Below are positions 1 through 17,498 of a stretch of DNA of 17,498 nt, piece by piece. The DNA is taken from contig DAOWJD010000014.1 of the NCBI GenBank assembly GCA_030640565.1, positions 1 through 17,498 of the forward strand, read 5' to 3'. The translations under genes and the position numbers were made by a program. How positions within the stretch are numbered: position 1 is the first letter of the stretch; every line of letters starts with the position of its first letter. Below the pieces are notes generated by a model. That model had not been told where the DNA came from. It saw only the letters and a list, made by a program, of their open reading frames with translations, and did not search any database. The DNA comes from Nanobdellota archaeon (lineage in GTDB: Archaea; Nanobdellota; Nanobdellia; Pacearchaeales; GW2011-AR1).

Positions 1-1
1 A

Positions 2-571
2 ATTGGGGATGGTCATCTTAAAAAAAGCAAGTATCAAATCAACTTAGAATTATCTAATAAAAATTTAATTAAAAGTATAAAAAAAATGTGCTTATATCTG
101 TTTAATAGATCATTTAATATTTGTAAAGTAAAAGAAAGGGTAAATAGAAAACAATCATATTCTATGTGTATTGATAGTAAAGCTATTCATCAATTACTAA
201 ACCAAGTACATGAAATTCCTATTGGTAAAAAAAGTCATATTGTAAAAGTTCCAAAATATATTTTTATTTCAAACAAATCAATTAAAGCTGCTTTTCTAAT
301 TGGAATAATGGTTACAGAAGGTGGAAAAAGAAGAAGGGGTTTTGGATTATCAACAGCCAGCGAACAATTATGGAAAGATTTAGTAATACTTTTTAATGAA
401 GTCGGAATTAAGGTAAAAACAGATAAGTGGACACACAAAAAGTATAAAAAGGATTATTATGGTTTATCTTTTAAGAAAGAATGTCTTTCTATTTTGACGC
501 GGGAGTGCCGGAGTGGTCAAACGGGCCAGATTCTTTTTAGGTGTAATAACCTAAGAGAAGGCTATGCTTAG
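2..571 (+). CDS. LAGLIDADG-family homing endonuclease, two-motif type, 5' end cut by window edge
   Basis: The frame of the tracked ORF 86..571 is open from base 2 and translates as IGDGHLKKSKYQINLELSNKNLIKSIKK..., the tail of a first LAGLIDADG motif. A second motif-like helix, KAAFLIGIMVTEGG, lies about 100 aa downstream, as expected for a monomeric double-domain enzyme. The first in-frame stop is TAG at 569-571, so the last ~24 codons are tRNA DNA. Confidence 0.7.
   Translation: MGDGHLKKSKYQINLELSNKNLIKSIKKMCLYLFNRSFNICKVKERVNRKQSYSMCIDSKAIHQLLNQVHEIPIGKKSHIVKVPKYIFISNKSIKAAFLIGIMVTEGGKRRRGFGLSTASEQLWKDLVILFNEVGIKVKTDKWTHKKYKKDYYGLSFKKECLSILTRECRSGQTGQILFRCNNLREGYA
469..478 (+). promoter_or_regulatory. 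TATA-like box for tRNA-Leu
   Basis: TTTTAAGAAA is centred about 26 nt upstream of the tRNA 5' end at 499. The L44e and tRNA-Thr boxes in this window have the same spacing. It lies inside the 3' end of the LAGLIDADG ORF. Confidence 0.4.
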
Positions 572-618
572 GACCTGGTAGCTTAGTGCTTGCAGGGGTT
601 CGAATCCTCTCTCCCGCA
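499..618 (+). tRNA. tRNA-Leu (anticodon UAG), class II with long variable arm, contains an intron of about 36 nt; no encoded CCA
   Basis: Hand fold: acceptor GCGGGAG (499-505) pairs with CTCCCGC (611-617), discriminator A618. D arm is CCG/CGG with an A14 and GG-containing loop. T arm is AGGGG-TTCGAAT-CCTCT. Variable arm is AGC-TTAGT-GCT. Anticodon loop is CTTAGGA (567-573) followed by CCTGG. The 120 nt length needs about 36 nt removed to give an 84-nt class II tRNA. A73 plus the long variable arm fits Leu rather than Ser. Confidence 0.8.
530..565 (+). other. putative tRNA-Leu intron, boundaries tentative (+/-1 nt), apparently at non-canonical position 30/31
   Basis: Removing 530-565 joins CCAG to G and gives a perfect 5-bp anticodon stem CCAGG/CCTGG around loop CTTAGGA. 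Removing 531-566 instead leaves an A31-C39 mismatch. The intron has an internal hairpin TTAGG-TGTAATAA-CCTAA (537-554) whose CCTAA could alternatively pair with the anticodon-loop TTAGG (568-572). I could not draw a clean bulge-helix-bulge by hand. Confidence 0.4.
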
Positions 619-635
619 TAATTATTTCTAAATCT

Positions 636-3600
636 TTATCCAAAACATCCAAGTAATTGACAATATGCCATATATCTTGCATAAGTCCCTCTAACATATC
701 CTTCAGAAGTAATTTCAGTGCCATACTTAGCAACATCTATAACATTTTCTGGAATAATTGCATATTCTGGAGAATTTCCTGTTCTTTTCTCATATTCGAT
801 TTTTATAGTGTGATAAATAATTGTATCTTCTAAATCATCTTCCTTCTCACTAGCTTGGAAAGTTTTTAGATTATCACGAGTCAATAAATCCTCTCTTCCT
901 ACTCTTATTAAAAATTCTTCAACAACTTCCATTGTTTTATCACCAATATCTCCATCAAGAGCAAGATTACTTCTTAGTAAGACGTTTAATTGATTCTGTA
1001 AGGCAGCGTTTCTAGAAGAATATAATCCTGACTGATAATCTGCAGCAATGAGTTTAATCCTATCTTCGTCTAAAGGTTTTGTATTATAATCAGTGTAAAC
1101 ATTTATTATTTCATTTAAATATAATACTCCATAATAAACTCCTCCTTTCTGTGTATACAATATAGATCTCATCTCTTTATCAGAGTAATCTTCGTGGCTA
1201 TATTTCTGAGCCAATACCCTCGCCTTTTCTACATTTAATTGCATTGAACCAACTGTCTCTGGTCTGAATCCTTTAACAAATAGTTTTTCCACGAATCCAA
1301 CAGAATCTAAGAATTGCTCTAACTGCTTTTCTGTTTTAATTTCTCTTATTTGATCTTTATATTTTTCATAAAAACGATTAGCTCCACGATATTTTAATCC
1401 AAGCCACTCTCCTCCTTCTTTAATCTCTTGTAATTTCCTTTGAATTATGTTTTCTATATTTGGTGTAAGAGGATCTGCTCTAAAATCAGATTCTCTCTCT
1501 ATCGTACTAACTATCAAAGATACATGTTCAAACTCTAAAGGAATATTCCAATCAATCATTACTCTTAAAATAGCATTTGCCCATTCTTCTCCTTGCTCTT
1601 GATTAATATGACCTCTTCTATAACTTATAGCCTGAGAAATAGGTCCTCTTAATAATTCAGCTTCAGGAGGGAAAAAAACTCTTTCTAATGGGGACTCTGT
1701 TTCTATAGCACATTCTGGAAACATCTCCATAACAGCGTTTCTGTTTGTCTCATCTAATACATCTTCTACATACCTAGGATTTCCTACAGATTTTTTATCT
1801 CCTTCTTCATCTACATCTGTACATCGGGTATTCCATCCATTATAACTTCTCAAAGCACGTTTCCATCCAGAATAAGCTTTATTAACAAAATCACTTTCTC
1901 TAACAACACCCCATTTTATCTGCCTATAACAACTATAAACTCTTTCTGAAGAATCATAATTATCTATTAATAAATTAATTCCATATTTCACATTTTCTTC
2001 AAAAAGTACTTTTTCTCCATGCACATCTTTATTAATTTGCATAATACCCAGACTCTTATCCTCATCTCCTGAAATAACTTCTTTAATATCTTCCTCACAA
2101 TATAATGGATCCTGTTCTAGATTATCAGAAGATCTTTTACAATGTCTAATATTGCTTTCAACTCTTGCAACCATTAAAGCTAAACATTCAAAAGATTCTG
2201 CTCTTGTGCCTTCTTTAACCTTATTAAAATCGATTTCCGGGTGCTCTAACTTTTTCTCTCTTGCCATCTCTATTATTTTTCCACCTAAAAGTTTTTGGCA
2301 TTCTTCTAATGTAAAGCAGGTTTCTGCTCCTGGCTTAATTTCTAATCCAATTCCTGGTTCAGTTCCTAATTGAGAACCCTCTTGAAAGGCTAAGGCATCA
2401 ATACTAAAAATAGTCTCTGCGCCATTATAATAATCCGGCTCTTCTTCGTCTAAGCTTTCTATTAAATCTTCATTTTGTAGCCATGTTTCTTCATCCCATA
2501 TCTTCATTTTTCCAATAAAAACTTTTGCGGGAACATGTGCCCAATTTTTCTTATCTGGAGACCATCTCCATTTTTTTTGAGAAGAGTCAAATTCAAAATA
2601 AACATCTGTTGCTTCCTGCTGTTTCACTGTAAATCTTTCTTTATGAGATAATTCAACACTTTTTGTAGATAATATTACATTAGACAAAAGGCCTTTACCT
2701 TTATTTTGTGTTGTTCTGTCAATTAATAATTTTAATCCCTCTGAATAAGATTCACCAACGAATTTACTTGTAAACTTTTGCATTTCTTCAGATAATCCAT
2801 CAAAGGGATGTCTTAATCTTCCATGTGGGTCAATAGCCCATATGTCAGAGACACCTTTATCTGTAGTGTGCCAAGCACTTTTAGTTAATTTTCTATCCAA
2901 AGCCCAATACCAATTATTCCCAGAATATGAATAATAAATGCTAGTTTTTTCTTTAAATAAAACAACTCCTCCATATTTAAATTCAAAAATAGGATATGCT
3001 CCTCTTCCTGTACCAATTCTTTTCGTTTCTTCATCAATCTCTGCTAATTTTCTCGCAGCCTCTTCAGTTGTAGGTGCACCCTTATCACTAGTTGGCGGAG
3101 GAGTAGGTTTTTTCTGTATGGATTTAATATATTTATCATATATATCTGAAACAATTAACCTATAGAGGTTTGCTCTTAAAAGAATTAAAGAAGCTTTTTT
3201 AGTTGGATGGTAAACCTTATCAATATCTGCATTAATTATGTTTATTTTTCTAAAATTGTTATCTTCTTCTTCTACATCCTTAAGAAGTTCCTTAAATTCA
3301 TTATCACTCAAAAAATTACTTCCTTCTAAAGTTTCTATGTAACCAGGTGTTACTTCTTCTAAAATTTTATCCTCAATATTTGTATTTTTTATAGTGGTTT
3401 TTACACTGTTTGTATCAAGCCAGCACTGCATCTTTGTATCTCCACAATATCCAACAGGTTGCCATCTTGATTTGTTTGTTCTAATAAAAGCATCTGTGGC
3501 TTTTCCAGGATTATCTGTTGCACATATTCTTGTAATTCCACGATTGTATAAGGCAGGGTTTGTTATTTCTGTTGCTCCTGCCTGGATATTAGGACTTAAT

Positions 3601-6600
3601 AAACTCAAAACATTTGGAGTCCCTGAACGACATGCTGCTTCTGTAGTAATATCTGTCTGGCTTGCCTGAGATTCAACATATTTTTCTGCAACATAATTTA
3701 CCCCAAAAGAGGTTGTAACTTGTTTAAAACCGCACTCTTCCTGACCATTAACAATTATACACATCTGATGATAACCAGAAGGAGCTGTAAGATCTCTTGT
3801 TTCTGTGAAATAATCTCCTGCTTTAATAAATCCCTGAGCAACAATTCTTTTGAGAGATGCATCTTGATAGAAAGAACCTCCTGTTCCTCTAAGATAAACC
3901 TGGTAATATGCTGGGAAATCTTTTCCTGCATAAACATGATAAAATACTTTATATTGCGAGACAGGTGGATTTGTTGCTGTAGTGAAAGGAATTTCATCAA
4001 ATCTTCCATAAAACTGTACAGGAGAATCAGGAGTTATAAAGGTGTCAAATCCAGAAGGTCCTACAAAAGAAATGAAATTTTTACAGACAGATGTTCCTAC
4101 ATCTTCCACAGATCTTCCCTTAAAGGATTTGAAAGAGCTTGCAGCATATTGTTGTGTGAAAAAGTCGATAGAATCGGATGAACGTTGCCATGCATCCTTG
4201 ACTCCGAGATATTCTCCTCCTCCACGAGCCTTTTGCCCAAGCACTGTCCCAAGTCCCTCTGTAACAATTATTTTTGCCAATGGAATTCCTTGTCTCCAGA
4301 TAAGATCACACAGATACACACTATTGATTTCATCACAAACCCCAACTGTTTGTCCTGTATCCAAACTAGTTTGCAAACATTGTTGATAAGAATCAAAAAC
4401 AGTTAGCAAACTTTCAATTCCTGCATGGATTCCAGACAAACAAACAGGAACTTTTACTTCTGGGAAATTTGGCAAGCAAAGAAAAATACTTCCTGCTATC
4501 CCTGTCTGTACAACATCTTTAACAGGATATGCTCCCCCTAAATCACACCTTGAACTTGGGCATGCAACAGGATCACATACATTAAACATTAAATTACAAT
4601 CTGAAGGCGACATAAAATCCTGGCATTGTATATCTGGCCTTCCTGTTTCAGGATTTCCAACTTTAATTCTCTGTGAGGCCCCCCTTGGAGATATAATACT
4701 AACATGAGATACTCCTGAACGATGTTGTCTTTGCGCAGCTAAAATCGCTTTTTCAGCAGTATTTTTCAATGTTCTTAATTCTCCTTTGTCTAATCCTGAG
4801 AAATCAGGAGGTTGTCCTCCCCAAGTAAATCCTTCACAACTATCATCACCTATTCCTGAATTAAATTCTGCCTTATTATTTCCTCCAACATTGCAAATAT
4901 AAAAACTTCTTACAACTCCTGATGCATCATAAGCTCTTATTGCACCACCTATAGGCATAGTGGGTTTTATATAAGCATACCACCCATTTTGTAAATCAAA
5001 AGGAACAATTGCAGGAAACCCTGCATAAGCACCTGATTCATAATATCTTACTTCTGCATTTTCAAACGCATTTTCATAAGTTGTTCTATCAACTCTCTTG
5101 AAAAAAGCATTTTTTAAATCATCTGATGGACTTGAAACAAGACTACCATCTTTTTGATTATAAATTAATGGCTGGTCTTCTTGATCTCTTGCTACAGGAA
5201 ATTTATCTATTCCTCCTGTATCATCTAAAACAACTATATATGTCTTACCTGTATTAGATGGTAAAAGTACAATAGGTGTGTTTTCTTTAATAAGGGGTTT
5301 TCCATCATCATCTATTATGTTATTTATGCCTTCTAAAGATGTTTTACCTTGAATATTTTTATAGGTAAGTCCGCTATAATCCATTGCTTTTACTCTTTCA
5401 CCTTCTTGGAAAAATTCAATTTGAGAAGGAGCAACACCATACTTGTTTACCAAATTAATCCTTTCAGAAAAATATTCAGTGTTTGCTTTTATATCTGCTA
5501 GAATATCATATCTTTTCTTTTCTGAAAGCTCTTTAAGTTCTTCCCCAATATTTGGTGTTGATAAAACTTTTTGCAACCTGTCCAAATCTCTTGCTTGGCT
5601 TGGAGTTATTTTCCCTTCACTGAAACCCTCTTCAGAAAATGCACTTCCAACATTTGATGTTTTAGAAATCTCTATTTTTTCTCCAGCCTTATTTGGGTTA
5701 GTTATAGAACCATCTAAAGATTCTCTTATTCGAATTAATCTCTCAGCAGCATTTTCACTTGTAATTGCTTCTTGATTTTCTATTATTTCTGACACAATGT
5801 TAACATCTCTGTTAATTTTATCTGAATTGTTAAGAAGACAGGCATCAACATTTCTATAATCCCCTAATTTTTTCTTTTTTTCACAGAAATCAAACCAACC
5901 TCCATCACCCCTCATTACTTCCTGCCTTGCAAGTCCTCTCCCTCCGAGATTTGAAAAAAAGTTTTTAACAGTAAGACCAGTCCCAATACCAAGACATGCT
6001 GCTTTAAAACCACTGACAACAGTTCCAATCTTTTTGTTTATATTCTGCCATTTCTCTAAAGTTTTATTTAAAAATTCAATTCTTTCTCTTGTTTTTTCAG
6101 GGGATAATTGAAATAATCTTTTTTCAATCCCTATCTTAAATCCAAAAGTAGCATTTGTTCTTGCATAATTTATCTTAGGATTTATAGAAACTTTTGCTAC
6201 TTTTTTTAAATTAACTTCTTCAAGTGTAAACTGATACTTACTTCTAAAAGTCTCTGTAACCCCATGAGATAAAGTTTCAGTTGAAGGTTCTATAAAGAAA
6301 GCTATTACTTCTTCCACAGTCCTGCTCTTCTTAAGATTAACTCTTATCCTTGCTGTTGCACCTCTATCTAATTCACCTTTTTGCAAATCCAAGAGTTGAA
6401 TATATTCATCTGTATCACCTGTATCATCTGTAGTTTCACCCAAGTAAACAAGAGTATTTTGTCTTAACTTAACTGATTCTCTCTCTCCATTAGGATATCT
6501 GATATTTATAGTTGCGCTAAACTCATCAAGAGAAGGCTCTCTAACTGAACCAAAATTAATATTATAAATTCTTCCATTTATAACAACATTCTCAAAAGTT

Positions 6601-8378
6601 TTTTCAGAACTGGAAAATGCATAAATACTTTTACATACTTGTTCTTCTTCTAAATTAGGGTATGTTGCTTTAAATTCATTACAAAGTTCTAGGGCTGTTC
6701 TTTTCTGGTCAGCAGAAAATGCAAGATTTATTTTTCCAGATAAAGCTTCAGGACCTAAAGTTTTACCAGATTCCGAAGATTTTTCCTGAGAGAAATCTTC
6801 AAGTACATAATCATAATCTTCATTTCCACTAGAATAATAATTCTGGAAATTTGAGTCTTCTTTAGATGCAAGAGACAGTTCAGAATTAGTAGCATCTGCA
6901 AATCCTAAAATAGTTATACTTTTTCCAAAGGCATTTTCGGGTTTTCCAAAAGAAATAGTGTCAAATGATTGACCTGCAAGTCTTCTTATACCTTTTTCAA
7001 CAACGCCTACTCCAGCTTTTCCTGCTTTAATAGTGGCATCGACAAGATTTTTTGGGGTTTCAGAAGGTTGAAGATTTTTCATAAGTCTCCCAATAGACAT
7101 TATCCGATCTTCTTCAATACAATCTTCATCGCCAGGAGCAGACATAATAACAATAAATAAATCTCCTTCAGATACAATATTACTTTTTGTACCAGCATAT
7201 GCAAGATAAGCAGATTTATCGTTATTTATTTTATAAAGTTTTTGTCCAACCTTTACTGTTTTTTCTTCTCCTCCAACATCAATTTTTAATTTAGGCTTAT
7301 ACCCTATTTGGAAAGAGCTCCTCCTAGTATCTCCCTGACAACTAATAGTAACTTTCTCATTAATTCCGTGATTTTCTATATATTTTATTGTGCATTTATT
7401 ATCTATGAATTTTTCCCCTTCTTTTAATTCAAGAACATTACCATTTACTTTTAAATTAACCCTTGTACCAGGATTTTCTAGGTCTTTCAGTTGTACTTGC
7501 ATGGTTCCAAAACAATAATCAAAACCAGGTAGAGGGGTGTTTCTTGAAGATTCACCAACATTAAGATTAAGTGTAACAAGTTTTCTTTTTACATCTGACT
7601 TTCCAGAACCATAAGTTTCTCTATCAGAATAAACAGAGATAGTTGCTCCATTGTTATCAATCCCTTCTGCTCTCAGATAACCTCTTCCATCCCAAAAACC
7701 ATATCTTAAATAATTCTCTTCCCATTCATCTTCATTCATTTGAGGAAGATAAAAAACAGATCTTCCGACGCCAAAAGCATTTTTTATATCATATCTTATC
7801 TTAGCTGTTAAATTTCCTAAAATAAATTCAGGCATGATTGATTCATTTATTTGCTTTCTCAAAACTATGACAGCATATCCTATTTTATTTAAAACAGGCT
7901 GATTAAACTGGGTCCTGAATCTTCCCAAGGCAGCTCTTGCAGGCACATACGTCACTCCTACAACTTCTTTTGGTTTTGGTCCTGCAAAAGAGAAAGTAAT
8001 GGTACTGATTGTTTCAATTTCTATCATAGGATTAAGTTGTGTCGCAACTATAGGACAAAAAACAGGAACATTTTGATCCTCAAGGATGTCGCTTCTTACA
8101 ACAGACGGTTCACAACCTAAAGGATCAATTTGAAGAATAAAATCCTGTCCTGCTTCACACTTGTTTCTATCAAACAAAGGAAATCCAGGGTCTCCTGAAT
8201 AAGGAACATAAGTTGGAGAATAAGAAGTAAATGATCTTGAATAAGAATTAGAAGCACTGAAAATTTGCGCTGAAATAAATGAAATTAATAAAACTGTTAA
8301 AATCAAGGCACTAAAAACTAAGATAAATCTTTTCATATTCATACGCGTCATTATTTTATTTTTTGCTTTCATCTTCAC
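636..8378 (-). CDS. giant (about 2580 aa) secreted multidomain protein with two C-terminal lytic-transglycosylase-like domains
   Basis: Uninterrupted 7.7-kb ORF. The N-terminus MKRFILVFSALILTVLLISFISAQIFSAS has a Sec-type n-h-c pattern. A Pro/Thr linker KKPTPPPTSDKGAPTT (about nt 3069-3113) separates the large unrecognisable body from a C-terminal module carrying SLT-like motifs. The start is uncertain: GTG 8378 overlaps the upstream TGA stop (GTGA), ATG 8372 follows AGGTGA, and further in-frame ATGs occur at codons 10, 13 and 15. Confidence 0.9.
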   Translation of the reverse strand: MKMKAKNKIMTRMNMKRFILVFSALILTVLLISFISAQIFSASNSYSRSFTSYSPTYVPYSGDPGFPLFDRNKCEAGQDFILQIDPLGCEPSVVRSDILEDQNVPVFCPIVATQLNPMIEIETISTITFSFAGPKPKEVVGVTYVPARAALGRFRTQFNQPVLNKIGYAVIVLRKQINESIMPEFILGNLTAKIRYDIKNAFGVGRSVFYLPQMNEDEWEENYLRYGFWDGRGYLRAEGIDNNGATISVYSDRETYGSGKSDVKRKLVTLNLNVGESSRNTPLPGFDYCFGTMQVQLKDLENPGTRVNLKVNGNVLELKEGEKFIDNKCTIKYIENHGINEKVTISCQGDTRRSSFQIGYKPKLKIDVGGEEKTVKVGQKLYKINNDKSAYLAYAGTKSNIVSEGDLFIVIMSAPGDEDCIEEDRIMSIGRLMKNLQPSETPKNLVDATIKAGKAGVGVVEKGIRRLAGQSFDTISFGKPENAFGKSITILGFADATNSELSLASKEDSNFQNYYSSGNEDYDYVLEDFSQEKSSESGKTLGPEALSGKINLAFSADQKRTALELCNEFKATYPNLEEEQVCKSIYAFSSSEKTFENVVINGRIYNINFGSVREPSLDEFSATINIRYPNGERESVKLRQNTLVYLGETTDDTGDTDEYIQLLDLQKGELDRGATARIRVNLKKSRTVEEVIAFFIEPSTETLSHGVTETFRSKYQFTLEEVNLKKVAKVSINPKINYARTNATFGFKIGIEKRLFQLSPEKTRERIEFLNKTLEKWQNINKKIGTVVSGFKAACLGIGTGLTVKNFFSNLGGRGLARQEVMRGDGGWFDFCEKKKKLGDYRNVDACLLNNSDKINRDVNIVSEIIENQEAITSENAAERLIRIRESLDGSITNPNKAGEKIEISKTSNVGSAFSEEGFSEGKITPSQARDLDRLQKVLSTPNIGEELKELSEKKRYDILADIKANTEYFSERINLVNKYGVAPSQIEFFQEGERVKAMDYSGLTYKNIQGKTSLEGINNIIDDDGKPLIKENTPIVLLPSNTGKTYIVVLDDTGGIDKFPVARDQEDQPLIYNQKDGSLVSSPSDDLKNAFFKRVDRTTYENAFENAEVRYYESGAYAGFPAIVPFDLQNGWYAYIKPTMPIGGAIRAYDASGVVRSFYICNVGGNNKAEFNSGIGDDSCEGFTWGGQPPDFSGLDKGELRTLKNTAEKAILAAQRQHRSGVSHVSIISPRGASQRIKVGNPETGRPDIQCQDFMSPSDCNLMFNVCDPVACPSSRCDLGGAYPVKDVVQTGIAGSIFLCLPNFPEVKVPVCLSGIHAGIESLLTVFDSYQQCLQTSLDTGQTVGVCDEINSVYLCDLIWRQGIPLAKIIVTEGLGTVLGQKARGGGEYLGVKDAWQRSSDSIDFFTQQYAASSFKSFKGRSVEDVGTSVCKNFISFVGPSGFDTFITPDSPVQFYGRFDEIPFTTATNPPVSQYKVFYHVYAGKDFPAYYQVYLRGTGGSFYQDASLKRIVAQGFIKAGDYFTETRDLTAPSGYHQMCIIVNGQEECGFKQVTTSFGVNYVAEKYVESQASQTDITTEAACRSGTPNVLSLLSPNIQAGATEITNPALYNRGITRICATDNPGKATDAFIRTNKSRWQPVGYCGDTKMQCWLDTNSVKTTIKNTNIEDKILEEVTPGYIETLEGSNFLSDNEFKELLKDVEEEDNNFRKINIINADIDKVYHPTKKASLILLRANLYRLIVSDIYDKYIKSIQKKPTPPPTSDKGAPTTEEAARKLAEIDEETKRIGTGRGAYPIFEFKYGGVVLFKEKTSIYYSYSGNNWYWALDRKLTKSAWHTTDKGVSDIWAIDPHGRLRHPFDGLSEEMQKFTSKFVGESYSEGLKLLIDRTTQNKGKGLLSNVILSTKSVELSHKERFTVKQQEATDVYFEFDSSQKKWRWSPDKKNWAHVPAKVFIGKMKIWDEETWLQNEDLIESLDEEEPDYYNGAETIFSIDALAFQEGSQLGTEPGIGLEIKPGAETCFTLEECQKLLGGKIIEMAREKKLEHPEIDFNKVKEGTRAESFECLALMVARVESNIRHCKRSSDNLEQDPLYCEEDIKEVISGDEDKSLGIMQINKDVHGEKVLFEENVKYGINLLIDNYDSSERVYSCYRQIKWGVVRESDFVNKAYSGWKRALRSYNGWNTRCTDVDEEGDKKSVGNPRYVEDVLDETNRNAVMEMFPECAIETESPLERVFFPPEAELLRGPISQAISYRRGHINQEQGEEWANAILRVMIDWNIPLEFEHVSLIVSTIERESDFRADPLTPNIENIIQRKLQEIKEGGEWLGLKYRGANRFYEKYKDQIREIKTEKQLEQFLDSVGFVEKLFVKGFRPETVGSMQLNVEKARVLAQKYSHEDYSDKEMRSILYTQKGGVYYGVLYLNEIINVYTDYNTKPLDEDRIKLIAADYQSGLYSSRNAALQNQLNVLLRSNLALDGDIGDKTMEVVEEFLIRVGREDLLTRDNLKTFQASEKEDDLEDTIIYHTIKIEYEKRTGNSPEYAIIPENVIDVAKYGTEITSEGYVRGTYARYMAYCQLLGCFG
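1000..1595 (-). other. second, more divergent lytic-transglycosylase-like domain (domain of the giant protein)
   Basis: VSLIVSTIERESDFRADP (Glu-Ser at 1488-1493), then about 80 aa later ETVGSMQLNVEKA (G codon at 1248-1250), then GGVYYGVLYLNEII. The order of signature elements matches the first domain but the E-to-GxMQ spacer is longer. The call rests on motifs only. Confidence 0.4.
1824..2216 (-). other. SLT / GH23-like lytic transglycosylase domain (domain of the giant protein)
   Basis: ECLALMVARVESNIRHC (candidate catalytic Glu codon at 2157-2159, followed by Ser), then SLGIMQINKDVHG (GIMQ at 2037-2048), then YGINLL and AYSGWKRALRSYNGW. This is the E-S ... G-[LI]-M-Q-[IV] ... Y pattern of family 1 soluble lytic transglycosylases and goose-type lysozyme-fold proteins. 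Confidence 0.65.
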
Positions 8379-10204
8379 CTAAATCCTATTTCAAGCCCCT
8401 TTGTTTCAAATAATAAATGATTGATTTGTAATTGCTCAATTGTTTCAGGCACTGAAAAGCTTTTTGTATCTATCTCAATAGTACTAAAACCGATTAATTC
8501 AGATTCTAAAATATAATATTTTTGTTTTCCTCCTCCTACAAGAGCTTGAGATATTATCTGTTCAGGAACCTCAATTTCAAAACATTTTTCTTCCTTTAAT
8601 CCAAAAGCTCCAAGAACTCCTGATTTTGGAATTTCCATACACTGCTCTGTTGTTGTTTCTCCAATACTAATAGAAGAATCCCTATAAATATAAACATGTA
8701 CTTCATATTGTCCTTCTGCTAACTCTACAATTCTCTGCTCAGGATAAAGAACAGTTTTAGTAAAATCATCTGAAACAAAATAAATTATTGCATTTTCATT
8801 ATAGTTTACTCCGTCGATTTTTAGCTGAATATTTTTATTGTAAAGTTGGTCCATAATAACTGTCAGACTTCCTGGAGAAACTGTTGAAAGTAAATATTTA
8901 GAATCCTTGAAACCTTCTGCTTTAGCTATAACATATCCATTAACACACTGTGGGAAGTTCTCTGAGAGTCTTCCTGCTTCAGTTTCTCCTATATTACATT
9001 TATTTCCAAAACATTCATAAGAAATCTGTGCTTCTCTTACAGGATTTCCTTGCTTGCTCACCACATTAATTTCAATTTCAGAATTTTTATACTGGCAAAG
9101 CTCTGGAACAACACTTTCAATTGCAGTTACATTCAAGGATTGTCTTGGATTATTATTTTGAATAACAACTGCCATAGGAAACTGAAAAATTTCATCTCCA
9201 GAATAAACCTGTACAAGAACAGGATATTTCATACTATAAACAAAATGATAAGGAACATAACAAAATCCCATAATTCCTAAACCAGGTTGGTTTCCTACAG
9301 GATTTGCTATTAAAAGATTTTCTTCAGAAGGCATAACTTCAAAACTATGTGGCCAGTTTCTTGAATTCAAAAATCTAACCTCTTCTTTTACAGAAACATC
9401 AAGAATAAAATAACCATCAGCATCTACTTTTGTATTAAGTGCTAAAGTATTTACTTCAATAGCCTCCTGCAATTCATCAAAAATCTCGTCTGCATTCTTG
9501 ATGAAAGGGGAACACGTAATCTCAACTCCATCAACAGGAGCATAAAGTCTTAATATATCAATTGCATATTCTTCTAAAAATAAATTCTCTTGCTCTTCTT
9601 CATATATCTTTTTCGCAGAATCATAAAGATCTCCTAGTTCTGATTTTACAGTAATCTTATGGTCTTTTATTAAAATACCTTCATTTCCTATAGATATATT
9701 TAGGTTTGCATTGAGTTTAACTCTGACTTCATTATCTTTAATTGTTGCTTTTGCTTCTGATTCTAACAGTGAAATTTCAAACCCTTGGTCATAATAAGAA
9801 TTAAAATTACAGTTATTTATTCTGCCTTCAATAAAGGATTCAAGCTGTTGCTCCATTTCTGTTTCTGTCGGAATCTGTTCTTTTTGAATATTATTTCCAG
9901 AAACATAATACCAATAAGGGATAGGGTTTCCAAGAAAATTCAATTGGGAAGAGAAAGGCATGTATTCAGAACCTGGCTCAAATTCTGGTAAAGAAATATA
10001 TCCTCCTTGACTTTGTAAAACATTTATACCTGTTAAAGTATCTTCCTCTAAACAAGTTAAGAAAGTTGTGTAAATTGGTTCAATATTCTCAGGAATATCT
10101 GTCTTAGTCAAAGTAGTTCTCAGAATAAAATAAGCACCAATTCCTGCAATAATAAGTATTGCAATTATAATGAAAATTGTTACCTGTCCACTCTTATTTT
10201 TCAT
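8375..10204 (-). CDS. 609-aa secreted or membrane-anchored protein with pilin-like (class III-like) N-terminus and a beta-sandwich-like domain; function unknown
   Basis: N-terminus MKNKSG-QVTIFIIIAILIIAGIGAYFIL is a short basic segment, then Gly, then Gln+1 and a hydrophobic helix. This is a near match to the archaeal prepilin-peptidase pattern, except that position -2 is Ser. The segment IEINVVSKQGNPVREAQISYE...GYVIAKAEGFKDSKYLL resembles CarboxypepD_reg/PEGA-like beta-sandwiches. Its stop overlaps the giant gene start and its start overlaps the 45-aa ORF. Confidence 0.85.
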   Translation of the reverse strand: MKNKSGQVTIFIIIAILIIAGIGAYFILRTTLTKTDIPENIEPIYTTFLTCLEEDTLTGINVLQSQGGYISLPEFEPGSEYMPFSSQLNFLGNPIPYWYYVSGNNIQKEQIPTETEMEQQLESFIEGRINNCNFNSYYDQGFEISLLESEAKATIKDNEVRVKLNANLNISIGNEGILIKDHKITVKSELGDLYDSAKKIYEEEQENLFLEEYAIDILRLYAPVDGVEITCSPFIKNADEIFDELQEAIEVNTLALNTKVDADGYFILDVSVKEEVRFLNSRNWPHSFEVMPSEENLLIANPVGNQPGLGIMGFCYVPYHFVYSMKYPVLVQVYSGDEIFQFPMAVVIQNNNPRQSLNVTAIESVVPELCQYKNSEIEINVVSKQGNPVREAQISYECFGNKCNIGETEAGRLSENFPQCVNGYVIAKAEGFKDSKYLLSTVSPGSLTVIMDQLYNKNIQLKIDGVNYNENAIIYFVSDDFTKTVLYPEQRIVELAEGQYEVHVYIYRDSSISIGETTTEQCMEIPKSGVLGAFGLKEEKCFEIEVPEQIISQALVGGGKQKYYILESELIGFSTIEIDTKSFSVPETIEQLQINHLLFETKGLEIGFR

Positions 10205-10331
10205 GTTTCTTCGCCTCTGCTATTTTTTTTCTTATAAGTTCTAGTATTTCAGTATTAATATCTTTTGTTATACTCTCTTTAAATTTCTCCCAAAGCTTTT
10301 CATCCTCTACAAGAAGCAAATATTTTTTCAT
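10194..10331 (-). CDS. small 45-aa ORF, ribbon-helix-helix (CopG/Arc-like) pattern; not in the supplied ORF track
   Basis: Hand translation of the minus strand gives MKKYLLLVEDEKLWEKFKESITKDINTEILELIRKKIAEAKKHEK, stop TAA at 10194-10196. It reads as a short beta strand (YLLLVE) plus two helices, as in RHH DNA-binding proteins. It is preceded by GAGGGGTG (10335-10342 on plus as CACCCCTC), complementary to an archaeal 16S 3' end. It overlaps the ATG (10202-10204) of the 609-aa gene by 11 nt. Confidence 0.45.
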   Translation of the reverse strand: MKKYLLLVEDEKLWEKFKESITKDINTEILELIRKKIAEAKKHEK

Positions 10332-10366
10332 AAACACCCCTCAACTCTAATCTAAAAAAATTCTAA

Positions 10367-10374
10367 TATATAAA
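10367..10374 (-). promoter_or_regulatory. TATA box candidate for the 45-aa / 609-aa / giant gene operon
   Basis: The minus strand reads AGAAACA-TTTATATA, a purine-rich BRE-like stretch followed by a TATA box. It lies about 39 nt upstream of the ATG at 10331, which leaves a short leader containing the SD-like GAGGGGTG. Confidence 0.45.
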
Positions 10375-10392
10375 TGTTTCTTAATAACTTAT

Positions 10393-10411
10393 TTACTAAG
10401 TTACTTAGTAA
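10393..10411. promoter_or_regulatory. perfect 9-1-9 palindrome TTACTAAGT-T-ACTTAGTAA, candidate operator
   Basis: Read directly: 10393-10401 is the exact reverse complement of 10403-10411. It sits about 20 nt upstream of the TATA candidate and about 50 nt downstream of the 65-aa gene stop. Confidence 0.4.
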
Positions 10412-10462
10412 GTAAAACAAGGCACGTGTGGATTATGTGAATTTATTGACATTAAACTAATA

Positions 10463-10660
10463 TTAAGAATACATTCTTCCTTTTTTGAAATAACTAAACC
10501 CTCCAATTATAAGAAGAACTCCTCCAATAAAAATTATCCATGATTCAATTAAAGTAAATGATTCAGGGATTTTTACAAATCCAAGAGGATAATTTAGAAA
10601 ATATAAGGCAAAGATAATATACAAAAACATAAACAAAACCCTGAATCTCTTTCTTCTCAT
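10463..10660 (-). CDS. 65-aa small membrane protein, two predicted TM helices
   Basis: MRRKRFRVLFMFLYIIFALYFLNYPLGF...WIIFIGGVLLIIGGFSYFKKGR has a basic N-terminus, two hydrophobic helices and a basic C-terminus. It has its own TATA-like box upstream. Confidence 0.55.
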   Translation of the reverse strand: MRRKRFRVLFMFLYIIFALYFLNYPLGFVKIPESFTLIESWIIFIGGVLLIIGGFSYFKKGRMYS

Positions 10661-10677
10661 AAAAAGATAATAGGGGC

Positions 10678-10690
10678 TATATATATAAAC
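10678..10690 (-). promoter_or_regulatory. TATA box candidate for the 65-aa gene
   Basis: The minus strand reads GTTTATATATATA, centred about 24 nt upstream of the ATG at 10660. This is compatible with a leaderless or very short-leader transcript. Confidence 0.35.
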
Positions 10691-10712
10691 TTTATTGGAA
10701 AATGCTTAGTTT

Positions 10713-11285
10713 TTATTTTTTACTTCCAATTGGAAAACGATAACCACATGTTAAAGCAATCATACCTTTTACATTTTCACTTCCTGGCCACACTATATAA
10801 CTGATTCCTCCATGAAGTTTATTAATTTTTACACCAGCACCAAACTTTAATCCAAGTGTTGTATTTGATACCTTCTCACGAATGCCAAATTGGGGAAGAT
10901 TTATTTCTGAATTTTCGATTAATACATTTGCACCAGCCATCAAATAAGGTTTTACTTTTGCTGTTTGTTTTGATAAATCAAACCTTACCTTAGCACTTAA
11001 CAAAGTACTCCTTGTTTTTATGCCTTTTTCTTTTGCTGATGACTTAAAAAAATCTAAACCAACTCCACCCCCAATTACTTTTCCACTAAGACTATAATCT
11101 ACACCAACCATGGTAGAAGGTTTATAAGCTTGTTTTTTTGCAGATATAGGGACTATTGTTCCGACCCTTAGTCCAATATAGTGCTCTAAAGATTGGGCAT
11201 TAAGTTCCAAAGGTATAAACAACATTAGACTCATTAAAGCTGTCCTCTTCGCTTTCCTTACTATTAATTCTAATCTTTGTTTCAT
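10713..11285 (-). CDS. 190-aa secreted protein with the pattern of an 8-stranded outer-membrane beta-barrel (OmpX/OmpW/OMP_b-brl-like)
   Basis: Signal-peptide-like N-terminus RKAKRTALMSLMLFIPLELNA-QS (AxA-type site). It is followed by eight amphipathic alternating segments: YIGLRVGTIV, TMVGVDYSLS, VIGGGVGLDFF, LLSAKVRFDL, KPYLMAGANVLI, TLGLKFGAGVKI, HGGISYIVW, MIALTCGYRF. Polar loops separate them. The last strand ends in an aromatic Phe near the C-terminus, followed by PIGSKK. Confidence 0.6.
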   Translation of the reverse strand: MKQRLELIVRKAKRTALMSLMLFIPLELNAQSLEHYIGLRVGTIVPISAKKQAYKPSTMVGVDYSLSGKVIGGGVGLDFFKSSAKEKGIKTRSTLLSAKVRFDLSKQTAKVKPYLMAGANVLIENSEINLPQFGIREKVSNTTLGLKFGAGVKINKLHGGISYIVWPGSENVKGMIALTCGYRFPIGSKK

Positions 11286-11324
11286 TTTATTTGAATTTTA
11301 TTTATTGCCATGCATAATTCATAA

Positions 11325-13796
11325 CTAAACATAATAACATGCTCCATAATTACATATTTCTATCTTACATCTTCCTGAGATGCATCCATGTTCACAATCT
11401 TCTATTTTCTTTTTTGAAGTAGATGATATACAATCTGAATCAGAACAATCTCTTGTTATATAGTCTCTATAAACATTATCATTATGACAGTAATTATCTC
11501 CAGTATATCCACTTACTCCACATTCTTGAACTTTTTCCTCTTCTATATATTCATTATCAAAACAAACCCCTATAGAACACCCTTTATTATGACAGATTTT
11601 ATCATGATAAACATCTCCATCTTCACAATAATCATCTTGCCAATCCTCACAATAATCAGAACCACAATCTTCTTTTAATTCAAGAGCAGTTGAATTTGAG
11701 CAATATGAATCACCTGTTCCAGCATTATTGCATGTATAAGTTATATAATTTTGCCAGACATTATCTTCCTGACATGATGAATCTCCCACATAATCATTAA
11801 CACCACATTCAGAATCATTATAACATTCTACATATACACACTCCCCGTCTAAACAGCCTTCAGCTCCGCATTCTTGAACTTTTTGCGTTGTTGTATTTTC
11901 AAAACAAGCTCCATCTGAACAACCCCTATCTGTAAAATTCTGATAAACATCATTATCATAACAATAATTATCACTATGGGAATCTTCTCTGCAATCCTCT
12001 TTCATAATTATATTGCTTTCATCGCTACAAAAAGATTGTTCTGTTCCAGGATTATTACAAGTATATTCTCTATACCACTGGTAAACATCATTATTAGAAC
12101 ACCAAGGACTCCCACTGAGATCATTTACTCCACAATCTATATTAGAAGAACAAATTATATTTGGATTTGATTTACAATTCCCATTTATGCATCCATACTG
12201 GCATGTTTCAACAAATCTTTCATTTTCATATGAATTTGAATAACAATGAACACCAAATGACGTTGTGGTTGTGCATCCTTTGTTATAACAAAGTTGGGTT
12301 TCATATGCGTCGTCCCCGTGGCAAGTATCTCTATACCAATCAGAACAACCATCATTTCCACACTCCTGTTTTTTTTCTTCTCTATTATCACATGCATCAT
12401 ACCAATAAATATCATTATAAGCACACTTTGTATATGAATGACTTGTACAAGTTATACAGGTTCCAGAACCATCACATTCATTATTTGTTCCGCAAGAAGT
12501 GTGTTTAGGTTTATTTGTATAATCAATACAAGCCATAGCAAAACTACAACTACCTGCTCCATTACAATATTTACCTACATCATGATAATTCCTACAAGTT
12601 GTATCTAAATAATCACAGTCTTTAGTTCCACAAACTGTTGAAGTTCCATAATAATTACAAGTGGAATCTCCTGCAGTACAATATTCACAAATTCCACAAG
12701 TATCATAATTAAAAGTACCCCAAGTATAACTAGCACTTAAACCAGTGCAATAATAATCTCTCTTAATAACAGAACTTGTTCCTGTTGGAGAATTTATTCC
12801 AGAGCAATAATAAGAATCAATATAACCTGTTGGTTGACTTAGATAAGGTTTAAATTCATATGGCCTGCTCGACAAATCACAACAAACTCCTGAAAGACAA
12901 TCGCACTCTCCATTTACATAACCATAAACACTATAACTAGAAGTAGACATCTCCCCAACTTTATTGCCAAAATCATAAATTTTAACATAAAATTCTCCAC
13001 TTGCTCCAGGGTCAGGAATAATCGCATCACTTAAATCAACACTCAAGAAATCTCCTTCAAAATAAAAAGATTCGCAATCATAGCTTTTACTTGAACCACA
13101 ATCCCAATCCACAAGATCATCAGGAAAAATCCCGTCATATTCCATCAAATCTATACACCAGGTAACATAAGCATAGCCATTCCTTGCACAATCATATAAA
13201 TCTCCATAATCTGGATAAAATCTTGCTCTTCCTTTAACAATAATATCTATTTCCTCATTCTCACAAACATTTGAAGGCAAAGAAGGGTCAAATTTAATAT
13301 AGTACGTAGATGAACTTGTAGATAAAACATATTCTTTTCCATCCCTCATAATATAACTTGTACCATTTCTATTAAGAATTTCACTAGATAAATTCATAAA
13401 ATCATCTATTTCAGTCTCATTAACCCCTTCTGTATAATTAGTTTCATTTTGATTGTCCACAATTTCATTTAAGACAGGAACATCAACAACATTTCCAGTT
13501 ATTACAGGAGCAGAAGAAGCACTGCCTCCACTTCCTCCTCCAGAAGATTTCTTAGAAGAGGATTTTTTATCAATCTCATCAAAAGTAAACTTAATTTCAT
13601 TACCTAAAGAATTTACATCTTGAGAAGTATCTTGTTCAGTATCAAGTAAAATAAGTTCTGTCCCTATATTGTTTTCATTATCTGATTTCCTAATTTCATT
13701 TGTAATTATAACTCCTGAAGAAACCACTAAGACCGAGATTACTAAAAAGATTAATGTAACACTTGCTTTTTTAGAAGTTAAAAAAAAACTTCCCAT
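11325..13796 (-). CDS. 823-aa secreted or anchored, extremely cysteine-rich repeat protein (adhesin-like); function unknown
   Basis: N-terminal anchor or signal SKKASVTLIFLVISVLVVSSGVII, then a Ser/Gly linker KKSSSKKSSGGGSGGSASSAP, a Cys-poor domain of about 200 aa, then aa 298-823 with 63 Cys by my hand count (about 12 percent). Confidence 0.85.
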   Translation of the reverse strand: MGSFFLTSKKASVTLIFLVISVLVVSSGVIITNEIRKSDNENNIGTELILLDTEQDTSQDVNSLGNEIKFTFDEIDKKSSSKKSSGGGSGGSASSAPVITGNVVDVPVLNEIVDNQNETNYTEGVNETEIDDFMNLSSEILNRNGTSYIMRDGKEYVLSTSSSTYYIKFDPSLPSNVCENEEIDIIVKGRARFYPDYGDLYDCARNGYAYVTWCIDLMEYDGIFPDDLVDWDCGSSKSYDCESFYFEGDFLSVDLSDAIIPDPGASGEFYVKIYDFGNKVGEMSTSSYSVYGYVNGECDCLSGVCCDLSSRPYEFKPYLSQPTGYIDSYYCSGINSPTGTSSVIKRDYYCTGLSASYTWGTFNYDTCGICEYCTAGDSTCNYYGTSTVCGTKDCDYLDTTCRNYHDVGKYCNGAGSCSFAMACIDYTNKPKHTSCGTNNECDGSGTCITCTSHSYTKCAYNDIYWYDACDNREEKKQECGNDGCSDWYRDTCHGDDAYETQLCYNKGCTTTTSFGVHCYSNSYENERFVETCQYGCINGNCKSNPNIICSSNIDCGVNDLSGSPWCSNNDVYQWYREYTCNNPGTEQSFCSDESNIIMKEDCREDSHSDNYCYDNDVYQNFTDRGCSDGACFENTTTQKVQECGAEGCLDGECVYVECYNDSECGVNDYVGDSSCQEDNVWQNYITYTCNNAGTGDSYCSNSTALELKEDCGSDYCEDWQDDYCEDGDVYHDKICHNKGCSIGVCFDNEYIEEEKVQECGVSGYTGDNYCHNDNVYRDYITRDCSDSDCISSTSKKKIEDCEHGCISGRCKIEICNYGACYYV
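11367..12425 (-). repeat. divergent tandem Cys-rich modules within the 823-aa protein (protein-level repeats)
   Basis: Recurrent unit C-x2-[ND]-[DN]-[VI]-[YW] ... C ... [KQ]-[EV]-[EQ]-[ED]-C-G ... G-C-x-[DNS]-G-x-C. Examples are CGVNDLSGSPWCSNNDVYQWYREYTCNNPGTEQSFCSDESNIIMKEDC and CGVNDYVGDSSCQEDNVWQNYITYTCNNAGTGDSYCSNSTALELKEDC, plus repeated KVQECG..GC..G.C closures. DNA identity between units is low, for example atcattaacaccacattc versus atcatttactccacaatc. Confidence 0.7.
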
Positions 13797-13820
13797 AAAA
13801 TAAGGACTTCTTTATACCTT

Positions 13821-13836
13821 AAATATATTTATATAC
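13821..13836 (-). promoter_or_regulatory. TATA-rich promoter candidate for the 823-aa gene
   Basis: The minus strand reads GGTATATAAATATATTT about 25-40 nt upstream of the ATG at 13796. It is divergent from the tRNA-Val promoter. Confidence 0.35.
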
Positions 13837-13852
13837 CAGATCATCAAAAAGA

Positions 13853-13860
13853 TTTATATA
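13853..13860 (+). promoter_or_regulatory. TATA box candidate for tRNA-Val
   Basis: TTTATATA lies about 31-38 nt upstream of the tRNA 5' end at 13891. Confidence 0.35.
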
Positions 13861-13890
13861 AAAATCTAACCTTATCTCCTAAAGCAATAA

Positions 13891-13962
13891 GGCCTCGTAG
13901 TCCAGTGGTTAAGACGCATCGCTGACTTCGATGTAACCCCAGTTCGATTCTGGGCGGGGCCA
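13891..13962 (+). tRNA. tRNA-Val (anticodon GAC), no intron, no encoded CCA
   Basis: Hand fold: acceptor GGCCTCG pairs with CGGGGCC (one G-U pair), discriminator A. D arm is GTC/GAC with an AGTGGTTA loop. Anticodon arm is CATCG-CTGACTT-CGATG. Variable region is TAAC. T arm is CCCAG-TTCGATT-CTGGG. Confidence 0.85.
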
Positions 13963-13994
13963 TTTGTTATTTGAAGGTGAATCTTATTAACAAG

Positions 13995-14003
13995 TTTTAA
14001 AAA
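13995..14003 (+). promoter_or_regulatory. TATA-like box TTTTAAAAA for the rpl44e operon
   Basis: Centred 26 nt upstream of the ATG at 14025, implying a leaderless or near-leaderless mRNA. The same 9-mer at the same spacing precedes tRNA-Thr (16444-16452). Confidence 0.45.
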
Positions 14004-14024
14004 CCTGGTTTTTCTTTTTTCAAC

Positions 14025-14336
14025 ATGAAAATTCCGAAGACAACAAACAGATTTTGTCCTTATTGCAACAAAAAAACAAAGCAAAAAATAAAGATAGTAG
14101 GAACAGGATTCCAAAGAGGGACTTTAACAAGAGGTTCTAAATCAAGAGCTAAATTAAGGGGATTGGGGAGGGGAATTGGAAATAAAGGTATTTGGGGTTC
14201 AAAACCAGCCCAATCAAAACACAAAAGAAAATCTAAAACAACTAAAAAAACAAATTTCCTTTATGTCTGTGATGTTTGTGGGAAAGCAAAATACCAGAAA
14301 AAAGGAAAAAGAGCAGGGAAAGTAATCCAAGAATAA
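14025..14336 (+). CDS. rpl44e: 50S ribosomal protein L44e (eL42)
   Basis: MKIPKTTNRFCPYCNKKTKQK...FLYVCDVCGKAKYQKKGKRAGK is a very basic protein with a CxxC...CxxC zinc ribbon and the characteristic KxPK..R.YCp.C..H start of archaeal L44e. Confidence 0.9.
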   Translation: MKIPKTTNRFCPYCNKKTKQKIKIVGTGFQRGTLTRGSKSRAKLRGLGRGIGNKGIWGSKPAQSKHKRKSKTTKKTNFLYVCDVCGKAKYQKKGKRAGKVIQE

Positions 14337-14337
14337 A

Positions 14338-14448
14338 ATGGCAGATAAGGATGATTTTCTCGGAACAGGAAAAACATCTGGAGAAAAGATAGGAAACTTT
14401 ATCCCAAAATTAAGAAGACTTAAAAATAAAGGAATTTGGGAAAGATGA
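14338..14448 (+). CDS. possible 36-aa small ORF (MADKDDFLGTGKTSGEKIGNFIPKLRRLKNKGIWER), unknown
   Basis: Its ATG lies 1 nt after the rpl44e stop. Its TGA overlaps the ATGATG start of the next gene, so it exactly fills the gap. I recognise no motif, and it has no CxxC so it is not S27e. Confidence 0.25.
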   Translation: MADKDDFLGTGKTSGEKIGNFIPKLRRLKNKGIWER

Positions 14449-14954
14449 TGGAAAAGAATATTATATTTATGGATGGGGAATTTGCAAAACTAAAACCAGA
14501 TGGAATTGATTTATTATCCCTAGCCTTAATTAAACCAAATGGAGAAGAACTTTACTTGGAAATAGAATTTGATGGAGAAATAAGTCCTTGGGTAAAAGAA
14601 AATGTATTGCCTAACCTTAAACAAGAGAAAGTATCAAAAGAAAAAGCAACTGAATTAATTAAAGATTTTGTTGGAAATGAAAAACCATATTTAATTGCTT
14701 ATGTAAATCAATTTGATTGGATGGGAATTTGCAAATTATTTAATGTAAAAAATACAGAAGATATCTCAAAATTGCCTTTTTTCTGGGCACCTATAGACTT
14801 TGCAAGTATTTTATTTGAAAAAGGAGTTAAACCAACGATAAATCCAATAGAGCTTGCAAAAAAATATCATATTGAAGTCTCAACAATAAAAAAACATCAT
14901 GCGTTAGATGATGCAAGGCTTTTAAAGAAAATATATGATAAAGTTATAAAATGA
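14445..14954 (+). CDS. DEDDh-family 3'-5' exonuclease (DnaQ/RNase T-like fold)
   Basis: Exo I is FMDGEF (DxE), Exo II is YVNQFDWMGI, Exo III is HHALDDARLL (H-x4-D). The tracked start at 14436 is TTG. The ATG at 14445 (MMEKNIIF) is more likely. Confidence 0.75.
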   Translation: MMEKNIIFMDGEFAKLKPDGIDLLSLALIKPNGEELYLEIEFDGEISPWVKENVLPNLKQEKVSKEKATELIKDFVGNEKPYLIAYVNQFDWMGICKLFNVKNTEDISKLPFFWAPIDFASILFEKGVKPTINPIELAKKYHIEVSTIKKHHALDDARLLKKIYDKVIK

Positions 14955-15301
14955 AAAAAATAAAAGTTTTTGGGATAAAAAAATCGGAATGGAAGAATTA
15001 TTATATTTTCCCAAAGAAGAAAGAAGTTTTTGAAATAATTAGAAATCTTCTAAGAGAATTAGGTTTTGAAGAATGTGAATGGGAGCATTTTGGTAGACCA
15101 ATTGATAAAAAACAAGGAGAACCTATACTTAATAAAGAGGAAAATATTAAAAAATACATTGATGAAAGAATAGGATTTGATAACGAAGAATATTCTATAG
15201 AAGTGATTTTTGGAAAGGACAAAGTCTTTCTAATTATCCATACGGAAACAAATAAACAACAGAAAATATCAAAAATATTAGATAAATTTATACAAGAATA
15301 A
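14951..15301 (+). CDS. 116-aa hypothetical protein
   Basis: Its ATGA overlaps the upstream stop and it ends 1 nt before rps3ae. It has coding-like composition and no recognisable motif. Confidence 0.6.
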   Translation: MKKIKVFGIKKSEWKNYYIFPKKKEVFEIIRNLLRELGFEECEWEHFGRPIDKKQGEPILNKEENIKKYIDERIGFDNEEYSIEVIFGKDKVFLIIHTETNKQQKISKILDKFIQE

Positions 15302-15302
15302 A

Positions 15303-15854
15303 ATGGCACAAGCAAAAAGAAAACAAAAATTTTTCGATGTGAATATGCCTATAATAAAAAAGGAGACCCAATTATATGGTTATGACCTTAAAGATTTTGA
15401 TGGAAAAACAATAACTTATGACTTAACAAGGTTACTGAGGGGGAAAGCCATACTCTTAAAATTAATAGTTAAGATTGAAGGGGATAAGGCAATTGCAGAA
15501 CCTAGAGAATTAAAAGTTATGCCTTATTTCATCAGAAGAATGATGAGAAAAGGGACAAATTATGTTGAAGGTTCTTTTTCTGCTGAATGCAAAGAAGGTA
15601 TACTAAAAATAAAGCCTTTCTTAATAACAAGGAAAAAAGTTTCAAGAGCTGTCAGAAAAGCGCTTCGGGAAAAAGCACAAGAAGAGCTAACAAGTTATGT
15701 AAAAACAAAAGATACAGAAACACTTTTTGATGAAATTATGAAAAACCAACTTCAAAAATTCTTAAGTTTAAAACTCAAAAAAATATATCCTCTTTCTCTT
15801 TGTGAAATTCGTTTCTTTGCAATCAAAGAGAAGAAAAAGAACAAAACAGAATAA
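15303..15854 (+). CDS. rps3ae: 30S ribosomal protein S3Ae (eS1)
   Basis: KRKQKFFDVNMP...LLRGKAILLKL...YFIRRMMRKGTNYVE...KKIYPLSLCEIRFFAI follows the conserved archaeal S3Ae pattern (K..W..v..P, L.GR, dy.Rs.vrr, kkiyPl..veir). Confidence 0.85.
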   Translation: MAQAKRKQKFFDVNMPIIKKETQLYGYDLKDFDGKTITYDLTRLLRGKAILLKLIVKIEGDKAIAEPRELKVMPYFIRRMMRKGTNYVEGSFSAECKEGILKIKPFLITRKKVSRAVRKALREKAQEELTSYVKTKDTETLFDEIMKNQLQKFLSLKLKKIYPLSLCEIRFFAIKEKKKNKTE

Positions 15855-15855
15855 C

Positions 15856-16437
15856 ATGGCAATAGAACAAACCTTAGTCCTTATAAAACCAGATGGAATT
15901 CAAAGAGGCCTTATAGGAGAAATAATCAAGAGATTTGAACAACGTGGTTTAAAAATCGTTGGATTAAAAATGAAGTATATTGATAAAGAATTTGCAAAAA
16001 AACACTATCCTGTAACAGAAGAATGGTATAATAAAGTTGGAAAAAACACCCTAGATGACTGTGAAAAATATGGTGTATGTATTGAAAAGAATATCGGGAC
16101 AAAAGAGCCTCTTGAAATAGGAAAAAAGGTTCATCAATGGAATGTTGATTTACTGATTTCAGGTCCTGTTATTGCAATGGTTCTAGAAGGAGTTCATGCT
16201 ATAGAATCTGCAAGGAAAATGGCAGGAGAAACAATTCCAAATTTAGCACAAATCGGGACAATAAGGGGAGATTTTACAGGAGTTTCAGCCTTGTCTGCAA
16301 ATATAAAAGGGAAAGCAGTCTACAATTTGGTCCACACATCAAAGAACAAAGAAGAAGCTGGAGCAGATATAAAACTCTGGTTCGAAAAAAAGGAATTACA
16401 CGATTACAAATTAGCCCACCAAGAACATTTCTTCTAA
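15856..16437 (+). CDS. ndk: nucleoside diphosphate kinase, long form with insertions
   Basis: EQTLVLIKPDGIQRGLIGEIIKRFEQRGLKIVGLKM, SGPVIAMVLEG, GTIRGDF and the catalytic-His motif NLVHTS. The true start is the ATG at 15856 (MAIEQ). The tracked 15802 start is an out-of-context extension overlapping rps3ae. Confidence 0.9.
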   Translation: MAIEQTLVLIKPDGIQRGLIGEIIKRFEQRGLKIVGLKMKYIDKEFAKKHYPVTEEWYNKVGKNTLDDCEKYGVCIEKNIGTKEPLEIGKKVHQWNVDLLISGPVIAMVLEGVHAIESARKMAGETIPNLAQIGTIRGDFTGVSALSANIKGKAVYNLVHTSKNKEEAGADIKLWFEKKELHDYKLAHQEHFF

Positions 16438-16443
16438 AGATAA

Positions 16444-16452
16444 TTTTAAAAA
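16444..16452 (+). promoter_or_regulatory. TATA-like box TTTTAAAAA for tRNA-Thr
   Basis: Centred about 28 nt upstream of the tRNA 5' end at 16476. The motif is identical to the rpl44e box. Confidence 0.45.
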
Positions 16453-16475
16453 CATAATCTATTTCTCTGTTTTAT

Positions 16476-16547
16476 GCCTGTGTAGCTCAGTGGTAGAGCG
16501 ACTGCCTTGTAAGCAGTAGGTCGGGGGTTCAACTCCCTCCGCAGGCT
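16476..16547 (+). tRNA. tRNA-Thr (anticodon UGU), no intron, no encoded CCA
   Basis: Hand fold: acceptor GCCTGTG pairs with CGCAGGC (one G-U pair), discriminator T. D arm is GCTC-AGTGGTA-GAGC. Anticodon arm is ACTGC-CTTGTAA-GCAGT. Variable region is AGGTC. T arm is GGGGG-TTCAACT-CCCTC. Confidence 0.9.
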
Positions 16548-16560
16548 TATTCCTCTAGAA

Positions 16561-16887
16561 TCACCCCAATTTCACAGCTGTCCCATAAGCTAACATTTCA
16601 GAAGCCCCTTGCATTATCATAGATGTCATAAATTTCATTCCAATAACTGCATCTGCCTTGATTTTAACAGCCTCGTTAACCATTCTATTAAATGACTCTT
16701 CTCTTGCATGAGTAGTCATTTCTGTATAAGTCTTAACCTCTCCTCCAACAAGATTTTTTAATCCTGCGCCAATATCTCTTCCAATATTCCTTGCACGAAC
16801 AGTATTTCCTTTAACAACTCCAAGTATCTCTGCAACTTTCTTTCCAGGAACTTCATTACCTGTTGTGATAATTATTTCTTTAGTCAT
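16561..16887 (-). CDS. YbjQ/UPF0145-family protein (putative heavy-metal-binding domain)
   Basis: IITTGNEVPGKKV.EILGVV.GNTVRARNIGRDIGAGLKNLVGGE...Y...REE....M..EA...GADAVIGM.F....I..GASEMLAYGTAVKL is the typical full-length YbjQ_1 pattern. Confidence 0.85.
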   Translation of the reverse strand: MTKEIIITTGNEVPGKKVAEILGVVKGNTVRARNIGRDIGAGLKNLVGGEVKTYTEMTTHAREESFNRMVNEAVKIKADAVIGMKFMTSMIMQGASEMLAYGTAVKLG

Positions 16888-17083
16888 TTCTTTTACCTCC
16901 TTTCACGTTCTTTCTTGATTCAATTTTATCTTCTTTTTTATTAAAGAAAATAAAAAGTCCAATTAAGAGAATTAGAATTCCGTATATTAAAACCCAAAGA
17001 GAATCATTAACAGAAACAAATATCAAAATTACACCTAAAATAATTAAAACCGGTCCTGTTATTGTTCTACTTAAAACATTCAT
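16880..17083 (-). CDS. 67-aa small membrane protein (two TM helices), overlaps the YbjQ start by 8 nt
   Basis: GPVLIILGVILIFVSV and VLIYGILILLIGLFIFF are hydrophobic helices, followed by a basic tail. Confidence 0.5.
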   Translation of the reverse strand: MNVLSRTITGPVLIILGVILIFVSVNDSLWVLIYGILILLIGLFIFFNKKEDKIESRKNVKGGKRND

Positions 17084-17097
17084 AAACCACTAACTTA

Positions 17098-17115
17098 AAA
17101 TTTATTAATAAATTT
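17098..17115. promoter_or_regulatory. perfect 18-nt A/T palindrome AAATTTATTAATAAATTT between the ZIP gene end and the 67-aa gene start; probably the TATA region
   Basis: Read directly. It is centred about 24 nt upstream of the ATG at 17083 on the minus strand. It is pure A/T, so chance occurrence in this genome is not negligible. Confidence 0.25.
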
Positions 17116-17150
17116 ATCTACAATTAACCCTTGAACAACAGATACTAAAA

Positions 17151-17498
17151 TCAAAATAAAAGAATAATTAATAAAACAATTATTGCTCCCAAAACAAGAC
17201 TAGTAATGCCTATTTTTAAATTTTGTTTTATTCTTGCTGCTGGGATCAATTCTTCTATTGAAATGTAAGTCATAAACCCTGCTGCCATTGCAAGTGAAGC
17301 TCCTAACAAATGCTGTGAAGCTCCTTTTAAAAAATAATAACCAAGAACAAAACCAATTACTTCAAACAAAATTGTGGCTGTTGTTATGATAAAAGACTTC
17401 ATTTTCTTTTTAGTTAAGTTGTATAAAGGAACAATTGTTGCAATATTTTCTGGAACATCTTGTGCAGCAATCCCTAATGCTATCATAATCCCTAATGT
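17151..17498 (-). CDS. ZIP-family (GufA/ZupT-like) divalent metal transporter, C-terminal part; N-terminus lies beyond the right window edge
   Basis: The ORF is open to the window end (..TLGIMIALGIAAQDVPENIAT..). It aligns by eye to ZupT TM5-TM8 (ALHNIPEGLAV ... AGIMVALSVDELMPLA versus AGFMTYISIEELIPAA). Confidence 0.75.
   Translation of the reverse strand, partial: TLGIMIALGIAAQDVPENIATIVPLYNLTKKKMKSFIITTATILFEVIGFVLGYYFLKGASQHLLGASLAMAAGFMTYISIEELIPAARIKQNLKIGITSLVLGAIIVLLIILLF

Follow-up and report, generated by a model that had tools for sequence, protein, structure and literature searches.

A four-gene surface cassette of Pacearchaeota and Woesearchaeota encoding a giant exported protein with exchangeable C-terminal enzyme modules

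The window, the whole stretch of 17,498 nucleotides that was analyzed, contains the local copy of a four-gene surface cassette (gC-gD-gE-gF) of Pacearchaeota and Woesearchaeota that is carried by hundreds of genomes. The cassette as a whole is best explained, with somewhat better than even confidence, as a surface apparatus that binds, and locally breaches, the wall of a bacterium that serves as partner or prey. Judged from the available portions of the two main reports (Castelle et al. 2021, PMC8204110; Vigneron et al. 2022, PMC9723730), the giant protein family of gF is known already and the surrounding cassette appears to be undescribed.

Six consecutive ORFs were listed on the minus strand, on which all features described within them also lie: gA (11325-13796, 823 aa), gB (10713-11285, 190 aa), gC (10463-10660, 65 aa), gD (10194-10331, 45 aa from the ATG at 10331, or 47 aa from a GTG, ORF 10194-10337), gE (8375-10204, 609 aa) and gF (636-8378, 2,580 aa). 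All six were present at the sizes given by the sequence-only reading, and the two overlaps it had named were real; the gD stop overlaps the gE start at 10194-10204, and gE and gF overlap at 8375-8378. An alternative gF start was found in the ATG at 8372, with AGGTGA before it, and coupling to gE is tight with either start. Hydrophobic N-termini had been proposed for the four larger proteins. Kyte-Doolittle 19-mer scores of 2.8-3.0 showed strong segments in gA, gE and gF, and gB has a weaker Sec-type leader. The further claim, that all six products are secreted or membrane proteins, failed for the 45 aa gD, which has no hydrophobic segment, is soluble and looks regulator-like.

The locus is real and is not a chimera. 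Among the flanking genes, S3Ae was identified by Pfam at 55.6 bits, and an L44e-like gene scored 20.2 bits, under the Pfam cutoff, and was syntenic in 66 loci. tRNA-Val and tRNA-Thr were found in the flanks, an intron-bearing tRNA at 499-618 was detected only by ARAGORN -i, and a tRNA and a LAGLIDADG ORF lie 3' of gF. The archaeal character ascribed to the flanks was confirmed in this way, for L44e on a sub-cutoff score plus synteny. The bacterial-type domains (OMP_b-brl, DUF1615, SLT) in this archaeal context could suggest a mis-assembly in which bacterial or viral DNA was inserted into an archaeal contig. This is effectively refuted by the uniform GC content across the junctions (0.28-0.38), by the recurrence of both junctions in independent assemblies, five of which have the same order L44e - gA - gB - gC/gD - gE - gF - LAGLIDADG, and by an independent ENA assembly that reproduces gD-gE-gF exactly. 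No gE relatives were found in IMG/VR and no PHROG matches were found for the six proteins; together with the fixed chromosomal position, this rules out a virus or mobile element. An NCBIfam search of the six proteins gave nothing useful.

gE lay directly beside gF in 81 of the 84 loci; contig ends cut the remaining three. Relatives of gE were encoded in 274 species genomes. gC and gD lie upstream of gE-gF, and L44e and S3Ae flank the cassette in 62-66 loci. Every locus examined had one gE-gF pair, at a fixed site beside ribosomal-protein and TFB genes. gA and gB were present in few loci only. The idea of one conserved six-gene module is rejected by the synteny comparison across loci; the conserved core is gC-gD-gE-gF, and gA-gB is an accessory pair. 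The source would be a DPANN archaeon (Nanoarchaeota) of the Pacearchaeota/Woesearchaeota type, with the cassette of its lineage and the accessory pair added.

At least 395 homologues of gF were found in a word-indexed search, and 1,070 clusters at 50% identity matched its central 671 aa. The homologues are 1,830-3,100 aa long and come from Pacearchaeota, Woesearchaeota or Nanoarchaeota MAGs. A signal peptide or membrane anchor (8271-8378, aa 1-36) is hydrophobic over aa 18-36, with a Kyte-Doolittle score of 2.76, and is followed by SAQ; through it gF would be exported. The conserved core (3144-8378, aa 1 to about 1745) was delimited by blastp boundaries, a conservation profile and a family alignment, and contains about 30 invariant cysteines. 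The hydrophobic leader and these cysteines support the earlier claim of an exported, disulfide-rich giant protein. Core identity among homologues is 40-50% over 1,700 aa, and N-glycosylation sequons in gF are very sparse (0.23 per 100 aa). The most conserved part (4026-4640, aa 1247-1451; column conservation 0.69-0.84) is Cys-rich and moderately hydrophobic, has a helical prediction, and contains the most hydrophobic internal stretches of the protein. This region and aa 784-802 are invariant, Cys-rich or Gly-rich hydrophobic regions.

The fold of the core was not matched to a known structure. PDB searches with the gF sequence alone and with the family profile gave no match. Two AF2 models cover aa 40-1760 with pLDDT values of 76.6 and 64.1; the two most conserved hydrophobic regions of the core have no confident model, and pLDDT is below 50 in aa 1247-1451. 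Foldseek searches with both models returned nothing at E<=1e-3 in PDB or BFVD. Hits above E 1e-3 were generic Fn3/ApaG or cadherin-like sandwiches only in PDB, and there were none in BFVD. The core of about 1,745 aa would fold extracellularly into disulfide-stabilized beta-sandwich arrays and helical regions, and would serve as a constant scaffold. It is followed by a variable linker (2379-3131, aa about 1750-2000; PIFEFKYGG...W-rich), which has an occupancy of 0.33-0.56, is confined by blastp to some family members and has no Pfam match.

Two E-S...GxMQ pairs had been noticed in gF, and both exist. The first lies in a divergent domain resembling SLT and goose-type lysozymes (GH23-like; 1707-2321, aa 2020-2224), assigned from an alignment and motifs. 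VARVES (2070-2075), GIMQIN (2111-2116) and SYNGW (2178-2182; YNGW 2179-2182) follow each other in family 1 order, and E2074 is the predicted candidate catalytic glutamate. In alignment columns, E65, G102, Y170 and N171 were invariant and S66, M104 and Q105 were conserved in at least 90%. A PDB profile search with the domain gave six hits, all to g-type lysozymes, with 153L as the best at a weak E-value of 0.036. Pfam SLT scored 13.7 bits for the window domain, below its cutoff of 21.3, and matched nine of 20 gF family members at E<=1 (best E 1e-4). The domain shares the order and spacing of E-S, G-x-M-Q and Y-N-G with family 1 lytic transglycosylases and goose-type lysozymes (SLT PF01464, CAZy GH23), but it is very divergent, with extra conserved cysteines and inserts, and it is fused to the end of a giant archaeal protein. 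The second pair, TIERES (2292-2297, with E2296) and GSMQLN (2377-2382), lies in a DUF1615 domain (669-1595, aa 2262-2570; Pfam PF07759, E 2.9e-39, 135.6 bits against a cutoff of 25), which covers profile positions 4-314 of 319 and was the sole Pfam hit in the window gF. Comparison of the DUF1615 and SLT-like profiles by hhalign gave an E-value of 2e-4 and a probability of 48%, with the ES and GxMQ motifs aligned. No characterized DUF1615 member was found in the literature searched. Both modules, the GH23-like domain and the possibly lysozyme-like DUF1615 domain behind it, are putative enzymes that would cut the glycan chains of bacterial murein.

These modules are not constant in the family. 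At the same C-terminal position, homologues carry SLT-like, DUF1615, VanY, M10, DUF2272, TPM, LRR or pretoxin-HINT modules. Among 216 full-length members, an SLT-like module was present in 104 and a DUF1615-like module in 10, and about half of the family has no module recognized as murein-lytic. The murein-lytic signatures of the sequence-only reading are present in the window gF, in the divergent SLT-like domain and in DUF1615, but are not family-wide. Because about half of the family lacks a recognized lytic module, the core must have some role that is independent of murein cleavage. PT-HINT (PF07591) was found in two homologues only and is missing from the window gF; in such members the pretoxin-HINT domain precedes a tail of about 300 aa. 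Among the alternative tails, the commonest (CxxSIEFVY...SSHAVIF) has an invariant Cys and His. Its assignment as an NlpC/P60-like cysteine peptidase was considered and was unsupported by Pfam and PDB profile searches.

The combination of a long constant N-terminal part with swappable C-terminal enzymes is shared with bacterial polymorphic toxins of the Rhs, CDI and MAF type and with pretoxin-HINT proteins. Classical polymorphic toxins diversify within species. An effector of this kind, which is secreted or shed and kills competitors or prey with no stable attachment to a host, is an unlikely explanation of gF. It would account for the pretoxin-HINT members with their tails and for the several murein-hydrolase chemistries that occur at one position (glycosidase, D-Ala-D-Ala peptidase, DUF2272). 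Experiments have demonstrated that archaeal peptidoglycan hydrolases can kill bacteria (PMC12352652), and a 'vampiristic' lifestyle was proposed for Woesearchaeota in the available portion of PMC9723730. However, an immunity gene is neither needed nor seen, so that the diagnostic feature is missing, and the invariant core of 1,745 aa and the pilin-like partner exceed the needs of a diffusible lysin. gF also differs from polymorphic toxins in having no RHS/YD or hemagglutinin repeats, in its archaeal producer and in the effectors of its family, which are mostly wall hydrolases and not nucleases or deaminases.

SLT, VanY and related domains are classical autolysin domain types, which would fit lytic domains that act in remodeling the archaeon's own murein-like wall; the bacterial-type genes that are abundant in DPANN genomes, according to the available text of PMC8204110, would fit this as well. 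Such an autolysin is highly improbable. No murein synthesis genes were present in the window or the examined flanks, the lytic module is missing or replaced in about half of the family, and a housekeeping autolysin would need neither a giant invariant scaffold nor PT-HINT variants.

The explanation by a surface apparatus directed at bacteria also has a history in the literature. The sequence-only reading had called the module uncharacterized; the available portions of PMC8204110 and PMC9723730 already describe the giant protein family. Castelle et al. reported that these archaea encode lytic-transglycosylase proteins that are extracellular and large (up to 3,000 aa), with binding to bacterial walls as their proposed role, and Vigneron et al. 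described the same giant protein family. The same hypothesis was put forward for large lytic-transglycosylase proteins in PMC11537232, where FISH could not demonstrate contact; Pacearchaeota have no known bacterial host. In the available description of the fam00969 proteins of Castelle et al., lineages, size class, export, a lytic-transglycosylase-type domain and a proposed wall role are all as in gF, which has 2,580 aa, the SLT-like domain at aa 2020-2224, an N-terminal signal or anchor and invariant cysteines. gF probably belongs to this family, to which it was matched by description, and some of its homologues are named 'transglycosylase SLT domain-containing protein [Pacearchaeota/Nanoarchaeota]'. 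In their available portions, the two reports characterize the protein by its lytic-transglycosylase domain only, whereas in the present comparison the constant part is the 1,745-aa core and the lytic domain, absent in about half of the family, is an exchangeable module among several. Those portions make no mention of gC, gD and gE, of the operator or of the fixed genomic position. The murein-directed surface role is both the best reading of the present data and a published hypothesis, and overall the interpretation given by the sequence-only reading is partly supported.

A comparison had also been drawn with SPEARE of Ca. Nanohaloarchaeum antarcticus (Hamm et al. 2019, PMC6642349), likewise a giant DPANN surface protein with a proposed role in host interaction. 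The conceptual analogy stands, but there is no sequence relation, the host of that organism is an archaeon without murein, and none of the serine protease, adhesion and restriction-endonuclease domains that define SPEARE (>5,000 aa) was found in gF by Pfam.

gE is the constant partner of gF. Its N-terminus has a prepilin-type (class III) signal, KSG-QVTIFIIIAIL, and the large remainder of the protein is a predicted extracellular domain; the window gE reads KSG-QVTIFIIIAILIIAG. The signal motif [KR]x[GAS]-Q-[VIL]-T-x-F, followed by I-I, was present in 84 of 84 loci and can also be summarized as [KR][GA]-Q-V-T-I-F. gE had no Pfam match, and its profile gave only insignificant Ig-like hits in PDB. 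The [KR][GA]-Q motif with about 20 hydrophobic residues, which is invariant in the family, is shared with archaeal class III signal proteins (type IV pilins, bindosome). In contrast to type IV pilins, the globular part of gE is far larger (580 aa), and the window has no pilus assembly or peptidase genes. gE is putatively processed like a type IV pilin, with retention of the N-terminal hydrophobic helix. gC has two transmembrane segments by hydropathy and a TATA-like element of its own upstream, and its orthologues lie immediately upstream of gD/gE in 54-56 loci. gE and gC would most likely tether gF, or present it, at the cell surface.

Two adjacent exported proteins, one large and one small, of which the smaller has a membrane anchor, are also known in SlaA and SlaB of Sulfolobales. 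gF and gE could, like the SlaA canopy and SlaB stalk, form the envelope of the cell itself, with the enzymes merely displayed on it. This would fit the single gE-gF pair at its fixed site beside ribosomal-protein and TFB genes, the coupling of a large and a small exported protein, the beta-sandwich-rich gF core, which resembles many S-layer proteins, and the half of the family that has no recognizable lytic module. To our knowledge, these archaea have no other S-layer candidate. A structural envelope is nevertheless unlikely. The sequences of S-layer proteins usually diverge rapidly and contain few cysteines, while the gF core is well conserved and Cys-rich; sequons are sparse, tight operator-based regulation is unusual for a constitutive major envelope protein, and swapping of C-terminal PT-HINT and enzyme modules is typical of effectors and not of lattices. 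The anchor of SlaB is C-terminal, whereas that of gE is N-terminal, and gF, Cys-rich and with C-terminal enzyme modules, has no sequence or fold match to the Sulfolobales pair.

gD was found to be nearly invariant (MKKYLLLvEDEKLWEKFK..DINTEI..LI.KKI). Its orthologues numbered 42, and an alignment of 16 of them had 16 invariant residues. The TATA/SD/palindrome region that had been placed ahead of the three overlapping genes was found upstream of gD. This promoter and operator region (10355-10415, minus strand) comprises, in this order, overlapping TTACTnAGTAA-type palindromes at 10389-10415 with 13-nt arms, a BRE/TATA block AAGAAACATTTATATAT with the TATA element TTTATATAT, and the SD GAGGGGTG. 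Within the window, the operator motif occurs only at this site. In 1.3 Mb of related loci, 27 of 40 TACTNAGTA sites were located at most 150 nt upstream of gD, where the motif is about 160-fold enriched, and the TATA block precedes gD in 29 of 36 loci. Two features, a beta-alpha-alpha pattern and the adjacent conserved palindromes, suggest that gD is a candidate ribbon-helix-helix (RHH)-like autoregulator. The fold was unconfirmed, as Pfam scans of 16 orthologues gave no RHH hit and the gD profile matched de novo designed proteins only, and no RHH, in PDB. gD would most likely bind the palindromes just upstream of the TATA box and autoregulate gD-gE-gF, which would be translationally coupled.

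The accessory pair is more variable. gA is acidic, with 68 cysteines and a repeat structure shown by composition and repeat analysis, and has a class-III-like N-terminus (SKKA-SVTLIF). The Cys-rich region recurs in its 64 homologues, where the domains that precede it vary (CARDB, beta-helix, cohesin/dockerin or PPC). gB is a basic protein with 22 homologues, and it always adjoins gA, upstream of the core cassette. The beta-barrel assignment of gB was supported by a Pfam hit barely above threshold (OMP_b-brl PF13505, E 2.6e-7, 31.4 bits against a cutoff of 28.7), precomputed on 15 of the 22 homologues as well. However, the gB profile gave no hit in PDB, OMPs included, and a lipobox (L-T-I-G-C) in most homologues suggests a lipoprotein. 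The gB C-terminus (...GYRFPIGSKK) lacks the terminal Phe of the OMP beta-signal, and the producer context is archaeal (S3Ae, L44e and TFB neighbors) and not one of an outer membrane with BAM. Some lineages would add gA as an adhesin-like Cys-repeat protein and gB as a small beta-barrel protein or lipoprotein to the apparatus.

A further and distinctly unlikely possibility is that gC-gD-gE-gF is a new kind of autoregulated host-contact machine that defines its lineage. gE would present gF, aa 784-802 and 1247-1451 of gF would enter or remodel the host envelope, a hydrolase or toxin module would open the murein, and in some lineages gB would insert into a Gram-negative outer membrane as a conduit. 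Parasitism of Pacearchaeota and Woesearchaeota on bacteria would then, if this is true, have its first molecular evidence, and a new class of inter-domain attack apparatus would have come to light.

Few uncultured archaea are as abundant as Pacearchaeota and Woesearchaeota. That some of them may live on bacteria is suggested in the literature mainly by a giant exported protein with putative murein-cutting domains. The present comparison places this protein in a four-gene cassette that hundreds of genomes carry at one chromosomal position, together with a partner resembling pilins, a very small and almost invariant putative regulator and a promoter/operator conserved across the order. The putative wall-cutting domain is an exchangeable module on a far larger invariant scaffold of unmatched fold, which cautions against interpreting the family solely through its lytic-transglycosylase domain. 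The cassette also offers experimental handles on these archaea: its domains could be expressed, its operator footprinted and its surface protein used as an antigen in the imaging of enrichment cultures.

Six consecutive minus-strand ORFs, as described in the sequence-only reading, were reproduced by an ORF listing: gA (13796-11325, 823 aa, 68 Cys), gB (11285-10713, 190 aa), gC (10660-10463, 65 aa), gD (10337/10331-10194, 47 or 45 aa), gE (10204-8375, 609 aa) and gF (8378-636, 2,580 aa). The gD and gE frames share 11 nt, and those of gE and gF share 4 nt. The GC content was about 30-38% along the whole window, and the GC skew was strongly negative over 600-13,800, which fits a single long minus-strand coding block. 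Hydropathy profiles displayed strong N-terminal hydrophobic segments in gA, gE and gF, a Sec-type leader in gB and two TM segments in gC. The ORFs are thus real, but not all six products are secreted or membrane proteins as had been claimed, since gD lacks a hydrophobic segment and is soluble.

Homologues of gF were found in large numbers (at least 395, with lengths of 1,830-3,100 aa), and those with a source name were labelled Pacearchaeota, Nanoarchaeota or plain 'archaeon'. A phmmer search with the central 671 aa of gF gave 1,070 clusters at 50% identity, and for 919 of these the E-value was below 1e-30. A pattern scan covering one genome per GTDB species found gE relatives in 274 genomes, and 80 loci were then retrieved. 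When the window proteins were used as tblastn queries against 84 loci, gE and gF were adjacent in 81, the remaining three being cut by contig ends. gC was found in at least 54 and gD in at least 42 of these loci; with queries this short, some copies may have been missed. Upstream neighbours were L44e (66 loci) and S3Ae (62 loci); downstream, TFB, S8e, LSM and an RNase-Z-like gene were present on long contigs. gA and gB were found in only three of the 84 loci. What is conserved is therefore gC-gD-gE-gF, in a fixed place on the chromosome, and the six-gene module proposed earlier shrinks to this core, with gA-gB as an accessory pair. Where present, the pair has a constant order and a constant site between L44e and the core cassette, and gA and gB homologues share contigs elsewhere too. 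The L44e-gC gap appears to be an insertion hotspot, which holds gA-gB in the window.

The order L44e - gA - gB - (gC) - gD - gE - gF was repeated in five related loci (L005, L025, L029, L085 and L087), which are independent MAGs and metagenome contigs, and gD-gE-gF was identical in an independent ENA assembly. A mis-assembled or chimeric contig was ruled out by this identical copy and the shared order, and it is extremely improbable that the cluster is an artefact. No gE relatives were found in IMG/VR and a PHROGs search gave no match, which ruled out a viral origin.

The other loci differed in several details. In L003 (5209-6153), an insertion with genes for SMODS (cyclic-oligonucleotide synthase), a glycosyltransferase and a methyltransferase separates L44e/S3Ae from the cassette. 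The S3Ae-L44e-gC-gD-gE-gF block was also seen in two MAGs labelled bacterial, 'Bacillota bacterium' and 'Patescibacteria group bacterium' (L007, DATKUW010000047.1; L036, JAHYJW010000006.1); these contigs are probably mis-binned archaeal DNA. At the place of gF, L085 (8120-14906) has consecutive ORFs of 60, 300, 1,431, 429 and 31 aa, and gC and gD are likewise uncalled; the series may be a fragmented gF homologue, pseudogenised or mis-assembled. More giant exported proteins are encoded in L002 (23302-26621) and L004 (1-4761), no farther than about 7-10 kb from the cassette, among them one of 3,198 aa with faint MG2/NPCBM_assoc matches and a 1,692-aa Laminin_G_3 protein. Several very large surface proteins are therefore found in these archaea.

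The flanks of the cluster in the window were archaeal, as had been stated, with S3Ae, an L44e-like gene, NDK, tRNA-Val and tRNA-Thr. The intron-bearing tRNA at 499-618 (+) was seen only in the intron mode of ARAGORN (-i), and was missed by default ARAGORN and by Rfam. It was labelled tRNA-Pro(agg), with a 38-nt intron at a non-canonical position. Its 5' half is overlapped by a LAGLIDADG-type ORF (+, frame 2, IGDGHLKK...), which runs off the contig start and ends at 571; LAGLIDADG-like sequences occur 3' of gF in seven other related loci. L44e at 14025-14336 (+) reached 20.2 bits in Pfam against a cutoff of 25, over the C-terminal 42 residues only, and was called mainly because its synteny is conserved in 66 loci. 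Between L44e and S3Ae, which abut directly in the other loci, the window has two ORFs (14436-15301, +). One encodes a 172-aa Rv2179c-like 3'-5' exonuclease-like protein, and the other a 116-aa protein without Pfam match. Neither had a tblastn match in any of the 84 loci, and the pair looks like a lineage-specific two-gene insertion. The NDK ORF (15802-16437, +) is listed from a GTG that falls within the 3' end of S3Ae. This start is probably too far upstream, because the conserved sequence begins only at MAIEQTLVLIKPDG, with an ATG near 15856.

gF was divided on the basis of blastp against 120 homologues and a conservation profile. A universal core (aa 1 to about 1745), with 40-50% identity family-wide and about 30 invariant Cys, is followed by an optional W-rich module (about 1750-2000), a frequent SLT-like module (2020-2224) and a rare DUF1615 module (2262-2570). 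The core is clearly predicted to be extracellular, because of its cysteines, and clearly to be under strong constraint. PDB profile searches with the core gave no match. AF2 modelling of aa 40-1100 (58 sequences) reached a pLDDT of 76.6, with beta-rich domains (79-420, 595-752) and helical regions (423-590, 760-980). For aa 1090-1760 the pLDDT was 64; confidence was good for an alpha/beta domain at 1099-1246, for a beta-sandwich at 1452-1559 and for the helical end. Conservation is highest at 1247-1451, a Cys-rich, helical stretch with a pLDDT below 50. Leaving the signal peptide aside, gF is most hydrophobic at 784-802 and 1284-1372, which fall in the two conserved, poorly modelled regions. 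Foldseek searches of the core models against PDB and BFVD gave generic sandwiches only, none at E<=1e-3. The constant pairing of gE with this core stands beside a variable C-terminus with candidate lytic domains, and an S-layer-like envelope pair formed by gE and gF is considered quite unlikely.

Both E-S...GxMQ pairs noticed earlier were found in gF. Residues 2020-2224 contain all three family-1 lytic transglycosylase motifs, and their profile had six matches in PDB, all goose-type lysozymes (best E 0.036). Pfam SLT matched 9 of 20 family members (best E 1e-4), with the window copy under threshold. Residues 2262-2570 matched DUF1615 (PF07759) strongly, with an E-value of 3e-39; a literature search for this domain gave no characterised member. 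In hhalign this module aligned with the SLT-like profile over ES and GxMQ (E 2e-4, probability 48%). That gF is murein-lytic twice over is therefore plausible to different degrees. Such an activity is reasonably supported for the SLT-like module by motifs and lysozyme matches, and the hhalign result is suggestive of it for DUF1615.

Of 216 full-length members screened with HMMs, 104 had an SLT-like module, 10 had a DUF1615-like module and 107 had neither. The commonest alternative tail has invariant Cys and His and no match in Pfam or PDB. Other homologues have at this position VanY (P0034, residues 2064-2189), Matrixin M10 (P0117), pretoxin-HINT with about 300 aa of tail behind it (P0061, P0051), TPM (P0053), DUF2272 (P0059) or canonical SLT. 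As differing modules occupy one C-terminal position, the gF C-terminus is read as an exchangeable effector slot on a constant scaffold, the same logic as in polymorphic toxin systems. With this likeness on one side and the conserved, signal-bearing partner gE on the other, it is unlikely that gF is a shed antibacterial toxin. Use of the lytic modules as an autolysin is highly improbable; domains of these types suit such a role, and half of the family does without the module.

In 84 of 84 loci gE starts with [KR]x[G/A/S]-Q-[VIL]-T-x-F-I-I and a hydrophobic helix, the pattern of archaeal class III (prepilin-type) signals; for the other 580 aa no relative was found in Pfam or PDB. gC is a conserved hairpin of two TM segments. 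The gA N-terminus (KKA-SVTLIF) resembles the gE signal. gA is very acidic with C-x2-[ND]-D-[VI]-[YW] type repeats, and its homologues carry CARDB, beta-helix, cohesin/dockerin or PPC domains ahead of a shared Cys-rich region. In its Cys-rich repeats and the domain layout of its homologues gA resembles an adhesin, a role that is only putative. gB passed Pfam OMP_b-brl narrowly. Its profile matched no solved OMP, and most of the 22 family proteins have a lipobox, so the bacterial-type beta-barrel is a lead and not a finding.

An alignment of 16 gD orthologues revealed 16 invariant residues and a beta-alpha-alpha pattern recalling Arc/CopG, for which HMM and PDB searches gave no support. The TATA box, the GAGGGGTG Shine-Dalgarno and the palindrome at 10389-10415 (13-nt arms) described 5' of gD were all found. 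The 110 nt upstream of gD are conserved across the order, with one to three TTACTnAGTAA-type palindromes and then AAGAAACATTTATATAT. In 1.3 Mb of related loci TACTNAGTA had 40 sites, 27 of them within 150 nt upstream of gD (26 of 36 loci, about 160-fold enrichment), and a BRE/TATA block was present in 29 of 36. In the window the operator motif occurs at 10393-10415 only. Because the palindromes adjoin a first gene that is very short, nearly invariant and coupled in translation, they are best explained as a putative operator by which gD would autoregulate.

On balance the reading of gF as a surface-tethered, autoregulated scaffold, which would present a bacterium, whether partner or prey, with exchangeable murein hydrolases, is slightly favoured. 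Of the murein-directed host-interaction apparatus first suggested, the locus is real and the interpretation is in part supported; the six-gene unit and the secretion of gD are not.

Castelle et al. 2021 describe, in the sections available (PMC8204110), large lytic-transglycosylase proteins (up to 3,000 aa) specific to Pacearchaeota and Woesearchaeota, and propose extracellular enzymes for attachment to bacterial walls; Rinke 2013 and Castelle 2015 are cited there for earlier sightings. The same idea is repeated in the corresponding sections of Vigneron et al. 2022 (PMC9723730) and PMC11537232. The central inference of the sequence-only reading had therefore already been published as a hypothesis, and gF joins the published protein family as a new member. 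The available sections of these three papers do not describe the four-gene cassette at a fixed position, the gE class III signal, the gD-operator pair, the exchangeable gF C-terminus including PT-HINT, the absence of the lytic module from half of the family, or the gA-gB accessory pair. Other archaeal peptidoglycan hydrolases have been shown experimentally to kill bacteria (PMC12352652), and the likeness of gF to SPEARE proteins (PMC6642349) is conceptual only. To a general idea that was already in print, useful new context is added around gF. For the unsolved question of which organisms host these archaea, the cassette offers a well-defined starting point that can be tested.

Follow-up and report, generated by a model that had tools for sequence, protein, structure and literature searches.

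What does a genome-reduced archaeon do with a secreted protein of 2,580 amino acids? The question is raised by a stretch of 17,498 nucleotides from a Nanobdellota archaeon (contig DAOWJD010000014.1; hereafter the window), in which one giant open reading frame (ORF) occupies positions 636..8378. The ORF lies on the minus strand, as do all other features whose coordinates are given here, and starts with a GTG, reading through 2,580 codons without a break. An earlier note, made from the sequence alone, had claimed this 7.7-kb ORF without giving its strand and had named a frameshift or stop artefact as a possibility. At the base composition of the window, the chance of 2,580 open codons is about 1e-81. 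An ENA assembly, independent of the window, carries the same 2,580-aa protein intact on a separate 9.8-kb contig with 2 substitutions, and hundreds of collinear homologues of 1,900-3,800 aa exist. Based on these three observations, the giant ORF is not an artefact of frameshift or assembly. The ORF itself was therefore confirmed, but it is not "exceptional" within its lineage as had been claimed, since a lineage-wide family is already in the literature (PMC8204110).

The GTG start of the giant gene overlaps the stop codon of an upstream partner gene (GTGA). An alternative ATG at 8372, two codons past the GTG and with AGGTGA ahead of it, may be the true start. The first 37 residues (8268..8378) have the layout of a Sec-type signal peptide, with a basic n-region, the h-region FILVFSALILTVLLISFIS and the motif ISA|Q. 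Residues 18-36 score 2.76 on the Kyte-Doolittle scale and are the sole 19-residue segment of the protein to exceed the transmembrane threshold (the usual 1.6). They are preceded by K/R and followed by ISA|Q, and the family consensus keeps S..SA; cleavage would be expected after ISA. The Sec-type signal had already been recognized by eye, and so had the overall layout of the protein: a signal, an unknown body, a Cys-rich block, a Pro/Thr linker, a duplicated module and two lysozyme-type domains.

The giant protein belongs to a large family. One search gave 395 homologues, another 1,067 clusters at 50% identity, and members were found in 453 stretches of GTDB species-representative genomes. All but one of the 80 GTDB loci listed are titled Pacearchaeota, Woesearchaeota, Nanoarchaeota/Nanoarchaeia or unspecified archaeon. 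Among the 119 homologues listed, all cover aa ~50-1750, at identities of 37-72%. A few homologue records carry bacterial labels and are probably mis-binned; apart from these, the family, which is very large, appears to be restricted to Pacearchaeota, Woesearchaeota and Nanoarchaeota. The archaeal setting suggested in the earlier note is borne out by these titles, by the neighbouring genes in the window (L44e, S3Ae and NDK) and by a GC content of about 32%.

Several homologues from Nanoarchaeota or Pacearchaeota are annotated at NCBI as 'transglycosylase SLT domain-containing protein', and relatives of the giant protein exceed the Pfam SLT cutoff. Large extracellular proteins with a murein-transglycosylase domain have been described in these archaea as "fam00969" (Castelle et al., 2021; PMC8204110), and the same kind of family was later reported by Vigneron et al. 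(2022; PMC9723730). Both papers propose that these proteins bind to bacterial walls and break them down. The giant-protein family most likely corresponds to fam00969, matched by description rather than by member list: the lineages, the size class (up to ~3,000 aa), the extracellular prediction and the C-terminal SLT-type domain all agree. The window protein shows full-length collinear homology to its family and is predicted to be extracellular and to carry a transglycosylase-type domain. It differs from the published descriptions in its rare double tail, SLT-like plus DUF1615. The papers cover the SLT domain alone, without the body, the pilin-like partner, the position beside L44e-S3Ae or the exchangeable tails. 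A literature search found no experimental work on the family.

The part of the protein common to all members spans aa ~50-1750, and homologue coverage falls off beyond aa ~1750. This body of ~1,700 aa has no match in Pfam or among PDB sequences. Whole-protein scans of Pfam, NCBIfam, PHROGs and PADLOC returned DUF1615 only, plus one PHROG match at E 0.02; phmmer of the whole protein against PDB gave nothing, and no meaningful PDB match came from a profile of the whole family. The body was modelled with AlphaFold2 in two parts, aa 38-1100 (model mfca993819d21, mean pLDDT 75) and aa 1100-1760 (model m33fc60645e66, mean pLDDT 63), the second of which leaves the most conserved Cys-rich block unmodelled. 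Foldseek searches of PDB with both models returned only generic Fn3/ApaG or cadherin/alpha-2-macroglobulin-type strings (E>3e-3), with zero matches at E<0.01 for the aa 38-1100 model. The same model gave one marginal, low-probability match in BFVD (E 9e-3, prob 0.18). The description of about 1700 aa as unrecognisable thus holds after structure prediction as well.

Conservation along the body was read from an alignment of a window fragment with 40 full-length homologues; the body keeps 47-80% identity over 650 aa. The N-terminal region (aa 38-759; 6102..8267) is predicted in model mfca993819d21 to consist of several beta-rich domains, mostly strands, and includes a strongly conserved, Cys-containing head at aa 74-240. 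It is followed in the same model by a helical region (aa 760-980; 5439..6101) that contains a Gly/Ala/Thr-rich hydrophobic loop, IGTVVSGFKAACLGIGTGLTV, at aa 784-804. This loop is kept across the family, has a pLDDT<50 and scores 1.36 on the Kyte-Doolittle scale. The least conserved and indel-rich part of the body lies at aa 981-1099 (5082..5438; conservation 0.2-0.3, gaps 0.2-0.43). An alpha/beta domain at aa 1100-1249 (4632..5081), confidently predicted in m33fc60645e66 (pLDDT about 85-93) and without a PDB fold match by Foldseek, opens the most conserved block of the body.

Conservation peaks in the Cys-rich, moderately hydrophobic block at aa 1250-1451 (4026..4631), which has a GGGEYL motif, a column identity of 0.7-0.8 and a local GC of up to 0.38. 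The Cys-dense stretch seen earlier by eye falls here, and the 10 Cys at residues 1252 to 1357 show no variation across 41 homologues. The body is probably disulfide-rich. The fold of this block is unpredicted (pLDDT<50 for aa 1250-1324 and 1342-1451). The body is completed by aa 1452-1755 (3114..4025), with a beta-sandwich (1454-1555), a small Cys-containing domain and a terminal helical hairpin that marks the end of the conserved body; only weak Fn3-like/ApaG-like Foldseek matches were obtained for this region (E>=3.7e-3). Moderately hydrophobic internal segments had been pointed out in the earlier note, and they are present. They score 1.36 and 1.06-1.51, below 1.6, and one has a conserved Lys mid-segment; classic transmembrane helices are therefore unlikely, and this candidate reading of the segments was rejected.

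Beyond the body lies the tail. The Pro/Thr linker KKPTPPPTSDKGAPT (aa 1756-1770) is evident in the translation and in the coverage profile, and its position at 3069..3113 is exactly that given in the earlier note. It separates the conserved body from the variable tail. The linker is followed at aa 1785-2000 (2379..3026) by a tandem ~95-aa module, here named FEFW, whose units match each other with a pairwise E of 0.002. Each unit follows the pattern strand-strand-WxWS...W..V ... LI..L.GK.Y.EG, and the family alignment agrees with the duplication. A two-copy motif had been proposed; the duplication stands, and the first copy aligns at IYYSYSGNNWYWALD instead of PIFEFKYGG. The repeat register in the earlier note was shifted by one strand element. 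FEFW is found in 118/226 family tails and has no match in Pfam or PDB searches.

Family-1 lytic transglycosylases share a signature composed of a catalytic Glu in E-S, then G-L/I-M-Q, then (A)Y-N-x-G. The region at aa 2015-2230 (1689..2336) is a candidate divergent GH23 domain (SLT / goose-lysozyme-like), with a predicted catalytic E2074-S2075, a GIMQ and a YNGW. Across 22 homologues, its motifs E2074-S2075, G2111-I-M-Q and Y2179-N-G show little or no variation, with E60, G97, M99 and Y165-N166-G167 (domain numbering) invariant. The Pfam SLT model (PF01464) scored 13.9 bits on this region (E 0.041), below the gathering cutoff of 21.3, and the whole-protein Pfam scan had no SLT at E<=0.1. In 6/22 members of the alignment, Pfam SLT is found at E<=1 (best 7.6e-4). 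A profile of the domain matched only g-type (goose) lysozymes in PDB, at E 0.05-0.45. The domain also aligns to the C-terminal regions of the relatives P0054, P0025 and P0101, all of which have Pfam SLT matches; in P0054 the alignment overlaps the SLT match itself.

The last domain is DUF1615, a bacterial-type domain (PF07759; aa 2262-2570, 669..1595), which was matched by Pfam at 135.6 bits (cutoff 25; E 2.9e-39) over profile positions 4-314 of 319. It contains ERES (E2296), GSMQ and ADYQSG motifs as well as a PG_binding-like LALDGDIGDKT stretch, and E-S / GSMQ / DYNAG motifs are invariant in the DUF1615 alignment. Outside the giant family, its closest relatives are stand-alone DUF1615 proteins of ~380 aa, the sole organism-labelled one being from a Proteobacteria MAG. 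The motif triad E-S, G-x-M-Q and Y-N-x-G is common to the GH23-like and DUF1615 domains. A comparison of the two alignments with hhalign gave a probability of 74% (E 3e-5) for a narrow alignment of 6 sequences and 1.8% (E 0.028) for 19 sequences. The best PDB match of DUF1615, an endolysin, is weak (E 0.023) and limited to the E-S region; links between DUF1615 and lysozymes are weak overall (E 0.02-0.03). Two lysozyme-fold-like domains had been proposed for the tail. The second is clear from Pfam, while the first rests on sub-threshold matches and invariant motifs and is best called divergent GH23-like.

Tails in the family vary from 85 to 1,363 aa. In a census of 226 tails, an SLT-like domain was present in 106, an alternative Cys/His domain (c1) in 85 and DUF1615 in 9. 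SLT-like and c1 domains occur together in just 12/226, and the double tail found here, SLT-like plus DUF1615, in only a handful. The closest homologue, P0002, is 80% identical in the core and is without DUF1615. VanY peptidase tails are also present in relatives, as are pretoxin-HINT tails, the latter in few relatives only (P0051 and P0061). The c1 domain, with its invariant Cys, His and Trp, was considered by eye as a papain or NlpC/P60-type hydrolase; Pfam and PDB gave no support, and this assignment is not claimed. The remaining 43/226 tails have no SLT-like, c1 or DUF1615 domain, so the body must have a function of its own, independent of wall hydrolysis.

The giant gene does not stand alone. 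Its partner (8375..10204) encodes a 609-aa protein and, with its stop overlapping the start of the giant gene, is translationally coupled to it; the partner lies directly upstream on the same strand in 56/56 informative loci. It has >2,170 homologues, which among the 120 listed are 58-92% identical and mostly 606-640 aa long, and it has no match in Pfam or, as a profile, in PDB. As known from the FlaFind work, archaeal class III (prepilin-like) signal peptides have a short basic N-terminus, a [KR][GA] cleavage motif and about 20 hydrophobic residues. Judged by its sequence, the partner fits this pattern: its N-terminus reads MKNKSG|QVTIFIIIAILIIAGIG, and the mean Kyte-Doolittle score is about 2.6 over the 22 residues after the motif. 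The N-terminus matches [KR]x0-1-G-Q-[VILM]-[TS]-[ILVM]-F in 101/120 listed homologues, most exceptions shown having A for G, and the motif is conserved as [KR][GA]|Q[VIL]T[IV]F. Upstream, a 47-aa ORF (MKKYLLLVEDEKLWEKFK...; 10194..10337) overlaps the start of the partner by 11 nt and has homologues at the same place in 20/47 loci. A 65-aa ORF (10463..10660), which encodes a small membrane protein with two hydrophobic segments, is the first gene of the conserved cluster, with homologues at the same place in 34/47 loci. The gene pair holds one conserved chromosomal position across the clade, near L44e-S3Ae and TFIIB-S8e; ribosomal protein genes L44e-S3Ae are beside the giant gene in 42/47 loci with enough flank. 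Downstream of the giant gene, the window has only a convergent LAGLIDADG ORF, while TFIIB directly follows in other loci.

Could such a protein be part of a mobile element, or what is left of one? It might then be a phage tape-measure protein, or a protein that serves conjugation or secretion and has a lysin at its C-terminus. This ancestry had been raised in the earlier note by analogy, in that some very long proteins of mobile elements have lytic domains at their ends, and the LAGLIDADG ORF is a further point in its favour. Tape-measure proteins are long, almost entirely alpha-helical, made in the cytoplasm without a signal peptide and encoded inside a tail-gene module. The giant protein, in contrast, has a Sec signal, beta-rich models and ribosomal and housekeeping neighbours, and phage or conjugation genes are absent nearby. 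Searches of 2.9 million IMG/VR viral contigs, 50,697 INPHARED phage records and 72,556 PLSDB plasmids with the core found no relative, which leaves a mobile-element origin unsupported. In PHROGs the match at E 0.02 was the best, and BFVD gave no fold match for the aa 38-1100 model beyond the marginal one. A mobile-element origin was rejected on the L44e-S3Ae synteny and the empty viral, phage and plasmid searches; it is largely refuted and we consider it very improbable.

The reading that we favour, at about an even chance, is that the giant protein is a lineage-specific cell-surface protein of a DPANN archaeon of the Pacearchaeota/Woesearchaeota type, a device for contact with hosts or prey through which bacteria are exposed to cell-wall hydrolases. 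The conserved body carries a swappable tail of enzymes cutting bacterial walls, and for this reason the role of the protein is probably to contact bacteria or to feed on them. The observed coupling and order of the genes suggest that the giant protein would be co-expressed with its prepilin-like partner and, given its signal peptide, exported via Sec. The ~1,700-aa body would serve as the scaffold, elongated and built from beta-rich domains, a helical bundle and a Cys-rich core, and presumably held at the cell surface by the partner. The Pro/Thr linker and the duplicated module, as an adaptor, would carry an exchangeable enzymatic 'warhead', here tandem lytic-transglycosylase-type domains (GH23-like, then DUF1615) predicted to act on bacterial peptidoglycan by cleaving its glycan strands. 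By these means the archaeon could fasten onto a bacterial wall and open a local breach, either to get at the underlying cell or to collect pieces of the wall. A role as a surface scaffold presenting wall hydrolases is what we infer from this arrangement, and the activity and target of the tail domains are likewise predicted from their motifs and family matches. For a protein exposed to variable host surfaces, the body shows unusually high conservation, which counts against a contact device, and its strong conservation beside housekeeping genes would fit a structural or housekeeping role equally. The SLT score below the Pfam gathering cutoff, the weak DUF1615-lysozyme links, the 43/226 tails with none of the three common domains and the unmodelled aa 1250-1451 were also counted against it.

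Such a structural role would be that of the main surface-layer or envelope scaffold, formed by the giant protein and its partner, with the hydrolase domains as accessories that might, for example, remodel the cell's own wall polymer or clear debris. The clade-wide position of the pair by L44e-S3Ae and TFIIB-S8e, the strong conservation of both body and partner, the beta-rich multi-domain body and the 43/226 tails without common hydrolase-type domains all speak for it. S-layer proteins, however, evolve fast, and about 50% identity across an order is rarely kept. No S-layer family was matched by Pfam, NCBIfam or Foldseek, the cassette-like exchange of tails includes pretoxin-HINT and VanY modules typical of conflict systems, and murein is normally absent from archaea (PMC8204110). 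On balance, this role seems doubtful. The protein could instead be a surface-tethered peptidoglycan depolymerase that harvests amino sugars and peptides from dead bacterial walls and does not attack living hosts. The hydrolase-domain evidence (DUF1615, GH23-like) is identical for this scavenging and for the contact device, and scavenging accords with the minimal metabolism of Pacearchaeota and with their muramoyl-tetrapeptide carboxypeptidases, which have been read as use of bacterial wall peptides (PMC11537232). The scavenging reading seems unlikely, however: an invariant scaffold of 1,700 aa and an obligatory pilin-like partner far exceed the needs of a secreted hydrolase, the pretoxin-HINT tails of relatives point to effector delivery, and many family members have no recognisable hydrolase.

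The protein can be compared with known systems. Bacterial polymorphic toxin systems, reportedly described by Zhang, Aravind and co-workers in 2012 and, for archaea, said to have been surveyed by Makarova and co-workers in 2019, likewise join a conserved N-terminal presentation region to variable C-terminal effector domains, and peptidoglycan hydrolases are common as effectors. In the giant family, C-terminal domains differ between close relatives, and some relatives have a pretoxin-HINT domain before the last module. The window protein has no pretoxin domain (e.g. PT-HINT), and no immunity gene or spare toxin cassettes are seen downstream of its gene; an immunity gene would be needless if the producer has no murein. 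The N-terminal body is unlike the known delivery modules (RHS, filamentous haemagglutinin, LXG, MAFB and others), and the locus is housekeeping-like rather than an island. A second comparison is with the SPEARE proteins of Nanohaloarchaeota, which are giant, mostly extracytoplasmic and proposed to act in host interaction (Hamm et al., 2019; PMC6642349). Like the giant protein they belong to DPANN archaea, and they join adhesion-type to degradative enzyme domains. They target archaeal hosts, are anchored by a transmembrane segment at the C-terminus and contain laminin-G, serine protease and restriction-endonuclease domains (PMC6642349); the giant protein is unrelated in sequence, with only an N-terminal signal, an unrecognised body and murein-directed domains. 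Regarding the tail, GH23 (PF01464) and the lipoprotein-like DUF1615 proteins (PF07759) share the motif triad with both C-terminal domains, and DUF1615 membership is clear-cut. Their relatives are stand-alone bacterial periplasmic enzymes, whereas here both are joined to the C-terminus of an archaeal protein of 2,000 aa, and the first, below the Pfam threshold, has extra conserved Cys.

What does the locus add to what was known? A family of large extracellular SLT-domain proteins in these archaea had been reported (PMC8204110, PMC9723730). New here are a fixed two-gene module, in which the pilin-like partner and the giant scaffold share one conserved place on the chromosome; a body of ~1,700 aa without a sequence or fold match despite >1,000 sequence clusters; and an apparent cassette-like switching of the tail between hydrolase types. 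The earlier remark on 'large SLT-domain proteins' has become a defined, testable unit: it supplies constructs with which enzyme activity can be assayed, antigens with which the proteins can be localised, and a gene pair that can serve as a marker when these archaea are to be linked to hosts. A bolder proposal, which we regard as improbable, is that the pair, possibly with the two small upstream ORFs, is an undescribed cell-surface machine with which the archaea engage bacterial hosts: the scaffold would be anchored or extended by the partner, the tail would open the murein, and aa 1250-1451 together with the loop at aa 784-804 would attack the host membrane, either forming pores in it or fusing it. 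If true, this would be a dedicated inter-domain parasitism apparatus of Pacearchaeota and Woesearchaeota, without a homologue among known secretion, toxin-delivery and fusogen systems. Pacearchaeota and Woesearchaeota are abundant, uncultured and genome-reduced. Few molecular clues suggest that some of these archaea live on bacteria and not on archaea, and a murein-directed surface protein would be one of them.

The giant open reading frame claimed in the earlier note was borne out on the minus strand at 636..8378, where 2,580 codons run without interruption from a GTG start. Given a window of 32% G+C, in which any codon is a stop with probability 0.07, 2,580 codons would stay open with a probability of approximately 1e-81. 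A protein of equal length with 2 substitutions is encoded on a 9.8-kb contig of an independent ENA assembly, and hundreds of homologues are collinear and of similar length, which excludes an assembly or frameshift artefact. The start GTG and the stop of the preceding gene overlap as GTGA, and the real start may be an ATG two codons further on, with AGGTGA in front of it. Long plus-strand ORFs within the giant gene (e.g., 3720..4181) were rejected as antisense artefacts.

The protein belongs to a large archaeal family. Among 5.8 billion proteins searched, 395 were related; the 119 of them that were listed are 1,834-3,108 aa long, share 37-72% identity and cover query residues ~50-1750. When residues 1100-1760 (the core) were used in a full HMMER pass over 1.84 billion cluster representatives, 1,067 clusters matched, 919 of them below 1e-30. 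The position of the core is constant, about residues 1,060-1,750 of proteins of up to 3,779 aa, and its identity is at least 47% throughout the best 150 of the 1,067 clusters. When each GTDB species is represented by a single genome, members are encoded in 453 stretches. All but one of the 80 GTDB loci listed are titled Pacearchaeota, Woesearchaeota, Nanoarchaeota, Nanoarchaeia or unspecified archaeon; a single ‘Bacillota’-labelled contig with a family member is presumably mis-binned.

Strong hydrophobicity is confined to one segment of the protein, the N-terminal signal peptide that had been read by eye (residues 18-36, Kyte-Doolittle 2.76, followed by ISA|Q). Two internal hydrophobic segments are present as described, but their Kyte-Doolittle values of 1.06-1.51 and a conserved Lys in one make membrane-spanning helices unlikely. 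The body (residues 1-1755) has no match in Pfam, NCBIfam, PHROGs or PADLOC, nor among PDB sequences when searched as a single sequence or as a family profile. AlphaFold2 was run on two segments with a 41-sequence alignment for each. Residues 38-1100 (mean pLDDT 75) were modeled as several beta-rich domains, including a strongly conserved, Cys-containing head (74-240), and a helical region (760-980) that encloses a conserved Gly/Ala/Thr-rich loop of pLDDT<50 (784-804); conservation is poor over 981-1099. Residues 1100-1760 (mean pLDDT 63) open with an alpha/beta domain predicted with confidence (1100-1249), which is followed by the block that is best conserved in the whole protein (1250-1451). 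A beta-sandwich (1454-1555) comes next, then a small domain with Cys, and a helical hairpin ends the segment. The conserved block contains GGGEYL and the ten Cys of the dense cluster first noticed by eye, all invariant in the 41 homologues; its pLDDT is <50, probably because the alignment is too uniform there. With Foldseek, both models matched only generic Fn3/ApaG sandwiches and cadherin or alpha-2-macroglobulin strings in the PDB (best E 3.7e-3), and the 38-1100 model had no significant match in BFVD (best E 9e-3, probability 0.18). The description of some 1700 residues as unrecognisable thus holds even after structure prediction. Across the 41-sequence alignments, 22 of the 31 Cys of the body are invariant, and the body is probably disulfide-stabilised. 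G+C rises to 0.38 at about 3500-5000 of the window, compared with about 0.32 over the rest of the giant gene; this coincides exactly with the most conserved block (aa ~1130-1620) and probably reflects amino-acid constraint (Gly, Cys, Pro, Ala), not foreign DNA.

Homologue coverage collapses past residue ~1750. The Pro/Thr linker lies exactly where it had been placed (nt 3069-3113), and the tail (residues 1756-2580) carries three features on the minus strand. The two-copy motif proposed earlier is a genuine internal duplication of a ~95-residue unit (aa 1785-2000) without a PDB or Pfam match, although its first copy aligns at IYYSYSGNNWYWALD and not at PIFEFKYGG. Residues 2015-2230 are predicted to be a divergent GH23-like domain from motifs and sub-threshold profile scores. 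Across 22 relatives, E2074-S, G-I-M-Q and Y-N-G do not vary, and goose-type lysozymes are the only, weak PDB matches of the family profile (E 0.05-0.45). The domain scores 13.9 bits against a Pfam SLT cutoff of 21.3; relatives with above-threshold SLT matches align with it through their C-terminal regions, and in the homologue P0054 the alignment overlaps the SLT match itself. Residues 2262-2570 match DUF1615 (PF07759; 135.6 bits). The lytic-transglycosylase motif triad of the GH23-like domain recurs here as ERES (E2296), GSMQ and ADYQSG, and is therefore present in both C-terminal domains. Alignment of the two by hhalign gave a probability of 74% with a narrow alignment and 1.8% with a broader one, and the best PDB match of DUF1615 is a weak one to an endolysin (E 0.023). 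Outside the giant family, its nearest relatives are stand-alone DUF1615 proteins of ~380 aa (25-30% identity), the sole organism-labelled one from a Proteobacteria MAG, which is compatible with a bacterial origin of the domain.

Tails vary widely across the family, from 85 to 1,363 aa. Among 226 examined, the duplicated module occurs in 118, the SLT-like domain in 106, a second common domain termed c1 (invariant Cys, His, Trp) in 85 and DUF1615 in 9; SLT-like and c1 domains occur together in only 12, and SLT-like, c1 and DUF1615 are all absent from 43. Further types carry a VanY D-Ala-D-Ala carboxypeptidase, or a pretoxin-HINT followed by more domains. This variation extends even to the closest homologue, with an 80% identical core and no DUF1615; the tail therefore acts as a cassette that is exchanged while the body stays fixed. 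The c1 domain (e.g., P0056 tail residues 383-675) seldom shares a tail with the SLT-like domain. Two Cys, a His and a Trp are invariant in it, and a GD...H..IF motif recalls papain or NlpC/P60-type hydrolases, but nothing in Pfam or the PDB matches the domain, and the window protein lacks it. In P0051, which has a pretoxin-HINT tail, a Fic-domain gene, a PIN gene and a small ORF lie downstream (locus L002, 18451..19446, plus strand).

Directly upstream, a 609-aa partner is encoded at 8375..10204 (minus strand), its stop overlapping the start of the giant gene. Coupling of the two genes is tight and linkage universal: a partner homologue occupies the same position in all 56 loci whose upstream sequence extends for 6 kb or more. 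The partner family has >2,170 members, of which 120 listed are 58-92% identical and mostly 606-640 aa long, and has no match in Pfam or the PDB. Nearly all members begin with [KR][GA]|Q[VIL]T[IV]FIIIA and then ~20 hydrophobic residues, which we take to be a predicted archaeal class III (prepilin-like) signal peptide, a pattern that reportedly comes from the FlaFind work. In the window and many loci the partner is preceded by ORFs of 47 aa (10194..10337, minus strand) and 65 aa (10463..10660, minus strand), the latter with two hydrophobic segments. Divergently transcribed L44e and S3Ae genes adjoin the whole cluster in 42 of 47 loci, and in the loci inspected the opposite flank carries TFIIB, S8e and an LSM gene.

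Two further genes are inserted between tRNA-Val/L44e and the small-ORF/partner/giant cluster. A 190-aa protein with a signal peptide (10713..11285, minus strand) matches Pfam OMP_b-brl (31.4 bits against a gathering value of 28.7, E 2.6e-7), a bacterial outer-membrane beta-barrel that is odd in a single-membrane archaeon; its gene may have come from bacteria as a further means of host interaction. An 823-aa secreted protein (11325..13796, minus strand) is extremely Cys-rich and repetitive, with many C-x-x-C and D-C-G-x-x modules, and has no match in Pfam, NCBIfam, PHROG or PADLOC. The closest related contig, L006, has both at the corresponding position (52% and 59% identity), which excludes a chimeric assembly; weaker relatives of the 823-aa protein occur on the upstream side of the cluster in L006 and L057. 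A free-standing 161-aa LAGLIDADG homing-endonuclease-like ORF (86..571, plus strand) converges on the end of the giant gene. In 7 other loci (L006, L015, L024, L027, L039, L067 and L082) homologues follow the giant gene closely, which suggests a recurrent insertion site. The window also carries tRNA-Val(GAC) at 13891..13962 and tRNA-Thr(TGT) at 16476..16547, both on the plus strand; an 80-aa ‘ORF’ (13872..14114, minus strand) is merely antisense to the tRNA-Val region.

Large extracellular proteins with a murein-transglycosylase domain, the same kind of family, have been described as fam00969 and proposed to bind and degrade the walls of bacteria (Castelle et al., 2021; PMC8204110), and the same point was made later (Vigneron et al., 2022; PMC9723730). 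On the match to these descriptions, the giant protein belongs to the Pacearchaeota/Woesearchaeota family of giant SLT-domain proteins, in which its double tail is rare, and the family is already known, for its SLT domain only. No experimental work on it was found in the literature. Four features appear to be undescribed: a body both ultra-conserved and unrecognised, an obligatory partner resembling a pilin, a constant place on the chromosome and a cassette-like tail. The SPEARE proteins of Nanohaloarchaeota, giant extracytoplasmic DPANN proteins with adhesion and degradative domains (PMC6642349), are alike in idea but share neither sequence nor topology. Polymorphic toxin proteins follow the same logic, with a C-terminal effector that varies behind a conserved presentation region, and only a few relatives carry pretoxin-HINT. 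Such a system was rejected because the window protein lacks a pretoxin domain, neither an immunity gene nor an array of cassettes was seen downstream of the giant gene, and no known delivery module resembles the body.

The body is invariant across the family while the tail is swapped. We give about an even chance to a surface scaffold, held by its partner, that presents hydrolases to bacterial murein for attachment or wall harvest. The giant protein would be exported by Sec and held at the surface by the pilin-like partner. The flexible Pro/Thr linker would present the predicted C-terminal hydrolases to murein, and the cutting of glycan strands could then permit close attachment to the bacterium or the harvest of wall material. 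Two other functions are each judged unlikely: a role as an envelope scaffold to which the hydrolases are accessory, and the pure scavenging of bacterial wall debris. We do argue that the body has a role beyond carrying hydrolases, given its extreme conservation and the fifth of tails that lack SLT-like, c1 and DUF1615 domains. The mobile-element ancestry raised in the earlier note is very improbable, since the core has no relatives in 2.9 million IMG/VR contigs, 50,697 phage records or 72,556 plasmids and chromosomal synteny is conserved; the cluster is a vertically inherited chromosomal module and not a mobile element. The first interpretation was correct in part about the architecture, and its suggested ancestry was wrong. 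Explanations other than these four retain a slim share of the likelihood. To conclude, the four seemingly undescribed features make the family a good starting point for experiments on how these archaea relate to their hosts.

Follow-up and report, generated by a model that had tools for sequence, protein, structure and literature searches.

What use could an archaeon that makes no murein of its own have for domains resembling the enzymes that cleave it, and on whose wall would they act? The question is raised by the window analysed here, a stretch of 17,498 nucleotides from a Nanobdellota archaeon (assembly GCA_030640565.1, contig DAOWJD010000014.1, positions 1 to 17,498), in which two lytic transglycosylase (LT)-like domains had been predicted between positions 1000 and 2216. 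Both domains do lie in that region, although its limits clip each of them (Table 1). The presence of two LT-like domains in an archaeal genome is supported by profile homology, by conserved motifs and by the ribosomal protein genes S3Ae and L44e encoded within the window. Their assignment to SLT/GH23 holds for the first domain, through transitive profile matches, but not for the second, which belongs to Pfam DUF1615 rather than SLT. Taken as a whole, the locus is likely to encode a giant surface protein with a muralytic C-terminus that would act on a bacterial wall.

Table 1. Features of the window, with positions, strand and basis of assignment.
Feature	Position	Strand	Basis
Giant ORF, 2,580 aa	636..8378	minus	ORF calling and collinear homology to DPANN loci
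N-terminal body, ~2,000 aa (predicted extracellular)	2319..8324	minus	Length and sequence kept across DPANN family
Domain 1, aa 2021-2224 (about)	1707..2318	minus	Divergent Cys-rich SLT/GH23-like domain, predicted muramidase
Glu2074 codon, predicted catalytic acid of domain 1	2157..2159	minus	Invariant in 94/94 relatives
Linker between domains 1 and 2, aa 2225-2259	1602..1706	minus	
Domain 2, DUF1615 (PF07759), aa 2260-2571	666..1601	minus	Pfam full-length match
E-S pair of domain 2 (Ser2297 codon; Glu2296 codon)	1488..1490; 1491-1493	minus	
Partner gene, 609 aa, directly upstream of giant gene	8375..10204	minus	Conserved in DPANN loci

The giant reading frame and its neighbourhood

All of the motifs on which the original prediction was built are real and fall in one minus-strand reading frame of a single giant ORF. 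They go beyond chance, given the strength of the DUF1615 match, the 227 cluster representatives recovered for domain 1 and the conservation seen in 94 relatives, all of which are described below. The start codon of the ORF is a GTG that shares bases with the TGA ending the upstream gene; an ATG 6 nt further on is an alternative start. Its sole hydrophobic segment, as judged by TM/signal prediction, is N-terminal (aa 18-36). This segment is predicted to act as a signal or anchor, with the remainder of the protein extracellular. The N-terminal ~2,000 aa find no match in Pfam, NCBIfam or PDB sequences, and are presumed to form a stalk or adhesin part.

In tblastn searches, aa ~2-2224 of the protein align collinearly, at 35-52% identity, with giant ORFs of Woese-, Pace- and Nanoarchaeota MAGs. 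Eight such collinear loci belong to the DPANN family (L002, L004, L006, L008, L009, L011, L012 and L014), and SCGC AAA011-D5 is among the DPANN genomes that carry a collinear giant ORF. The 2,580-aa ORF most likely belongs to the family of giant extracellular murein-like LTs found in Woesearchaeota and Pacearchaeota. Directly upstream, in 7/7 complete loci, is a gene for a 609-aa partner (52-71% identity), which is probably co-translated with the giant gene. The N-terminus of the partner, K-S-G-Q-VTIFIIIA, is conserved among its counterparts and is similar to an archaeal class III (pilin-like) signal. Neither the partner nor an 823-aa ORF has a family match in Pfam, NCBIfam or PDB sequences. 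An OMP beta-barrel-like ORF is also found near the giant gene.

Exact peptides from the C-terminal 560 aa brought up no relatives in GTDB, while an alignment-based scan yielded 15 loci. Fourteen of these are from DPANN MAGs or SAGs; the fifteenth, L004, is labelled Bacillota and has archaeal ribosomal genes. A related fragment, P0132, bears the label Patescibacteria. The giant gene and its partner adjoin the genes for L44e and S3Ae both in the window and in six independent loci, L004 included. The premise of an archaeal genome holds, because the window itself contains both ribosomal protein genes and the same neighbourhood recurs in DPANN MAGs. The labels of L004 and P0132, together with the OMP-like ORF nearby, could be taken as signs of bacterial or viral contamination or of a chimeric assembly. 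Such an origin is at odds, however, with the ribosomal genes beside the giant gene and its partner, with a uniform GC content (0.28-0.38) and with the DPANN source of 14 of the 15 loci; we reject it because synteny with the archaeal ribosomal genes is conserved, and regard it as exceedingly improbable.

Domain 1 and its SLT/GH23 relatives

Domain 1 carries RVES at aa 2072-2075, with its Glu codon exactly where it had been placed. GIMQIN (aa 2111-2116) was also correctly recognised, although the positions proposed for it, 2037-2048, cover GIMQ alone and the full motif occupies 2031-2048. SYNGW (aa 2178-2182) and NPRYV (aa 2200-2204), which also count among the family-1 motifs, had been overlooked, and the complete order is E2074-S2075, G2111-I-M-Q, S-Y2179-N-G-W and Y2203-V. 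E2074, G2111, Y2179 and N2180 are each present in 94/94 relatives, and S2075 (89/94), M2113 (92/94), Q2114 (91/94), G2181 (92/94) and Y2203 (92/94) are nearly as constant. Some 25 extra, Cys-containing residues separate E-S from G-x-M-Q, and seven Cys are conserved.

The Pfam SLT model (PF01464), proposed as a check on both domains, scores domain 1 at 14.0 bits (E=0.038), below the cut-off of 21.3, and just 6 of 29 close relatives score E<=0.1 against it. An exhaustive search with a profile of domain 1 (1.84 billion entries) retrieved 227 cluster representatives (50% identity) at E<=1e-3, and among the matches listed most place the domain at the C-terminal end, or close to it, of proteins of ~2,000-2,400 aa. 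The distant matches (E from 1e-11 to 2e-6) are positive for Pfam SLT in 22 of 26 cases, with a best value of 3.6e-14, and hhalign aligns domain 1 with them at 99.9% (E=1e-32). A profile made from these distant matches finds MltC (3e-13) and Slt70 (1.7e-10), as well as MltE and goose lysozymes, and in addition the tape measure protein 9b45 (1.1e-7) and EtgA. Searched directly against PDB sequences, the domain 1 sequence and a small profile gave nothing meaningful, and the only direct matches of the family profile are goose lysozymes, at a borderline E=0.055. An AF2 model from 5 sequences has a pLDDT of 69.9, falling below 50 in the motif region, and Foldseek returned no matches with so poor a model.

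The transitive profile matches, together with the conserved motifs, support domain 1 as a homologue of bona fide SLT/GH23 proteins, and catalysis by the domain is predicted on the same sequence grounds. The Asp of the 'GD' segment, the second acidic residue, is kept in only 46/94 sequences, and for this reason both hydrolase and transglycosylase chemistry are possible.

Domain 2 and the DUF1615 family

Domain 2 matches Pfam DUF1615 over profile positions 6-314 of 319 (141.3 bits against a threshold of 25, E=5e-41). It has no match to Pfam SLT and, in sequence and small-profile searches, none to PDB sequences. ERESDF (aa 2294-2299) is indeed present, but the positions first assigned to it, 1488-1493, are those of the E-S codons, the whole motif spanning 1482-1499. 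GSMQLN, placed from 1250 in the original prediction, is found there (aa 2377-2382, window 1233-1250), as is GGVYYGVLYL (aa 2412-2421, window 1116-1145); ADYQSG (aa 2446-2451) can be added to them. The domain thus displays E2296-S2297, G2377-S-M-Q and A-D-Y2448-Q-S-G. Across 84 members of the DUF1615 family, E36, S37, G117, M119 and Q120 (domain numbering) are invariant, as are A186 and D187, while N189 is near-invariant and is replaced by Gln in the window copy. The E-S pair is at the C-terminal end of a predicted helix (23-37 in domain numbering), and an insertion of ~75 residues separates it from G-x-M-Q; once this insertion is allowed for, the two motifs are collinear with SLT spacing.

The AF2 model of domain 2 (pLDDT 91.5) predicts an all-alpha, lysozyme-like fold. 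Nearly all of its top ~30 Foldseek matches in the PDB are MltC, MltF, MltE, Slt or Cj0843, though these matches are weak (best E=0.08, TM ~0.3); MltC is matched with a probability of 0.99, and all the E-values for domain 2 are above 0.01. The top matches in the viral library BFVD are SLT, LT_GEWL, GH19 and lysozymes, none at E<0.01. When DUF1615 was aligned with SLT-positive segments by hhalign, the probability was 7.7%, and 42% with the insertion excised. Because this alignment is weak even without the insertion, domain 2 is not filed as SLT. The structure model with its weak matches, the collinear motifs and the domain context nevertheless support a lysozyme/LT-like character for the predicted fold.

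These data also bear on whether domain 1 might be the only muralytic module, with DUF1615 serving some other end (peptidoglycan or lipid binding, regulation, immunity) and its LT likeness reflecting remote ancestry without retained chemistry. Such a division of roles would suit the lack of a significant sequence or profile link between DUF1615 and SLT, the modest Foldseek values (E>=0.08, TM ~0.3), the change from Asn to Gln in the DYNAG motif of the window copy and the fact that no characterisation of DUF1615 was found in the searchable literature. It is harder to square with the invariance of E-S and G-x-M-Q and their SLT-like spacing, with the fact that LTs or lysozyme-clan proteins make up nearly all the top structural neighbours in each of two independent libraries, and with the occupation by DUF1615 of the C-terminal slot used elsewhere by Amidase_3 and VanY. 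On balance, we consider it somewhat unlikely.

The archaeal copies of DUF1615 share indels and resemble one another more closely (up to 38% for the window copy) than they resemble bacterial copies (25-32%). The arrangement is rare, with just 4 further cases of DUF1615 after domain 1 among the proteins examined, and a full-text literature search found no mention of a DUF1615 add-on on giant archaeal LT proteins. It is tempting to propose, if with slightly more doubt than confidence, that DUF1615 is an unrecognised family of lysozyme/LT-like wall enzymes, occurring as stand-alone lipoproteins in bacteria, which DPANN archaea acquired once for a swappable C-terminal 'muralytic cassette' (SLT plus DUF1615, Amidase_3 or VanY) of a giant surface protein.

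The C-terminal slot, its likely target and known systems

Of the 94 domain 1 sequences compared, 60 come from proteins whose C-terminus lies within 20 aa of the position of the linker. In relatives, Amidase_3 (E=5e-32) and DUF1615 are found directly after domain 1, and in another type of relative VanY (E=3e-31) takes this place, such that all three occupy the same C-terminal slot. Amidase_3 is an N-acetylmuramoyl-L-alanine amidase and VanY a D-Ala-D-Ala carboxypeptidase, both specific to the peptide stems of murein. Since relatives fuse one or other of them after domain 1, murein is suggested as the substrate. The earlier proposal of a bacterial wall as target is strengthened by these fusions, and the sequence evidence makes the bacterial cell wall the most likely target of the C-terminal modules.

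It could be argued that the modules bind carbohydrate as adhesins and have no enzymatic role, so that the giant protein would merely tether the archaeon to the wall of its partner. The N-terminal body is large and adhesin-like, searches of Pfam, NCBIfam and PDB sequences revealed no enzyme domains in it, and 'attachment' is among the published speculations on giant LT proteins (PMC8204110). However, Glu-Ser and G-x-M-Q are nearly invariant in the 94 domain 1 sequences and invariant in the 84 DUF1615 sequences, as is typical of active enzymes, and relatives carry more catalytic wall hydrolase modules. A purely adhesive function therefore appears improbable.

GH23 includes chitinases and goose-type lysozymes, which lends some colour to the idea of a repurposed GH23 fold acting on a glycan other than murein (chitin, the envelope of an archaeal host or pseudomurein), as does the finding that goose lysozymes are the sole direct PDB matches of the domain 1 family profile. 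Against this, the amidase and D-Ala-D-Ala carboxypeptidase fused in relatives are specific to the murein stem. For pseudomurein in particular, the bonds are beta-1,3 and N-acetyltalosaminuronic acid lacks the C6-OH that is needed for 1,6-anhydro formation. Although the cultured DPANN known so far have archaeal hosts, according to PMC8204110, we think a non-murein substrate improbable.

Under the preferred reading, that of a muralytic protein directed at bacteria, the giant protein would be exported and would probably stay attached through its one N-terminal hydrophobic segment, the ~2,000-residue body projecting from the small archaeal cell with the muralytic cassette at its distal C-terminus. 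Domain 1, as a divergent GH23/SLT-type muramidase with Glu2074 as general acid, would cut the MurNAc-beta-1,4-GlcNAc bond of bacterial peptidoglycan to give 1,6-anhydro-MurNAc or a hydrolysis product. DUF1615, a second module added in the window organism and also predicted to be lysozyme/SLT-like, would use Glu2296. The pair may breach or hold on to the wall of a bacterium, be it a host, a prey cell or a neighbour, so that the archaeon can attach to it, reach its cytoplasm or scavenge material from its wall. Both the catalytic activity and this biological role are put forward as predictions.

Giant archaeal 'murein-like lytic transglycosylase' proteins of Woesearchaeota and Pacearchaeota have been described as fam00969 (Castelle 2021, PMC8204110), and the window protein would itself belong to this cluster. 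Earlier reports of giant archaeal LT-like proteins (Rinke 2013; Castelle 2015) are cited in PMC8204110, and GH23 has been noted in such archaea (Vigneron 2022, PMC9723730). The original prediction overestimated the novelty, as both the giant extracellular murein-like LT proteins and the inference of a bacterial host or prey are already published (PMC8204110, PMC9723730, PMC10936187). The family is already described and the DUF1615 module is the only, modest new twist.

The hosts of Woese-/Pacearchaeota-type DPANN are largely unknown, and a giant surface protein that is conserved, belongs to the chromosomal core and is tipped with murein-specific enzymes is one of few genomic clues to bacterial partners; the idea that some DPANN have bacterial rather than archaeal partners is already in the literature. 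To this the window adds a clean example of a second, uncharacterised module, evidence of a modular C-terminal slot that takes various peptidoglycan enzymes, and a conserved partner gene with a pilin-signal-like N-terminus, along with a hypothesis, open to test, on what the bacterial DUF1615 family does. If the proposal of a DUF1615-bearing cassette is true, the protein would amount to a modular device for attacking bacteria or docking onto them, and would offer direct evidence, from genomes, of these archaea living on bacteria.

Among known systems, the window protein is closest to the giant DPANN LT proteins, with which it shares lineage, size class (2,000-3,000 aa), an N-terminal anchor with a C-terminal SLT-like domain, and the conserved upstream partner gene; it differs from them in the extra ~320-aa DUF1615 beyond the usual C-terminus. 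Like the family-1 bacterial LTs of GH23 (E. coli Slt70, MltC and MltE), it presents E-S, G-[LI]-M-Q, A/S-Y-N-x-G and Y in the same order. Unlike them, it has a domain 1 with the ~25-residue insertion, seven conserved Cys and a sub-threshold Pfam score, a domain 2 with the ~75-residue insertion and no significant sequence match to these enzymes, and a host archaeon without murein. Bacterial DUF1615 lipoproteins (Myxococcota and Proteobacteria, ~380 aa) align end to end with domain 2, which keeps all of their invariant residues except for the Asn of DYNAG, but they stand alone, whereas the window copy is fused to a giant archaeal protein. Goose-type lysozymes, which are GH23 hydrolases, resemble domain 1 in the 'GD..x.G-x-MQ..H' segment, in a match that is not significant. 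Finally, phage tape-measure and tail lysins and the T3SS protein EtgA offer an analogy only, that of an LT domain ending a very long structural protein; the N-terminal body of the window protein has no homology to them, and its gene is chromosomal and lies beside ribosomal protein genes.

A divergent GH23-type domain in a giant protein

The motif observation is confirmed. All five motifs quoted in the original prediction are in frame within one ORF, although SYNGW and NPRYV in domain 1 and ADYQSG in domain 2 had been overlooked, and the span proposed for the two domains, 1000-2216, truncates both.

Features of the giant gene and of the gene upstream of it
Feature	Residues (aa)	Window position	Strand	Remark
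Giant ORF		636..8378	-	2,580 aa; single very long frame in window
Domain 1	~2021-2224	1707-2318	-	Divergent SLT/GH23-like
RVES	2072-2075	2157-2159 (Glu2074 codon)	-	Domain 1, in frame
GIMQIN	2111-2116	2031-2048	-	Domain 1, in frame
SYNGW	2178-2182		-	Domain 1, third family-1 motif
NPRYV	2200-2204		-	Domain 1, fourth family-1 motif
Domain 2	2260-2571	666-1601	-	Full-length Pfam DUF1615
ERESDF	2294-2299	1482-1499	-	Domain 2, in frame
GSMQLN	2377-2382	1233-1250	-	Domain 2, in frame
GGVYYGVLYL	2412-2421		-	Domain 2, in frame
ADYQSG	2446-2451		-	Domain 2
609-aa partner gene		8375-10204	-	Directly upstream of giant gene

Domain 1 falls below the Pfam SLT cut-off (14 against 21.3 bits; E=0.038), likely because of a Cys-containing insertion of ~25 residues between its E-S and G-x-M-Q motifs. 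A word-indexed search returned four close relatives only. The profile built from these was run against 1.84 billion cluster representatives and matched 227 proteins at E<=1e-3, of which 68 reach E<=1e-30; among the matches listed, the domain is mostly at or near the C-terminus of proteins of 2,000-2,400 aa. A profile link to SLT is provided by 26 weaker matches (E 4e-11 to 2e-6), 22 of which are independently positive for Pfam SLT (best 3.6e-14), and which hhalign aligns with the domain 1 profile at a probability of 99.9%. Their own profile finds the solved MltC (3e-13) and Slt70 (1.7e-10), a phage tape measure lytic transglycosylase (LT), MltE and goose lysozymes. Directly against the PDB, the domain 1 family profile finds goose-type lysozymes only (E=0.055), and the Asp of the goose-lysozyme-like 'GD' is about half conserved.

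Across 94 aligned domain 1 sequences, E2074, G2111, Y2179 and N2180 are each present in 94/94, followed by M2113 and Y2203 (92/94), Q2114 (91/94) and S2075 (89/94). Invariant catalytic residues, here and in domain 2, make it unlikely that the modules only bind the wall. Seven Cys are also conserved, which would fit an extracellular, disulfide-bonded domain. The AF2 model, from a shallow alignment, is poor (pLDDT 70, <50 in the motif region) and gave no fold match, so the predicted fold rests on homology. Assignment of domain 1 as a GH23-type muramidase, with either lytic transglycosylase or hydrolase chemistry, is well supported.

The DUF1615 module and the C-terminal slot

Domain 2, which had likewise been read as lytic-transglycosylase-like, matches Pfam DUF1615 (E=5e-41, profile positions 6-314 of 319). 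Its relatives are bacterial lipoproteins of ~380 aa (24-33% identity), here mostly from Myxococcota. Across 84 DUF1615 sequences there is no variation at E-S, G-x-M-Q, A-D and a number of further positions; where A-D-Y-N-A-G has a near-invariant Asn, the window copy has Gln. That this module is non-catalytic is the less likely reading.

The AF2 model of domain 2 from the 84-sequence alignment is confident (pLDDT 91.5, pTM 0.88). It places the E-S pair at a helix C-terminus and has G-S-M-Q within a short beta element, an arrangement also seen in SLT domains. Its best ~30 Foldseek matches in the PDB are almost all family-1 LTs (MltC, MltF, MltE, Slt, Cj0843), MltC being first (E=0.08, prob 0.99), and viral models matched are SLT-domain, LT_GEWL, GH19 and lysozyme proteins. 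Every E-value is >0.01, with TM about 0.3; these weak scores would fit a conserved core with large insertions, and ~75 residues are inserted between E-S and G-x-M-Q. An hhalign comparison of DUF1615 with SLT reached 7.7%, rising to 42%, with both motifs aligned, when the insertion was excised; neither this nor a search of PDB sequences, which gave no match, made the link. Domain 2 was therefore not assigned to SLT, and the label 'DUF1615, predicted lysozyme/SLT-like' is used. No functional characterisation of DUF1615 was found in the searchable literature.

DUF1615 is an add-on to the giant protein, since 60 of the 94 proteins compared terminate within 20 residues of domain 1. By profile, it follows domain 1 in only four others among those examined (P0159, P0171, P0183, P0263). 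The archaeal copies have common indels and are nearer one another than bacterial copies, which suggests a single acquisition. P0171 (3,779 aa) combines domain 1, Amidase_3 (N-acetylmuramoyl-L-alanine amidase, E=5e-32) and DUF1615; in P0132, domain 1 precedes VanY (D-Ala-D-Ala carboxypeptidase; M15 peptidase, E=3e-31). P0183 carries DUF1615 and ankyrin repeats after its SLT-like domain, and several other relatives have extensions of 150-570 aa there that lack a Pfam match. As the murein parts targeted by Amidase_3 and VanY are absent from pseudomurein and chitin, these fusions argue most strongly, of the evidence here, for bacterial peptidoglycan as the target of the domain 1 family, as originally proposed, and for a C-terminus that is a modular slot for wall enzymes. 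Given these partners, and pseudomurein chemistry, a non-murein substrate is improbable.

Archaeal origin and gene neighbourhood

The window genome is archaeal, as previously stated. S3Ae (E=7e-15) and L44e are encoded in it, and the giant gene, the 609-aa upstream gene, L44e and S3Ae co-occur in independent Woesearchaeota, Pacearchaeota and Nanoarchaeota MAGs/SAGs. Contamination is excluded by this synteny and is hardly credible; GC content is low throughout (0.28-0.38). Residues 1 to ~2,224 are collinear with giant DPANN ORFs at 35-52% identity, including one from the single-cell genome SCGC AAA011-D5. A homologous locus labelled as a Bacillota bacterium MAG (DATKUW010000047.1) has the giant gene, its partner, L44e, S3Ae and YbjQ arranged as in the window; as it carries archaeal ribosomal genes despite its label, it is a mis-binned DPANN contig.

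The 609-aa gene, whose stop overlaps the GTG start of the giant gene, is directly upstream in 7/7 complete DPANN loci. At 52-71% identity it is better conserved than the giant protein, and is probably its functional partner. Family and structure matches were sought for it and none found; its conserved N-terminus, [KR]-x-G-Q-VTIFIIIA, presumably resembles an archaeal class III, pilin-like signal.

Further upstream is a 190-aa ORF (10713-11285, -) with a signal-like N-terminus and a Pfam OMP_b-brl match above threshold (31.4 vs 28.7 bits), which is surprising in an archaeon that has no outer membrane. An 823-aa ORF (11325-13796, -) has an N-terminal TM segment, long Cys-rich repeats and no family match. 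Both are missing from related loci and look like an insertion between the partner gene and L44e. The 211-aa nucleoside diphosphate kinase ORF (15802-16437, +) has its Pfam NDK match split in two, and its listed GTG start overlaps the S3Ae gene end by ~50 nt; probably the real start is further downstream or the domain contains an insertion. A class-II-like tRNA gene (499-618, +) with a long variable arm (acceptor GCGGGAG/CTCCCGC; T-arm AGGGGTTCGAATCCTCT) is missed by default ARAGORN and by Rfam; with introns allowed, ARAGORN detects it with a 38-nt intron and a doubtful Pro-agg anticodon call. A LAGLIDADG homing-endonuclease-like ORF (2-571, +; Pfam LAGLIDADG_3 E=1e-6, Hom_end E=6e-5), open to the window edge and with IGDGHL at bases 2-19, runs into it at its 3' end.

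Proposed role and earlier reports

The best-supported reading is of an exported giant surface protein with a distal, wall-cleaving GH23-type domain, and the LT-like interpretation is supported. The protein would be exported to the surface and probably anchored N-terminally; its one hydrophobic segment is at aa 18-36. Domain 1 would then cleave bacterial glycan strands through Glu2074, with a second, predicted lysozyme-like module (domain 2, Glu2296) alongside, and might serve attachment, access or scavenging.

The novelty first attached to LT-like proteins in archaea was overstated. Castelle et al. proposed bacterial-wall binding and degradation for such giant proteins of Woesearchaeota/Pacearchaeota (PMC8204110), and cited Rinke 2013 and Castelle 2015 for earlier observations. 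Vigneron et al. 2022 reported that Woesearchaeota carry genes for 'large lytic murein transglycosylase' (GH23) and gave them a predatory interpretation (PMC9723730), and later papers restate the archaeal LT reading (PMC10936187, PMC11537232, PMC12352652). A full-text literature search returned no mention of the DUF1615 module or its LT-like predicted fold, of the Amidase_3/VanY variants or of the conserved 609-aa partner. Automatic annotation at NCBI already labels at least one fragment from an archaeon 'DUF1615 family protein [archaeon]'. The giant archaeal LT-type protein is thus already known as a phenomenon, to which the DUF1615 module seen here adds a minor new feature.

What the first reader, a model, noticed from the sequence alone, without database searches (positions are those of the whole stretch)
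10713..11285. Bacterial-style 8-stranded outer-membrane beta-barrel candidate in an archaeal context
Seen: the protein has a signal peptide with an LNA-QS site. It is followed by eight amphipathic, Gly- and aromatic-rich alternating segments of 9-13 aa separated by polar loops. The last, MIALTCGYRF, ends in Phe as in the OMP C-terminal signature, although six more residues (PIGSKK) follow. Established: this layout typifies OmpX/OmpW/OMP_b-brl (PF13505-like) proteins of diderm bacteria, which need BAM for insertion. Archaea generally lack an outer membrane and BAM. Inference: the gene was either horizontally acquired from a Gram-negative bacterium or encodes a secreted barrel that inserts into a foreign membrane. 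Its position inside the cluster with the murein-lytic giant protein makes the second idea worth testing.
Basis: partly seen in the sequence, partly recalled or inferred. Interest (0 to 1): 0.65.

Follow-up and report, generated by a model that had tools for sequence, protein, structure and literature searches.

The report
Bacterial-type membrane barrel in DPANN archaea
A small Woesearchaeota (DPANN) archaeon encodes a genuine bacterial-style eight-stranded outer-membrane barrel, always next to a large cysteine-rich surface protein; this is unexpected because archaea are thought to lack such barrels and the machinery that inserts them.

Summary
Window 10713-11285 (minus strand) encodes a 190-aa protein. 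It has a signal peptide, eight amphipathic strands and a GYRF motif followed by six extra residues. It scores above Pfam's cut-off for OMP_b-brl (PF13505). AlphaFold2 gives an 8-stranded barrel whose best PDB matches are Ail, NspA, OprF-N, OmpX and OmpW. None of 942 outward-facing residues across 22 homologues is charged, so the exterior is lipid-exposed.

It is not contamination. At least nine independent assemblies, including MAGs named Candidatus Woesearchaeota, show the same gene between archaeal core genes (S3Ae, L44e, TFIIB, GINS).

The functional link is to the gene directly upstream, not to the murein-lytic giant protein. That upstream gene encodes a large membrane-anchored, Cys-rich or subtilase protein. 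It ends in a conserved tail (…VCNFGxCYEYC / …CNYGxCYYV) in all 11 loci checked. The tm65-RHH-p609-giant module occurs in over 2000 protein clusters from related DPANN archaea, and two long contigs carry it without the pair.

GC-rich distant relatives end in a terminal Phe. They are fused or adjacent to tagged surface proteins, one with a confirmed MYXO-CTERM tag.

Best reading: an anciently acquired, BAM-independent barrel that anchors or receives its Cys-tailed partner. Which membrane holds it is unresolved.

The parts
10713..11285 (-). Gene for the 190-aa OMP_b-brl-type 8-stranded beta-barrel (includes stop codon 10713-10715)
   Evidence: ORF. PF13505 above gathering score. AF2 gives 8 strands. 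Foldseek top hits are Ail, NspA, OmpX and OmpW. Exterior is hydrophobic with no charged residues.
11193..11285 (-). Signal peptide (aa 1-31). It has a conserved n-region MKQ+LE.I, an h-region ALMSLMLFIPL and a c-region LNA|QS. About half of the homologues carry a lipobox L[TA]IGC here instead.
   Evidence: Alignment A1: M1 K2 Q3 L5 E6 I8 are at least 90% conserved, which supports the upstream ATG rather than the 173-aa call. AF2 gives a helix at 2-22. The cleavage site is read from the sequence; no predictor was run.
10728..10766 (-). Last strand (aa 174-186, GMIALTCGYRFPI) carrying the beta-signal-like motif. Four more residues (GSKK) follow it.
   Evidence: G174, T179, G181 and Y182 are invariant; F184 is present in 20 of 22 sequences, the other two having a gap. 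GC-rich relatives end exactly at this Phe.
11325..13796 (-). Upstream partner gene: an 823-aa, N-terminally membrane-anchored, Cys-rich repeat surface protein. It sits 39 nt upstream of the barrel gene.
   Evidence: Homologues or analogues lie directly upstream of the barrel in all loci where the upstream region is present. It has no Pfam or NCBIfam family.
11328..11375 (-). Conserved extreme C-terminal Cys/aromatic tail of the partner protein (…GRCKIEICNYGACYYV*)
   Evidence: The motif C[NWT][YFW][GA]xC[YE] is found only at the very C-terminus of the gene(s) directly upstream of the barrel. It is also present in L021 and L018. It is absent from the barrel-less loci L019 and L020. It matches no known sorting-tag model.
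10463..10660 (-). 65-aa two-TM small membrane protein (tm65), part of the ancestral module
   Evidence: Conserved in L001, L007, L004 and L015, and also in barrel-less L019 and L020.
10194..10337 (-). 45-47-aa very conserved small protein. The strand-helix-helix, ribbon-helix-helix-like look is read from the sequence only. It overlaps the p609 start.
   Evidence: 91-96% identity in L001 and L007, 78-79% in L015 and L019. No significant family hit.
8375..10204 (-). p609: a 609-aa surface protein of unknown function with a class-III (pilin-like) signal-like N-terminus, KSGQ|VTIFIIIAIL
   Evidence: Over 2170 homologous clusters at about 60% identity, named Nanoarchaeota, Pacearchaeota or archaeon, with no Pfam family. 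AF2 is only partly confident. The C-terminal half is built of beta-sandwiches resembling Gram-positive pilin/adhesin stalk domains, at low TM-score.
636..8378 (-). Giant 2580-aa secreted protein with C-terminal lytic-transglycosylase-like modules
   Evidence: DUF1615 at E=2.9e-39, residues 2262-2570. SLT is only weak here (E=0.036), but PF01464 SLT is recorded for the 2242-aa homologue in L020. It is the family described as fam00969 in PMC8204110.
13891..13962 (+). tRNA-Val(GAC) bordering the Cys-rich/barrel cassette (context)
14025..14336 (+). Ribosomal protein L44e-like gene (marker of archaeal context)
   Evidence: Weak PF00935 match. The same gene flanks the cluster in L007, L004, L015, L019 and L020.
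15303..15854 (+). Ribosomal protein S3Ae gene (marker of archaeal context)
   Evidence: PF01015, 55.6 bits, above cut-off 29.3.

Best explanation
The gene encodes a real, lipid-embedded, closed 8-stranded beta-barrel. It belongs to the bacterial outer-membrane-protein superfamily, as a distinct PF13505 subfamily, and has become a native gene of a Woesearchaeota (DPANN) lineage.

Shown:
- the fold and the lipid-facing exterior;
- the archaeal genomic setting;
- purifying selection across 22 or more homologues;
- strict pairing with the gene directly upstream.

Inferred mechanism:
1. The protein is exported by Sec. Its signal peptide is cut at LNA|QS, or in about half of the family the protein is lipidated at a lipobox Cys 4-5 residues before strand 1.
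2. It folds into a bilayer without BAM, as small OMPs do spontaneously in vitro.
3. There it serves as the membrane-embedded docking or anchor partner for the conserved Cys/aromatic C-terminal tail of the co-encoded large surface protein. That partner is itself held in the archaeal membrane by an N-terminal hydrophobic helix.

The pair is a two-gene cassette. In this subclade it was inserted beside the much older tm65-RHH-p609-giant lytic-transglycosylase surface module.

Which membrane holds the barrel is not settled. My ranking is:
- the archaeon's own cytoplasmic membrane, entered from outside, about 0.4; the lipid anchor lying only a few residues from strand 1 favours this;
- a partner or host membrane at a contact site, about 0.3;
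- an unrecognised second membrane of the archaeon, about 0.15.
For: Fold and family:
- PF13505 above the gathering score, and hit by all 22 homologues.
- AF2 gives 8 strands.
- Foldseek top hits are Ail, NspA, OprF-N, OmpX, OmpW and PagL.

Lipid exposure:
- 0/942 charged residues and 82% hydrophobic at outward positions, against 21% charged at inward positions.

Native archaeal gene:
- Identical gene order between S3Ae/L44e and TFIIB in independent assemblies.
- Records titled Candidatus Woesearchaeota.
- Host-like GC content.

Pairing with the upstream gene:
- A Cys-tailed protein lies 8-39 nt upstream, or overlaps, in every locus, including those where the remaining synteny is lost or different (L011, L012, L013, L018, L021).
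- The tail motif is absent from the barrel-less loci.

Cassette nature:
- p609/giant loci L019 and L020 have tm65, p609 and the giant protein (RHH was detected in L019 only) but no pair.

Rosetta-stone support:
- GC-rich relatives have the barrel fused behind passenger domains (Calx-beta, BACON_2 on P0062 and similar Ig-like segments on the others read by eye, caspase-like read by eye) or next to tagged surface proteins.
- One tag is MYXO-CTERM at 28.2 bits, above the cut-off of 20.

Relaxed BAM constraint:
- Many members of the Woesearchaeota-type clade, including the window protein, carry xFG[SK]KK after the Phe, whereas the complete GC-rich relatives end at the Phe.

Background from papers:
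- Lipoproteins and the AliA lipidation enzyme family are common in DPANN (PMC12462473).
- Small OMPs fold spontaneously into bilayers in vitro (review PMC7383365, found; otherwise my own knowledge).
Against: - There is no experimental or structural evidence that the tail touches the barrel. The link is genomic association only.
- No complex prediction was possible.
- No transmembrane beta-barrel is known in any cytoplasmic membrane, so the favoured location would itself be unprecedented.
- The absence of BamA/Omp85 in these genomes is assumed from general knowledge and was not tested here.
- The most conserved residues lie in the loops on the side opposite the termini (K50, Q52, Y54, S169, E170, N171, E124, D137, K138, N141). 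If the barrel entered its own membrane from outside, these loops would face the cytoplasm. That is awkward for a surface-docking role.
- The window protein has lost several otherwise conserved interior charges (E74G, R160G, R97S, E147K).
Confidence: 0.5

Rival explanations
1. One reading: the barrel is delivered into a foreign membrane, the outer membrane of a Gram-negative host. There it works with the giant murein-lytic protein as part of an attachment or attack apparatus.
For: - The hydrophobic exterior means it must sit in lipid.
- Woesearchaeota and Pacearchaeota giant lytic-transglycosylase proteins are proposed to bind bacterial walls (PMC8204110; PMC9723730).
- The partner protein is anchored in the archaeal membrane by its N-terminus. 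A barrel in a second membrane would therefore make a sensible tether.
- The conserved trans-side loops would then face the host periplasm.
Against: - The barrel is not linked to the giant protein. The giant/p609 module is found in over 2000 clusters and, on two long contigs, without the barrel.
- The pair occurs elsewhere without p609.
- In lipobox-bearing homologues the lipid anchor is only 4-5 residues from strand 1. Anchor and barrel must then share one membrane.
- Insertion through an LPS leaflet from outside has no precedent that I know of.
Confidence: 0.2
2. This Woesearchaeota clade is diderm, and the protein is a conventional outer-membrane protein of the archaeon's own second membrane. 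It tethers that membrane to the cytoplasmic membrane through the Cys-rich partner.
For: - Two membranes have been reported for some archaea, including the DPANN ARMAN group (PMC4243693).
- A possible OMP relative has been noted in the diderm Altiarchaeales (PMC12228718).
- The classical topology (short turns on the side of the termini, long conserved loops opposite) fits an outer-membrane orientation.
Against: - There is only one barrel gene per locus, and the family is tiny: 57 clusters among 1.84 billion representatives.
- Related genomes with the same neighbourhood lack it. It is therefore accessory, not an envelope core component.
- No ultrastructure for these organisms turned up in the papers I searched.
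- BamA was not searched for.
Confidence: 0.12
3. The pair is an archaeal analogue of the myxobacterial TraA/TraB outer-membrane-exchange fusogen. A Cys-rich stalk protein docks by its C-terminal end on a beta-barrel, and together they bring two membranes into contact for adhesion, fusion and lipid or protein uptake.
For: TraA/TraB as described in the papers:
- TraA has a signal peptide, a Cys-rich repeat stalk and a C-terminal Cys-containing sorting tag.
- TraB has an outer-membrane beta-barrel.
- The genes form an overlapping bicistronic operon and the proteins a 1:1 complex. AlphaFold places the end of TraA on top of the TraB barrel (PMC3325183; PMC12045341).

The situation here:
- A Cys-rich protein with a conserved C-terminal Cys tail sits directly upstream of the barrel.
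- GC-rich relatives of this barrel sit behind MYXO-CTERM-type tags.
Against: - No sequence homology was detected. The Cys-rich protein hits no NCBIfam or Pfam repeat family.
- The barrel has no OmpA domain.
- The archaeal partner has an N-terminal anchor and no C-terminal transmembrane tag.
- The resemblance is architectural only.
Confidence: 0.12
4. Artefact: bacterial contamination, a chimeric contig, or a decaying recent transfer with no function.
For: - PF13505 is overwhelmingly bacterial (general knowledge).
- Some homologues of the neighbouring p609 are labelled 'Bacillota' or 'Patescibacteria' in NCBI. Mis-binning therefore does occur in this data type.
Against: - The same arrangement between archaeal-specific genes appears on at least nine independent assemblies.
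- GC content is host-like.
- 29 columns are invariant over 22 sequences at 46-57% identity.
- The N-terminus is conserved and the ORFs are intact.
Confidence: 0.02
5. It is a soluble or lipid-carrier beta-barrel (lipocalin- or avidin-like), not a membrane protein.
For: - Eight-stranded soluble barrels exist.
- DPANN archaea need to scavenge lipids (general knowledge).
Against: - The polarity is the inverse of a soluble barrel. The exterior has no charges and is 82% hydrophobic, while the interior is 21% charged.
- All of the top 17 PDB matches are small outer-membrane barrels, and every match listed is an outer-membrane beta-barrel protein.
Confidence: 0.04

Closest known systems
Pfam PF13505 OMP_b-brl (outer membrane protein beta-barrel domain; small 8-stranded OMPs of diderm bacteria)
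   Same: - The HMM score is above the curated cut-off.
- It has a signal peptide, eight amphipathic strands, a lipid-facing aromatic/hydrophobic exterior and a polar interior.
- The last strand follows the hydrophobic-x-hydrophobic-x-Tyr-x-Phe pattern.
   Different: - It is encoded in archaeal (Woesearchaeota) genomes.
- The Phe is not C-terminal: 6 extra residues end in KK.
- The loops are the most conserved part rather than the most variable.
- It is strictly paired with a Cys-tailed partner gene.
- It forms a small separate subfamily with the motifs PxxAKEQxYxPS and GSENVKG.
OmpX / Ail / NspA / OprF N-domain / OmpW (solved 8-stranded OM barrels)
   Same: They are the best structural matches (Foldseek E 6e-7 to 1e-5, TM up to 0.70 on the target). 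Like OmpX, strands 3-6 extend beyond the membrane belt as a sheet.
   Different: - Sequence identity is 13-21%.
- No hit to any other Pfam family at E<=1, so not to those families' own models.
- There is no sign of the PagL/PagP-type catalytic residues (by inspection).
- The membrane environment is different or unknown.
Myxococcus xanthus TraA/TraB outer-membrane-exchange pair
   Same: - It is a two-gene unit: a Cys-rich stalk surface protein with a Cys-containing C-terminal element, plus a beta-barrel membrane partner.
- One GC-rich relative of this barrel follows a confirmed MYXO-CTERM tag, and three others follow similar GC-TM-basic tags that did not match the model.
   Different: - No detectable homology of the Cys-rich proteins.
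- No OmpA domain on the barrel.
- The archaeal partner is N-terminally anchored and its tail is a soluble Cys knot, not a transmembrane tag.
- The barrel-to-barrel comparison was not done.
C-terminal sorting-tag systems with a dedicated neighbouring partner (MYXO-CTERM/myxosortase, PGF-CTERM/archaeosortase, T9SS CTD/PorV)
   Same: A short conserved motif sits at the extreme C-terminus of otherwise diverse surface proteins (Cys-repeat, subtilase, Fn3). It co-occurs with one specific partner gene.
   Different: - The tail has no transmembrane helix or basic cluster, and it matches no NCBIfam tag model.
- The partner is an 8-stranded barrel with no protease signature.

Membership tests
Pfam PF13505 OMP_b-brl / MBB clan small outer-membrane barrels | Profile HMM score at or above the curated gathering threshold | tested here: met
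   31.4 bits against 28.7, E=2.6e-7. All 22 homologues match at E<=0.01, best 1.3e-9.
Pfam PF13505 OMP_b-brl / MBB clan small outer-membrane barrels | Closed antiparallel 8-stranded beta-barrel fold | tested here: met
   The AF2 model has eight strands (pLDDT 75.7). The top Foldseek PDB hits are all 8-stranded OM barrels.
Pfam PF13505 OMP_b-brl / MBB clan small outer-membrane barrels | Lipid-facing hydrophobic exterior with aromatic residues, and a polar interior | tested here: met
   Outward positions: 0/942 charged, 82% hydrophobic, 21% aromatic. Inward positions: 21% charged.
Pfam PF13505 OMP_b-brl / MBB clan small outer-membrane barrels | N-terminal Sec signal peptide (or lipoprotein signal) | tested here: inconclusive
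   Basic n-region, hydrophobic h-region, and LNA|QS or a lipobox L[TA]IGC in the alignment. AF2 gives a helix at 2-22. No signal-peptide predictor was run.
Pfam PF13505 OMP_b-brl / MBB clan small outer-membrane barrels | C-terminal beta-signal with an aromatic residue (Phe) as the very last residue | tested here: not met
   The motif I-x-L-x-C-x-Y-x-F is present, but six more residues follow (PIGSKK; consensus xFGSKK). GC-rich relatives and some deeper DPANN-like relatives do end at the Phe.
Pfam PF13505 OMP_b-brl / MBB clan small outer-membrane barrels | Resides in the outer membrane of a diderm cell and is assembled by BAM (BamA/Omp85) | not testable with these tools
   The host is an archaeon. 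Whole genomes could not be scanned for Omp85. Archaea are generally held to lack it (my own knowledge).
OmpX/Ail (PF06316), OmpW (PF03922), OmpA N-domain (PF01389) | Match to the family's own profile HMM | tested here: not met
   Only PF13505 was reported at E<=1 in Pfam. The resemblance is structural only.
TraB-type barrel partner of a Cys-rich tagged surface receptor (Myxococcus TraAB) | Adjacent or overlapping gene pair: a Cys-rich surface protein with a C-terminal Cys-containing element, plus a beta-barrel protein | tested here: met
   Gaps of 8-39 nt, or overlap, in 11 loci, and the tail motif is exclusive to the upstream gene.
TraB-type barrel partner of a Cys-rich tagged surface receptor (Myxococcus TraAB) | Sequence homology to TraA repeats (TIGR04201) or MYXO-CTERM, and to TraB with its OmpA domain | tested here: not met
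   The Cys-rich protein and its tail hit no NCBIfam model. The barrel protein has no OmpA domain. The TraB barrel itself was not available for comparison.
Soluble 8-stranded barrels (lipocalin/avidin-like) | Hydrophobic core inside, polar surface outside | tested here: not met
   The polarity is inverted, and no such structures appear among the PDB matches.

The most novel reading that the evidence does not exclude
This would be the first transmembrane beta-barrel family that is native to, and functional in, Archaea, assembled without BAM. Together with its Cys-tailed partner it would form a TraA/TraB-like inter-membrane tether or fusogen.

In this reading the partner is rooted in the archaeal membrane by its N-terminus. 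Its Cys-rich stalk reaches out, and its C-terminal tail docks on the barrel, which sits in or enters the apposed (host) membrane. This would give a lipid-auxotrophic DPANN cell adhesion, membrane contact and possibly lipid uptake.
Probability: 0.15. Interest if true: 0.9.

Novelty: new variant of a known kind. Interest (0 to 1): 0.68.

Why it matters
Transmembrane beta-barrels of the OMP type are regarded as a hallmark of diderm bacteria and their organelle descendants, and as dependent on Omp85/BAM. A vertically maintained, clearly lipid-exposed OMP barrel in Woesearchaeota forces one of three unexpected conclusions:
- BAM-independent barrel assembly in an archaeal ether-lipid membrane;
- an unrecognised second membrane in a DPANN clade;
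- delivery of a barrel into another organism's membrane.

It also defines a simple two-gene unit, a Cys-tailed surface protein plus a barrel. This unit can be tested directly by in vitro folding, complex prediction and heterologous display. It may bear on how DPANN cells attach to partners and obtain membrane material. No paper describing it turned up in four full-text searches.

Tried and rejected
Searches that added nothing about the barrel:
- NCBIfam and PHROGs gave no informative hit for the barrel or its neighbours.
- A PDB sequence search returned only a de novo designed transmembrane barrel at E=0.39.

Attempts to name the GC-rich relatives failed:
- The word-indexed search with alignment A2 returned only 4 proteins.
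- Cluster look-ups gave no organism names except Candidatus Pacearchaeota for P0060 and P0080.
- The contexts of L016, L017 and L022 do not decide between bacterium and archaeon.
- Only the MYXO-CTERM hit on P0076 points to Myxococcota. The 'bacterial sister group' is therefore likely but not proven.
- P0052 and P0072 in the profile search are repeat-protein false positives.

The wider locus:
- The AF2 model of p609 was poor exactly in its most conserved region, 204-367 (pLDDT 60.7).
- Its Foldseek hits have low TM-scores and are generic beta-sandwich/pilin-stalk matches. The function of the p609-giant module remains unknown.
- SLT in the giant protein of the window is sub-threshold. A PDB sequence search of its C-terminal 588 residues found nothing.

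Ideas considered and rejected:
- An enzymatic barrel (PagL/PagP-like) was rejected. The family-wide invariants (E74, D158, R160, Y114, S169, N171) look like an interior polar network plus a loop cap, there is no His-Ser-Glu triad, and the window protein itself lacks E74 and R160.
- An uncleaved signal anchor was rejected, because the hydrophobic stretch is only about 12 residues long.

Analyses I could not run:
- A whole-genome search for BamA/Omp85.
- Multimer prediction.
- Measurement of barrel geometry. No coordinates were exposed.
Full report
**1. What is at the coordinates**

The ORF 10713..11285 lies on the minus strand and encodes 190 aa. The plus-strand translation is full of stops.

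The N-terminus reads MKQRLELIVRKAKRTALMSLMLFIPLELNA|QSLEHY. The C-terminus reads …GMIALTCGYRFPIGSKK.

A public gene call starts 17 residues later (P0001, 173 aa). However, M1, K2, Q3, L5, E6 and I8 are at least 90% conserved among 22 homologues, so the longer ORF is the real one.

**2. Is it an OMP-type barrel?**

Yes. Four lines of evidence agree.
- Pfam PF13505 OMP_b-brl scores 31.4 bits against a gathering cut-off of 28.7, E=2.6e-7. No other family appears at E<=1. All 22 homologues hit the same model.
- AlphaFold2 on the family alignment gives pLDDT 75.7 and pTM 0.63. It shows an N-terminal helix (signal peptide) and exactly eight strands. Turns are short on the side of the termini, and strands 3-6 are longer on the other side.
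- Foldseek against PDB returns only outer-membrane barrels. The top hits are Ail, NspA (TM 0.70), the OprF N-domain, OmpX, OmpW and PagL.
- I assigned outward and inward positions from the strand dyad repeat and counted over the alignment.
  - Outward: 0 of 942 residues charged, 82% hydrophobic, 21% aromatic.
  - Inward: 21% charged.
  - This is the signature of a lipid-exposed barrel and the inverse of a soluble one.

The last strand has the classical pattern of hydrophobic residues at alternate positions, Tyr at -3 and then Phe. Six more residues follow it (consensus xFGSKK).

**3. Is the context archaeal and real?**

Yes.
- The window carries S3Ae (above cut-off), an L44e-like gene, NDK and two tRNAs.
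- The same barrel gene lies in the same order between S3Ae/L44e/GINS51 and TFIIB on independent assemblies from NCBI, ENA, JGI and Logan.
- Three GTDB representative genomes carrying it are titled Candidatus Woesearchaeota archaeon.
- GC content is 28-30%, as in the flanks.
- Contamination, chimerism and recent transfer can be dismissed.

**4. How big is the family, and who are the relatives?**

An exhaustive profile search of 1.84 billion representatives finds only 57 clusters at E<=1e-3, of which 25 are at E<=1e-10. Two of the 57 are repeat-protein false positives. By composition the clusters split in two.

The strong hits:
- They are AT-rich.
- Many share the MKQKLES… N-terminus.
- Where context is available they are archaeal. 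L015 has GINS, S3Ae and an AEP primase. L021 has form III RuBisCO and TYW3. L018 has Hef-like helicase and nuclease genes. P0060 is named Candidatus Pacearchaeota.

The weak hits:
- They are GC-rich, and all the complete ones end exactly at a terminal Phe.
- Most carry a lipobox plus a Pro-rich linker, or the barrel is fused behind passenger domains. These include Calx-beta (recorded by Pfam for P0067), BACON_2 (recorded for P0062), similar Ig-like segments and a caspase-like domain that I read by eye.
- One of them carries a MYXO-CTERM tag above the NCBIfam cut-off immediately before the barrel's own lipoprotein signal.

This pattern fits an old bacterium-to-DPANN transfer, followed by loss of the 'Phe must be last' constraint in the Woesearchaeota clade. 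The bacterial identity of most GC-rich relatives could not be verified by name.

**5. What is it linked to?**

Local BLAST over all fetched loci shows six conserved genes:
- tm65;
- a Cys-rich large protein;
- the barrel;
- a 45-aa protein (91-96% identical);
- p609 (58-78% identical);
- the giant protein.

p609 alone has over 2170 homologous clusters at about 60% identity, in Nanoarchaeota, Pacearchaeota and Woesearchaeota.

Two long contigs show the syntenic locus S3Ae-L44e … tm65-p609-giant-TFIIB (with the 45-aa gene also detected in L019), and neither contains the Cys-rich gene or the barrel. These are L019, from a 401-kb contig, and L020, from a 175-kb Pacearchaeota contig.

The giant protein is the known Woesearchaeota/Pacearchaeota lytic-transglycosylase family (PMC8204110; PMC9723730). 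Here it shows DUF1615 at E=2.9e-39 and a sub-threshold SLT. SLT is recorded for the L020 homologue.

Conversely, the gene immediately upstream of the barrel always encodes a protein with two features. This holds with an 8-39 nt gap, or overlapping as in L018. The features are an N-terminal hydrophobic anchor and a conserved extreme C-terminal tail. The tail reads …GC..G[RK]C…(VCxxV)CN[YF]GxCY[YE](V | YCxW[QRE]).
- The bodies of these proteins differ: Cys-repeat modules, subtilase (GTSMAxPHV) or Fn3. The tail is constant.
- This holds in loci where everything else differs. In L011 the downstream synteny is lost. L013 has a 1622-aa protein and no p609. L018 has a 266-aa Fn3 protein. L021 has a 1583-aa protein.
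- L015 has two tailed genes in tandem before the barrel.
- The tail is absent from the barrel-less loci and matches no known sorting-tag model.

The functional unit is therefore the pair [Cys-tailed surface protein + barrel]. In this subclade the pair was inserted next to tRNA-Val/L44e, beside the older module.

**6. Mechanism**

*Shown:* a lipid-exposed 8-stranded barrel; an export signal, with a lipobox 4-5 residues before strand 1 in about half of the family; and strict pairing with the tailed partner.

*Inferred:* Sec export, BAM-independent folding into a bilayer, and service as the membrane-embedded docking or anchor partner of the tail.

Small OMPs fold spontaneously in vitro (review PMC7383365). 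Lipoproteins and AliA are common in DPANN (PMC12462473).

The fusions and MYXO-CTERM-adjacent arrangement in the GC-rich relatives give Rosetta-stone support for a role as partner of a tagged surface protein.

The closest architectural analogue is myxobacterial TraA/TraB.
- TraA has a Cys-rich stalk and a C-terminal Cys tag. TraB has an outer-membrane barrel.
- The operon is bicistronic and the complex 1:1. The end of TraA is predicted to sit on the TraB barrel.
- The pair acts as an outer-membrane fusogen (PMC3325183; PMC12045341).
- No sequence homology was detectable here, so this is 'works like', not 'is a'.

*Which membrane?* This is unresolved.
- The short distance between lipid anchor and strand 1 argues that anchor and barrel share one membrane. 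Most simply this is the archaeon's own, entered from outside.
- Against that, the highly conserved loops would then face the cytoplasm, and the partner is already anchored at its N-terminus. Both points make a second membrane (host, or the archaeon's own outer membrane) functionally more attractive.
- Two membranes have been reported for some archaea, including ARMAN (PMC4243693).

**7. Verdict**

A bacterial-type barrel of ancient foreign origin is supported. The link to the murein-lytic giant is not supported. Insertion into a foreign membrane remains open.
- In kind, it is a new variant of a known family in an unexpected domain of life, with a previously undescribed partner tail.
- Four full-text literature searches found no description of it.

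Noticed in passing
window 8375-10204 (-): p609 is an extraordinarily conserved hypothetical protein. It has over 2170 clusters at about 60% identity over 600 aa, in Nanoarchaeota, Pacearchaeota and Woesearchaeota, with no Pfam family. It always precedes the giant lytic-transglycosylase protein. Its N-terminus, K(S/R)GQ|(V/I)TIFIIIAI, looks like a class III (type IV pilin-like) signal. AF2 fails on its most conserved segment (204-367). The C-terminal half is built of CnaB/pilin-stalk-like beta-sandwiches.
   Followed up: partly
window 10194-10337 (-): A 45-47-aa ORF (MKKYLLLVEDEKLWEKFKESITKDINTEILELIRKKIAEAKKHEK) overlaps the p609 start. It is 91-96% identical in other Woesearchaeota loci and 78% in L019. 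It looks like a strand-helix-helix (ribbon-helix-helix-like) regulator, but no family hit was obtained.
   Followed up: partly
window 11235-11285 (-) and alignment A1 columns 1-20: The n-region of the barrel's signal peptide (MKQKLESIxKKGKM) is nearly invariant across the family. Recognisable variants (MNEKLESIL, MNKRLEYTL) occur in distant members. This is unusually strong conservation for a signal-peptide n-region. It may reflect a dedicated targeting factor or an mRNA-level constraint.
   Followed up: no
window 10713-11285 (-), residues 63, 74, 97, 99, 147, 160: The window's barrel is the outlier of its family. The otherwise near-invariant interior charges E74, R160, R97 and E147 are replaced (G, G, S, K), while D63 and K99 are gained. 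The joint loss of E74 and R160, on opposite strands 3 and 7, looks like a lost cross-lumen salt bridge.
   Followed up: partly
L012 7906-9990, L015 7726-9927: Some Cys-tailed partner proteins carry a subtilisin-type protease signature (GTSMA[AT]PHV) in place of Cys-repeat modules. In L018 the partner is a small Fn3 protein. The tail thus behaves like a portable C-terminal tag on diverse surface proteins.
   Followed up: partly
L016 1686-1865; L017 1-255; P0067 and P0076 internal: In GC-rich relatives the protein before the barrel ends in a 'GC + TM helix + RRR/RKKR' tag. The P0076 tag matches MYXO-CTERM (TIGR03901) above its cut-off. In P0076 and P0067 this tag and the barrel's own lipoprotein signal lie in one ORF, which is either a true fusion or merged gene calls.
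   Followed up: partly
window 86-571 (+): A free-standing LAGLIDADG homing-endonuclease-like ORF (PF14528 E=1.1e-6; PF05204 E=6.3e-5) sits at the window start, just beyond the end of the giant gene. No rRNA or intron was detected by Rfam in the window.
   Followed up: no
window 13891-13962 (+): tRNA-Val(GAC) sits directly beside the start of the Cys-rich gene, at the border where the Cys-rich/barrel cassette is present relative to barrel-less relatives. It may mark an insertion hotspot. No integrase was seen.
   Followed up: no
one search hits P0102, P0196: Two close p609 homologues are labelled 'Bacillota bacterium' and 'Patescibacteria group bacterium' in NCBI, although the family is otherwise DPANN. 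These are probably mis-binned MAG contigs.
   Followed up: no
window 636-2100 (-), giant protein residues ~2040-2570: The giant protein seems to carry two tandem lysozyme-like modules. The first is a weak SLT match with E-S, GIMQ and YNGW motifs. The second is a strong DUF1615 domain that itself shows ERES…GSMQL…YQSG motifs reminiscent of lytic transglycosylases.
   Followed up: partly
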